A stretch of 54,177 bases of DNA, from contig NCHI01000001.1 of NCBI GenBank assembly GCA_002281815.1, positions 1 through 54,177 on the forward strand. Reading direction: 5' to 3'. Below the pieces are notes generated by a model. That model made no database searches and was not told where the DNA came from. It saw nothing but the letters and a program-made list of their open reading frames with translations. The DNA is from Methylotenera sp. 24-45-7 (GTDB lineage: Bacteria > Pseudomonadota > Gammaproteobacteria > Burkholderiales > Methylophilaceae). A program made the translations under genes and the position numbers. Shown piece after piece: positions 1-54,177 of the stretch (position 1 is the stretch's first letter; each line of letters begins with the position of its first letter).

Positions 1-62
1 TAAAAGCGCTATTTTAACCTACAGAAGTCATTTTTTCTTTAAACATACACTTTAGAAACAAA

Positions 63-2291
63 TTGCCGCCCTCTATACTCAAAATTGCACTTGATGTGCC
101 GCTAGACCGTTTATTTGATTATTTAAACGGCGACCATTTAAGTGAAAATCGGCACGTACAAATCGGCCAGCGTGTGCTGGTGCCGTTCGGCAATCGTAAT
201 CAAATCGGCATTGTCATGGCAATCGCTGATAGTAGCGATGTGCCGCTGGAAAAGCTTAAGCCGATTGCTCAAGCATTCACTGCAGAAACGCCGCTGGATG
301 CCGAGATGCTGGCGCTAATCAAATTCAGCGCTGACTATTATCAATATCCGTTTGGGCAGGCTTTGCTGTCTGCATTGCCTGCACGTTTGCGCCAAATTGC
401 CCCAGCCGTGTCACGTAAGCAATATTGCTATCACCTGACAGATGCAGGCATTGCTGCTGATGTAGAACAAATCCCAAAAAAACAAAAAGTATTGCGCAAT
501 GTATTGGCAACTTTGCAAACTGCCAAGCAGCTAACAGAGGCAGAATTGGATGAAATTTCAGGCACGGCGCGTAAAGCAGTCAAAGCATTAGTAGATTTAG
601 GTTTTGCTGCCAGTGAGCAAGTGCTGGCGTTGCAACGTGTCATGGTGACAACACCCTCTGAAGCGCCGCAACTTAATGATGAGCAAGCGCATGCTGTGCA
701 AACTATTATGGCGCAACCGCACATTTTCAATGCATGGTTACTAAACGGCATTACCGGCAGCGGAAAAACCGAAGTTTACATACGTTTAATGCAACAAGTG
801 TTGCAGCAGCCAGACGCACAGATTTTGGTACTAGTGCCAGAAATCAACCTCACACCGCAACTCGAAGCGCGCTTTAGAAGTCGGCTGCCAAGCTTTCCAT
901 TGGTAAGTTTGCACAGTAACTTGAGCGAGAGTGAACGCTTACACCACTGGCAGTTGGCGCAGTCGGGCGTGGCCAAAATCATTATCGGTACCCGCCTCTC
1001 CATTTTTACGCCATTGCCTAATCTTAAACTACTGATTATTGATGAAGAGCACGACAGCTCTTATAAGCAACAAGACAGCATGCGCTACCATGCGCGCGAT
1101 GTGGCAATGGTGCGCGCCAAGCGCTTGAATATTCCAGTGGTGTTGGGGTCTGCCACGCCCGCGCTGGAAACTTGGTACAACGCTACAGTCAACCCTAATC
1201 AGGCCAGCCGTTATGGCTTGTTGCGCCTAAAGCAACGCGCAGTTACCGCCGCACAATTGCCGCAGATTGATTGCATTGATACCACCAAAGTGAATCTGCA
1301 ACATGGCTTAACGCCGCAACTGATTACAGCGCTTAAATTAAGATTGCAACGCAAAGAGCAGTCGCTATTATTTATCAACCGACGTGGTTATTCGCCAGTG
1401 TTGTTGTGTGCCGCTTGCCATTGGATTGCGCCCTGCTCCCGATGCAGCAGTCGTTTGGTCGTACATTTAGGCCAAAGAAAATTACGCTGCCACCATTGCG
1501 GTCATGAGCAGCGTATTCCGCAGCAATGCCCAAGCTGTGGCGATGCTGATTTGCACCCCACCGGACACGGCACACAAAGGTTGGAACAAACGCTGGCGCA
1601 ACTGTTACCCACTGCGCGCATTGCCAGAGTGGATCGCGATAGCGTGAGCCGCAAAGATGCATTAGTAGATATTCTGGACAAAGTACATCGCCAAGAGATT
1701 GATATTTTGGTGGGCACGCAAATGCTGGCTAAAGGCCATGATTTCCCTAATTTGACTTTAGTGGGGGTGATAGACACCGATAGCGCGCTGCACAGCCCAG
1801 ATTTTCGTGCCAGCGAGCGTTTATTCGCACAGTTGATGCAGGTAGCAGGCCGTGCAGGCCGCGCTGATAAAGCAGGTCAGGTGATTATTCAAACCCAGTT
1901 TCCAGAGCATGCTTTATTTAACGCACTACGCGTGCAAGACTATGAAAGCTATGCGGATGTTTTGCTGCACGAACGTGAGCAAATGCAGTTTCCGCCCTAT
2001 GTGTTCACCGCGCTGCTGCGTGCAGAAGCAAATGATTACAGCCTAGTACAACAATTTTTGCAGCTGGCATTTGCCCATGCGCGTAGCCTGAGTGAGCAAG
2101 TGCTGGTGTATGACCCGGTACGCCCGCAGATGGAACGCTTAAAAGGCATGGAGCGCGGCTATTTGCTATTGCAGGCAAAGCAGCGCCCAGCGTTACAACA
2201 AGTACTTAAGCAGTTAGTCACCCTGATGCGCGCAAATAAATTAGCAAATAAAGTCCGCTGGGCTGTGGATGTCAATCCATTGGAATTCTAA
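63..2291 (+). CDS. priA: Primosomal protein N' (replication restart helicase)
   Basis: 742 aa. Walker A GITGSGKT, DEEH, GSATP, two CxxC-pair zinc motifs, GTQMLAKGHDF, QVAGRAGR. TTG start. Confidence 0.97.
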   Translation: MPPSILKIALDVPLDRLFDYLNGDHLSENRHVQIGQRVLVPFGNRNQIGIVMAIADSSDVPLEKLKPIAQAFTAETPLDAEMLALIKFSADYYQYPFGQALLSALPARLRQIAPAVSRKQYCYHLTDAGIAADVEQIPKKQKVLRNVLATLQTAKQLTEAELDEISGTARKAVKALVDLGFAASEQVLALQRVMVTTPSEAPQLNDEQAHAVQTIMAQPHIFNAWLLNGITGSGKTEVYIRLMQQVLQQPDAQILVLVPEINLTPQLEARFRSRLPSFPLVSLHSNLSESERLHHWQLAQSGVAKIIIGTRLSIFTPLPNLKLLIIDEEHDSSYKQQDSMRYHARDVAMVRAKRLNIPVVLGSATPALETWYNATVNPNQASRYGLLRLKQRAVTAAQLPQIDCIDTTKVNLQHGLTPQLITALKLRLQRKEQSLLFINRRGYSPVLLCAACHWIAPCSRCSSRLVVHLGQRKLRCHHCGHEQRIPQQCPSCGDADLHPTGHGTQRLEQTLAQLLPTARIARVDRDSVSRKDALVDILDKVHRQEIDILVGTQMLAKGHDFPNLTLVGVIDTDSALHSPDFRASERLFAQLMQVAGRAGRADKAGQVIIQTQFPEHALFNALRVQDYESYADVLLHEREQMQFPPYVFTALLRAEANDYSLVQQFLQLAFAHARSLSEQVLVYDPVRPQMERLKGMERGYLLLQAKQRPALQQVLKQLVTLMRANKLANKVRWAVDVNPLEF

Positions 2292-2358
2292 ATCCATAAG
2301 ATCAGTGACTACAGTCCGCAACAGTGGCTACACAAAATGCAGTAAAATGTCACATTAT

Positions 2359-2432
2359 GCGGGTGTAGTTCAATGGTAGAACGCTAGCTTCCCAAGCTCG
2401 ATACGCGGGTTCGATTCCCGTCACCCGCTCCA
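2359..2432 (+). tRNA. tRNA-Gly (anticodon CCC)
   Basis: Folds as a cloverleaf: acceptor GCGGGTG/CACCCGC, D-arm GTTC/GAAC, anticodon loop TTCCCAA (CCC at 2391-2393), T-loop TTCGATT, encoded CCA end. Confidence 0.97.
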
Positions 2433-2448
2433 ATTTAAGTAAATATCA

Positions 2449-3321
2449 GTGATTAAAATTATGGCCAATCTTGCACCACCTTCAGTAATGACTTTTGCGG
2501 GCACAGACCCCAGCGGCGGCGCGGGCTTGCAAGCAGATATTTTGACTTTTGCCAGCATTGGCTGCCATCCGCTATCCGTGGTCACTGCAATCACCACGCA
2601 AGATACGGTGGGCGTAGATGGCGTGTTGGCGATGGATTCAGAGTGGGTTAATGACCAAGCGCGTGCGATTTTAGAAGATGTACAAGTGTCTGCGTTTAAG
2701 CTAGGCCTGCTCGGTTCGGTAGAAAACATTGCGGTCATCGCGGAAATCATGGCGGATTATCCGGACGTGCCATTACTGATAGACCCGATTTTAACTTCAG
2801 GCCGTGGTGATGATTTATCTAGCGATGAAATGATGGATGCCATGATTGAATTATTGTTTCCGCAGGCTACCTTGATTACCCCTAATAGTTTGGAAGCGCG
2901 TCGCTTCGCTTTTAACGATGAATCTGAAGAAATGGCGCATACGTCTTTGGATGAAGCGGCTGCAAGATTGCTGAGCATGGGCAGTGAATATGTGCTGATT
3001 ACTGGCACGCATGAGCGCACGCAAGAAGTGACTAACACGCTGTACGGCGAAGACAAGCTGATTAAAGCTTACAAGTGGGAGCGCTTGTTGGGTAGCTATC
3101 ATGGTTCTGGCTGTACGCTCACCAGTGCTATCGCAGCTTGCATGGCGCATGGTTTGAGTATTGAAGATGCAGTGCTGGAGGCGCAAGAATATACATGGCA
3201 AACGCTTAAAAACGGCTTCAGACCGGGTATGGGGCAATATATTCCGGATCGTATGTTCTGGGCGCGTGATGAAGAAGATCCGGTAATAAATCCCGGCGAC
3301 GGTAGCGTAAAAGCGCACTAG
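2449..3321 (+). CDS. thiD: Hydroxymethylpyrimidine/phosphomethylpyrimidine kinase (start may be ATG 2461)
   Basis: AGTDPSGGAGLQAD, LITPN and HGSGCTL ribokinase-family motifs; adjacent to thiE. Confidence 0.92.
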   Translation: MIKIMANLAPPSVMTFAGTDPSGGAGLQADILTFASIGCHPLSVVTAITTQDTVGVDGVLAMDSEWVNDQARAILEDVQVSAFKLGLLGSVENIAVIAEIMADYPDVPLLIDPILTSGRGDDLSSDEMMDAMIELLFPQATLITPNSLEARRFAFNDESEEMAHTSLDEAAARLLSMGSEYVLITGTHERTQEVTNTLYGEDKLIKAYKWERLLGSYHGSGCTLTSAIAACMAHGLSIEDAVLEAQEYTWQTLKNGFRPGMGQYIPDRMFWARDEEDPVINPGDGSVKAH

Positions 3322-3330
3322 GTTAGCCTG

Positions 3331-3975
3331 ATGCAACACAAAGCTGCAATTCGAGGCGTCTATGCGATTACGCCAGACGAAGCCAATACAGACATCATGC
3401 TGGCAAAAGTTGAGGCGGCGTTACAAGGCGGTATTCATGTGCTGCAATACCGCAACAAACTCGCTAATCACAAGCTGCAAAGGCAGCAGGCGCGTCTGCT
3501 ATTGCCCATGTGCCGGCAATATAATGTGCCACTGATTATTAACGACTCCATTAAGCTTTGTATGACTTTAGATGCTGATGGCGTACATTTGGGCGCAGAT
3601 GACGGCAATTTGGCTGAAGCTCGCCAGCGTTTGGGTGCAAATAAGATTTTGGGTGCGTCGTGCTATAACCGCCTGGATTTAGCGTTGGCTGCTGCGCAAG
3701 CAGGTGCTGATTATGCAGCTTTCGGTGCTTGTTTTGCTTCAGGCACTAAGCCTAATGCGCCGGTGGCAGCGCTGAGTTTGTTTAATGATGCCAAGCACTC
3801 AGTCAATATTCCGCTGGTAGCGATTGGCGGCATCACGTTACAAAATGCCCCACTTGCAATGGCTGCCGGAGCTGACGCAATTGCCGTAGTCGGCGCTTTG
3901 TTTAATGTAAACAATAATGCTCAACAAATTGTGCGTGCAGCCCAGGATTTCTCGGCAGTGTTTGATATGCATTAA
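3331..3975 (+). CDS. thiE: Thiamine-phosphate synthase
   Basis: QYRNK, LIIND, DGVHLG, GASC, FASGTK and AIGGI motifs. Confidence 0.95.
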   Translation: MQHKAAIRGVYAITPDEANTDIMLAKVEAALQGGIHVLQYRNKLANHKLQRQQARLLLPMCRQYNVPLIINDSIKLCMTLDADGVHLGADDGNLAEARQRLGANKILGASCYNRLDLALAAAQAGADYAAFGACFASGTKPNAPVAALSLFNDAKHSVNIPLVAIGGITLQNAPLAMAAGADAIAVVGALFNVNNNAQQIVRAAQDFSAVFDMH

Positions 3976-4017
3976 ATAGCCAGTTTGGCTTTCATGGAAC
4001 AATCCGCTTTCGCTTAA

Positions 4018-4803
4018 ATGGGGGAGTATGTGATGGCCAAAGAGTTATTTAATAATGGTAGCCATGTTTGTATAGTATTCAATGACTTGGCGGATAAATC
4101 ATCGTCAGAAGCAGTGCAGTCCAATCAGTTTTTGATTGTGACGGATGGGCATGGTGCATTGATTGATCCTGGCGGCAATATGACTTATAACGCCTTGATG
4201 GTAGGCATGGGTAAGTATTTTAATTTCCGTAAATTAGAATATATTCTGGCATCACATCAAGATCCGGACATCGTAGCCTCGATTAATAAATGGCTAATCG
4301 GCACTGAGTGCACCGTGATGGCGCCGGCGATTTGGGAGCGTTTTTTGCCACATTTTTGCGGTGTAGGCAATACCGATAATCGTATTATTGGTATTCCGGA
4401 TGCAGGTATGGATATCAAGTTGGGCAATACGATTATAAAAGCCTTGCCGGCGCACTTTTTGCATTCGGAAGGTAATTTCCAGTTTTATGATGTTGCCAGT
4501 AAAATTCTGTTTTCCGGTGATTTGGGCGCATCACTGGTGTCAGCAGATTTGGCGATTGAGCCAGTGACAGATTTTAACGCGCATTTGCCGGCAATGTTGG
4601 GCTTTCACAGAAGATATATGACTTCCAACAAGGCTTGTCGCTATTGGGCAAATATGGTGCGCACATTGGATATTGAATCTATTGTGCCGCAACACGGTCG
4701 ACCATTTGTGGGCAAGGCGATGGTGAACCAGTTTATCGCATGGATAGAAGGTCTCGAATGTGGGATCGATTTAATGACGCAAGACAATTACAAGGTACCT
4801 TGA
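4018..4803 (+). CDS. Metallo-beta-lactamase-fold diiron protein, ODP/flavodiiron N-domain-like (start probably 4030 or 4033)
   Basis: [18 protein letters not shown] and PQHG motifs; no flavodoxin domain. GGGGAG RBS at 4021-4026. Confidence 0.8.
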
Positions 4804-4810
4804 AAGAAAA

Positions 4811-6103
4811 ATGATGACATCTCAAAACCAGCAATTATTTGAAAAATCGCAACAATTGATCCCTGGTGGTGTAAATTCGCCAGTGCGTGCTTTTCGCAGC
4901 GTGGGCGGCACCCCGGTTTTTTTCAAAAAAGGGCTGGGTTCTCGATTATGGGATGTGGATGGTAAGGAATATATCGATTACATCAACTCATGGGGGCCTA
5001 TGATTTTAGGGCATGCGCACCCAGAGGTGATTAAAGCGGTGCAAGCAGTGGCTGCCAATAGTTTGTCGTTTGGTGCGCCAACCGGCTTGGAGCTAGAAAT
5101 TGCAGAGCTGATTAATAAACTGGTGCCTAGCATGGAGCAGGTGCGTTTAGTCAGCAGTGGTACAGAAGCTACCATGAGTGCAATTCGTGTGGCGCGTGGT
5201 TTCACCAAGCGTAATAAAATCGTTAAGTTTGAGGGTTGCTATCACGGCCATTCCGATGCCTTGCTGGTGAAAGCGGGTTCTGGCTTGTTAACTTTTGGTG
5301 AGCCTAGCTCTGCTGGCGTGCCGCCTGAAGTGGCTGCACACACCTTGACTTTGGAATATAACAACACGCAACAGTTGCGCGAGTTGTTTGAGAAAATAGG
5401 CAACGAAATTGCCTGTGTGATTATTGAGCCTGTGGTTGGCAATATGAATTTGGTCGTGCCACACATGGAATTTCTGCAAACTTTACGTGAGTTGTGTACC
5501 AAGCACGGCACGGTATTGATTTTTGATGAAGTCATGACCGGTTTCCGCGTGCATTTAGGTGGTGCACAGGCTTTATATAACATCAAGCCGGATATGACCA
5601 CTTTGGGTAAAGTGATTGGCGGCGGCTTGCCGGTGGGTGCCTTCGGTGGCCGCAAAGACATCATGCAATGCTTGGCGCCTTTGGGTGCGGTGTATCAGGC
5701 AGGTACTTTATCGGGCAATCCAGTTGCGGTAACTGCGGGTTTGGCCACCTTGAAGCAAATTCAGGCGCCAGGCTTTCATGATAAATTGGCTGCGCAAACC
5801 AAGAAGTTGGTTGATGGTTTAGTTGCGGCTGCAAAAGAAGCAGGAGTTGTATTCAGTGCACAAAATGTGGGCGGTATGTTTGGTCTGTATTTCAGTGAGC
5901 AATGCCCAAGCAGCTTTGCGGAAGTGATGTTAACGGATAAAGAACGCTTTAATAAATTCTTCCATTTGATGTTGGATGCCGGTATTTACCTAGGCCCGTC
6001 TGCGTTCGAAGCGGGCTTTGTATCAATTGCGCATACAGACGAGGATATTGCTTTAACTATTGCCGCTGCTAAAAAGGCCTTCGCTCAACTCGCGGCGCAC
6101 TAA
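4811..6103 (+). CDS. hemL: Glutamate-1-semialdehyde 2,1-aminomutase
   Basis: [37 protein letters not shown] and QAGTLSGNP. Confidence 0.97.
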
Positions 6104-6159
6104 ACTGGTTTGCGTCAGACTGCGTAAGGCTTTCCTGTTGAACAGATAATCATAAATAT

Positions 6160-6252
6160 TAAGGATTATTACGAAAATAATCCTTATCTTTCACATCTAT
6201 CTTATTGAACTCATAGACATTTAGCGGTAAACTTGAAGGTTCCGCTAAATGT
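6160..6252 (+). promoter_or_regulatory. Putative sigma70 promoter of gltBD with two 11-bp inverted repeats
   Basis: TTGAAC(6205-6210)-N17-TAAACT(6228-6233). IR ACATTTAGCGG(6217-6227)/CCGCTAAATGT(6242-6252) brackets the -10. Second IR TAAGGATTATT(6160-6170)/AATAATCCTTA(6176-6186). Confidence 0.45.
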
Positions 6253-6268
6253 TTCGTGATTAGATAAA

Positions 6269-9200
6269 ATGGCATCAGAATTAAGCAACGCAATTGGTTT
6301 AGAAACCACACTCACCACAGCTAACAACAAGGATGCTATGCATGCAGGTCACAGACCGGCAAAGCAGGGTCTATATCGCCCTTCGAATGAGCGCGATGCT
6401 TGTGGTGTTGGCTTTGTAGCACATATCAAGGGTAAAAAAAGTCACGACATCGTGAGTAAAGGTTTGGAGTTGTTAACCAACCTCACTCATCGTGGCGCAA
6501 CCGGTTATGACCCTAAATTGGGCGATGGCGCTGGTTTGTTGATGCAATTGCCTGACGCTTTTATGCGCAAAGAGGCAGCTAAGCTTGGTATTGCGCTGCC
6601 AGCGGCGGGTCAATATGCAGTGGGTAACGTGTTTTTGCCACAAGATGCAAAAAATCGTGCAGCCTGTGAAGCGCTATTCACAAAAATTATCGCCGAAGAA
6701 AATCAAACGCTACTAGGCTGGCGCGATGTACCAGTCGATAACAGCAATATCGCACAAGCAGCGCGTGATGTTGAGCCAACCATGCGTCAGGTGTTTGTTG
6801 CCAGCACCAGTGCTGACCAGACCGTGTTCGAGCGCAAGTTGTTTGTGATCCGTAAACGCATCGAACATGCAGTAACTGCGCTTAACTTGCAGGATAATGC
6901 AGCGTTCTATATGCCTTCTCTGTCTTCACGTACCATTGTTTACAAGGGTATGTTGTTGGCAAACGAAGTGGGTGTGTACTACAAAGACCTGACTGACGAA
7001 ACCGTCGTTTCAGCGTTAGCTCTGGTACATCAGCGTTTTTCAACTAATACTTTCCCAGCTTGGGATTTGGCGCATCCGTTCCGCATGATTGCGCACAACG
7101 GCGAAATTAATACCGTACAAGGCAACGTAAACTGGATGGCAGCGCGTCACGAAGCGATGCGTTCAGCGATGTTGGGTGATGACCTTGAGAAGTTATGGCC
7201 ATTGATTGCAGAAGGTCAGTCTGACTCTGCATGTTTTGATAACTGTTTAGAATTATTGGTGGCCGGTGGTTACAGTTTGCCACATGCGATGATGATGTTG
7301 ATTCCTGAAGCTTGGGGCGCCAAAGACGCAACCGGCGCTTATTTGATGGATGATGAGCGTCGTGCGTTTTATGAATACCACGCAGCATTGATGGAGCCAT
7401 GGGATGGCCCAGCTGCGGTTGCGTTTACTGACGGTAACATGATTGGCGCCACACTAGACCGAAATGGTCTGCGTCCAGCACGCTATTTAGTCACCGATGA
7501 CGACTTGGTGATGATGGCGTCTGAAATGGGTGTGTTGACTTTCCCACAAGAAAAAATCGTTAAAAAATGGCGTTTAGAGCCAGGCAAAATGTTGCTGATT
7601 GATACGGTTCAAGGCCGCATTATTGATGATGCAGAAGTGAAGCAGCAACTAGCTACCGCTAAGCCTTATAAACAATGGATTGCCGAGTCACGTTACTTCT
7701 TAAGCGATATGCCTAAAGTAGATGCTGATCTGAAATTGTCAGCTAGCTTGCTCGATTCACAGCAAGCGTTTGGTTACACCCAGGAAGATATTAAATTCCT
7801 GTTGCAACCTATGGTGCAAAGCGGTGAAGAAGCGATTGGTTCTATGGGCAACGACGCGGCATTGCCAGTGTTGTCAGCCAAACCAAAAGTGTTATACAAC
7901 TACTTCAAACAATTGTTTGCGCAAGTGACTAACCCACCTATCGACCCGATTCGTGAAGAGTTGGTGATGTCATTGGTGACATTCATTGGTCCAAAACCAA
8001 ACTTGTTGGGCATAGATGAAACCAAGCCGCCTATGCGTTTGGAAGCTAGCCAACCAGTATTAATGCTGGACGAATTAGAGCAATTAAAATCTATCGCCAA
8101 GCTTACCAATAACCAATACAAATCGATGGTGTTGGACATTACTTACCCGGCAACGCAAGGTAAAGAGGCCATGGCGGCGGCAATTGCCAGCATCACCAGC
8201 GCGGCTGAAAAAGCTGTGCAAGATGGTTATAACATTTTGATTTTGTCAGATAGAGCGATGGGTGCTGAACGCGTGGCGATTCCTGCGCTTCTTGCTTGTT
8301 CTGCAACGCATGAGCATCTGGTCAAAGCCGGTTTAAGAACCAGCACTGGCTTGGTGGTTGATACCGGCTCAGCGCGTGAAGTGCATCACTTTGCCTTGTT
8401 GGCAGGTTACGGTGCTGAGGCAGTTTGCCCATGGCTGATCTTTGAAACCATCAAGGGCATGAGTGCTGACAGCTACCAAGGTAATAAAAACTTTGTGAAG
8501 GCTGTGAGCAAAGGCTTGTACAAAGTGATGTCTAAAATGGGCATCTCTACATATCAATCTTATTGCGGTGCGCAAATTTTTGAAGCCATCGGTTTAAATA
8601 CTAAATTTGTTGAAGAGTATTTCACTGGCACTATCACCAATATTGAAGGTATTGGTTTAGATCAAGTGGCTGAAGAGGCAGTACGCTTGCACACTGCCGC
8701 ATTCGGTACTGACCCAGTATTGGCAAACAGCCTAGATGCGGGTGGTGAATATGCATTCCGTATTCGCGGCGAAGAGCATACCTGGACACCAGAATCGATT
8801 GCGAAACTGCAAAACGCAACGCGTACCAACCAATTTGATACTTATAAAGAATACGCAAAACTGATTAACGACCAAACGCGTCGTCACATGACTTTGCGTG
8901 GTTTGTTTGAAGTAAAACCAGCCGGTGCTGCGATTCCTTTAGATGCTGTAGAGCCAGCCAAGGAAATCGTGAAACGTTTTGCAACTGGCGCGATGTCACT
9001 GGGTTCAATCTCAACTGAAGCACACACTACTTTGGCGATTGCCATGAACCGTATCGGTGGCAAGTCAAACACCGGTGAAGGTGGCGAAGACCAAAAACGT
9101 TTTATTCCAATTTCTAGCGACACCACTGTTGCTGACATTATTGGTGCATCTCGTATTGAATCTAACATTCCGCTTAAAGCGGGTGATTCAATGCGTTCAG

Positions 9201-10963
9201 CAATTAAGCAGGTGGCATCGGGTCGTTTTGGTGTGACTGCTGAATACTTGGCGAATGCAGACCAAATTCAAATCAAAATGGCACAAGGTGCGAAACCGGG
9301 TGAGGGCGGTCAATTGCCGGGTCACAAGGTCAGTGAGTACATCGCAAAATTGCGTTTCTCTGTACCTGGCGTAGGCTTAATTTCTCCACCACCACACCAT
9401 GACATTTATTCAATTGAAGACTTGGCGCAGCTGATTCACGATTTGAAAAATGCAAATCCTAAAGCCTCAATTTCAGTAAAACTGGTTTCAGAATCAGGCG
9501 TGGGTACTGTGGCAGCAGGCGTAGCAAAAGCTAAATCTGATCACATCGTAATTGCAGGTCACGATGGTGGTACGGGTGCTTCACCGCTTTCATCTGTGAA
9601 ACATGCAGGCGCACCATGGGAATTAGGTTTATCAGAAACCCAGCAAACTTTGGTGCTGAACCAATTGCGCGGTCGTGTAGTGGTGCAAGTAGATGGCCAA
9701 ATGAAAACTGGCCGTGACGTGCTAATCGGCGCATTGTTAGGTGCAGATGAGTTTGGTTTTGCTACTGCACCGCTGGTGGTTGAAGGTTGTATCATGATGC
9801 GTAAATGTCATCTGAATACCTGCCCGGTTGGCGTAGCAACACAAGACCCTGAACTGCGTAAACGCTTTACCGGTCAGCCAGAGCATGTGGTGAACTACTT
9901 CTTCTTTGTGGCTGAAGAAGTGCGTGAGTATATGGCTTCAATGGGTATTGCTAAATTTGAAGACTTAATCGGCCGTGTAGATTTGCTGGATATGCAAGCG
10001 GGTATCGACCATTGGAAAATCAATGGTTTGGATTTCAGCAAAATATTCCATCAACCAGATATGCCAGCCAGTGTTTCACGTAAAAACAATGACGTGCAAG
10101 ACCACGGCTTGGTCAACGCGCTGGATAACAAATTAGTTGCGCTAGCAAAACCAGCGCTGGAAAAAGGCGAAAAAGTGGTGCTGGATCTGCCAATCACCAA
10201 CACTAACCGTACCGTAGGCACCATGTTGTCTAACCAGGTTGCTACACGCTATGGTAACGCAGGACTGCCAAACGACACCATACACGTCAACTTTACTGGT
10301 ACTTCAGGCCAAAGTTTCGCGGCGTTCTTGGCCAATGGTATTACTTTCAACCTGACTGGCGAAGGTAACGACTACGTGGGTAAAGGCTTGTGTGGCGGTC
10401 GTATTGTAATTAAACCGCCAACAGCATTCCGTGGCATTTCATACCAAAACATCATTGTCGGTAACGCAGTCATGTACGGTGCAACAACCGGTGAAAGTTA
10501 TTTCAGCGGCGTTGCGGGTGAGCGTTTCTGTGTGCGTAACTCAGGTGCTACCGCAGTGGTTGAAGGCGTAGGTAACCACGGTTGTGAATATATGACGGGT
10601 GGTACTGTTGTCGTGTTAGGTAACACCGGCCAAAACTTCGCTGCAGGTATGAGCGGTGGTGTGGCTTATGTGTACGACGAAGACGGCAAATTTGCCAAAC
10701 GTTGCAATATGAACATGGTGGCTTTAGAGAAAGTTGAACCTGCCGATACTGCCATCGGTAAAATTCAGCACTTGAACCAGCCAGATGAAGTCATCTTGAA
10801 AACACTGGTTCAAAATCACGCCAATTACACTGCCAGCCCACGCGCGCAAGAAATTCTTGCAAACTGGGAAACTGCGCGTGCGAAGTTTGTCAAAGTAATG
10901 CCTAATGAATATAAACGTGCCTTAACAGAATTGGCCGCAGCAGCAAGCAAGGAAGCCGCATAA
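6269..10963 (+). CDS. gltB: Glutamate synthase large subunit (start probably ATG 6338 after AAGGA)
   Basis: Ntn cysteine in [36 protein letters not shown], [3Fe-4S] motif [14 protein letters not shown]-terminal GXGXG domain. Confidence 0.98.
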
Positions 10964-12390
10964 TGGGAAAAATCACTGGATTCATGGAATACAAACGTCT
11001 GGCAGAGGCAAATCTGCCAGTGCCAGACCGTGTTAAAAACTACAAAGAGTTTGTATTACATTTAACTGACGAAGAAGCAAAAGTACAAGGTGCGCGCTGC
11101 ATGGATTGCGGCATCCCATTCTGTACTTCAGGCTGTCCGGTCAATAACATCATTCCTGACTGGAACGACCTGGTTTATCAGCAAGACTGGCGCAGTGCGA
11201 TTGATGTGTTGCATTCAACCAACAATTTCCCTGAATTTACCGGCCGTATCTGCCCTGCACCATGTGAAGCAGCTTGTACTCTCAATATCAATGACGACGC
11301 TGTTGGCATTAAATCTATCGAGCATGCGATTATCGATAAAGCTTGGGAAAATGACTGGGTCACACCACAAATTAATCCCAATAAAACTGGTAAAAAAATT
11401 GCTGTGGTAGGTTCAGGCCCAGCTGGTTTAGCTGCTGCACAGCAGCTGGCACGTGCTGGCCATGATGTTGTTGTGCTGGAAAAAAACAGTCGCGTTGGTG
11501 GTTTGTTGCGTTACGGTATTCCTGATTTCAAGATGGAGAAATCCCATATCGACCGCCGCATGGCGCAGATGACGGCTGAAGGTGTTGAGTTCCGCGTGAA
11601 TCAAAACGTGGGTGAAAACATTAAAGCCGATGATTTGGTTGCCGAGTTTGATGCAGTGTTGCTGGCTGCAGGTGCAGAACAACCACGCGATTTGCCAGTG
11701 CCAGGCCGTGAGTTAGATGGTGTACATTTCGCCATGGACTTTTTGGCACCGCAAAACAAAGTGGTTGCAGGCGATACCATTGATAATCAAATCAAGGCTA
11801 CTGGCAAGCATGTGGTAGTCATTGGTGGCGGTGATACTGGCTCTGACTGTGTAGGTACTTCAAACCGTCATGGCGCGTTGAGCATTTCTCAGTTTGAGTT
11901 AATGCCGCAGCCACCAGAAAAAGAAAACAAAAACCTGGTATGGCCAAACTGGCCACTTAAATTGCGTACTTCAAGTTCTCACGAAGAAGGCGCAAACCGT
12001 GACTGGGCGGTGACTACTAAAGAACTCATCGGTGAAAACGGTAAAGTGGTGGCATTGAAAGCCGCGCGTGTAGAGTGGAAAGACGGCAAAATGGTCGAAG
12101 TACCGGGCTCAGAGTTCACTATGCCAGCAGATTTAGTATTGCTAGCGATGGGTTTTGTGTCGCCAGTGCAAAAATTGTTGGATGTATTTGGTGTGGAAAA
12201 AGACCAACGCGGCAATGCCAAAGCCACTACCGATGGCGAGGGTTGCTACGCTACCAGCAAAGCTAAAGTATTTGCTGCTGGTGACGTGCGTCGTGGTCAG
12301 TCGCTAGTGGTATGGGCGATTCGCGAAGGCCGCCAAGCCGCACGTGCAATTGATGAATTTTTAATGGGAACCTCAACGCTTCCGCGTTAA
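10963..12390 (+). CDS. gltD: Glutamate synthase small subunit
   Basis: [10 protein letters not shown] and GRICPAPCE Fe-S motifs, [28 protein letters not shown] overlap with gltB. Confidence 0.98.
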
Positions 12391-12401
12391 TAAAAACAAT
12401 T

Positions 12402-12513
12402 TAGCCGCAGATAAACGCGGATAAACGCAGATCAGTTGCTGATGTTTGCTAGCATCACATCTTATTTGTTTTTCTGTTTTTAATCTGCGTGAATCTGCGT
12501 TTATCTGCGGCTA
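12402..12513. repeat. Palindromic element with 31-bp arms built from 10-nt units (ATAAACGCAG)
   Basis: Left arm TAGCCGCAGATAAACGCGGATAAACGCAGAT (12402-12432) and right arm ATCTGCGTGAATCTGCGTTTATCTGCGGCTA (12483-12513) are complementary at 28 of 31 positions. TA at both ends. Confidence 0.85.
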
Positions 12514-12520
12514 TATAAAT

Positions 12521-13585
12521 ATGACAGTCTTAAAAAACGACACCTTCCTGCGCGCACTCATGCGTCAGCCGACCGAATACACCCCAGTTTGGATGATGCG
12601 TCAGGCCGGCCGATACTTGCCTGAATATCGCGCTAGTCGCAAAACCGCAGGCAGTTTTTTAAGCCTGTGTAAAAACGCGGACTTTGCCACTGAGGTGACG
12701 ATACAGCCTTTAGACCGCTATCCTTTGTTAGATGCGTCTATCTTATTTTCAGACATTCTTACCGTGCCAGATGCGATGGGCTTAGGTTTGTATTTTGAAG
12801 AAGGTGAAGGCCCCAAGTTTGAGCGTACGCTGCAACAAGAAGCGGATATTCAAAAACTCACCGTACCAGATATGGCCAAGCTGCAATACGTGTTTGATGC
12901 GGTAAGCAGCATACGCAAAGCTTTGGGTGGTCGTGTGCCGTTAATCGGCTTTAGCGGCAGCCCATGGACACTGGCGACTTATATGGTGGAAGGCAAAGGC
13001 GGCACTGACTTCTTAAACACCAAAAAAATGGCCTATGCGCGCCCTGATTTATTGCACCATATTTTAGAAACCACGGCACAAACTGTGATTCAGTACCTGA
13101 ATGCGCAAATTGCGGCAGGTGCGCAAGCGGTGATGATATTTGATTCATGGGGCGGTGCGCTGGCACATAACGCTTACAAAGAGTTTTCGCTCAATTACAT
13201 GCAAAAAATCGTCAATGGTTTAACCAAAACCAGTGAAGGCAAAGCAGTACCGAGCATCGTATTCACCAAAGGCGGCGGATTGTGGCTGGAAGCGCAAGCC
13301 GAAATCGGTGCCGATGCGCTAGGTTTGGATTGGGCGGTGGATATTGGCAGCGCACGTCAACGCGTGGGTGATAAAGTAGCCTTGCAAGGCAATTTAGATC
13401 CGGCTATTTTGTTGTCGACACCAGCAGCTATCGAGCGTGAAGTTGCAAGCATATTGGCAAGTTATGGGCATGGGCATGGTCATATTTTTAACTTGGGTCA
13501 TGGTATTACCCAATGGACAGATCCCGAGAATGCAGGCGCGATGTTGACTGCGGTGCGTGAGCATAGCCGTCAATATCATCAGTAA
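12521..13585 (+). CDS. hemE: Uroporphyrinogen decarboxylase
   Basis: [26 protein letters not shown] and FNLGHGI. Start moved from 12446 to ATG 12521 because the upstream extension runs through the repeat. Confidence 0.97.
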
Positions 13586-13598
13586 AGCTGTAGCCATT

Positions 13599-13636
13599 AA
13601 AAAAGCCCATCCGCAAAATGCGTGATGGGCTTTTTT
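13599..13636. terminator. Bidirectional rho-independent terminator
   Basis: AAAAAAGCCCATC...GATGGGCTTTTTT between convergent hemE and the cytochrome b gene. Confidence 0.85.
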
Positions 13637-13648
13637 GTATCGATATTT

Positions 13649-14248
13649 CTACTTCAAAGACATACGATCCATGGTCGTGTCTTTATCCACAAACTTGTGT
13701 TTCAGTGCGCCTAGAATATGCAGAATCAGTACTAGTAAAATCACTACACCGACTACTTCGTGCACTTCTTTAAATAGTTCGCGCATGCCCTTGTTATCAA
13801 GACCGCCAATAAAATCAATACCAAACCATTTCACGCCATATTTGCTGCTTACCGCCATAATCAAGCCGCTTACAGGCAGGGCAACCATGAGTAAATAAAG
13901 TAGATGATGGGTGCCAGTTGCCAGTTTTCTTTCCCATGCCTTGTAGGTAGTCAGCAATGCAGGCGGTCTGTGTGTGATGCGCCATAACACGCGAATAATG
14001 ATCAAAGCTAAAATGGTGACGCCTATTGATTTATGCAGGTTAAAGTAAAACGTTCTTGGGCTGGCTGCTTCAGCGAGCTGCCAAGTATAAATACCCCAGT
14101 CAAATAAATCATAAGCGATTTGTTTAGGTGCTTCTTTGGGTAATTCACTCATATACCAGCCAAGTGCAAACATAGCAAAAATGCCAAGTGCAATCAGCCA
14201 GTGTAAAACAATTGCCGTTTTCGTATAGCGTGTTGAAGCTTGATTCAT
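13649..14248 (-). CDS. Cytochrome b561 (YceJ/CybB-like)
   Basis: LHW, LHKSIG, HHLLY, PVSG, VHE, and LHILGALKH heme-ligand pattern; four TM helices. Confidence 0.9.
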   Translation of the reverse strand: MNQASTRYTKTAIVLHWLIALGIFAMFALGWYMSELPKEAPKQIAYDLFDWGIYTWQLAEAASPRTFYFNLHKSIGVTILALIIIRVLWRITHRPPALLTTYKAWERKLATGTHHLLYLLMVALPVSGLIMAVSSKYGVKWFGIDFIGGLDNKGMRELFKEVHEVVGVVILLVLILHILGALKHKFVDKDTTMDRMSLK

Positions 14249-14356
14249 AGTAAGATCCTGATGTGGTTAAAACTTATCTTGTGAGACTGGCGTCTAAACA
14301 ATAAATTGCATAAGCCAGTTCATTTTAATCTGTATCCTAAATTCAAGGAATGATTC

Positions 14357-15295
14357 ATGCGTAATTTAATGATAACCATGAGTATGCTCTCGCTGATTGG
14401 CTTGGCGGGTAGTGTAAATGTTGCGATTGCGACTGAGCTACCAAGTTTTTCCGTAGAAAATGTAAGCAATGGTGTTTACGTCCACCATGGTAAACATTTG
14501 GATATTGATACTGGGTATCAGGGCGATATTTGCAATATCAGCTTTGTGGTGGGTAGCAAAGGTGTAGCGGTAATCGACACTGGAGGCAGCCTAAAAGTGG
14601 GTAATCAGCTACGTGACGCCATACGCAAAGTAACGCCATTGCCCGTGCTGTACGTCATTAACACCCATGTGCATCCAGATCATATTTATGGCAATGCGGC
14701 TTTTGTGGCAGATAAGCCACAGTTTGTGGGGCATGACAAGCTGGCAAGCAGTATGCATGCGCGTCATGATCAATATGAAAGGTTGAATGCGAAATTGCTG
14801 CTGGATGACGCAAAAGGTAGCGCGCAGATTACGCCCACCGTGATTGTTAAAACCAGCTTGGAGCTGGATTTAGGCGACAGAAAGTTAGTAGTCACTGCAC
14901 ATCCCGTTGCACATACTAATACCGATATTTCAGTAGTTGATAGCAAAACCAACACCTTATTTACTGGCGATTTGTTGTTTATTGAACGCACGCCAGTGGT
15001 AGAGGCTGATGTTAAAGGGCTAATTGCCGAGCTTGAAAAATTCAAAGCGTTTAGTTATAGCCAAGTGGTGCCTGGTCATGGTCCCACCACGAAAGACGGC
15101 ATGACTGCATTTAGCAATGCACAGCGCTATTTGAGTCAGTTATTGGCAGATATACGTACCAATATCAAGCAGAACCAAGGCATGGAAAAAGCCATGGATA
15201 CAGCTGCCGCGACTGAAAAAGACAAATGGTTGTTGTTTGATGTGGCAAACCGGCGCAATGTGAACACGATTTATCCGGCTTTAGAATGGGAATAA
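14357..15295 (+). CDS. Periplasmic MBL-fold zinc metallohydrolase (SoxH-related, quinoprotein relay system type)
   Basis: Signal peptide; THVHPDH, AHT, TGD and PGHG motifs; C-terminal LEWE. Confidence 0.75.
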   Translation: MRNLMITMSMLSLIGLAGSVNVAIATELPSFSVENVSNGVYVHHGKHLDIDTGYQGDICNISFVVGSKGVAVIDTGGSLKVGNQLRDAIRKVTPLPVLYVINTHVHPDHIYGNAAFVADKPQFVGHDKLASSMHARHDQYERLNAKLLLDDAKGSAQITPTVIVKTSLELDLGDRKLVVTAHPVAHTNTDISVVDSKTNTLFTGDLLFIERTPVVEADVKGLIAELEKFKAFSYSQVVPGHGPTTKDGMTAFSNAQRYLSQLLADIRTNIKQNQGMEKAMDTAAATEKDKWLLFDVANRRNVNTIYPALEWE

Positions 15296-15326
15296 AAAAA
15301 GCGGCGCTAAATTAGGCGCCGCTTTT
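15294..15326. terminator. Bidirectional rho-independent terminator
   Basis: AAAAAAAGCGGCGC-TAAATTAG-GCGCCGCTTTT between convergent genes. Confidence 0.85.
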
Positions 15327-15343
15327 GTATAACCTGAAACCAA

Positions 15344-15718
15344 TCAGGCAGATTTTTTGCAGTTGTCTAAACTGCAAGCAGTGTTTGGATTTGCGTAAAG
15401 TAGCAATAAACCGCCTGCAATCGCTAAATATTGCAGTAATGGCAGTTTAAGCAAGAATATCAGTGCAATTACATAAACCGTCATGGCAAGCGCCACGCCT
15501 TTAGTTTTGTAACCTAAAAGCAAACCTAAACCGCCAATTAAATTTACTAAAATAATCAGTGGTGCAAAAATGCCCGGCAAACCTAAACTACCTAAACCGG
15601 CTTGGTAATCTTGGTAACCATTAGGGTTGTTCATGAAGTTGATAATGAGTGCCACTACTTGCACCAAAAAAATTTGTGCCAATAAAATACGGCCTAGCGT
15701 TGTTAAATATTTTTGCAT
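15344..15718 (-). CDS. DoxX family membrane protein (start probably ATG 15718)
   Basis: LGRILLA.IF, GGLGLLLGYKT and LAIAGGLLLL DoxX-like pattern. Confidence 0.75.
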   Translation of the reverse strand: MQKYLTTLGRILLAQIFLVQVVALIINFMNNPNGYQDYQAGLGSLGLPGIFAPLIILVNLIGGLGLLLGYKTKGVALAMTVYVIALIFLLKLPLLQYLAIAGGLLLLYANPNTACSLDNCKKSA

Positions 15719-15811
15719 AAATAACCTTAGTTGATAATGAATTAACAGATAAACAAACAGCATAATGCCTGTTACTGCCATGGCCTGCAAGTATAAAGGC
15801 ATGCAGACTTA

Positions 15812-16255
15812 GTGATTGAGCCTATATTGAAAAAACATATCACAATACAAAATGTTTCATGGCAAACCCATGCGCAAGCGTTAAGTGCATTGCGTGAAGC
15901 GGTGTTTATTCAAGAGCAACAAGTACCCATTGCACTAGAATGGGATGGTTTGGATGAGACTGCGCAACATTTGTTAGCATTGAACGATGCAGGTGAGCCT
16001 ATAGGCTGTGCCAGATTGCTGGGTGACGGCACTATAGGCCGCATGGTAGTACTCAAGCCGTGGCGGCAACAAGGCGTAGGCATGGCGCTATTAAGGCAAG
16101 CCATTGCTTTGTATCGGCAACTCGGCATTCACAACATCACACTGTCAGCGCAAATGCATGCGATTAAGTTTTATGAAAAAGCAGGCTTTATTGTTTGCAG
16201 TGAACCCTATCTTGACGCAGGAATTAAGCACGTAGATATGCGTTTATTAGGCTAA
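15812..16255 (+). CDS. GNAT N-acetyltransferase (ElaA/YjcF-like)
   Basis: LREAVFIQEQ, IGRMVV, RQQGVG acetyl-CoA loop, FYEKAGF, DAGIKHVDM. Confidence 0.9.
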   Translation: MIEPILKKHITIQNVSWQTHAQALSALREAVFIQEQQVPIALEWDGLDETAQHLLALNDAGEPIGCARLLGDGTIGRMVVLKPWRQQGVGMALLRQAIALYRQLGIHNITLSAQMHAIKFYEKAGFIVCSEPYLDAGIKHVDMRLLG

Positions 16256-16394
16256 GTCAGCTGTAATTAAACCCGCCGAAAATTGCTTAAAGTGGGTTGA
16301 TTCTATAAAATCACAGCTCAACAGAATTTATGCAGTACATTGAATAAATTCATATTTATTCGCACCATTCTTTTTTCAACTTTAAGGATTTCTC

Positions 16395-16946
16395 ATGTCA
16401 AAAATCATTTTCAAAGCAGGCGAAGCGACCGTTTACACCGAAGGTAAAGACGTTACCGCTGCAATGCCAGAAATTCTAATCGGCGCTGTTGATGGCCCAG
16501 TAGGTCAAGCGTTTGCTAATTTGATGGCACAAAGCAAAGGTCACACAGCGATGTTTGCCGTGCGTGATATCAATCAATTAGTTCGTCCAGTTTGTATGAC
16601 TGTGCCAAAAGTCACTTTAAAAGGCAGCACAGATGTAAGCTTGTTCGGCGGCGTAGTGCAAGCGGCAACTGCTGATGCAATTTTGGACTGCGTAATCGAA
16701 GGCATTATTCCTAAAGAGCAAGCGAACGACTTGTGCATTATCAGCTTGGTATGGATCGATCCAGGCTGTATCGCGCTAGAAAAAGAAGGCAAATTAGACA
16801 AAGCCGACATGTACAAAAACAACTATGACGCAACGAAATTGGCGATTAAACGTGCATTAAATGATGAGCCGACAATTGATGAATTGATAGCGAATCGTCA
16901 TAAGATCAAGCATTGTATGTGGGAAGATTCATGGGATCAAAAGTAA
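16395..16946 (+). CDS. fae: Formaldehyde-activating enzyme homolog (Fae2/Fae3-type paralog)
   Basis: GEA, PKVT, FG, EGIIP, NYDATKLAIKRA and EP motifs align by eye with Fae. AAGGA RBS. Confidence 0.8.
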   Translation: MSKIIFKAGEATVYTEGKDVTAAMPEILIGAVDGPVGQAFANLMAQSKGHTAMFAVRDINQLVRPVCMTVPKVTLKGSTDVSLFGGVVQAATADAILDCVIEGIIPKEQANDLCIISLVWIDPGCIALEKEGKLDKADMYKNNYDATKLAIKRALNDEPTIDELIANRHKIKHCMWEDSWDQK

Positions 16947-17064
16947 AACCAATTTAATGGGCGCATAGCTTTGTTGCGCGGTACTCGAAATCCTCATGTA
17001 CTACATGTACATTCCGGTTTCTGCGTTCCGTGCGCCGCGCTCTGCATCCCATAAATTGATTTTA
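16944..17064. repeat. 121-bp palindromic element, RPE-like
   Basis: Imperfect terminal IR TAAAACCAATTTAATGGG.../...CCCATAAATTGATTTTA; core CTCGAAATCCTCATGTAC-TACAT-GTACATTCCGGTTTC. Confidence 0.75.
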
Positions 17065-17230
17065 TGATTTAACTCCACATTAAGCCGATACTTTATCAAC
17101 TGCGGCTTGCCGTGCTATAGCACTGTTTTCGCCTTGTTTTTCACGCATGAATAATGCACTTTAGTGCATATATTCTGCGGGGAAGACCTTTACGGTCTCG
17201 CGTCTTATTTTTATATTTAATTACGTTTAT

Positions 17231-17344
17231 TCGTCATACCAGCGAAGGCTGGTATCCAGACCACGTGAATATTAGTGTTGTTACGATAAATAACTATTCG
17301 TGGCTACCACTTTGTCTGGATTCCCGCCTGCGCGGGAATGACGA
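17231..17344. repeat. dRS3/REP-like inverted pair (NIME-like architecture)
   Basis: TCGTCATACCAGCGAAGGCTGGTATCCAG ... CTGGATTCCCGCCTGCGCGGGAATGACGA. The right arm has the ATTCCC-N8-GGGAAT core. Confidence 0.85.
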
Positions 17345-17386
17345 GTTATTTAGTAGAATAGCTATAATGTGAAATGAAACAGCAGG

Positions 17387-17419
17387 AAAAAAAAGCGGCT
17401 CATAACAAGCCGCTTTTTT
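17387..17419. terminator. Bidirectional rho-independent terminator
   Basis: AAAAAAAAGCGGCT-CATAACA-AGCCGCTTTTTT. Confidence 0.85.
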
Positions 17420-17433
17420 ATTGCTTTAAAATA

Positions 17434-17739
17434 TCATTTGCTCCGAATGGATTCTCGCACATCACGCACCAGTTGAAATACTGACCAACCGGTTTGTAGC
17501 AATATCGTAAACCTTGCGACTTGCAGTTTGCGTATCAAAATACCTGATACCGCAGTCACCCCCAGCATTAACACCGGATATTGTCTGAAGTAGCGCAACA
17601 CTTGCAGCCCACGGTCTGCCATGGCAATCGGCTCCTGCAAGGCTTGCATGTTTTGCGCCACAACAACGCGCTGTAAGGCGGCCTTGTGTATCAGCTGTTG
17701 TTTACGTGCTGCGAGTAAAGCTAGCTTTTCACTCATCAC
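17434..17739 (-). CDS. yqjK: YqjK-like protein
   Basis: RKQQLI...QR pattern with a C-terminal hydrophobic segment; third gene of a yqjDEK-type operon. Confidence 0.75.
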   Translation of the reverse strand: MMSEKLALLAARKQQLIHKAALQRVVVAQNMQALQEPIAMADRGLQVLRYFRQYPVLMLGVTAVSGILIRKLQVARFTILLQTGWSVFQLVRDVRESIRSK

Positions 17740-17753
17740 TGACTCCCATTAGC

Positions 17754-18146
17754 CTAACGATTATTGTCCAGTTCCTGATGGTCTTTAATCAGTTCACTTA
17801 GGCTGGCCTCAAACATTCTAGGCATTAATTTTAGCCTGCGTACCACCACAGCTCCAATCACGGCGCCTACAACGATAAACAGGCCAGTGAGAGAACCCAT
17901 TACCAGCAAGCGATGGGTATCCCAAAATATAACGACGACGAGTATGGTGAGTAACACTGCGCCAAAACACAGACTAAACAGTGAAATAAAAGCGAGCGCT
18001 AATAGGGAAATAAAACGCTCACGGCCTTCTTCAAGATCAGTACTAATCAGCTCAAGGCGCGTATGAACGATTGCAATGAGCGAAACCGTGAGGTTTTTCA
18101 GAGAGCTTAATAAGCCCTCTGTGGCTTGGTTGGTAGACTCAGTCAT
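17754..18146 (-). CDS. yqjE: YqjE-like inner membrane protein
   Basis: TRLEL...EE motif, two TM helices, F..SL.EL.KD tail. Confidence 0.85.
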   Translation of the reverse strand: MTESTNQATEGLLSSLKNLTVSLIAIVHTRLELISTDLEEGRERFISLLALAFISLFSLCFGAVLLTILVVVIFWDTHRLLVMGSLTGLFIVVGAVIGAVVVRRLKLMPRMFEASLSELIKDHQELDNNR

Positions 18147-18152
18147 TGCGAC

Positions 18153-18473
18153 TTAGCGTCTACCGATTAGCAAGCCAACTACCAAACCAACGCCAGCGGC
18201 AATGCCCACGGCATGCCATGGCTTTTCATGCACATAGTCATCTGTAGCTTTGGCTGCAATGCGGCCTTTTTCAACCAGCACCTCTTGTGCTTCAGCGAGT
18301 TTTACTTTGGCCACAGCCACAGACTCTTCTGCTTTGACACGTAAATTGGCTACAGCTTCACCGCCTTGATTGGCTGTGGCTCTGATGAGCGCTTCAGCAT
18401 CGGCGATTACTACTTTGAAATCGCTGATTAATTGTTCTTTAGTAACGGTAGTGTGTTGAACATTATTATTCAT
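18153..18473 (-). CDS. yqjD: ElaB/YqjD/DUF883 membrane-anchored ribosome-binding protein
   Basis: DDYVHEKPWHAVGIAAGVGLVVGLLIGRR C-terminal signature. Confidence 0.9.
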   Translation of the reverse strand: MNNNVQHTTVTKEQLISDFKVVIADAEALIRATANQGGEAVANLRVKAEESVAVAKVKLAEAQEVLVEKGRIAAKATDDYVHEKPWHAVGIAAGVGLVVGLLIGRR

Positions 18474-18625
18474 TTGTAGTACTCCTTTTATGATTCACAA
18501 CGTATTAAACGTATTAATTGTGACAGTGACATGGCAATTAAATTCTATTTAATTTCTGCACCTGACTATATGCTACCCCTAGCACCTTGATTGGGCAAGT
18601 TGCTGTACGCTGAAATTGACTTGCG

Positions 18626-19684
18626 TCAAAACAGCGATGGCGCTTGGTTTGGTAGTAGCGACAGCAGTATTTTTCGTACTGGCGTCGGTATCGCAGCACA
18701 CATTGCATCTTCAATATTTAGCCATACATTAGCTGATTCATTCAGCTGTGTATGTTTGCTCACGACCATAAGTGGTTGTGGATTGATATGTAATTTAAAA
18801 TGGGTAAAAGCGTGACTAAGTTTTGCTAATGGCGCTTCGGTTTCTACATCTACACCGAAACGTTGTTTTGCCAGATGCACCAAGTTTTGTGTGTCATCCG
18901 TTTCAGGAAAGCTCCATAAACCACCCCAGATGCCACTGGGCGGACGTTTTTCTAACAAAATGCTATCACCCTGCCGCAATATGAGCATGGTGGTGTTTCT
19001 TTCGGGTGTGGTTTTGCGTGGTTTAGGTGTAGGCAGTTGCTGTACACGCCCTTGTGTTAGTGCCATGCAGCTGTCAGCCAAAGGACAGCGTGCGCATTGC
19101 GGTTTACTACGTGTGCATAGTGTTGCGCCTAAATCCATTAGGCCCTGTGTGTAGGCTACCATCTCAGTTTTAGGCAGCAAGCTTTCTGCCAGCGTCCATA
19201 ATTGTTTCTCAATTTTAGGGGTGCTTGGCCAGCCTTCAATAGCAAAGTGTCTGGCAAGTACGCGTTTTACGTTACCATCCAGAATCGTCTGTACCTGATT
19301 AAATGCAAATGAGGCAATCGCTGCCGCAGTTGAGCGACCTATGCCTGATAGTGTTTGTATGGTGACGAAGTCGGTTGGAAATTCGCCGTGATGCTCGTCC
19401 ATAATCGTTTGTGCGGCGTTGTGCAGGTTGCGCGCTCTGGAGTAATAACCTAGTCCGCTCCAGTGCTGTAATACTTCATCTTGTGTGGCATTTGCCAGTG
19501 CAGCAATATCAGGAAAACGCTGCATGAATTTTTGATAATAGCCAACCACTGCAGTTACCTGTGTTTGCTGCAACATGATTTCCGATACCCAAATTGCGTA
19601 CGGATCACTGGTATTTTGCCATGGCAAATCATGGCGACCATGCAGTTTTTGCCAAGTAATCAGGCGCTTGGAGAAATCAGTCAT
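18626..19684 (-). CDS. mutY: A/G-specific adenine glycosylase
   Basis: VSEIMLQQT, GLGYYSRARNL, HhH GIGRSTA, DGNVKRV, Fe-S motif CTRSKPQCARCPLADSC, NUDIX-like C-terminal domain. Confidence 0.97.
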   Translation of the reverse strand: MTDFSKRLITWQKLHGRHDLPWQNTSDPYAIWVSEIMLQQTQVTAVVGYYQKFMQRFPDIAALANATQDEVLQHWSGLGYYSRARNLHNAAQTIMDEHHGEFPTDFVTIQTLSGIGRSTAAAIASFAFNQVQTILDGNVKRVLARHFAIEGWPSTPKIEKQLWTLAESLLPKTEMVAYTQGLMDLGATLCTRSKPQCARCPLADSCMALTQGRVQQLPTPKPRKTTPERNTTMLILRQGDSILLEKRPPSGIWGGLWSFPETDDTQNLVHLAKQRFGVDVETEAPLAKLSHAFTHFKLHINPQPLMVVSKHTQLNESANVWLNIEDAMCAAIPTPVRKILLSLLPNQAPSLF

Positions 19685-19744
19685 AGGTTATTTGTACAAT
19701 GTTTGGTAGCATGGGTTTCTGTACTTAGTTTTTTAGGATATTCA

Positions 19745-19897
19745 ATGAAACAATTATTAGTAGTAGTGATGAGTTTAGTGATGTTAAGCGCTTGTGTGGT
19801 TGTGCAGCCTGTACCTCCAGGACAAGCTAAAGGCTGTGGATACGGTCCAGGCAATAGCGAATCTGCCCCTGGCCAAGTGAAAAAGAACTGTCGCTAA
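19745..19897 (+). CDS. Small 50-aa lipoprotein with repeated PGQ.K motif
   Basis: AGGA RBS. MKQLLVVVMSLVMLSAC lipobox followed by PPGQAKG...APGQVKK. Hairpin at ~19916-19950 downstream. Confidence 0.7.
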   Translation: MKQLLVVVMSLVMLSACVVVQPVPPGQAKGCGYGPGNSESAPGQVKKNCR

Positions 19898-19971
19898 TTA
19901 ATCCCTACATCACTACCGTTCACACTCGGTAACTTGAAGTGTGAGCGGGTTAACTATAGCGGCTAAACACT

Positions 19972-22900
19972 TTAAAACTTAAATAGTTTTTTCAGTTCTC
20001 CAGCCGCTTTTTCTTTGGCGGCTTCTTCCGGTGTTTTAGGGGCTGGCGCTGGCGCTGCTTCGGTGCCGCTCGCTGGTGCTGCATCCGTTGTTGCTGGTGC
20101 TGCTGCTGGTTTTTTGCCTAACAAGCCTTTCAGTGCATCTACTTTGTTGTCGCCATCTAATAGCTCTTTTACCGCTGCGCCTTTTTCACCACCCACTTTA
20201 TCCAGCAACTGAGATTTAGCGGCGGCTGTGCCAATCGCGGCAAAGTCCATGCCGAACTTAGGTGCAGCAAATGTGCCGGTAATTTTCACTGGAATACTCA
20301 AGCCAGCCAGTGAATCTAGTTCAGCACCACCTTGGCCTTTGAGGGATTTTACGATGGTGGGTTTGGCCAAGTAGTTGATGGTTTCGTTACCGATGTCGAT
20401 ATCACCACGGCTGTCACCTTTTGCCAAACGCAAAATGGGCGCTTTCATGGTTAAATCTTCGTTGTGCGCCACACCGTTTTTAATGTCAAAACTAGCGCTC
20501 AATTCGCTAAAGTCGGTTTTTTGCTTGTCATCCGCGCTTACGCTAGTTTGGTTTTTTAGCACATTCAGTTTAGATTTAATGTCGCGTACCGTACCAGCAA
20601 TATCAATGCCTTTGACTGCACCATCAGCCAAGTTCACCGCGGCTTTACCAGCCAGTGCTTTTTTCAGCGCATTGACAGAGTTGCCTGATGTGGTGACGTC
20701 TACATTCAGTGTGCCTTTGCCTTCTAGCATATCGTTGTTAATCGCATCCACCAGCAGCGGGCCAATAGCAATATTTTTCATGTCCTGCTTGAAGCTGATG
20801 CTGGGCGTGCCGCGCGCATCAACTTTTAGCATGCCGTTCATGCTGCCTTGATATAAGTTAGCCGCAAATGGAGAAATTGTTGCAACACCATCGGCAGCCT
20901 TTAAGCCGATGTTAACGTTTTGGGTTTTGACATTGGCAAGCTTGAGCCAGCCGATTTTGGCTTCGCCGCTTGCGTTAAGCTTTTTTAATGCGCTCAAATC
21001 AATCGGGGTATCAGCGCTGCTTTTGCTGGCGGTAGGCTGGTCGCTTTTGACGATGTATTTATCAGCATCCAATTTATCGATATTCAGGTTAAAGCTGAAT
21101 ATCGGGTTTTGAAAACGGCTAATACCGATGTTGGCATTCACTTGGCTATCATCCACTTTTGCCGCCAGTGGGTTTAAGCTGAGTTTCTGACCATCTGCTT
21201 TTAAATCAATACGAATATTAGAGGCTTTGGTTTTACCGTATTTCAGATTACCTATGCGTAAGCTGCCGTTTGCGTTGAGTGCTTTAAGCGCGCTTAAATC
21301 CAGCGGTTTGTCGCTGGCTTTTGCCGGCTCTGTGCTGGCAGCGGCACCATCTTGCTTCACATATTTATCTACATCCAGCTGGTCAATATCAATGTCAAAT
21401 GTATACAGCGGGTTGGCAAATTGACTGATGCCTAGATTACCTTTAATCGTGCTGTCGTCTAGTTTTACATTTAGGCCATTAAGCAAAAGTTTTTCACCAT
21501 CGGCTTTTACGTGAATGTTCAGGCCAGTTAAACGATATGGATCATAGATAATCTTGGCGATATTAATTTTGCCATCTAGCAGAACATTTTTAAGCGCTGA
21601 TAAATCTGCTGGCTTACTATCGGCTGCTTTGGCAGACTCAGCCTTTTTAGCTTTACTGCTGCCTAAAAGTTTATTCAAATCCAGCGTGTCGGCATTAATG
21701 TTGAACTTAACATCAGGTGTTTTGAAGCTGTTTACAGCTACGTCACCATTGAGCTTGGTGTTGTCTACATTGAGGTTAAATTTACTATTAATGCGCTCTT
21801 GTTTCACATCGGTCAGCAGGCTTAAACCAAAATCTACTTTGGCAGCGCCATTTGGAATAGCCGGGTCTTTAATGTCGATTTGACCTGCCAGTTTGGGCAA
21901 GTCAAAAATCAGGTCTTCTAAGTTACCTGCAAATGGTGAAGAGAATTTACCGTTAATCGAACGCGCACCTTGCGTGCCAGAAATGTCACCTGAAATGCCG
22001 CTGCTCTGTAAAGATTTAGGTGAACCTTTGATATCCGCTAACACCAAGTTCGCTTTCATAGTGTCACCTGCTTTGTCTTGCACTAAACTCACGCTGACTT
22101 TTTTGCCGGTGACTTCATCTTTCTTGGCAATCAGTTGTGGCGCGTCTAGCTTGATATCTACTTTGGCACCGTTAAATACACCAGCCATGGCCAGTTTTAA
22201 ACTATCAACCAAAAATTCACGGGTTTCAGGTTTGGCATCAATGTCGCCACTGGCACTAATACTCACCTCTTTGCCACCTAACAAATCACCATTGATGGCA
22301 GCGTCTAAATCTTTAGCGGCAAAGTGTTTATTTTCCGGGTCAGCCAAAAAGCTGCCTTTTACTTTCACCGCGGCGGCAACAGCGGGTTGGTTAGCGGTAA
22401 CGCTAAAATCTGTGGCTAAATCAATCGGTTCAGCCAATGCCACGTGGCCAGTGGTTAAATTGAATTTTGATAGTGCATATTTGGCACCCGTGCCTTCGTC
22501 GCTGTATGTCACGGCCGAGTCGGTGACTTTAACGCCATCGACGTCAAATTTAATCTCTTGCGACTCTTCTTCGTCTTTGCTGAGTAAGTCGTCAAAGTTG
22601 GTAGTGCCGTCTTTATATTTCACGATGTTGGCTTTAGCGCCATCAATATAAATGGTGTCTACTACCAATTCTTTTTTCAGTAATGGCAATAGAGCTAAAG
22701 CCACTTGCGCACCTTGAATAGAAGCAAATTCTTTATCAGACTTGTGTTCTGAAATAGACAGTTTGCCTAAATTGGCGCCTATTTTTGGCCAAAACGCGAG
22801 TTTAATATCCCCTTCAAGCGTAAGTGTGCGTTCTTTTTTCTCTTTCACTAGCTTGATAATGAGCGGTTTGTAATCGTTGGGGTTAAATGTAGCGGAGATA

Positions 22901-22974
22901 ATCGCCACTAGCAAAATTAACAGGGCAACCAAGCCGCCCACACCATATAAACTGTATTTCAGTAGTTTTTTCAT
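19972..22974 (-). CDS. asmA: AsmA family protein (1000 aa, internal triplication)
   Basis: N-terminal TM anchor with FNPNDYK, G.TNFDDL motif, and AsmA C-terminal T.F.ELSASF.I.NGV and P.KITGT motifs. Confidence 0.88.
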   Translation of the reverse strand: MKKLLKYSLYGVGGLVALLILLVAIISATFNPNDYKPLIIKLVKEKKERTLTLEGDIKLAFWPKIGANLGKLSISEHKSDKEFASIQGAQVALALLPLLKKELVVDTIYIDGAKANIVKYKDGTTNFDDLLSKDEEESQEIKFDVDGVKVTDSAVTYSDEGTGAKYALSKFNLTTGHVALAEPIDLATDFSVTANQPAVAAAVKVKGSFLADPENKHFAAKDLDAAINGDLLGGKEVSISASGDIDAKPETREFLVDSLKLAMAGVFNGAKVDIKLDAPQLIAKKDEVTGKKVSVSLVQDKAGDTMKANLVLADIKGSPKSLQSSGISGDISGTQGARSINGKFSSPFAGNLEDLIFDLPKLAGQIDIKDPAIPNGAAKVDFGLSLLTDVKQERINSKFNLNVDNTKLNGDVAVNSFKTPDVKFNINADTLDLNKLLGSSKAKKAESAKAADSKPADLSALKNVLLDGKINIAKIIYDPYRLTGLNIHVKADGEKLLLNGLNVKLDDSTIKGNLGISQFANPLYTFDIDIDQLDVDKYVKQDGAAASTEPAKASDKPLDLSALKALNANGSLRIGNLKYGKTKASNIRIDLKADGQKLSLNPLAAKVDDSQVNANIGISRFQNPIFSFNLNIDKLDADKYIVKSDQPTASKSSADTPIDLSALKKLNASGEAKIGWLKLANVKTQNVNIGLKAADGVATISPFAANLYQGSMNGMLKVDARGTPSISFKQDMKNIAIGPLLVDAINNDMLEGKGTLNVDVTTSGNSVNALKKALAGKAAVNLADGAVKGIDIAGTVRDIKSKLNVLKNQTSVSADDKQKTDFSELSASFDIKNGVAHNEDLTMKAPILRLAKGDSRGDIDIGNETINYLAKPTIVKSLKGQGGAELDSLAGLSIPVKITGTFAAPKFGMDFAAIGTAAAKSQLLDKVGGEKGAAVKELLDGDNKVDALKGLLGKKPAAAPATTDAAPASGTEAAPAPAPKTPEEAAKEKAAGELKKLFKF

Positions 22975-23061
22975 GACTTGTTTTTACCAAAAAAAGTGAT
23001 TCGTTAACAGTAGGTTAAATGCTGCTGCTGTTTTTTACAATAAGGAACAGTACCTAAGGCT

Positions 23062-23859
23062 TTATTGAAAGTACCAAATGACGATTAAGCCTAAGGCAAT
23101 ACGATACCAAGCAAATATTTTAAAACTATGACTTGCGACAAAACGCAGTAAAAATTTAATCGCGATGAGTGCCGAAACGAACGCGGTGACAAAACCCACT
23201 GCAAACATGGGTAAATCGTGCACAGAGAGTAATTGCCAGTTTTTGAGCAGGTCGTAGCCAGTGGCCGCGAACATAATTGGGATTGCCAAAAAGAAAGAAA
23301 ATTCAGTTGCAGTGTGGCGATTTAAGCCAAACAGCATGCCACCAAGAATAGTAGCGCCAGAACGCGACACGCCTGGAATCAAGGCGATGGCTTGCGCAAA
23401 ACCAATTTGCCAAGCTTGCTTTTGCGTCATGGCATCTACTGAAACGGTTTTGCCTTTAAGCGGCATTTTTTCAATCAGCAAAATGGCAATACCACCGAGT
23501 ATTAGCGCAATTGCCACAGTAATCGGCGTAAATAAATATTCTTTAATTTTGTCGTGAAACGCCAAGCCAATTAACGCGGCTGGTAAAAAAGCAATGATGA
23601 GATTAAGTGCAAAATTCTGCGCTTTGCTTTGGTGGCTAATGTGCAGCACTGTGTCAGCTAGCTTGCGTCTGTACTCCCAGCACACGGCCAAAATAGCCGC
23701 AAGCTGAATCACGATATCAAATACTTTGGCCTTTGCGTCGTTAAAGTTAAGTAAGTCGCCGGTGATAATCAGGTGGCCAGTACTGCTGATAGGCAGAAAT
23801 TCGGTAGCGCCTTCTACTAAGCCCTGAATAAAGGCCTTGAGTAATAGAATTAAATCCAT
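23062..23859 (-). CDS. uppP: Undecaprenyl-diphosphate phosphatase
   Basis: QGLVEGATEFLPISSTGH, PGVSRSGATI and FAWYR. Confidence 0.97.
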   Translation of the reverse strand: MDLILLLKAFIQGLVEGATEFLPISSTGHLIITGDLLNFNDAKAKVFDIVIQLAAILAVCWEYRRKLADTVLHISHQSKAQNFALNLIIAFLPAALIGLAFHDKIKEYLFTPITVAIALILGGIAILLIEKMPLKGKTVSVDAMTQKQAWQIGFAQAIALIPGVSRSGATILGGMLFGLNRHTATEFSFFLAIPIMFAATGYDLLKNWQLLSVHDLPMFAVGFVTAFVSALIAIKFLLRFVASHSFKIFAWYRIALGLIVIWYFQ

Positions 23860-23896
23860 GTGGGGTGTGTGCTTTGATGAATGATTGAATTTAAGC

Positions 23897-24286
23897 TTAT
23901 TTGATCATGCCCATCAGGGTTGCCAATAAGTTATTAGAATCGCGATTTACCACGCCGTCAGGGGTCATTCTATCAACGACCTGTGGCAGATATTCTGCAA
24001 TTTTTGCGCTAATATCTTGTGGATTCAGCCCCAGTTTAGCTGCAGCGGCTTGAATCGTGCCGCTACCTAAAACCTGCGCAATTTGCTCTGGGCTGATTTG
24101 CAAATTAGCACCTTTGCCCACCCATGACGCAACTTCATTGCTAAAACCAGCCGCTTTGAATTTTTCTAACACACCAGGCAGGCCGCCGTTTTGGTTAAAT
24201 AAGTCGATGGCCACTTGCGCAATTGCGCCTTTTTCACCGCCCAGTTTTCCTAGCATGCTGCTAGCTAAGCTATCAAACAATCCCAT
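23897..24286 (-). CDS. YidB/DUF937 family protein
   Basis: MGLFD, GGL, SWVG.G.N and LPQVVDRMTPDG. Confidence 0.88.
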   Translation of the reverse strand: MGLFDSLASSMLGKLGGEKGAIAQVAIDLFNQNGGLPGVLEKFKAAGFSNEVASWVGKGANLQISPEQIAQVLGSGTIQAAAAKLGLNPQDISAKIAEYLPQVVDRMTPDGVVNRDSNNLLATLMGMIK

Positions 24287-24307
24287 ATCAATCCTTAATT
24301 TATGCGC

Positions 24308-25528
24308 CTAAAAACGTTCTTCAGGGCGCAAGTAACGCCATTGACCTGCCGGTAATTTACCCAAATTAACGCTGCCGATACGAATACGTTTTAAGCCCAC
24401 TACTTGCAGGCCAACCATTTCACACATGCGGCGAATTTGGCGTTTTTTACCTTCGCGCAACACAAAGCGTAACTGGTCTTCATTTTGCCAGCTGACTTTC
24501 GCTGGTTTGAGTTTTTCGCCATCCAAGCTCAAACCGAAATTAAGCAATTTCATGCCTGCATCTGTCAGTTCACCAGTGACGCGCACCAGATATTCTTTTT
24601 CAACAGTAGAGTCTTCACCGATTAAATGACGTGCCACACGGCCATCTTGAGTGAGCACTAACATACCGGTAGAGTCAATATCCAAGCGACCGGCAGGTGC
24701 TAAGCCGCGCAACATGCCGCGGTGGAATTGCTTAGGATTATGTTTGTGCAGCTCCGGGTCTTCTGGCCATTGGTTGTCCGGGTGCACTAATACTACAGCA
24801 GGTTCATAGCCGTCTTCTGCCTGCCCGCTCACATAGCCCACCGGCTTATGCAGAATAATGGTGACATTTTCTGCTTGGTGTTCTTGCGCGTAGCTGCTAA
24901 TGATAATTTCCGCATTTGGGTCTATGCGCGTACCCAAGGTTTCGATGATTTCACCGTTGACTTTCACCCAACCGTTTTCGATCCACTCGTCTGCTTCACG
25001 GCGTGAACAAATGCCGCGCTCGGCCATCACTTTTGATAAACGTGGTTGTTCAGGCTGACTTGGGTTAGCTCTACCTGCAAACGCTTCTTTATTCGAACGG
25101 TTTTTGTCAAACTCGCTGGCGACAAAACCATCGCGCGCCTTACCACCACGGCGTGGCGGATTGCGGTAAGCGCCTTCACGGTCGGCTTTATCGCGGCTAG
25201 TGGTGTCATTTCTGCGTGCATCTACACTCACGTTGCGCTCTGCCGGTGCGCGGCTATCTGGTGCTAATGGTCTGGCAGGTTTGTTTTCATAAGGCGTGCC
25301 ATCATGCCTATGGTTGCGCTGACGTGCTGGTTCCGGCCTTGCCTCTCGCGCTTCAGGCGCACTATGTTCACGCACACGCGGATCACGATTCTCAGTAGCT
25401 TGTGGTCGCTGAGGTTTCACTGGCGCAGTTGTACGGTCACGTGGCAGTGAGTTATTACGGCGCACCGGTTTTTTTGCCGTGCCAGCAGAGGTATCGCTGG
25501 GGGTTTTGTTGAGCTTGAGTGTGGTCAA
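24308..25528 (-). CDS. rRNA pseudouridine synthase, RluF/RsuA family, with long disordered N-terminus
   Basis: S4 domain (RLSK...CSRREAD), catalytic GRLD, EGKKRQIRRM. TTG start is uncertain. Confidence 0.9.
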   Translation of the reverse strand: MTTLKLNKTPSDTSAGTAKKPVRRNNSLPRDRTTAPVKPQRPQATENRDPRVREHSAPEAREARPEPARQRNHRHDGTPYENKPARPLAPDSRAPAERNVSVDARRNDTTSRDKADREGAYRNPPRRGGKARDGFVASEFDKNRSNKEAFAGRANPSQPEQPRLSKVMAERGICSRREADEWIENGWVKVNGEIIETLGTRIDPNAEIIISSYAQEHQAENVTIILHKPVGYVSGQAEDGYEPAVVLVHPDNQWPEDPELHKHNPKQFHRGMLRGLAPAGRLDIDSTGMLVLTQDGRVARHLIGEDSTVEKEYLVRVTGELTDAGMKLLNFGLSLDGEKLKPAKVSWQNEDQLRFVLREGKKRQIRRMCEMVGLQVVGLKRIRIGSVNLGKLPAGQWRYLRPEERF

Positions 25529-25834
25529 AATATGGCTTACTTGTTTTGTATAATTAAATCATTTTAACAAAATAAACACACAAACTTTAAAGTATCTACT
25601 ACCAAGAACTGTTTTGCTTATAAATGATAATAAGTAATGCAGTGAGCTTAGTTGTAAACATTCGTTCCTGTTAAGTTTTATATAAAAATAGAATCATGAG
25701 ATAATTTGTTAAAAGTTGAATCAAACACGAATCTACCAATGTAATTTTCAGCATTACTTCAAATTTTTCAAAAGTCCTGCATCGTTGCCTATGTAGGCAT
25801 ACTCATTTGTAAACAAATTTATTGAAATAAAGCA

Positions 25835-27382
25835 TTGTTCACACCATTGAATAATGCGGTTATCTATTGTTATCGGAGCCCCCTTTTGATCTTATCTAAC
25901 ATCCGGCATTACAGCCCACAAGAAATTAAAACAAATCTACTCAGCGGCTTAACAGTTGCGCTGGCGATGGTGCCAGAAGCCATTGCATTTGCTTTAATCG
26001 CCCATGTTTCACCGCTTACTGGCTTATATGCTGCATTTATCGTGGCCTTGATTACTTCGGCTTTTGGTGGCCGCCCAGGCATGATTTCCGGTGCTGCCGG
26101 TGCATTAGCTGTGGTGATGGTGGCTTTAGTGGTGCAGCATGGCGTTGAATATTTATTTGCTACCGTTGTGCTGATGGGTCTACTACAAATATTATTTGCA
26201 GTTGCAAAACTTGGTAAATTTATTCGCATGGTGCCCCATCCTGTCATGCTGGGGTTTGTGAACGGTTTGGCGATTGTAATTTTTCTGGCGCAGTTTGGAC
26301 ATTTCAAAACAGTGGCTGCTGATGGCACTACTACTTGGATGAGCGGCAATGCGCTCTATCTCATGATGGCGCTAATCGCAGTGACCATTGCGATTATTTA
26401 CCTACTACCAAAATTAACTAAGGCTATTCCATCTACGCTTGCAGCCATTGCAGCCGTGTCTTTTGGCGTTGGATTTTTTAATATTGATACAAAAACGGTA
26501 GGCGATTTAGGTTCAATAGCGGGTGGTTTACCAAGCTTTCATCTGCCAAATGTACCTTTTAATTTTGAAACCTTAAAAATTGTATTTCCATACGCATTGA
26601 TACTTGCGGCAATTGGTTTAATTGAAACCTTGCTCACGTTAAATTTGATAGATGACATGACAGACACCCGCGGTAAGCCCAATCGTGAATCGATGGCACA
26701 AGGGGCTGCTAACGTTGTCACAGGGTTTTTTGGCGGCATGGGTGGCTGTGCCATGATCGGCCAAAGCATGATTAACGTGAATAATGGCGCGCTGAAAAGA
26801 TTATCTGGCATAGCCACGGCTTTGTTTCTGATCTCATTTATTTTGTTTGCATCCAAATGGATTGAAATGATTCCTTTGGCTGCACTGATTGGCGTGATGT
26901 TTGTGGTGGCTGAAAAAACTTTTGAATGGGGAAGTTTCAGGTTATTTGGCAAAGTGCCCAAGCAAGATGTGTTTGTAGGGTTATTAGTTGGTGGCGTGAC
27001 AGTAATTGCAGATTTAGCGATTGCGGTGATTTTAGGAGTGATTGTTTCCGCGTTGGTATTTGCATGGGAGCACGCTAAACAGATTAGTGCAAATAGCCAT
27101 GTGGACGACAACGGCTGGAAAATATACGAGCTAAAAGGCTCATTGTTTTTTGCCTCTATCGCAGCTTTTCAAAATATATTCAATCCAAGTAATGACCCTG
27201 ATGATGTGGTGATTGATTTTAAAAACGCAAAAGTGGTCGATCATTCTGCATTGGCAGCGATTGATGGATTGGCGGTGAGATATCAAACAGCAGGTAAAAA
27301 GCTACATTTAAAGCATTTAAGCGCGGACTGTTTAGAGCTGTTAGATAACGCTAAAGGCATGATAGAAGTGAATGTCATTTAA
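25835..27382 (+). CDS. SulP/SLC26 anion transporter with STAS domain (start probably TTG 25886)
   Basis: VPEAIAF, GGRPGMISG, GGMGGCAMIGQS and C-terminal STAS (LFFAS, D.SAL). Confidence 0.92.
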   Translation: MFTPLNNAVIYCYRSPLLILSNIRHYSPQEIKTNLLSGLTVALAMVPEAIAFALIAHVSPLTGLYAAFIVALITSAFGGRPGMISGAAGALAVVMVALVVQHGVEYLFATVVLMGLLQILFAVAKLGKFIRMVPHPVMLGFVNGLAIVIFLAQFGHFKTVAADGTTTWMSGNALYLMMALIAVTIAIIYLLPKLTKAIPSTLAAIAAVSFGVGFFNIDTKTVGDLGSIAGGLPSFHLPNVPFNFETLKIVFPYALILAAIGLIETLLTLNLIDDMTDTRGKPNRESMAQGAANVVTGFFGGMGGCAMIGQSMINVNNGALKRLSGIATALFLISFILFASKWIEMIPLAALIGVMFVVAEKTFEWGSFRLFGKVPKQDVFVGLLVGGVTVIADLAIAVILGVIVSALVFAWEHAKQISANSHVDDNGWKIYELKGSLFFASIAAFQNIFNPSNDPDDVVIDFKNAKVVDHSALAAIDGLAVRYQTAGKKLHLKHLSADCLELLDNAKGMIEVNVI

Positions 27383-27502
27383 GCAATAGATTGTCTTACA
27401 AAAGTAATTAAACCTTTTAATAAACCTAAGAACCTTTTTTCACAAATTTGATAGTTTTTTAATATCTGATTTTCTAGAGAGCTTTTGCTTTCTGATGTCT
27501 GG

Positions 27503-28651
27503 TTATATGTTTTTCCAGCTTGTCACTTTGTAATTTTCCCGTTCATAGTTTTCATTACCGCCGTAAATGATGACGGGACTTAGCGCTTTTTCACCAGCTA
27601 AGCGACACCATTTATTAATGGCAATTGGCCAGTCTGGTGCAAATGTGCTGCCTGATTTGATTTCGATTGCTTGCAAGCCTTGTGCGGTTTCGTAAACAAT
27701 ATCTACTTCGTGGCCGACATTATCACGCCAAAAATACAGGTTATTAGCTTGTCCTTGGTTGTAGCGTTGTTTTACCAGTTCGCTAACAATATAAGTTTCA
27801 AATATGGCGCCACGCATGGCGTGTGTTTCTAGGCTTTGGGGCTCTGTGATGCCAAGTAGCCAAGTCATTAATCCAACATCTAAAAAATAAAGTTTGGGTG
27901 TTTTAACAAGTCGTTTTCCGAAGTTTTCATGATAAGGCATGATGCGTGTCACAAGGTAGCAGGCTTCGAGTACTGTAAGCCATTCGCGTGCCGTAACGGC
28001 TGATATGCCACAATCTGCACCCAGTGAAGCTAGGTTTAGTAACTGCCCTGACCTTGCCGCACACATTTTTACAAAACGTTGAAACTGTACTAGGTCACGT
28101 ACCGCTATAAGTTGTCTGACATCACGTTCTAAATAGGTCGCAACGTAATTTGTATACCAATCATTTGTGCTAATTTCGCGGTCATAAATTGCTGGATAAC
28201 TCCCCTGAAATAGCATTTCAGCTAAAGAGTTAGGAAGTTTGTTGGCTTGTATGAGTTCACTCTCTGAGAGTGGCAGCAATTCTATGCGCCCAACGCGACC
28301 TGCTAATGATTGCGTAATGCTGGAAACAAGTTCTAGTTGGGCAGAGCCAGTAAGGATAAAGTCACCCATCATCTTGCGTTCATCTACTACTTGTTGCATA
28401 TAAGATAGTAACGTTGGACTGCGCTGAACTTCATCTAGAATTGCACCATTTTTGAATCGTTGTAAGAACCGTTTGGGGTCTTGTCGCGCAAACTCTCGCT
28501 CATCCGGATTTTATAATGAAACATATTCCTTAGTTGCAAATACCGATCTTGATAAGGTTGTTTTGCCTGACTGTCGAGGCCCTGTAATGGCAACAACAGG
28601 GAAGCTTTTCGCTAGTCTTAATAGCGTGTCGGTGGCTTGACGAGTTATCAT
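27503..28651 (-). pseudogene. AAA+ ATPase (AAA_14 + DUF4143 type) with an in-frame TAA at codon 47
   Basis: ATG 28651 reads MITRQATDTLLRLAKSFPVVAITGPRQSGKTTLSRSVFATKEYVSL*NPDEREF...ILDEVQR in frame with the 27503-28399 ORF. Stop at 28513-28511. C-terminal EVD...IEIK is nuclease-like. Confidence 0.88.
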
Positions 28652-28687
28652 TTTACAAATCTAAGTTTTAAGTTTCGATTTGTAAAA
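28651..28687. promoter_or_regulatory. 11-bp inverted repeat abutting the ATPase start codon (putative operator)
   Basis: TTTTACAAATC (28651-28661)-N15-GATTTGTAAAA (28677-28687), a perfect match. Confidence 0.5.
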
Positions 28688-28736
28688 ATAGAGTGATTCT
28701 TAATATAAATCAATTGCTTATTTTTCAGTAGATAAT

Positions 28737-28764
28737 AAAAAAGCCAGCATACATGCTGGCTTTT
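28737..28764 (-). terminator. Rho-independent terminator of thiC
   Basis: AAAAAAGCCAGCAT-AC-ATGCTGGCTTTT, giving a U-tract on the minus strand. Confidence 0.8.
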
Positions 28765-28801
28765 AGCTGTACTCCCAAGTATCTGGGAATGGTAGTTAGG
28801 A

Positions 28802-30857
<2,056 letters not shown>

Positions 30858-30987
30858 TTTGGAATATACGCTAAAACGATTATAAAACCAAGTGCTTATC
30901 TGATTTTACAGGGTTGAAAATTGCTAATTATGGCCAAATTTTGTGTGTATCAGCACAGGCCTTGATGCAGGCCTTGATGCTAGCAAG

Positions 30988-31803
30988 CTAAGATATTGAT
31001 TTTGATTTTCTGACAGCAAATTCTCTAGCCAGGTTGGCTTGTTTTTTTAAGCCAAAGTTAACTAGTTTTGGTGCCACACCGTTTAGCCAAGCAAAAAACG
31101 ACTCTGGTTGGCCGATAAACACTTCTTGTTTTTCAGCTTCTAGCGCACTGACCACAATAGCGGCAACTTTGTCTGGTTCGTCTAAATTGCCGCCAGTTTT
31201 GGCCAGCATGGCCAATGTGTTGGCATCATTCATCGGCGTATTGACGGTGCGTGGTGCAACATAAGTGACCCCAATACGCGTATCTATCAACTCGCGGCGC
31301 AAGGCCTGTGAGAAACCATGAACGGCAAATTTGCTGGCGCAATAAGTTGCGTAATAGGGGAATCCTAAAGAGCCCAAAATAGAACCCACCATCACATAGT
31401 GCCCCTGATTAGCCGCTTTAAATTGCGGCAAGGCCGCCTGCGTGAGTTGAATCAGTGCCGTGACATTGGTTTGTATGGTTTGCTCAATCTGTTGCGGCGT
31501 TTGGTCTTCGAGCCGGATAAAGTCTAGTATGCCGGCGTTGTTAATTAATACATCAATGCTACCCAGCTTTTTGTTGGTTTCTGCAATGACTTGTTGCGCG
31601 ATATTCGGCTGCGAAAAGTCTGCTACTACAACCACTGCATTCCCGCCCTTGCTGATGATTTCGTCGGCCAATGCCTGAAGCTTGTTTGCATCACGACCCG
31701 CCAGTGCCAAATTGGCACCTTTGCGTGCCAGCATCAAAGCCAAGTGTTTGCCTATGCCGCCAGTAGCGCCAGTGAGTAAAATATGTTTGTTTTTGAGCTG
31801 CAT
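30988..31803 (-). CDS. Short-chain dehydrogenase/reductase
   Basis: TGATGGIG, NNAG, catalytic S and YCASK. Confidence 0.92.
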   Translation of the reverse strand: MQLKNKHILLTGATGGIGKHLALMLARKGANLALAGRDANKLQALADEIISKGGNAVVVVADFSQPNIAQQVIAETNKKLGSIDVLINNAGILDFIRLEDQTPQQIEQTIQTNVTALIQLTQAALPQFKAANQGHYVMVGSILGSLGFPYYATYCASKFAVHGFSQALRRELIDTRIGVTYVAPRTVNTPMNDANTLAMLAKTGGNLDEPDKVAAIVVSALEAEKQEVFIGQPESFFAWLNGVAPKLVNFGLKKQANLAREFAVRKSKSIS

Positions 31804-31816
31804 AAAAACCTATCTT

Positions 31817-32491
31817 TTAGTGCATATATTGAGCTTCTATTGTACGGAAAATATCGCCATATAATTTATAAAATATTTTTGCACTATGAATCAGGCAGGC
31901 TTGGTCGTCTGCATTGCTGATTTGATTGACCAGACTTTCATAAAACGACACGTGACTGATATCGAGCGAGCCATGTGACAGTAAATAGCTAAAGGCTTTT
32001 TTCGGCAGGTTCAGGCTGTGCATCATGGTTTCACCGGCCTGTGTTGCTACGGCAGTGCTGGTGCCTTCAAGCACTAATACCATACCGAAAAATCCAATTG
32101 GATTTACGCGCTGTATCATGTCGTAAGCATAAGCCACCATCACTTCAGTGGCTAGACTAGCACTGCTGTTCAGCGTTTTGCTGGCTCGTACCGCTTCTTT
32201 GTCTGCGCCACAAGCTTCAATATCATTGAGCACCCATTCCTGATGTCCCATTTCTTCTTCGATGTATTCACCGATTGCGGTGCGCAGCCATTCGTAGTGA
32301 CCCGGCAAGCGACTACCGCATGCCATTAATAATGGCGTGGTGTGTTTCACATGATGGTAAGCCTGCGTTAAAAAACCAATATAAGTTTGCAGCGAAATAT
32401 TGCCTGCTGCGCCCTGCTGAATGAGCGGCAGCGCCATTAATTCATTACGCTCTTTTTCAGTTTCTTTTAACAATGTTTCATAAAAAGTCAT
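31817..32491 (-). CDS. Heme-oxygenase-like diiron oxidase/oxygenase (HDO; TenA/PqqC/CADD-like fold)
   Basis: All-helical sequence with EEEMGH, VLEG and H..LD..H candidate diiron ligands. ATGA overlap with the upstream gene. Confidence 0.8.
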   Translation of the reverse strand: MTFYETLLKETEKERNELMALPLIQQGAAGNISLQTYIGFLTQAYHHVKHTTPLLMACGSRLPGHYEWLRTAIGEYIEEEMGHQEWVLNDIEACGADKEAVRASKTLNSSASLATEVMVAYAYDMIQRVNPIGFFGMVLVLEGTSTAVATQAGETMMHSLNLPKKAFSYLLSHGSLDISHVSFYESLVNQISNADDQACLIHSAKIFYKLYGDIFRTIEAQYMH

Positions 32492-33999
32492 GCTGATTTT
32501 TCCTCATATAGTGCGTTGATCTTGTGTTGGTAATGTTGCCAAATGACGTCACGGCGGTTTCTGCCGTTGGCGGTGAGTTGTTGATTTTGGGTGTTGAAAG
32601 GTGTATCTGCACGAACCCAGCGCGCGATTCTGGCGTAGTCTGGCAGCTTGGTATTTAAGCTTTGCACTGCGGCCTCAATCAGCGTATCGCTGGCATTGGC
32701 TCTAGGTACAATGACTGCTACATTCCATGGTTTTGCTTCGCCAAATAAAGCGGCTTGTGCAATAAACGATGATATTTTCAGTTCACGCTCCACCCACTCT
32801 GGCGAAACGTTGCGCCCGAATGAGGTGATAAAAATATTTTTTTTGCGGCCGCTAATCACCAAATAACCGTTTTTATCAAAGTGGCCAATGTCGCCGGTAT
32901 ACACGCAGTTTTCTTGCATCTGGGTTTGACCCACATAGCCTAGATAAGCATTACCGTGAATCACAATTTCGTTTTCAGCGGTAAAGCCCACTTCAATATG
33001 CGGTAACGGTTTGCCTACCGTTCCCGGCTGGTTGTGCCCGGCAAAATTAAGCGCAACCACCGAAGCACATTCTGATAAGCCGTAACCTTCAAAGACTGGT
33101 AAGCCAAGTTGCTGCGCACGTTGCAGTAACACTGGTGATACCGAGGCGCCGCCCACCGCTAAAAAGCGCAAAGCTTGCGGTACTGATTCACCTGCTTCTA
33201 AACACAGTACCAATGCGTGCAGCAGCTCCGGCGTGAAAATTGCTGTGTTGGCTTGCGTGGTGTGCAGCGTGTTTAGCAGTTGCCTAATGTTGAGCCCGCT
33301 GGCGCCAGTTAAGCCTATTTGCGCGTTCGGCAGCAATACGCAGCTGGCGCCGACAAGCAGCGTGGCATATACCCCCGCCACATTTTCTAAAAGCGTGGCT
33401 AAGGGCAACACGCTTAAATGCATATGGTTATTTTTAAGCGCAGTTGCTTGGGCAATAGATTTGGCAACGTTGAGCATATTGTCATTGCTGAGACACACGC
33501 CTTTCGGGCTGCCGGTTGTGCCTGAGGTATAGGTGATTTTTGCAGTGTTGGCTGGTAAGGCTACAGACTTGATATCGCGCAGTGTAAATTGCGTAAGCAT
33601 TTTTCCAGCCACGGTAAATTCGCTGCGGCTTGCAATTTGGTCAGCAAGTAGTGGCGCGAATAGCTGCGGCTGATCGGTCACCAGTACGCTTACCCCGGCA
33701 TCATGCATAGCATGCAGCCATTGTGCAGGTGAAAAAAACAAGGGTAGCGGCACCAGCGGCATGTTGCAACGCATGGCCGCCAAATCCAAAATCATCCAGG
33801 CGGGACTGTTTTCAACAGCCAGTGCTAATGTGGGTGCTGAATTTTTATTGAGTGCGACCCAAGCTGCAACTTGCGCATCGATTGCGGTGTTTAACTCCGC
33901 ATAACTCAGTGTCAGGTCTGCGCCACGCAAAGCAACAAGATTAGGTGCGTGCTGTTTAATCGCCTGTAACAGCAGGTTGTTGCCTAGCTCGGTAGTCAA
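32488..33999 (-). CDS. AMP-binding (ANL superfamily) enzyme, acyl-CoA ligase-like
   Basis: ITYTSGTTGSPKG, EGYGLSE, TGD and GRKKN. The A10 region reads LTANGRNRR. Confidence 0.9.
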   Translation of the reverse strand: MTTELGNNLLLQAIKQHAPNLVALRGADLTLSYAELNTAIDAQVAAWVALNKNSAPTLALAVENSPAWMILDLAAMRCNMPLVPLPLFFSPAQWLHAMHDAGVSVLVTDQPQLFAPLLADQIASRSEFTVAGKMLTQFTLRDIKSVALPANTAKITYTSGTTGSPKGVCLSNDNMLNVAKSIAQATALKNNHMHLSVLPLATLLENVAGVYATLLVGASCVLLPNAQIGLTGASGLNIRQLLNTLHTTQANTAIFTPELLHALVLCLEAGESVPQALRFLAVGGASVSPVLLQRAQQLGLPVFEGYGLSECASVVALNFAGHNQPGTVGKPLPHIEVGFTAENEIVIHGNAYLGYVGQTQMQENCVYTGDIGHFDKNGYLVISGRKKNIFITSFGRNVSPEWVERELKISSFIAQAALFGEAKPWNVAVIVPRANASDTLIEAAVQSLNTKLPDYARIARWVRADTPFNTQNQQLTANGRNRRDVIWQHYQHKINALYEEKSA

Positions 34000-34706
34000 A
34001 CTGTCGTCACTCCACGAATCGCCACCACTTGTGGCAGATGATGGTAATAACTTCCCCAGCTAGCGCGCTCAATGGGGTCTAGACGCACCGGATCTGCCGC
34101 TTGTAGAGCATAAACATCGCGCCCACCTTTGATTAAGCCATTTTGTAAGCTGTGGTGCGCCGTGGCCACACCCCATTTTATGCCTAAATCTAAACTATGC
34201 TGAATGACATGTGCGATTAACACGCCAGCATTGCGTGGGTTAGATACGGCCAAATTGCCTATTTCAGTAATTTGGTCACGCGTGATGGGTATACCAAAGC
34301 GATTGGACAGCATGGTTTCAATCGGCGCATCTAAATATTGCTCTAAAAACAGCGCTGACTCGCTGGCTTTGCGCAAACCAAAAGCCGCTACCAACTCACC
34401 ATTTTCATCGCGTAATGCAATCAAGTCCGGCATGAAGTGCTGCACATTGGCGCCATAAGTTTTGGCAAACACATCATGAATGAATTGTTCAATTTCGCGA
34501 CGGTCTGCCGCTTGTGCATTAGAAGTCGTTACCATAATATTTTCTGCGCGCTGCCTTTTTGAAACTGCGAGCGGTCTAGTTTTATAAGCGGCTTCAGCAT
34601 TGAAAACGGCAGGGCTGTTGCCTGCGGCCACAAAAGCCGCGTTTAAGTATGTTGAGCCTAAATATGGCGACTGTAAATATGTTGGGTTTTGCATGGTGTA
34701 TTCCAC
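33996..34706 (-). CDS. 'Thermostable hemolysin' family protein (Vibrio delta-VPH-like; probably a GNAT-like enzyme)
   Basis: FLEQYLD.PIE, EIGNLA and WGSYY motifs; no signal peptide. 4-nt overlap with the AMP-binding gene. Confidence 0.8.
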   Translation of the reverse strand: MEYTMQNPTYLQSPYLGSTYLNAAFVAAGNSPAVFNAEAAYKTRPLAVSKRQRAENIMVTTSNAQAADRREIEQFIHDVFAKTYGANVQHFMPDLIALRDENGELVAAFGLRKASESALFLEQYLDAPIETMLSNRFGIPITRDQITEIGNLAVSNPRNAGVLIAHVIQHSLDLGIKWGVATAHHSLQNGLIKGGRDVYALQAADPVRLDPIERASWGSYYHHLPQVVAIRGVTTV

Positions 34707-34729
34707 TGTTAAAACAATGATTACATCTG

Positions 34730-34746
34730 TGCAAGTAGCATGCCTA
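34730..34746 (-). promoter_or_regulatory. sigma54 (-24/-12) promoter for the hemolysin-AMP-HDO-SDR operon
   Basis: Minus strand TAGGCATGCTACTTGCA = GG-N10-GC, about 25-35 nt before the candidate starts. Confidence 0.75.
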
Positions 34747-34798
34747 CTGTAGTTAAAACGTCGCCAGTATGAATGTCGAATTCTGAAAAATATTTAAA

Positions 34799-34811
34799 AA
34801 TCAATAGCTTA
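34799..34811. promoter_or_regulatory. IHF binding site
   Basis: AATCAATAGCTTA matches WATCAANNNNTTR exactly, with an A/T tract upstream. It lies between the promoter and the enhancer-like boxes. Confidence 0.65.
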
Positions 34812-34880
34812 ACAACTTATCTATGCGCCTTTATCGCAAACTTGATAACGCATCTTGTCAGTCAGCTCACATCTAGACCC

Positions 34881-34936
34881 TGCAAAACCTGTATTAATTC
34901 ACTGCTATTTCTGCTTTAAACCCTGCAAATTTTGTA
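34881..34936. promoter_or_regulatory. Three phased enhancer-like boxes (TGCW-N5-TGYW)
   Basis: TGCAAAACCTGTA (34881), TGCTATTTCTGCT (34903) and TGCAAATTTTGTA (34924), spaced 22 and 21 bp. Confidence 0.55.
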
Positions 34937-34990
34937 TGGTGCAAATGTGCTGCCTTACAAAAATCAAAGCTAAAACAAGCGCTTATCTTG

Positions 34991-35007
34991 TTGGCATGCT
35001 GTTTGCC
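34991..35007 (+). promoter_or_regulatory. sigma54 (-24/-12) promoter for the LTA-synthase-family gene
   Basis: TTGGCATGCTGTTTGCC: GG at 34993-94, GC at 35005-06, N10 spacing. Confidence 0.78.
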
Positions 35008-35045
35008 ATGGATAACGCTTAAGTTTAATTAGAAAAGAAAAAACG

Positions 35046-36992
35046 ATGCAAAATACCAAACAAGCCTCAGCGCGCCCTAGTGCTTATTATGTAACGCTAG
35101 CTGGATTAGCTTTGGGGGTGTGGTTAATACTCAGGTTTGTACTTAGCTTGCAAGTGGGTTGGGGGCAAATGCAGTGGTCAGAACTTGCAGGGGTGTTTGC
35201 CGTGGGTTTGTGGCTAGATGTTGCCGCTTTGGCCTATTTGCTGGCACCGGTACTTTTGTGCTCGGCGCTAATACCAGCCAAGCTGGCCAATGCCAGCTGG
35301 TTTAACAAAGCGCGTTGGGTGACACTTTTTATAGCGATGTTTGCACTGGTGTTTGGCGCAGTTTCTGAATTTATCTTTTGGCAGGAATTCAGCACGCGCT
35401 TTAATTTTATTGCGGTTGATTATCTGGTGTATACGCACGAAGTGATCGGCAATATCCGCGAGTCGTATCCAGTGCCTTTTATCGTGTTGGCGATTGCTGT
35501 CCTAGTGACGCTAATTTTGTATTTTGTAAGCTGGTTTGTGCATTTTTCAAACGCTACACCTGCCACCAGCAAACGCAGTCTGTTATTTGCAGCAGCGTTT
35601 TTATTGCCGTTGTTAAGCTACCAATTGGCAAATGTGGACCAAATGCAGTTTAGTAAAAACACCTATGCCAATGAGTTGGCAGGCAATGGTCTGTTTAGTT
35701 TTGCGGCGGCCGCGCGACGCAATGAGCTGGATTACGATGCATTTTATAAAACCCTCCCCCAAGCCCAAGCCGACAAAGTATTGCAGCGGTTAGGTGTGGT
35801 CAGGCGCCCGTCATCTGCACTTCTCAGCGCTGAGCCGCATGCGAGTGCGGCATCTGATTTAGCGCCCTTTAAACGCAGACCCAAAAATGTAGTATTGATT
35901 ATGGTAGAAAGCTTGTCGGCAGATTATTTGGCTAGATATGGCAATCAAGAAAATTTAACTCCGTATCTGGATAAATTAGCAAAACAGAGCTTGGTGTTCG
36001 ACCATGCCTATGCAACCGGTACGCGTACGGTGCGTGGTTTGGATGCGCTTTCAATCGCCATTCCGCCGATTCCTGGCCAAGCGGTGGTGCACAGGCCTGA
36101 TACTGAACATCTTGCAACTTTGGGCGAATTTCTCGAGGCGCAAACCTACAGCACATTTTTTATTTATGGTGGTTACGGTGTTTTTGACAGCATGAACACG
36201 TATTTTAGAGGCAATGATTACAAAGTTGTGGATCGTACCGATTTTGATAAAACTACCATTCAATCTGAAAACGTGTGGGGCGTGGATGATGAAAGCCTGT
36301 TTAATAATTCTTTGCAAATCATCGATGCCAACGTGAAACCAGGCCAACCTTTCTTTGCGCACATCATGACCACCTCTAATCACCGACCTTATACTTTCCC
36401 TGTGGGTAAAATAGATCTACCGCTAGGCCACCGTGAAGGTGCGGTGAAATATACCGATTATGCGATTGGTCAGCTGATTGAGCAGGCGAAAACCAAGCCG
36501 TGGTTTAAGGATACTTTGTTCGTGATAGTGGCAGACCACTGCTCGTCAGCTGCCGGTAAAACCAAATTGCCAGTCGACAAATATCACATTCCATTATTTT
36601 TCTATGCGCCGGATTTACTACCAGCTGGGCATAACTCACGCATGGTGAGCCAGATTGATATTGCGCCAACCTTACTGGATATTTTGGGCGCCAAGGGCAG
36701 CCAGCATTTCTTTGGGCAATCTATTTTTGAAGCTGAGCGCAAGCAACTGCCACAACGTGTATTTATTAGTAATTATCAGGAGTTGGGCTATTACAAAGAC
36801 AATACGCTGATTGTGCTTTCGCCTAAGAAAAAAGCGCAGGCTTATGCGGTAGATGCCGCCAGTTTGCAATCTACACCAACGGCAATGAAGCCTGAAATAT
36901 TAAATGAAGCGATTGCTTACTATCAAACCGCAGCACGCGCTTATAAACAAGGTGATTTAAAAGAACATAAAAATGCCTACTGGCAGCACTGA
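35046..36992 (+). CDS. LTA synthase family (LtaS/OpgB-like) membrane phosphoester transferase/sulfatase
   Basis: Five N-terminal TM helices; NVVLIMVES, catalytic Thr in GTRTVRG, WGV.D, TTSNHRPY and VADH. Confidence 0.88.
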   Translation: MQNTKQASARPSAYYVTLAGLALGVWLILRFVLSLQVGWGQMQWSELAGVFAVGLWLDVAALAYLLAPVLLCSALIPAKLANASWFNKARWVTLFIAMFALVFGAVSEFIFWQEFSTRFNFIAVDYLVYTHEVIGNIRESYPVPFIVLAIAVLVTLILYFVSWFVHFSNATPATSKRSLLFAAAFLLPLLSYQLANVDQMQFSKNTYANELAGNGLFSFAAAARRNELDYDAFYKTLPQAQADKVLQRLGVVRRPSSALLSAEPHASAASDLAPFKRRPKNVVLIMVESLSADYLARYGNQENLTPYLDKLAKQSLVFDHAYATGTRTVRGLDALSIAIPPIPGQAVVHRPDTEHLATLGEFLEAQTYSTFFIYGGYGVFDSMNTYFRGNDYKVVDRTDFDKTTIQSENVWGVDDESLFNNSLQIIDANVKPGQPFFAHIMTTSNHRPYTFPVGKIDLPLGHREGAVKYTDYAIGQLIEQAKTKPWFKDTLFVIVADHCSSAAGKTKLPVDKYHIPLFFYAPDLLPAGHNSRMVSQIDIAPTLLDILGAKGSQHFFGQSIFEAERKQLPQRVFISNYQELGYYKDNTLIVLSPKKKAQAYAVDAASLQSTPTAMKPEILNEAIAYYQTAARAYKQGDLKEHKNAYWQH

Positions 36993-37006
36993 TTAATTGT
37001 TGGTGC

Positions 37007-37507
37007 TCAGGGTTGGCAGTCAAAGTCAGGCTTGCTGGTGCTCACTGTGTTTTGCTCTATCCATAATAGTGGCTTTACCCTGTCATCAAGCTCACAGATG
37101 CTGATGTAGCCGATAGCGCCCTTAGTGGCGCTTACATAACGCAAAACAGCCTCTTCGGATTGCACGCTGTATGGTGGTTTAGTGCCGTGAAAATACAAGC
37201 CGTTCCAATAATCAGCTTGCTCGCTAGGCATGCTACCCAGTATGGTTTTGGAAAAAGCGATACGCAGCGGATGCTCGGCATGCAAGTTCACTGGATGTAT
37301 ACGCACGCCAGTTTGCCAATATTGTTTTTTTCGCCAGAAAATTTGCCCAAGCTCGCGTGCTGCTAGTTGTTGCACCACGGCAAGTTCCGGTTTATTAGAG
37401 ACGATTACTGCCAGCGGTGGCGTTTCTTCTGCATGCGCAGTCAATGTTAGGGCGCATAGCAAGCCTATGCAAAGCACCGTCCATCGGTGTGTGCGTAACT
37501 GAGCCAT
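37007..37507 (-). CDS. Small periplasmic protein, single-domain PBP/phosphate-binding-like
   Basis: Signal peptide ending AHA; VIV.N, L..IF..K...W, F...IL and V..T.GAIGY pattern. 1-nt overlap with the porin gene stop. Confidence 0.7.
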   Translation of the reverse strand: MAQLRTHRWTVLCIGLLCALTLTAHAEETPPLAVIVSNKPELAVVQQLAARELGQIFWRKKQYWQTGVRIHPVNLHAEHPLRIAFSKTILGSMPSEQADYWNGLYFHGTKPPYSVQSEEAVLRYVSATKGAIGYISICELDDRVKPLLWIEQNTVSTSKPDFDCQP

Positions 37508-38574
37508 TAAAACAGCACCGCGAATGAAGCAATGAAACCACGTGGCGTGTCGGCAAAGTCAGCACTGCCACCCACAAATTCCATTTTAAGCAGTTGCGTA
37601 GGCGCAACGCGTTTGGTAACCCCCATTACCCAGCGCTCGCCCGAGACTTCTTGCGGGCGCTGAAACGTTTCTAGTCGTGTCAGCCAATACCAATTATTAC
37701 CCAATGGCGCGGCACTCTGTAAAAAAGCACCGCTACCGCCGTTGCCGCCATTGTTGGTATAGCGCTGAAAGCCTTCACCGCTTAACTCCCAACCGTTGAT
37801 ATGGGTAATGAAATCCAAACCAAGCAAGCGGTAGTCAGGGTTACCCGGCCTATCTTCTGTCATGGTGGCAAGGCTTAAACCTACATTAAAGCGGTTGCCT
37901 AATCTGAATTGTGCACCAGCGACATCTTTGTAAATAATTTCGTTATTGTCGCGCACCTGATCTTTCAGCGCTTCAACATACACCGAGTATTCAAGCGTTT
38001 GCTCACCCGCGCCAAGTTGTAGCGGTGTGGCGCCAAACATCATCAAGCCATTGATGCCATTGGGGAATAAGTAGCTTGTGGCCAAAGGTCGTGTTGCAGT
38101 CCAAACCAAGGGGGGTGCATGCAACAGATTCCAGCGGCCGGCTGGGGTAAGGAAGCGGCCACTGCGAATATTGAGTTTGTCGGAGTGGTTATAGTCGAGA
38201 TAGAGCCGCTCTAAATCTAAATAACTATTTTTGCTGTCGAAACGTTTGTTTTCGTTCCAGCTGATGGGGCGCTCTAGTTCCAGTTCGCCAAAAAATTTGA
38301 AGCGACCATCGTTTTCCCAACTTAACAATAAGCTGATTTCATTTAAGTTGAAATCAGTGCTACCGTTACGCGGTGCAACAACGCTGGCGCTGGAATAGCC
38401 GCCAAGTTTAAAGTTTGAGGCTTCCTCGCTTGGTTCATCTGCATGCGCAATGTTGCATAGCGCTAGCAGCAGGGCTACACTGAACAGATACACCGTAGCC
38501 TTGGCTGTGCATTGATGAACGCAGTTTAGGCGAATGCAAGTATCCTTAACTTTTTGATAGATCATGATGCACAT
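37507..38574 (-). CDS. Putative outer-membrane beta-barrel (porin-like)
   Basis: Signal peptide ending AHA, LERLYLDY and GRFLTP.G motifs, amphipathic strands, C-terminal Phe (FAVLF). Start uncertain. Confidence 0.7.
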   Translation of the reverse strand: MCIMIYQKVKDTCIRLNCVHQCTAKATVYLFSVALLLALCNIAHADEPSEEASNFKLGGYSSASVVAPRNGSTDFNLNEISLLLSWENDGRFKFFGELELERPISWNENKRFDSKNSYLDLERLYLDYNHSDKLNIRSGRFLTPAGRWNLLHAPPLVWTATRPLATSYLFPNGINGLMMFGATPLQLGAGEQTLEYSVYVEALKDQVRDNNEIIYKDVAGAQFRLGNRFNVGLSLATMTEDRPGNPDYRLLGLDFITHINGWELSGEGFQRYTNNGGNGGSGAFLQSAAPLGNNWYWLTRLETFQRPQEVSGERWVMGVTKRVAPTQLLKMEFVGGSADFADTPRGFIASFAVLF

Positions 38575-38623
38575 TTGCTACAAATGATAATGACAGAATT
38601 GTACACGATAGCGCTGCAAGACC

Positions 38624-40330
38624 ATGCCAACTAAAGCATTGTCGGTTAAGCAGATATTGCTGATAGGTTATTTATTAACCGCGCTATTACCGATGCTGGT
38701 AATGACTCTGCTCGCGTTTTATCAGGCACGCACTGTGTTGCGCGACGAAATTTCACATGACATGCAAACTCGCGCTAACGCTGCCTTGAGTGAAGTAGAC
38801 CGTATGATGTTTGAGCGCTTGCAGAATGTGGCGTCTTGGAGTCGTTTGGAAGTCATGAATGAAGCGCGTATTGGCGACATTGATAAGCGCCTTTCGTATT
38901 TTTTGGCAGATCTAAAACAAAGTTACCGTGGTGTTTACCATGCGCTGTATGTGGTGAGTGCGGATAATCGCATTGTTGCTTCTAGTAACCCAGCGCAAAT
39001 TGGCGAGCTAGCCCCCAATATAAAGCCATGGTTGAACATGCAGCTGGCACGCCAGCCGCTTGTGTTGGGTAGCATCAATGCGCAAGGCTTGCCTATTTCC
39101 AGTGAAATATTAGATACAGATAATCATAAAATAGCCACGCTATGGGCAGTATTTGATTGGGCAGAGATTGAGAAAATCTTGAACAACACGCAAAGCCAGG
39201 GTAGCGCCGCTGCATTGTTAGATAGCCAAGGCAAGGCGCTGGCACAAACAGCACAATGGGCGCAGATAAAAGCGCAACATGATGTTTCAGTCACATCTAA
39301 TGGCAATCTGCGCGCGATAGGTGCTGGTTTTAACTGGCAGGTAGAAATTTCACAAACTCGTGCTGTGGTGATGGCGCCTGTGCATCGCATGGGCTATATG
39401 TTTTTGTTGTTACTGGTGGCAACAGCAATACTCGCCACCATACTGGCAGCACCACTATCGCGCTTTATTACCAAGCCGCTAGCTAGGCTCACTGACTATG
39501 CGAATCGTTTCATGCGCTCATCGATGCAAGGCGCCATGCCCAGCCCCGATGGCCCTAGTGAAGTACGTGAAATGACGCATGCTTTTGACAAAATGATGGC
39601 GGATTTGAATTTATCTAAAGAGAACCTGACGCGTGCAGCCAAGCTTGCAGTTGCGGGTGAAATGGCAGCGGCCATGAGCCACGAAATCAGAACGCCACTG
39701 GGCATATTGCGCTCTTCTGCCCAAGTGTTGTCGCGTGAAAAAAACCTCAGTGCCGAAGGCCAAGAAGTCGCTAGTTTTATTACTACCGAGACTGAGCGTC
39801 TGAATAAACTGGTATCAACGCTGGTAGATTCCGCACGCCCGCGGCAGCCAGAATTTGCAATGCAGGATTTAACTGCATTATTAGAAAACGCAGTAGCGAT
39901 GCTGCGCATGCAGGCCAGTAAAAAAGACATTAATTTAGAGTTTATGCTGCATAGTTTAAACACTGACGCCGCAAGCAAGACGGTATTAGTTGAGTGTGAC
40001 GGTGAGCAAATTACGCAAGTGGTGTTGAATTTATTACTGAATGCGATTCAAGTGCTAGAACAAGGCCGCAAGGTGACGGTCTCTTTGTTTGAGCATGCTG
40101 ATACAGTGCTTATTAGCGTGGCAGATAACGGCAGCGGGGTGGATGATGCGCTGAAAGAGCAGATATTTGACCCGTTTTTTACGCAGCGCAAGGGCGGCAT
40201 CGGTTTAGGTCTGGCCGTGTCTAAGCAGATAGTGATGGCGCACTTTGGCGTGCTGACAGTAGAAAAAAATCAAGCGGCTGAAACGGGTGCCGATTTTAGG
40301 GTGAAATTGCCTAAGCGGCAGATTCATTAA
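38624..40330 (+). CDS. Sensor histidine kinase (periplasmic Cache-like sensor, HAMP, HisKA, HATPase)
   Basis: Two TM helices, SHEIRTPL H-box, NLLLNA, DNGSG, FDPFFT and GIGLGL. Confidence 0.93.
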   Translation: MPTKALSVKQILLIGYLLTALLPMLVMTLLAFYQARTVLRDEISHDMQTRANAALSEVDRMMFERLQNVASWSRLEVMNEARIGDIDKRLSYFLADLKQSYRGVYHALYVVSADNRIVASSNPAQIGELAPNIKPWLNMQLARQPLVLGSINAQGLPISSEILDTDNHKIATLWAVFDWAEIEKILNNTQSQGSAAALLDSQGKALAQTAQWAQIKAQHDVSVTSNGNLRAIGAGFNWQVEISQTRAVVMAPVHRMGYMFLLLLVATAILATILAAPLSRFITKPLARLTDYANRFMRSSMQGAMPSPDGPSEVREMTHAFDKMMADLNLSKENLTRAAKLAVAGEMAAAMSHEIRTPLGILRSSAQVLSREKNLSAEGQEVASFITTETERLNKLVSTLVDSARPRQPEFAMQDLTALLENAVAMLRMQASKKDINLEFMLHSLNTDAASKTVLVECDGEQITQVVLNLLLNAIQVLEQGRKVTVSLFEHADTVLISVADNGSGVDDALKEQIFDPFFTQRKGGIGLGLAVSKQIVMAHFGVLTVEKNQAAETGADFRVKLPKRQIH

Positions 40331-40367
40331 TTGAATTTAAAATTATTCATGCGGTTAAATTAACACC

Positions 40368-41756
40368 ATGTCACATACAATAAAAACGATATTAGCGGTT
40401 GATGACGAGCCTAATATGCTGCGTTTGCTAGAAATCAGTTTACGACAAGCCGGCTACAAACCCCTCACCGCTAGAGATGGTCGCGAAGCGCTGGAAATTA
40501 TTCGTAGCCAACATGTAGATTGCGTGGTCACCGATTTACACATGCCTTATATGAGTGGTTTGCAATTGCTCAAAGCGATACGCGGCGAAGCGCTGGACGA
40601 AGCGCAGCATAAGTCTAGTAAAGCACAGTCCAACCCAGATTTGCCGGTGATTATTGTTACCGCACAAGGCGAAGTAAAAACAGCGATTGATGCCATGAAA
40701 AATGGTGCTTCCGACTACATTTTGCGCCCGTTTGATTTAGAAGAGTTAGAGCTAGCCATTAGTCGCGCCTTGTCGTTTGCGCGCTTGGTGGTTGAGAATC
40801 AGTTTTTGCGCGAAGAAAAAACCAGTGATATCGGCATCGTGGGCAACAGCCCGCCCATGCAGCAATTGTTTGATGCGATTCGCCAAGTGGCGCCAGAAAA
40901 AGCCACTGTGCTGATTGCAGGTGAAACCGGCACCGGTAAAGAGCTGGTGGCGCGTGCGATTCATGCGGGTTCGCCACGCAAAGAGGGCTTATTTGTCGCG
41001 GTGAACTGCGCGGCGATTCCACATGAAATGTTGGAGTCTGAGTTATTCGGCCATGAAAAAGGTGCGTTTACCGGCGCCATTAAAGAGCGTGTAGGTAAGT
41101 TTGAGTTGGCCGATGGCGGTACGCTGTTTTTAGATGAAATCACAGAAATGCCCATGCAGTTGCAGGCCAAATTGCTGCGTGCGCTACAAGAAAATGTGAT
41201 TGAGCGCGTGGGTGGCAATCGCCAGATTGATGTTGATATCCGTGTGGTAGCTGCCACTAATCGTGACCCGAAACAAGCCATTGCAGACGGTAAGCTACGT
41301 GAAGACTTATATTATCGCCTCAACGTGTTTCGTTTGGATTTGCCACCGCTACGCATGCGCAAGTCAGACATTGCCAGTCTAGCGCAGCATTTTTTAGCTC
41401 AGCGTCGGGCGGCGATTTCGGTGGATGCGATACAGGCTTTAACCGGATACGATTGGCCGGGCAATGTACGTGAATTAGAAAATGTATTGGAGCGCGCGGC
41501 CATCATCAGTGGCAACCAAACCATATTACCCAAACATCTACCAGCAGAAATGGTGAACCATGTCACGTTGGCTGCGTCTGATAGTGGAGTTGCAACGAAT
41601 ACACTGGCATTGCCACCGGCGCTTGAGGCGTTGGAGCGACGCTTAATCAGTGAAGCGTTGGCGATTACGCAAGGCAACAAAAGTAAGGCAGCCAAGCTGT
41701 TAGAGATAAGCGAGCGCTCACTTTGGTACAAAATTAGCCAGTACGAAATACACTAG
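40368..41756 (+). CDS. sigma54-dependent response regulator (NtrC/AtoC family)
   Basis: REC domain (VDDE, TDLHMP; the usual KPF reads RPF), GETGTGKE, GAFTGA, FLDEI, WPGNVREL and a Fis-type HTH. Confidence 0.95.
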   Translation: MSHTIKTILAVDDEPNMLRLLEISLRQAGYKPLTARDGREALEIIRSQHVDCVVTDLHMPYMSGLQLLKAIRGEALDEAQHKSSKAQSNPDLPVIIVTAQGEVKTAIDAMKNGASDYILRPFDLEELELAISRALSFARLVVENQFLREEKTSDIGIVGNSPPMQQLFDAIRQVAPEKATVLIAGETGTGKELVARAIHAGSPRKEGLFVAVNCAAIPHEMLESELFGHEKGAFTGAIKERVGKFELADGGTLFLDEITEMPMQLQAKLLRALQENVIERVGGNRQIDVDIRVVAATNRDPKQAIADGKLREDLYYRLNVFRLDLPPLRMRKSDIASLAQHFLAQRRAAISVDAIQALTGYDWPGNVRELENVLERAAIISGNQTILPKHLPAEMVNHVTLAASDSGVATNTLALPPALEALERRLISEALAITQGNKSKAAKLLEISERSLWYKISQYEIH

Positions 41757-41844
41757 TTTTTGTTGATTTTTCGTCTGCAAATCAAGCGTTTAGTGCGTCA
41801 GTTGCGCTATAATTGCGCGAAATAAAATTTTCAAGAGTAATGAA

Positions 41845-42549
41845 ATGACATTAATGGCAAAAAACCTAGACACCAACAAAACCTCACGTTTTAATAACCC
41901 GCAAGAAATCGCACGCTTTAATATGATTGAGCAGCAAATTCGCACTTGGGAAGTGTTAGACCCAGTAGTGCTGGACGTGTTGGACAGAGTGCCACGTGAA
42001 GACTTTGTTGCCGAGGCACAAAAAGGCCTGGCGTTCGCAGATATCGAATTGCCTATCGGTCATGGTCAAACCATGTTGTCACCCAAGCTTGAAGGCCGCA
42101 TTTTGCAGGCAGTACACGTTAAAAAATCAGACAAAGTGCTGGTGATTGGCACAGGTAGCGGTTATTTAACTGCTTTGCTGGCAACGCTGGTTAAACATGT
42201 AGATGCGGTTGAAATTAATGCAGACTTGTCTGCCATTGCTCAAGCGCGTTTGTCAGAACACAAAATCAACAATGTCACTTTGCATGTGGCTGATGCGGTG
42301 AATGGCTATGCGGTTGCTGCGCCCTATGATGTGATTATCTTCACAGGTGCTTTGGCTTTGCGTCCATTCGCAGCGGAAAAAATGTTGAATGTGGGTGGCT
42401 GCTTGTTTGCTGTGGTAGGTGACATGCCTATCATGCAAGCGACCCTCACACAGCGCCTAAGCGCAGATGCCTTCCGTCAAGAGACCATATTCGAGACGTG
42501 TTTGCCTATGTTGAACAACGCGCCGCAACCTCAAAAATTCGAGTTCTAA
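41845..42549 (+). CDS. pcm: Protein-L-isoaspartate O-methyltransferase family
   Basis: ARFNMIEQQIRTW, VPRE.F, IGTGSGY and APYDVI. Confidence 0.88.
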   Translation: MTLMAKNLDTNKTSRFNNPQEIARFNMIEQQIRTWEVLDPVVLDVLDRVPREDFVAEAQKGLAFADIELPIGHGQTMLSPKLEGRILQAVHVKKSDKVLVIGTGSGYLTALLATLVKHVDAVEINADLSAIAQARLSEHKINNVTLHVADAVNGYAVAAPYDVIIFTGALALRPFAAEKMLNVGGCLFAVVGDMPIMQATLTQRLSADAFRQETIFETCLPMLNNAPQPQKFEF

Positions 42550-42561
42550 GTACATCCGAAT

Positions 42562-43926
42562 ATGCGTAAATATCTAGCCGCATGCCTTAGCCTGAGTTTA
42601 CTAGCGCTAACGCATGCACATGCGGATGAAACAGCGTATTCATTAGTTGATATTTACCAGCAAGCTTTAGCGCGCGACCCGCAGTTGGCTTCTGCGCTTA
42701 ACGCTAACCGCGCCGCGCAAGAAATCATTGAGCAAGGTAAAGCGCTTTATCGTCCTACCGTAAATATCAATGCGGGTGCCACTGCCAGCCAAACCGATAT
42801 TCGCATTTTCGGGGCTCCAAGTAACAACCCATTTCGGTTTCAAGGTGTATCAAATTTCGAGGGTTACAGCTACGGTGTGGATGCACGTCAGCCGATGTAT
42901 CGTAAGCAAAATCTGGTGCAGATGGAGCAAACTAAAACCCAAGTCAGCCAAGCCGATAAGCAGCTTAATTTAACTCAGCAAAACCTCATTTTACGTGTCA
43001 CACAGGCTTACTTTGATGTGTTGATAGCGCAAGACAAAATCGCACTGATTGCGGCACAAAAAACCGCCATATTAAGCCAGCTGGAACAAGCCAAAGCCAA
43101 TTTTGAAGTGGGCACCGCTACCATTACCGACGTAAATGAATCGCAAGCGCGCTATGATTTGGTGCTGGCGCAGGAAATTGCTACCGAAAACGAGCTGCAA
43201 ATTGCCAAACGTGCAATACAGGCAATTACTGGCGTGATTCCAGAAAAGCTAGCCAGTGTAAAGGCTGACATTCAAACCACTAGCCTCGCGCAAGGCATGG
43301 ATAAATGGCTGGAAGTTGCCGCGGCAAATAATTTAAATATTTTATTGCAGCAAGATGCCTTGAAATTTGCCGAGCAAGAGGTGGAGCGGCTGAGTGCAGG
43401 GCATTTGCCGACCTTGGATGCGATTGCCAGCTATACCAATAACTATGCCAACGGCAGTGCCAATGGCTTTGGTAGTGAGCTGGAGAGTGCTGTGATAGGC
43501 GTGCAAATGCAAATTCCGCTTTATCAGGGTGGGGCGATTAGTTCACGTGTCAGGCAGGCGGTGTTGAATCAAGAAAAAGCCAAAGACGATATCGAAATCG
43601 CGCGCCGCAACACCGAGCTAGAAACACAACGTGCTTACCTGAATTTAAGCACCACCATTGCGCAGGTGAAAGCTTTGGAACAAGCCTTGATTTCTAGCCA
43701 GTCGCAAGTGGATTCAACCAAGTTGGGCTATGAAGTCGGCGTGCGTACCAGTGTGGATGTGCTCAATGCCGAGCAACAGTTTTTTTTGGCGAAACGTGAT
43801 TTATTGCAAGCGCGTTATAATTATTTGGTCAACATCATCCGCTTGAAAGCAAGTAGTGGTGTCGTTGCTGAAGTTGATCTAGCGGATATTAACCAGCAGT
43901 TGGTGCAAGGCGTAGGCAACAAATAA
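42562..43926 (+). CDS. tolC: TolC family outer membrane channel
   Basis: Signal peptide, AYF.VL, FEVG...TD, P.YQGG and GYEVGVRT.VDVLNA. Confidence 0.93.
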   Translation: MRKYLAACLSLSLLALTHAHADETAYSLVDIYQQALARDPQLASALNANRAAQEIIEQGKALYRPTVNINAGATASQTDIRIFGAPSNNPFRFQGVSNFEGYSYGVDARQPMYRKQNLVQMEQTKTQVSQADKQLNLTQQNLILRVTQAYFDVLIAQDKIALIAAQKTAILSQLEQAKANFEVGTATITDVNESQARYDLVLAQEIATENELQIAKRAIQAITGVIPEKLASVKADIQTTSLAQGMDKWLEVAAANNLNILLQQDALKFAEQEVERLSAGHLPTLDAIASYTNNYANGSANGFGSELESAVIGVQMQIPLYQGGAISSRVRQAVLNQEKAKDDIEIARRNTELETQRAYLNLSTTIAQVKALEQALISSQSQVDSTKLGYEVGVRTSVDVLNAEQQFFLAKRDLLQARYNYLVNIIRLKASSGVVAEVDLADINQQLVQGVGNK

Positions 43927-43939
43927 GGGCGCAAATACC

Positions 43940-44515
43940 ATGCAAAATACATCTCTAAAAGCACAGGTGAACTTAAGCCAATTGGTCATCATTGATATGC
44001 AACCGAAATTGGCAGCGGTGATGCCTACCGATGCCATGCAGACTGTGCTGAAGCATTGCAGCATACTCGCGCAGGCTGCAACAATGCTCGAAGTGCCAGT
44101 AACGCTTACCGAACAGTATCCCAAAGGTTTGGGGCATACCCTGCCTGAATTAACTGCCTTGTTAGCCACCGCTTCTGTACATCAAGTACAGCCGGTTGAA
44201 AAAACCGCTTTTTCCTGTTTAGCCGAGCCTAAGTTTGAGCGCCATCTCACGCGCGACCACTCACAAATCATGATTGCTGGCATGGAGGCGCATATTTGTG
44301 TGGTGCAGACTGCATTAGATTTGCTAGTCAGCGGTAAACAAGTGTTTGTGATTGAAGATGCGGTGATTTCACGTAACCCAGCCAATAAAACAAACGCTAT
44401 TCACAGAATGCGTGAAGCCGGCTGCATAATCACCAACACTGAATCTGTGTTATTTGAGTGGCTGGGCAAAGCTGAAGGCGATATTTTTAAATCGGTCAGC
44501 AAGCTCATACGCTAA
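43940..44515 (+). CDS. Isochorismatase-family cysteine hydrolase
   Basis: IDMQ, TEQYPKGLG, K..FS and GMEAHICV.QT. Confidence 0.9.
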   Translation: MQNTSLKAQVNLSQLVIIDMQPKLAAVMPTDAMQTVLKHCSILAQAATMLEVPVTLTEQYPKGLGHTLPELTALLATASVHQVQPVEKTAFSCLAEPKFERHLTRDHSQIMIAGMEAHICVVQTALDLLVSGKQVFVIEDAVISRNPANKTNAIHRMREAGCIITNTESVLFEWLGKAEGDIFKSVSKLIR

Positions 44516-44618
44516 ACCGTGCACACAGTTTAGTTTTTACGCTTCCTCACGCTCTTCGGCTAGTTTAGTGACTAGCTACCAATGAGCATTCAAACCCTGT
44601 TAAACACAGCTTAGTTCA

Positions 44619-44670
44619 CTTAATCTCAGTGCGCTTAATCCCAGTGAGCTTAATCTCACTTAGCTTAATC
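44619..44670. repeat. 15-nt tandem repeat (3.5 copies)
   Basis: CTTAATCTCAGTGCG / CTTAATCCCAGTGAG / CTTAATCTCACTTAG / CTTAATC. Confidence 0.8.
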
Positions 44671-44686
44671 TTTTTTGTTTATAAAA

Positions 44687-44702
44687 TGGCATAGATTATG
44701 CA
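44687..44702 (+). promoter_or_regulatory. sigma54 promoter upstream of amt
   Basis: TGGCATAGATTATGCA: GG at 44688-89, GC at 44700-01, N10 spacing. Confidence 0.7.
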
Positions 44703-44746
44703 TAGCTTAATGTAATTTAAAAATTCATTAATCGCTAAGGGGTGCT

Positions 44747-46060
44747 ATGTCTGGGTTGCGCAATTCGGTAGCTTTAATGCTATTCATCGGTTTTTCTTTA
44801 TTTCCTTCCAGCAGCATGGCGCAAGACATTAGCGTTGAAGTCATTAACACGCTGTGGGTGCTGATGGCCGGCGCTTTGGTATTTTTAATGCAGGCTGGTT
44901 TTGCCATGCTAGAGACCGGCATGGTGCGCTCCAAAAACGCGGTCAATGTAATGATGAAAAACTACATTGATTTATGCATAGGTACGCTGCTGTTCTGGCT
45001 GGTGGGCTATGGCCTGATGTTTGGCGACAATCCTAGCGGCTACTTCGGCACTACGCTATTCGGATTATCTTCAGCGCCAGATTGGGATTACACCTTAATC
45101 TTTTTCCAGATTATGTTTGCTGCTACCGCGGCCACCATCGTCAGTGGCGCCATGGCGGAGCGCACTAACTATGTTGCTTATTTAATAGGTACTTGCGGCA
45201 TTACTGCGCTGATTTATCCGATATTTGGCAGTTGGGCTTGGAACGAACATGGCTGGTTAAAGCAAATGGGCTTTATTGACTTTGCAGGCTCCACAGTGGT
45301 GCACTCGGTGGGTGGATGGTGCGCTTTAGCAGCAGTCATTTTGCTCGGGCCGCGTTTGGGACGCTTTAGTGATAAAGGTGTGGCGCGTAGTGTGCCAGGG
45401 CACAATTTGAGCTTTATTTCGATAGGTGGCTTTTTATTATGGTTTGGCTGGTTTGGTTTTAATGGCGGCAGTACCTTGGCGGCCGGTGCCAATATCGGAC
45501 ATATTTTGCTCAACACGCACATGGCGGGTGCAGCGGGTGCCATAGGCGCTATTTTAATTAGCGTGTTAACACGCAAACCGATTTTACTCACCAGCACGGT
45601 CAACGGCAGCATTGCTGGTTTAGTGGCGATTACCGCCGGTTGCGCCAGCATGCAAGTGCCTTATGCGATTTTAACCGGTGCTATTGGCGGTGGGCTGAGT
45701 GTGCTGGGCGTGATGTTACTTGAGAAGTTGCGTCTTGATGACGTGGTAGGCGCGGTATCTGTGCATGGTATTTGCGGCGCTTGGGGTACTTTAGCGGCAG
45801 GCTTATTTTTAACCGGCAATATGTATAACCCGCAGCAAATTATGGTGCAGCTTACTGGCATCGCTGCGGCGTTTGTATGGGTGTTCGGCACCGCATTTAT
45901 CATGTATTTGCTGATTTCGTTGGTGTTTGGATTGCGTGTGAGCAGCATGCACGAGCAACGTGGTTTGGATATTACCGAGCACGGTGAAATCGGCTATCCG
46001 GAATTCGGCCAAGACGCCATCTACAAAAATGAAAACCTGAAAGATTTGAGCAAACTCTAA
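44747..46060 (+). CDS. amt: Ammonium transporter (Amt family)
   Basis: MQAGFAMLE, DFAGSTVVH, WFGWFGFNGGS and DDVVGAVSVHG; both pore histidines present. Confidence 0.95.
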   Translation: MSGLRNSVALMLFIGFSLFPSSSMAQDISVEVINTLWVLMAGALVFLMQAGFAMLETGMVRSKNAVNVMMKNYIDLCIGTLLFWLVGYGLMFGDNPSGYFGTTLFGLSSAPDWDYTLIFFQIMFAATAATIVSGAMAERTNYVAYLIGTCGITALIYPIFGSWAWNEHGWLKQMGFIDFAGSTVVHSVGGWCALAAVILLGPRLGRFSDKGVARSVPGHNLSFISIGGFLLWFGWFGFNGGSTLAAGANIGHILLNTHMAGAAGAIGAILISVLTRKPILLTSTVNGSIAGLVAITAGCASMQVPYAILTGAIGGGLSVLGVMLLEKLRLDDVVGAVSVHGICGAWGTLAAGLFLTGNMYNPQQIMVQLTGIAAAFVWVFGTAFIMYLLISLVFGLRVSSMHEQRGLDITEHGEIGYPEFGQDAIYKNENLKDLSKL

Positions 46061-46737
46061 TGAACGCGCCACTACAAACAAAAATAATGAACAACACTGA
46101 ATTGATTTTAAGACGCCGCGCCATTTATACCGGCATGCGCCCTTATTTTGACGACCAGAAATTACTCGGTGCAATTAACCTTTGGCAGGCAGAATATTCG
46201 CATAAACCGAAATTTGCGTTGAGCGTCTTTATTGCGCGTTGTTGCGATACCCCAGAACTCAAAGACGAGCGCGCCAAAATATTAAAGTCTATTTTTATTG
46301 CTTTGGAGCTAGCGCCAGATGAGCTGCTTTCTGATCCATTTGTAGAACTCAAGTCAGTGAGCAAAGCACTGGCAGCTGGCAGCACATCCGATAGCCCGCA
46401 ACAAACAGTGATGTTTGTGGCATTGCTGAACCAGTTATTTAGCAAGTTTAATAAAGCGGATGAAAAGCAAATACGCTACATTGTTTTAGAGCTATTGGCC
46501 GAGGTAAAAACAGACCGCATGCGCATGATGTACATTCGTGAGTGGTTTGCCAAAAATACGCAAATTCTGGAAGGCCAGTTTGAGTTAGAAGTGCTGCAAA
46601 AACTGGTGAATATTTGCTACATGGCCATGTGTCAGCAGTTGGGGCCAGTGAAGGCCGATCAGTATTTAGCGCAAGCCATCAAAGAAACCGAACCGTTGGC
46701 AAGCGATGCGGGTTTTAAACTACACGATTTACTATAA
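46060..46737 (+). CDS. Hypothetical cytoplasmic helical protein, translationally coupled to amt
   Basis: 225-aa ORF with TAATG overlap on the amt stop; no motif recognised. Confidence 0.75.
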   Translation: MNAPLQTKIMNNTELILRRRAIYTGMRPYFDDQKLLGAINLWQAEYSHKPKFALSVFIARCCDTPELKDERAKILKSIFIALELAPDELLSDPFVELKSVSKALAAGSTSDSPQQTVMFVALLNQLFSKFNKADEKQIRYIVLELLAEVKTDRMRMMYIREWFAKNTQILEGQFELEVLQKLVNICYMAMCQQLGPVKADQYLAQAIKETEPLASDAGFKLHDLL

Positions 46738-46765
46738 ACAAGCCGTCTGATTTAACAAACTTGTC

Positions 46766-48892
46766 ATGAATTCATTGCCTAAAATTAAAAGCCTGATTTC
46801 GATAGACTCATTTCTGCATGACCGTCAGCACATGCTGGATGTGCTCGTCGAAAATATAGATGGCCTGATTTATTGCACGCTTTATGATGATTACTGGACC
46901 ATGATATTTGCCAGTGTGGGTTGCAAAGAGTTAACTGGCTACAATCGCGAAGATCTGATATTTAATCAGCTGATTTCATATGAGGAAATCACGTTTGAGG
47001 CCGATAGACAGATGGTGCGCGACAAGATAAACCATGCTGTAGAGCTGGGTGAGCGTTTCGAAATTGAATATCGCATTCGGCGTGCAGATGGCGTGGTTAT
47101 TTGGGTTTCAGAGCGCGGCAACCCGATTTTTGATGAGCATGGCGAAGTGCAGGCGATTGAAGGCATTATTCAAAATATCACTACGCGTAAGCATATTGAG
47201 CAGTCGTTGCGTGAGGCCGAGGGGCGTTACCGCTCAATTTTTGAAAACGCCATAGAGGGTATCTTTCAATCTACACGCAGTGGCTTGTATCTGATGGTAA
47301 ACCCAGCGTTGGCGCGTATGTATGGCTACAGCTCACCACAAGAGCTAATGGGCGTGCTTAACAATATTAATGAGCAGTTGTATGTAGATAAAGCGCGGCG
47401 TGCAGAGTTTGTGCAAGCGATTGAAAACTCGCACAACGTGCAAAACTTTGAATCCTTGGTCTATAAAAAAGACGGCAGCACGATATGGATTTCAGAAAAT
47501 GCACGCGCAGTAACTGACGAAGCTGGTAATTTGCTCTATTACGAGGGTACGGTAGAAGACATTACCTCACGCAAAAGTTATGAAGTGCAGCTGGAATATC
47601 AGGCCACGCACGACACCTTAACTGGTCTGCCTAATCGTTGCATGCTTAACGATAGATTGCTGCAATGTATTAATTTTGCAACGCGCTACAAAAACAAGAT
47701 GGCGGTGGCGTTTTTAGACCTAGACCAGTTCAAGCTGATTAATGACAGCATGGGACATGAAGTAGGTGACCAGCTATTGTTGATTATGTCGCAGCGCTTA
47801 TCTGCATGCGTGCGCGAGGTGGACACCGTGGTGCGTATTGGCGGTGATGAGTTTGTGATTTTGATTTCCAACATTGATAGCATTCACGACATCATGAGCA
47901 GCATGAAGCGCATATTGGAAAGCGTTTCCGAGCCATGTGAAATTCATGGGCTTAATTATTTGGTCACATGCAGTATTGGCATCAGTTTGTATCCTGACGA
48001 TGGCGCAGACCCTACGGTACTGCTGAAAAACGCCGATTCTGCCATGTATGAAGCCAAAAAAGCTGGCCGTAATAACTATCAGGTGTATACACAAGCTCTG
48101 AACGAGGCACTGGCTGAGCGTGTGATGTTGGAATACAAATTACGTCAGGCACTGGAAAACGAAGAATTTATTTTGCATTATCAGCCCAAAGTGGATTTTT
48201 CTACAGGTTTGATTTGCGGCGCAGAAGCGTTAATCAGGTGGCAACCACAGGGCGAAGCGATTATAGAGCCAATGCGCTTTATAGAAATTGCTGAAGAAAC
48301 CGGTTTAATCGAAAAAATCGGTGAGTGGGTGCTGTTGAACGCCTGCAAAAAAGCCAAGTTACTTAAAGATAAAACCGGTACTTCTATCCCGATTGCAGTC
48401 AATGTTTCTGCACGTCAATTTAAGCAGGCACGATTGCCACACATTGTTAAAAATATACTCGCTGAAACAGGCTTGCCGGCAGAATGCTTGGAGCTGGAAA
48501 TTACCGAGAGCACCTTAATTGATGACGCGCCAAAGTTTATTGACACCTTGCATGTACTAAAAACCTTGGGCGTTAAATTGGCAATTGATGATTTCGGTAC
48601 GGGCTATTCCAATTTGGCGTATTTAAAAGATTTTCCGATTGATCGCTTAAAAATTGATAAAGCATTTGTGATGAATCTGGAAAACGACCCGACTAACCTT
48701 GCTATTTTAAAAGCTGTGGTGGTGTTAGCGCATAGCTTAGATAAAAAGGTCGTGGCAGAAGGCGTGGAAACACAATATCAACATGACTTTTTAAAATCGA
48801 TCGTCTGTGATGAGATGCAAGGGCATTTCTTTAGCAGACCCTTACCTGAACATGAATTTGAAACCTTGATTTTTAAGCAGTTTCAATCGTGA
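46766..48892 (+). CDS. PAS-PAS-GGDEF-EAL diguanylate cyclase/phosphodiesterase
   Basis: Two PAS/PAC repeats, HDTLTGLPNR, RxxD I-site (REVD) five residues before GGDEF, EAL, DDFGTGYS. No TM helices. Confidence 0.95.
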   Translation: MNSLPKIKSLISIDSFLHDRQHMLDVLVENIDGLIYCTLYDDYWTMIFASVGCKELTGYNREDLIFNQLISYEEITFEADRQMVRDKINHAVELGERFEIEYRIRRADGVVIWVSERGNPIFDEHGEVQAIEGIIQNITTRKHIEQSLREAEGRYRSIFENAIEGIFQSTRSGLYLMVNPALARMYGYSSPQELMGVLNNINEQLYVDKARRAEFVQAIENSHNVQNFESLVYKKDGSTIWISENARAVTDEAGNLLYYEGTVEDITSRKSYEVQLEYQATHDTLTGLPNRCMLNDRLLQCINFATRYKNKMAVAFLDLDQFKLINDSMGHEVGDQLLLIMSQRLSACVREVDTVVRIGGDEFVILISNIDSIHDIMSSMKRILESVSEPCEIHGLNYLVTCSIGISLYPDDGADPTVLLKNADSAMYEAKKAGRNNYQVYTQALNEALAERVMLEYKLRQALENEEFILHYQPKVDFSTGLICGAEALIRWQPQGEAIIEPMRFIEIAEETGLIEKIGEWVLLNACKKAKLLKDKTGTSIPIAVNVSARQFKQARLPHIVKNILAETGLPAECLELEITESTLIDDAPKFIDTLHVLKTLGVKLAIDDFGTGYSNLAYLKDFPIDRLKIDKAFVMNLENDPTNLAILKAVVVLAHSLDKKVVAEGVETQYQHDFLKSIVCDEMQGHFFSRPLPEHEFETLIFKQFQS

Positions 48893-50222
48893 GTTGTTGC
48901 TGAACCAGCGCCAGCGCACGCTGTACAGCGCCCTGATTTTGCTGACTAAAGTTGCGCGCGGCAGTGGCCATGGCTTGACGTTTTTCGGCATCAGCAAACA
49001 GCGTGCTTAATTGCTGAGCAAGTGCATTGCAATCATTCACGCGCAACGCAGCACCAGCAGCAATTGCCATATTGGTAATCTGCTCAAAATTAAACGTATG
49101 TGCGCCAATGAGCACCGGCTTGCCCATACTAAACGCTTCAATCAGGTTTTGCCCACCCAGTGGCAACAAGCTGCCGCCAATAAACGCGACATCGCAGCTG
49201 GCATAGTAGGTGAACATTTCACCCATAGAGTCACCCAGCACGTAGTCAACTTGTCCCAGCGTGCTTAAGGCATCGAGCACTGCGGAGCGGCGCACAAAGG
49301 GCAATTGTTGTTTGGTGAGCAACTCGGCTACCGCGTCAAAGCGCTGCGGATGGCGCGGCACGATGATAGTGAGCAAGTTGGGAATATTCGCCTTTGCCAC
49401 TGCCTCTAAAATCAGGCTTTCTTCACCGTCGCGCGTGCTGGCCGCTAAAAAAACCGGCCTATGTTGCGCGAGCCTGGGTTTAGCGAGCTTAGATTGAGCT
49501 AGCTTAGATTGAGCTAGCTTGGGTTGGACTAGCTTAGGTTGTATTAGCAAGTCACGCAGTTGCGCACCTTGTGTTGCCGCGCTGTCGGGAGGTGCTACGT
49601 CAAACTTTAAATTGCCCATGATGCACACATCGGCTGCGCCAAGTTGGCGTAAGCGTTGCGCGTCGGCTTCGGTTTGTGCGGCAATGGCGCTTAATTGTTG
49701 CAGGCCAAGTTGCGCCAGTTTGCCCAGCTTGGCATAACCAAGTGCAGATTTTTCTGACAGCCTGGCGTTCACCAGCAGCAGTGGAATGTGCTGCTGTTTG
49801 CAGGCGGCAATTAAATTAAACCAAAGCTCGGTTTCCATAATGATGCCGATGCTGGGATGAAAATGGTTTAAAAAGCGTTTAACCGCACATGGCACGTCAT
49901 AAGGTAGATAAGCACTTTGCACGCTGTTGCCAAACAGTTGTTGGCTAGTGGCACGCCCGGTTGGCGTGGTGTGCGTAAGCAGAATTTGATGTTTTGGGTA
50001 GTGTGCGATGAGCGCTTTAACCAAAGGCTCGGCGGCACGCGTTTCACCCACCGATACGCAATGCAGCCAAATAATGGCTTGCTGAGCCGCTTGATTGTAA
50101 AAGCCATAACGTTCTTGCCAGTGCGCTAAATATTCAGCTTGCTTGCGCCCGCGCCATAACAACTTGAGCGGCGTAAACGGCAGCAGTAGATAAAGCAGCA
50201 AAGTGTAAACGGTGCGATTCAT
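48873..50222 (-). CDS. waaA: 3-deoxy-D-manno-octulosonic acid transferase
   Basis: WLHCVSVGE, ETELW, NARLS, GNLKFD, ASTR.GEE, PRHPQRF and GGQNLIE. Confidence 0.96.
   Translation of the reverse strand: MNRTVYTLLLYLLLPFTPLKLLWRGRKQAEYLAHWQERYGFYNQAAQQAIIWLHCVSVGETRAAEPLVKALIAHYPKHQILLTHTTPTGRATSQQLFGNSVQSAYLPYDVPCAVKRFLNHFHPSIGIIMETELWFNLIAACKQQHIPLLLVNARLSEKSALGYAKLGKLAQLGLQQLSAIAAQTEADAQRLRQLGAADVCIMGNLKFDVAPPDSAATQGAQLRDLLIQPKLVQPKLAQSKLAQSKLAKPRLAQHRPVFLAASTRDGEESLILEAVAKANIPNLLTIIVPRHPQRFDAVAELLTKQQLPFVRRSAVLDALSTLGQVDYVLGDSMGEMFTYYASCDVAFIGGSLLPLGGQNLIEAFSMGKPVLIGAHTFNFEQITNMAIAAGAALRVNDCNALAQQLSTLFADAEKRQAMATAARNFSQQNQGAVQRALALVQQQLTIETA
49471..49545. repeat. In-frame 15-nt tandem repeat (5 copies) inside waaA
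   Basis: AGCCTGGGTTTAGCG/AGCTTAGATTGAGCT/AGCTTAGATTGAGCT/AGCTTGGGTTGGACT/AGCTTAGGTTGTATT, encoding QPKLV-QPKLA-QSKLA-QSKLA-KPRLA. Confidence 0.9.
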
Positions 50223-50394
50223 GATGAAATGGGCAGGCAGGCTTTAAATTTTATATGCAGCTATTCTCACATATTTTTTTAAAACCGGTGCTTAATTTTA
50301 TCAGTGCAAATGCCCAAATCCAGTGTCAGTGCGGCTTACAAAATTTGCAAGAAAAACTTAACCTTTGTTTACAAAAATAAGTTACTAAAACATC

Positions 50395-50448
50395 TTGACC
50401 CACCACTACTAAATGATTAAATTATCGAAAAAACACAATATGTTGTGG
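50395..50448 (+). promoter_or_regulatory. sigma70 promoter plus NrdR box for nrdJ
   Basis: TTGACC-N17-TAAATT (50395-50423). ACACAATATGTTGTGG (50433-50448) fits the NrdR consensus acaCwAtATaTwGtg. Confidence 0.75.
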
Positions 50449-50593
50449 TTAAGCAAAAGTTTGTCACTAAATCGTTTGTGTCTTGTTCATCGTCAAATTT
50501 GCGTCAAACAAGTGTAAGAAAAGTAAGAGTAACTGTTAATAATGCGGGCTTAAAAAATTGTAATTTTTAAGCCTATCAAAAAGGGGTTCGTCC

Positions 50594-52759
50594 ATGCTAA
50601 AAGCCGTAGATACTGCCAAAAATTCAAGCGCAGACATCGAAAAAGAAATTCCAATTCAACCTGTGTCACAGGATATTTGGGATAAAAAATATCGCCTGAA
50701 GACCAAGCAAGGCGATAACGTCGATGCGGATATGGACGCTTCTTACTCACGTGTGGCGCGTGCGCTGGCAGATGTAGAAACCACAGAAGAAAAACGTGCC
50801 GAGTGGCATGAGAAATTTTTGTGGGCGTTGCGTCGTGGCGCAATTCCAGCCGGTCGTATTACTTCTAACGCGGGTGCTTTAGAGCACAAACCAGCGACTT
50901 CAACCATTAACTGTACCGTTTCTGGCGTTATCTCAGACAGCATGGACGACATTCTGGGTAAGGTGCACGAAGCTGGTTTAACCCTAAAAGCCGGTTGCGG
51001 TATCGGTTACGAGTTTTCAACTTTGCGTCCAAAAGGTGCGTTTGTGGCGGGTGCGGGTGCTTACACCAGTGGCCCGCTGTCGTTCATGGATATCTACGAC
51101 AAAATGTGCTTTACCGTATCTAGCGCCGGTGGCCGTCGCGGTGCGCAAATGGCAACCTTTGATATTTCACACCCGGATGTAACTGACTTCATTAAAGCTA
51201 AACGTGAAAATGGCCGTTTACGTCAGTTCAACTTGTCATGCCTGATTACCAAAGAATTCATGGAGGCAGTAAAAGCCGATGCGGAGTGGAAACTTGCATT
51301 CCCAGTCACAGAAAAAGAAGCCATTGTGGACGGCCTGAATGTGAATGACGACAGCCAAGTGGTTTGGCGCGAGTGGCCAATTAAAGGCAAATACCTCACT
51401 AAAACTGAAGGTGTAGACGCTGGTAAAGTGGCTTGCCGTGTATATAAAACCATCAAGGCACGTCGTTTGTGGGATGTGATTATGTCTTCCACTTACGACT
51501 TTGCCGAGCCAGGTTTTATTCTGATTGACCGTGTCAATGAAATGAACAACAACTGGTTCTGCGAAAATATCCGCGCTACCAACCCATGCGGCGAGCAACC
51601 GTTGCCACCATATGGCGCTTGTTTATTAGGGTCAGTGAATTTAACGCGTTTTGTGAAAAAACCATTCACTGACGAAGCCTATTTTGACTGGAAAGAATAC
51701 CGCGAAGTCGTGGCCATTTTCACACGTATGCTAGATAACGTAGTTGAAATCAACGGGCTGCCATTGCAAGAGCAACGCGACGAAATCATGCGTAAACGCC
51801 GTCATGGTATGGGTTATTTAGGTTTGGGTTCAAGCCTCACCATGATGAAACTGAAATACGGCGAAGAAGAATCAATCAAATTCACTGAAGAAGTCACCCG
51901 CGTAATGGCAGAAGAAGGCTGGAACATCGGCGTGCAACTGGCTGAAGAAAAAGGCCCGGCACCGATTATGGATGAGAAATTTGAAGTGACCGCAGATATG
52001 CTGGCAAAACGCCCAGAAATGGCAGCAGACGGCATTAAAGTCGGCCAAAAAATTGCCGGTAAAGTGTTGCTGGGTAAATACAGCCGCTACATGCAGCAGT
52101 TTCCTGAAGGCTTGCGCAACAAAATCGCAACTAAAGGTGTGCGCTTTACGCACCACAGCTCAATTGCGCCAACCGGTACCATTTCATTGTCATTAGCGAA
52201 TAATGCAAGTAACGGTATTGAGCCTAGCTTTGCGCACCACTATGCACGTAACGTGATTCGTGAAGGCAAAAAATCAAAAGAGAAAGTCGATGTGTTCTCT
52301 TATGAGCTGTTGGCTTACCGCGAGCTGATTAATCCAAACGCAATGCCGTTCAGCGACAAACCTGAAGAGCAACTGCCGGATTATTTCCTAGATTCATCCA
52401 CCATCATGGCCAAAGCGCACGTGGATATTCAGGCAGCTTCGCAAAAATGGATTGATAGCTCAATTTCAAAAACCATTAACGTACCAACCGATTACGATTT
52501 TGAAGATTTCAAAAACATCTATCTCTACGCTTACGACAAAGGCCTGAAAGGTTGCACCACATTCAGGTTTAACCCGGAAGCATTCCAAGGCGTGTTAGTG
52601 ACTGAAAAAGATTTGGAAAACACCACTTACAAATTCACGCTGGAAGACGGCACTGAAATTGAAGCCAAAGGTAACGAAGAAATCGAATACGACGGTGAAA
52701 TGCACTCAGCGGCTAACTTGTACGATGCGCTGAAAGAAGGCTACTACGGCAAATTTTAG
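50594..52759 (+). CDS. nrdJa: Adenosylcobalamin-dependent (class II) ribonucleotide reductase, catalytic subunit
   Basis: PAGRI, TINC, GGRRGAQM, ATNPCGEQ, CLLGS, IAPTGT and SISKT; lacks the C-terminal Cys domain. Confidence 0.92.
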   Translation: MLKAVDTAKNSSADIEKEIPIQPVSQDIWDKKYRLKTKQGDNVDADMDASYSRVARALADVETTEEKRAEWHEKFLWALRRGAIPAGRITSNAGALEHKPATSTINCTVSGVISDSMDDILGKVHEAGLTLKAGCGIGYEFSTLRPKGAFVAGAGAYTSGPLSFMDIYDKMCFTVSSAGGRRGAQMATFDISHPDVTDFIKAKRENGRLRQFNLSCLITKEFMEAVKADAEWKLAFPVTEKEAIVDGLNVNDDSQVVWREWPIKGKYLTKTEGVDAGKVACRVYKTIKARRLWDVIMSSTYDFAEPGFILIDRVNEMNNNWFCENIRATNPCGEQPLPPYGACLLGSVNLTRFVKKPFTDEAYFDWKEYREVVAIFTRMLDNVVEINGLPLQEQRDEIMRKRRHGMGYLGLGSSLTMMKLKYGEEESIKFTEEVTRVMAEEGWNIGVQLAEEKGPAPIMDEKFEVTADMLAKRPEMAADGIKVGQKIAGKVLLGKYSRYMQQFPEGLRNKIATKGVRFTHHSSIAPTGTISLSLANNASNGIEPSFAHHYARNVIREGKKSKEKVDVFSYELLAYRELINPNAMPFSDKPEEQLPDYFLDSSTIMAKAHVDIQAASQKWIDSSISKTINVPTDYDFEDFKNIYLYAYDKGLKGCTTFRFNPEAFQGVLVTEKDLENTTYKFTLEDGTEIEAKGNEEIEYDGEMHSAANLYDALKEGYYGKF

Positions 52760-52761
52760 GT

Positions 52762-52825
52762 GTAGGAGCGATCTTTAGATCGCGAAGCATTAAAAGAAAA
52801 TTCGCGCAATAAATTGCGCTCCTAC
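52762..52825. repeat. GTAG-type REP doublet (REPIN)
   Basis: GTAGGAGCGATCTTTAGATCGCGAA ... TTCGCGCAATAAATTGCGCTCCTAC; each arm is a GTAG tetranucleotide plus a palindrome. Confidence 0.85.
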
Positions 52826-52841
52826 GAAAAAGGAAAACATC

Positions 52842-53540
52842 ATGGCAATCAAAATTGAAAAGAAAATCGTTAGCTACAACTTAGTCAGCGAAGAAGACAA
52901 AGCAAAAGCGGCTGAAGCCAAAACCCAAGAGTCATCAGCCAATGTGATTCAGCTAGGCGAGCCGCTAAGCCGTCCAGACAAACTGGTAGGCAACACCTAC
53001 AAAATCAAAACCCCAGTGACTGAGCACGCGCTTTACATCACCATCAACGATGTGGTGATGAACGAAGGCACGCCGCAAGAGCACCGCCGTCCATTCGAGA
53101 TTTTTATTAACTCCAAAAACATGGAACATTTTCAGTGGATTGTGGCACTCACACGCGTCATGTCTGCCGTGTTCCGCAAAGGTGGCGATGTTACCTTCTT
53201 GGTAGAAGAACTCAAAAGCGTATTTGAACCAAGCGGTGGTTACTTCAAAAAAGGCGGCAAATTCGTGCCTAGCCTAGTGGCTGAAATTGGCGAAGTAGTC
53301 GAGCAACACCTGCAAGAAATCGGCATGCTTAAAAAACCAGGTTTAGATGAACATCAACAAAAACTAGTAGAAGAAAAAAAAGCTGAATACCTAGAAAAAC
53401 ATGCCAAACCGGGTGAAGAAGTCAACGACGAAGGCTATCCAAAAGGCGCGCAGCTATGCAAAAAATGTAATACCAAAGCCAGCATTATTATGGATGGTTG
53501 TTTGACTTGCTTGAATTGTGGTGAGAGTAAGTGTGGTTAA
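52842..53540 (+). CDS. nrdJb: Class II RNR second subunit (TSCPD-like domain plus Cys-rich tail)
   Basis: LYITIND, PFEIF, and C-terminal CKKC...DGCLTCLNCGESKCG. Confidence 0.9.
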   Translation: MAIKIEKKIVSYNLVSEEDKAKAAEAKTQESSANVIQLGEPLSRPDKLVGNTYKIKTPVTEHALYITINDVVMNEGTPQEHRRPFEIFINSKNMEHFQWIVALTRVMSAVFRKGGDVTFLVEELKSVFEPSGGYFKKGGKFVPSLVAEIGEVVEQHLQEIGMLKKPGLDEHQQKLVEEKKAEYLEKHAKPGEEVNDEGYPKGAQLCKKCNTKASIIMDGCLTCLNCGESKCG

Positions 53541-53542
53541 GT

Positions 53543-53568
53543 AAAAAAGGAGCTTCGGCTCCTTTTTT
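53543..53568 (+). terminator. Rho-independent terminator of nrdJab
   Basis: AAAAAAGGAGC-TTCG-GCTCCTTTTTT with a UUCG tetraloop. Confidence 0.9.
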
Positions 53569-53837
53569 GTTGTAGGATTGAGCAAAGTTGTATTTTTCGT
53601 TAACAAAGTCGTGATTTTTTGTGAGTAATGTATGGATTCACAAGTTGTTTTTAAATCATAGGGTTAATGAATGCAATGGGAGCAAAGGTGTGATTTTTCC
53701 TAAATATTATACTTAATAACAATAAGCCTTTGCTTACGTATACTTTTCAATCCTATATTTACTATTGCTACAGATTTGTCGGATGAGGCATAGGCTGCGA
53801 TTATGGCTATAATAAGATGCGAATCAGGGAGACGCTT

Positions 53838-54081
53838 GTGCCGTGGAAAAGTGTTGTTACAAAGCTATTAGACCCATACGATTTCAAGGCACGCTTGTTG
53901 CCTGGGCTACTTGTCCTCCTGCCCGTCATTGCCTTCCTGATACTACTCTATGGTTCTAAAAATCCGGCTCTAGTTGCTCTTCTGTCTGTTCTTTCTGCCT
54001 GTGGAGGCCCCTATCTTCTAGCAAATTTTATTCGCACTTGGGGCCAAATTGCGCAAGAAAGACTTTATATAAAGTGGGGTG
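53838..54081 (+). pseudogene. 5' fragment of a membrane-protein gene interrupted by an IS
   Basis: GGGAG RBS then GTG 53838. DPYDFKARLLPGLL and two hydrophobic helices, then ...LYIKWG where the sequence switches to TGTCAATG. Confidence 0.6.
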
Positions 54082-54177
54082 TGTCAATGCTTGTTTAGAA
54101 GTGCACCACAGTTTGCGTGCAAAAGTGCACCAGTTTAAGACCTATTTTTAAAGCGATAAGAGTCATTTCCTGTTTCA
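54082..54177. mobile_element. End of a putative IS21-family insertion sequence (continues beyond the window)
   Basis: Starts TGTCAATG; subterminal direct repeats AAGTGCACCA at 54099-54108 and 54123-54132 (24-bp period). No transposase visible. Confidence 0.6.

Follow-up and report, generated by a model that had tools for sequence, protein, structure and literature searches.

A probable sigma54-controlled locus of Methylotenera combining a "thermostable hemolysin" enzyme cassette with exchangeable envelope-modifying cargo, and its predicted oxidised N-acyl lipid product

We analysed a 54,177-nucleotide stretch of the Methylotenera sp. 24-45-7 genome (contig NCHI01000001.1), hereafter the window, in which nine open reading frames (ORFs) arranged in four units are bounded by thiC (28802-30697) and pcm (41845-42549) by their ORF coordinates (Table 1). 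ORF calls and profile searches confirmed this gene content, including the families and coordinates, as given in a preliminary description of the locus. A TPP riboswitch at 30757-30860 identifies thiC as a separate unit. The first unit is an operon encoding a "thermostable hemolysin" family protein (HEM), an ANL adenylating enzyme, a heme-oxygenase-like dimetal oxidase (HDO) and a short-chain-type oxidoreductase (SDR), in which HEM and ANL as well as ANL and HDO overlap by 4 nt, while 13 nt separate HDO from SDR. The porin and periplasmic protein genes overlap by 1 nt. Short, near-identical contigs covering the hemolysin, SDR and kinase genes are present in one freshwater metatranscriptome; these may be of DNA origin, and neither level nor strand can be read from them.

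Table 1. Genes and predicted regulatory sites of the locus, with positions in the window.
Feature	Position	Strand	Basis or comment
SDR oxidoreductase, PRK09072 family, 271 aa; last operon gene here	30988..31803	-	TGxxGxG at 11, YxxxK at 154
Heme-oxygenase-like dimetal oxidase (HDO), 224 aa	31817..32491	-	PF14518; predicted metal ligands E80, H83, E142, H173, D177, H180
ANL adenylating enzyme, acyl-CoA-ligase type, 503 aa	32488..33999	-	PF00501 + PF23562; Arg at C-terminal catalytic Lys position (TANGR)
"Thermostable hemolysin" family protein, predicted LuxI/FeeM-fold acyltransferase	33996..34706	-	PF12261; model pLDDT 84.5
sigma54 -24/-12 site, four-gene operon	34731-34745	-	Consensus match and conservation
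IHF-consensus match between promoter and enhancer	34799..34811	+	Sequence match to the IHF consensus
Enhancer-like palindrome 1, TGCA-N5-TGCA type, common to both divergent promoters	34881..34893		Predicted binding site of local activator
Second enhancer-like palindrome (palindrome 2), lying 43 bp from the first	34924..34936		
sigma54 -24/-12 site, LtaS-like gene	34992-35006	+	Exact match; also found by matrix trained solely on hemolysin-side promoters
LtaS/OpgB-like membrane phospho-transferase, 648 aa	35046..36992	+	Sulfatase PF00884; 5 predicted TM segments; Thr328 in predicted nucleophile motif
Small exported protein, half-size PstS-like binding-protein (PBP) fold, 166 aa	37007..37507	-	TIGR02136 E 1.6e-5; PstS chains E 1.5e-6
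Predicted outer-membrane beta-barrel (porin), 355 aa, C-terminal Phe	37507..38574	-	Porin_O_P and OMP clusters among its Atlas neighbours (scores 0.96-0.98)
Histidine kinase, two TM helices flanking dCache-like periplasmic region, HAMP, His353	38624..40330	+	dCache/HAMP/HisKA/HATPase
sigma54 enhancer-binding response regulator	40368..41756	+	Receiver, AAA+ with GAFTGA at residue 232, Fis-type HTH (HTH_8)

The SDR scored 293.7 bits against PRK09072 (cut-off 238), and the HDO matched PF14518 at 102.8 bits with a two-metal ligand set present, the six predicted ligands being invariant across 40 aligned homologues. This enzyme has its fold family and metal-ligand set in common with CADD, UndA, BesC, SznF, AetD and MboA (profile matches to CADD, E 4e-5, and MboA, E 0.002), but it is distant from all characterised HDOs, and its partner enzymes differ. 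The tree of HDO sequences was a quick search only. Its nearest solved chain is the uncharacterised 3DDE, followed by CADD, and the CADD subfamily profile TIGR04305 gave 29.1 bits against a cut-off of 200. At the position of the ANL enzyme where we would expect a catalytic lysine, arginine is found in 109 of 130 homologues and lysine in 8, with the motif unmatched in 13; given this substitution, the chemistry of the enzyme may differ. Gene fusions of HEM with ANL (two loci) and of ANL with HDO (five loci) indicate that the cassette enzymes belong to one pathway.

The hemolysin, for which ATG 34694 is a more probable start than GTG 34706, scored 197.6 bits against T_hemolysin PF12261 (cut-off 27). 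Its structural model superimposes on TofI (Z 15.5, rmsd 2.7, 154 aligned), LasI (Z 14.3) and FeeM (Z 14.1, rmsd 3.1, 162 aligned), with FeeM and the CoA-dependent LuxI homologues RpaI, BjaI and MesI spanning Z 13.0-14.1, and its Atlas neighbour cluster contains 12% FeeM members (score 0.91). At the level of sequence, none of 54 hemolysin homologues matched an autoinducer-synthase profile from Pfam or NCBIfam at E up to 0.1, none matched the FeeM profile, and comparison with solved-structure sequences returned nothing usable. Longer, fused hemolysins were looked for and not found, a result of little weight. While fold alone does not give function, we predict from the model that the hemolysin is an acyl-transferring enzyme. 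The logic of the Fee pathway (ligase, amide synthase, oxidative tailoring) matches that of the cassette, but the latter lacks an ACP or LuxR gene and its tailoring enzyme is an HDO. No LuxR-type receptor was found beside the cassette, where the adjoining regulators are a sigma54 activator or OmpR-type.

That the hemolysin is instead a true secreted cytolysin, with its neighbours as accessories, appears highly improbable. The window protein has no signal or hydrophobic segment and a predicted acyltransferase fold, homologues are fused to ANL in the two loci above, and the family is present in free-living methylotroph and iron-oxidiser lineages. The case for a toxin comes from a Vibrio fluvialis homologue reported to be secreted and cytotoxic: in recombinant form, delta-VFH associated with PS and PA and triggered pyroptosis, and haemolysis was lost in a double mutant, but a single deletion had barely any effect (PMC11033176).

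The LtaS-like protein has five hydrophobic segments and motifs at 286, 326, 443 and 495, consistent with LtaS architecture. It matched LtaP and LtaS chains at E 7e-18 to 2e-9, and scored 70.7 bits against the LtaS equivalog NF053595 (cut-off 970) and 74.2 bits against OpgB PRK12363 (cut-off 572). Its closest solved relative is Vibrio parahaemolyticus VP1736 (PDB 3LXQ, E 4.2e-67), which belongs to a locus (VP1729-VP1736) comprising delta-VPH, the iron redox enzyme VP1731 and the QseC-type kinase VP1735 (PMC10469919). The same hemolysin and HDO annotations thus lie beside a kinase, with adjacency read from locus-tag numbers, although control there is of the OmpR/QseBC type, as opposed to sigma54 in the window. 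The paper describing these genes offers predicted interactions only and no pathway or product (PMC10469919), and our literature search found no product assigned to the cassette.

The four-enzyme cassette of the preliminary description is widespread and was recovered in 91 of the 99 loci examined. That description missed a usual fifth gene that is present in 79 of the 99 loci and encodes a putative periplasmic lipid carrier of the TatT/BstC type with an apparent signal peptide. The model of this protein matched BstC (Z 19.8), Es_TatT (19.3) and Tp0956 (18.8), the top four matches (Z 18.8-19.8) placing it in the TatT fold, and 8 of 31 members matched Pfam TAtT. Within the window's genome, which is 94% complete, the best match reached 39.9 bits, compared with >200 for members; the gene is missing from this lineage, and the carrier argument is therefore indirect here. 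The BstC- and TatT-type matches are sterol or fatty-acid binders (PMC11713862) and, like bstC, the fifth gene sits in a biosynthetic operon, but there are no recurring TRAP or BstA/B partners by the cassette. We predict from the fold that the fifth gene encodes a lipid carrier in the relatives that have it. Taken with the LuxI/FeeM fold of the hemolysin, this makes an acyl-amide or lipid, as originally proposed, the probable product, and we consider a lipid reasonably likely.

The same carrier could work in the opposite direction, with the TatT-like protein importing a fatty acid or hydrophobic toxin that the ANL, HDO, SDR and acyltransferase would activate and neutralise. Relevant to this are the Pseudomonas putida genes PP_2708-PP_2711, which probably correspond to this cassette. 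Two of them, PP_2709 and PP_2711, were interpreted as acting in fatty-acid metabolism, and all four rise in stationary phase (PMC5427061); some TatT proteins serve fatty-acid uptake (PMC11713862). Uptake and breakdown nevertheless seems improbable, as neither TRAP nor beta-oxidation genes recur nearby and the cassette is co-regulated with envelope-modifying enzymes. It is also kept in methylotroph and iron-oxidiser lineages, which are not known to grow on fatty acids.

Both enzyme units had been assigned sigma54 promoters. In the window alone, sigma54 consensus matches are at chance level (42 versus 37 expected), and we therefore used conservation as support: a site lies just upstream of the hemolysin gene in 29 of 33 related loci, on which basis the promoters are real. 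A paired palindrome was found in 29/29 of the relatives' upstream regions (shuffle mean 0.18, maximum 2), although these 29 regions also served to define the motif, by visual inspection, before it was scored on them. Among 12 further genera, all have a sigma54 site with at least one palindrome, but only six pass the paired-site threshold; an exact-match paired-enhancer pattern, which was too strict, gave no hits in five genomes. The 1.96 Mb genome contains only two strong joint sigma54-plus-enhancer sites, both at this locus (scores 57.7 and 57.3); the third-ranked site (C189:1065, score 30.7) lies inside a 551-aa ORF and was dropped. In the loci of the earlier set, the joint site lies in front of either the cassette or cargo genes encoding LtaS-like proteins, EptA-type sulfatases, PAP2, ArnT-GT2 and a methyltransferase. 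Upstream of the porin, periplasmic protein and kinase genes we found no recurrent sigma54 or enhancer site, and transcriptional feedback on the sensor genes was accordingly discarded. RpoN is present in the genome, and the regulator and its predicted targets display a receiver, AAA+ GAFTGA, HTH, -24/-12 elements and upstream palindromes. Based on the shared enhancer, the earlier proposal that the local kinase/activator pair drives both promoters is very likely correct, and we are confident that the operon and the LtaS-like gene are co-regulated.

Neither the porin nor the periplasmic protein matched a Pfam family, and the porin sequence had no match in the PDB. The kinase/activator pair falls short of the profile for the PEP-CTERM PrsK/PrsR pair (TIGR02915, 409.9 bits against a cut-off of 502.6). 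The ExxE metal motif is absent from kinase residues 34-256, which gives no support to a cue of the ColS/PmrB kind. A model of the periplasmic protein with the kinase scored 0.33 versus 0.00 for the best control, with runs agreeing on at least 96% of contacts and a partner pLDDT of at least 89; passes at ≤0.60 comprised 18 of 157 solved complexes and also both of the mismatches (2 of 215) that passed. The modelling thus weakly suggests contact between these two proteins. Porin/PBP pairs near the cassette in two other loci (L076 and L082) were treated as chance, given the unrelated genes that intervene.

When 401 genomes were sampled from the phylum, in a draw that over-represents one class, 75 had the cassette. 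Across 37 Methylophilaceae genera, cassette and sensor are both present in 16, both absent in 17 and found singly in 2 and 2, and the porin/PBP/kinase/sigma54 module is used in 16 of the 18 cassette-bearing genera. Within the genus, both are present in 13 of 36, neither in 19, and a single component in 1 and 3. The previously suggested co-occurrence holds in Methylophilaceae. In many other proteobacteria the cassette has a QseBC-type pair as its neighbour, together with a PmrA/QseB-like box that precedes the cassette in 28 of 36 OmpR-type loci (shuffle mean 0.4), indicating that the cassette is an output there too. The LtaS-like gene is itself variable cargo, replaced in relatives by EptA, PAP2 or ArnT, and with the cassette usually beside an unrelated QseBC-type pair or none outside Methylophilaceae, the notion of a fixed nine-gene system is not supported.

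These distributions bear on whether the locus makes and senses its own signal, such that a diffusible acyl-amide made by the cassette would come back in through the porin, be bound by the small periplasmic protein and switch on the kinase, in LuxI/LuxR-like positive feedback. The AHL synthases are the best fold matches of the hemolysin, the synthase operon is predicted to be under the local activator, sensor and cassette co-occur tightly in Methylophilaceae, and elsewhere a QseC-type kinase gene often trails the cassette in the same run of genes. However, the same cassette is served by two unrelated sensor types, and neither type occurs in 34 of 99 loci within the stretch fetched. Two genomes that are 99-100% complete (G485 and G491) lack the cassette yet retain the porin, the periplasmic protein, the kinase/activator pair and cargo under enhancer control, although sensor-only genomes could be eavesdroppers, and another (G479) carries the cassette while lacking the sensor and any sigma54 or enhancer site. 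Conservation of the distal dCache region (0.49-0.51, compared with 0.74 for residues 61-110) seems unlike a pocket for one conserved ligand, and porin/PBP pairs also precede unrelated GGDEF-EAL sensors. A genome with the cassette deleted and the sensor intact (G008) was not counted against the loop, as its sigma54 sites had decayed too. The autoinducer loop, weakened by the two near-complete genomes in spite of the co-occurrence in Methylophilaceae, is therefore unlikely.

Slightly less likely still is that the cassette product is secreted but serves no signalling role, for instance as a metal chelator, a surfactant or an antimicrobial acyl-amide, and is induced by the stress that also induces the envelope genes. 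This would fit the presence of the cassette in 43 of 67 genomes of a class grouping with Zetaproteobacteria-titled records and in Gallionella records, both being iron oxidisers, as well as the acidic and His motifs of the QseC-type partners (HxYE in 34 of 49) and the RND-type efflux and OmpA-like barrel genes adjoining some copies. Yet neither an exporter nor a TonB-dependent receptor is a constant neighbour, and it is lipid binders, not siderophore-binding proteins, that the carrier resembles.

Envelope-modifying genes occur in 14 of 20 sigma54-type loci; beside OmpR-type cassettes they occur in 7 of 45, near background (9 such genes in 1.96 Mb). The lipid A-remodelling regulons PmrAB, ColRS and RaxHR similarly place a two-component pair beside eptA, PAP2 (lpxE-type) and arnT (PMC8306577), the same enzyme families that relatives of the window module control by predicted promoter sites. 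The window differs in having a sigma54 enhancer-binding rather than an OmpR-type regulator, a dCache kinase without ExxE, a flanking porin and small PBP, and a regulon that includes a four-enzyme biosynthetic cassette. An apparent association of Xanthomonas RaxHR with the cassette proved wrong, RaxHR being the ColSR orthologue. We also count the retention of sensor and enhancer-controlled cargo without the cassette in G485 and G491 in favour of an envelope regulon.

Collectively, the "regulated envelope-lipid modification" branch of the preliminary description fits best, and we give a probability of roughly one in two to the reading in which the cassette is one of the outputs of a regulon for envelope remodelling and makes an oxidised N-acyl lipid destined for the cell envelope. 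Sequence comparison establishes the gene layout, the conserved promoters and enhancer, and the exchangeable cargo. Beyond these, an outside or envelope cue would act through the porin and the small periplasmic protein, the latter being a likely contact of the kinase, and the phosphorylated activator would bind the two palindromes and fire both promoters. The ANL enzyme would activate a long-chain fatty acid, the hemolysin would move the acyl group onto an amine, e.g. an amino acid, the putative diiron HDO would oxidise the product or a precursor with O2, and the SDR would set the carbonyl/hydroxyl state. In most bacteria the TatT-like periplasmic protein would then carry the lipid outward. The LtaS-like enzyme would shift a phospho-head group from a phospholipid to a periplasmic acceptor, a role paralleled by the alternative cargo EptA, PAP2 and ArnT as lipid A remodellers.

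More tentatively, the "delta thermostable hemolysin" of Vibrio and many other proteobacteria may catalyse acyl transfer in a pathway not yet described, in which a ligase, this LuxI/FeeM-fold synthase, a diiron oxidase, an SDR and a TatT-type carrier together yield a new class of oxidised N-acyl lipid. This lipid would either belong to the outer membrane, being induced alongside lipid A remodelling, or act as ligand for QseC-type sensors, and in Methylophilaceae its synthesis would have been rewired under a porin/PBP-assisted sigma54 sensor. If true, the annotation of a reported Vibrio virulence gene would change to that of an acyltransferase in biosynthesis, and there would be a new HDO reaction and a ligand for a large TatT-like subfamily. 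One output would move between PmrA/QseB-type and sigma54 control, and the mapped enhancer would be a direct handle for switching the pathway on via a constitutively active activator. The locus would also be a test case for gene triads of porin, small PBP and sensor.

The nine open reading frames claimed in the preliminary description are all present as it described them, and the protein families it named agree with our family searches. Coupling within the operon encoding the hemolysin-family, ANL, HDO and SDR proteins (the cassette) consists of 4-nt overlaps and one 13-nt gap, and the porin gene overlaps that of the small periplasmic protein by 1 nt. The host genome (1.96 Mb, 94% complete, with the window as contig C20) encodes RpoN as well as IHF/HU.

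Coordinates of features in the window and in fetched loci (L numbers)
Sequence	Position	Strand	Feature
Window	27503-28399	-	AAA_14/DUF4143 ATPase ORF in a low-GC stretch (0.40); AAA match spans profile positions 83-128 only; may be start-truncated or newly acquired
Window	30757-30860	-	Ordinary TPP riboswitch ahead of thiC, separating thiC from the cassette
Window	34799-34811		Match to the IHF consensus
Window	44687-44701		Sigma54-like match before the ammonium-transporter unit
Window	44747-48892	+	Ammonium-transporter gene forming a coupled set with a 225-aa gene of no Pfam family and a PAS-PAS-GGDEF-EAL gene; possibly an ammonium-sensing c-di-GMP unit
Window	50594-53540	+	Ribonucleotide reductase large subunit, then a separate TSCPD-domain gene; resembles a split class II enzyme
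L183	13456-14245		Natural deletion; hemolysin-family gene start and SDR gene end remain, promoters decayed, sensor and cargo genes intact
L100	7350-8721		Solo or tandem hemolysin-family genes without partner enzymes; genome also holds a full cassette
L091	11964-12608		As for L100
L155	8706-9305		Phospholipid-methyltransferase-family gene inserted within the cassette
L149	8220-10022		Methyltransferase and Kdo/WaaP kinase inserted within the cassette
L021-L023, L088, L101, L124, L129; L116, L117, L119			Small OmpA-like eight-stranded barrel gene within or right beside the cassette
L078, L079, L081, L082, L097, L149, L158, L162, L167, L172, L174, L176, L181			Cupredoxin gene and two conserved genes without a Pfam family (~255 and ~235 aa) after the QseC-type kinase beside the cassette

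Sigma54-like matches across the window stand at chance level (42 vs. 37 by chance); the sites at the locus are credible because a sigma54 site lies directly upstream of the hemolysin-family gene in 29 of 33 related loci, the other four comprising one weaker match, one region truncated at a contig end, and two loci without a site. Upstream of this site, paired TGCA-N5-TGCA palindromes, mostly spaced by 41–44 or 31–33 bp, were counted in all 29 regions (mean 0.18, maximum 2 in 50 shuffled sets), and since the motif had been derived from those same 29 regions, it was tested elsewhere. A genome-wide matrix scan returned two strong joint sites (57.7 and 57.3), which are the divergent promoters of the window locus and use one common palindrome pair, the LtaS-side promoter being absent from the matrix training set; the next joint site (30.7) is weak and located within a gene. 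Amongst 12 further genera, represented by one genome each, all 12 had a sigma54 site with at least one palindrome, and six passed the paired threshold. Neither element was found in G479, a genome with the cassette that lacks the sensor. The palindromes are the predicted sites at which the local activator would bind.

That the enzymes and sensing genes co-occur, as the earlier proposal requires, is borne out across the 37 Methylophilaceae genera, 16 of which have both and 17 neither (hemolysin-family gene in 18, kinase sensor region in 18; Fisher p 1.7e-6, a value overstated since kin are not independent). Within the genus (n = 36), 13 genomes have both, 19 have neither, and the single states number 1 and 3. 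A fixed nine-gene system was not upheld: eight genes form the conserved unit, and the slot between the periplasmic-protein and hemolysin-family genes is exchangeable, being empty or occupied by an LtaS-like, EptA, other sulfatase-family, PAP2, methyltransferase or EamA gene. Of 20 sigma54-type loci, 14 contain envelope-modifying genes, compared with only 7 of 45 loci with a QseBC-type pair beside the cassette (OmpR-type) and 2 of 34 others; the whole 1.96-Mb genome has nine such genes. EptA, LpxE-type PAP2 and ArnT constitute a lipid A-remodelling set under ColSR/RaxHR, according to PMC8306577. The cassette is not alone in having joint promoter sites upstream; these cargo genes have them too.

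Two near-complete genomes retain the sensor with no match to the hemolysin-family protein: G491 (99% complete) keeps it along with an EptA-PAP2-EptA unit, and in G485 (100% complete) an unlinked LtaS-like orthologue has a sigma54 site and enhancer. Because sensors remain in genomes without the cassette, the latter reads as an output of the regulon. An autoinducer loop, with the cassette product sensed by the local sensor, is unlikely, its share of the probability coming from the eavesdropping that could explain sensor-only genomes and from the hemolysin-family fold, which is that of signal synthases.

The ExxE motif is absent from the kinase, whose conservation is 0.74 over residues 61–110 vs. 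approximately 0.5 over residues 111–256. Complex prediction gave 0.33 for the periplasmic protein with the kinase periplasmic region (best control 0.00), a score range into which 18 of 157 solved complexes also fall, as do both of the mismatches, out of 215, that passed; with contact agreement of at least 96% and partner pLDDT of at least 89, the model hints that the two proteins may be in contact. Porin/small periplasmic protein pairs also occur upstream of GGDEF-EAL sensors in other families, which suggests that they serve as an accessory to sensing in general.

Sequence searches of solved structures found no relative of the hemolysin-family protein. Its model (pLDDT 84.5) matches TofI (Z 15.5), LasI (14.3), FeeM (14.1) and RpaI (13.7), with generic GNATs ranking below, and in the Atlas it has acetyltransferase and FeeM clusters as neighbours. 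Pfam already places PF12261 with the acetyltransferases. Because none of 54 homologues matches the LuxI or FeeM profiles, we do not class it with these families; going by its modelled fold, it may at best resemble them in action. A true cytolysin is very improbable. Against the lipid-pathway reading, PMC11033176 reports the recombinant Vibrio fluvialis homologue delta-VFH to be cytotoxic and lipid-binding, although its single deletion had little effect; neither "operon" nor "acyltransferase" appears in the main text of that paper.

General background to the cassette's enzymes comes from the oxidative chemistry of the HDOs UndA, BesC and SznF and from the Fee pathway. The window HDO is distant from characterised HDOs, and its residues E80, H83, E142, H173, D177 and H180 are kept in 40 of 40 aligned sequences. 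The core motifs of the ANL protein are intact and of acyl-CoA-ligase type, but the usual C-terminal Lys is Arg in 109 of 130 homologues (Lys in 8, 13 unmatched), and the SDR lies above the PRK09072 cut-off. Single-ORF fusions join the hemolysin-family and ANL proteins in two loci and ANL and HDO in five. In the literature searched, which covered few subscription papers, no product assigned to the cassette was found; a secreted chelator or bioactive amide seems a rather improbable product.

Of 401 genomes sampled from the phylum, 75 contain PF12261, 43 of them from one class (43 of its 67 genomes) that groups with Zetaproteobacteria records. Among 99 non-random loci of at least 15 kb, picked by hemolysin-family or HDO match, partly by hand, with duplicates removed, all four enzymes were present in 91, the conserved TPR gene in 79, an OmpR-type regulator in 46 and the porin in 20. 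A quick HDO tree placed the porin/sigma54 versions in one 36-row group (support 98), one Methylococcaceae locus excepted, and most copies without the TPR gene in a subgroup that includes the window. A PmrA/QseB-like CTTAA-N6-CTTAA box lies upstream of the cassette in 28 of 36 OmpR-type loci, where shuffles gave 0.4, but in none of 22 sigma54 loci. The cupredoxin set that recurs in some loci (see table) possibly signals a copper link. Judged by the locus tags in PMC10469919, the V. parahaemolyticus genes for a hemolysin (VP1729), an iron redox enzyme (VP1731) and a QseC-type kinase (VP1735) are neighbours; among solved structures, VP1736 is the nearest relative of the window LtaS-like protein. 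PP_2708-2711 of P. putida probably represent the cassette. These genes are raised in stationary phase (PMC5427061), and PP_2710 was deleted in an isoprenol producer (10.1101/2025.03.18.643695).

The TPR protein apparently carries a signal peptide, and its profile matches BstC at 1.7e-8; top matches to its model are BstC (Z 19.8), Es_TatT (19.3), a second TPAT protein (18.9) and Tp0956 (18.8). These BstC/TatT-type matches are periplasmic binders of sterols or fatty acids (PMC11713862). Searched against the window's genome, the TPR profile gave at best 39.9 bits (members exceed 200). The OmpA-like barrel, found in three lineages and adjoining the TatT-like gene in several cases, is a candidate outer-membrane partner. 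Fatty-acid uptake or detoxification is a distinctly improbable role. The enzyme set and its usual lipid carrier point to an oxidised N-acyl lipid, which the cassette would make and which would be moved outward.

In two very small Methylophilaceae genomes (~1.3 Mb; L211 and L180) the five-gene cassette persists but has no sensor beside it, and in L211 eptA follows it directly; its retention in streamlined genomes suggests that the product is useful. The cassette further reads as a regulon output because, with either of two unrelated regulators, an activator site precedes it and because, in window-type loci, enzymes acting on lipid A and the envelope come under the same control. Collectively, the locus is real and conserved: it comprises an orphan pathway of lipid type, with four or five genes, which in Methylophilaceae has become joined to a sigma54 sensing module that carries exchangeable envelope cargo.
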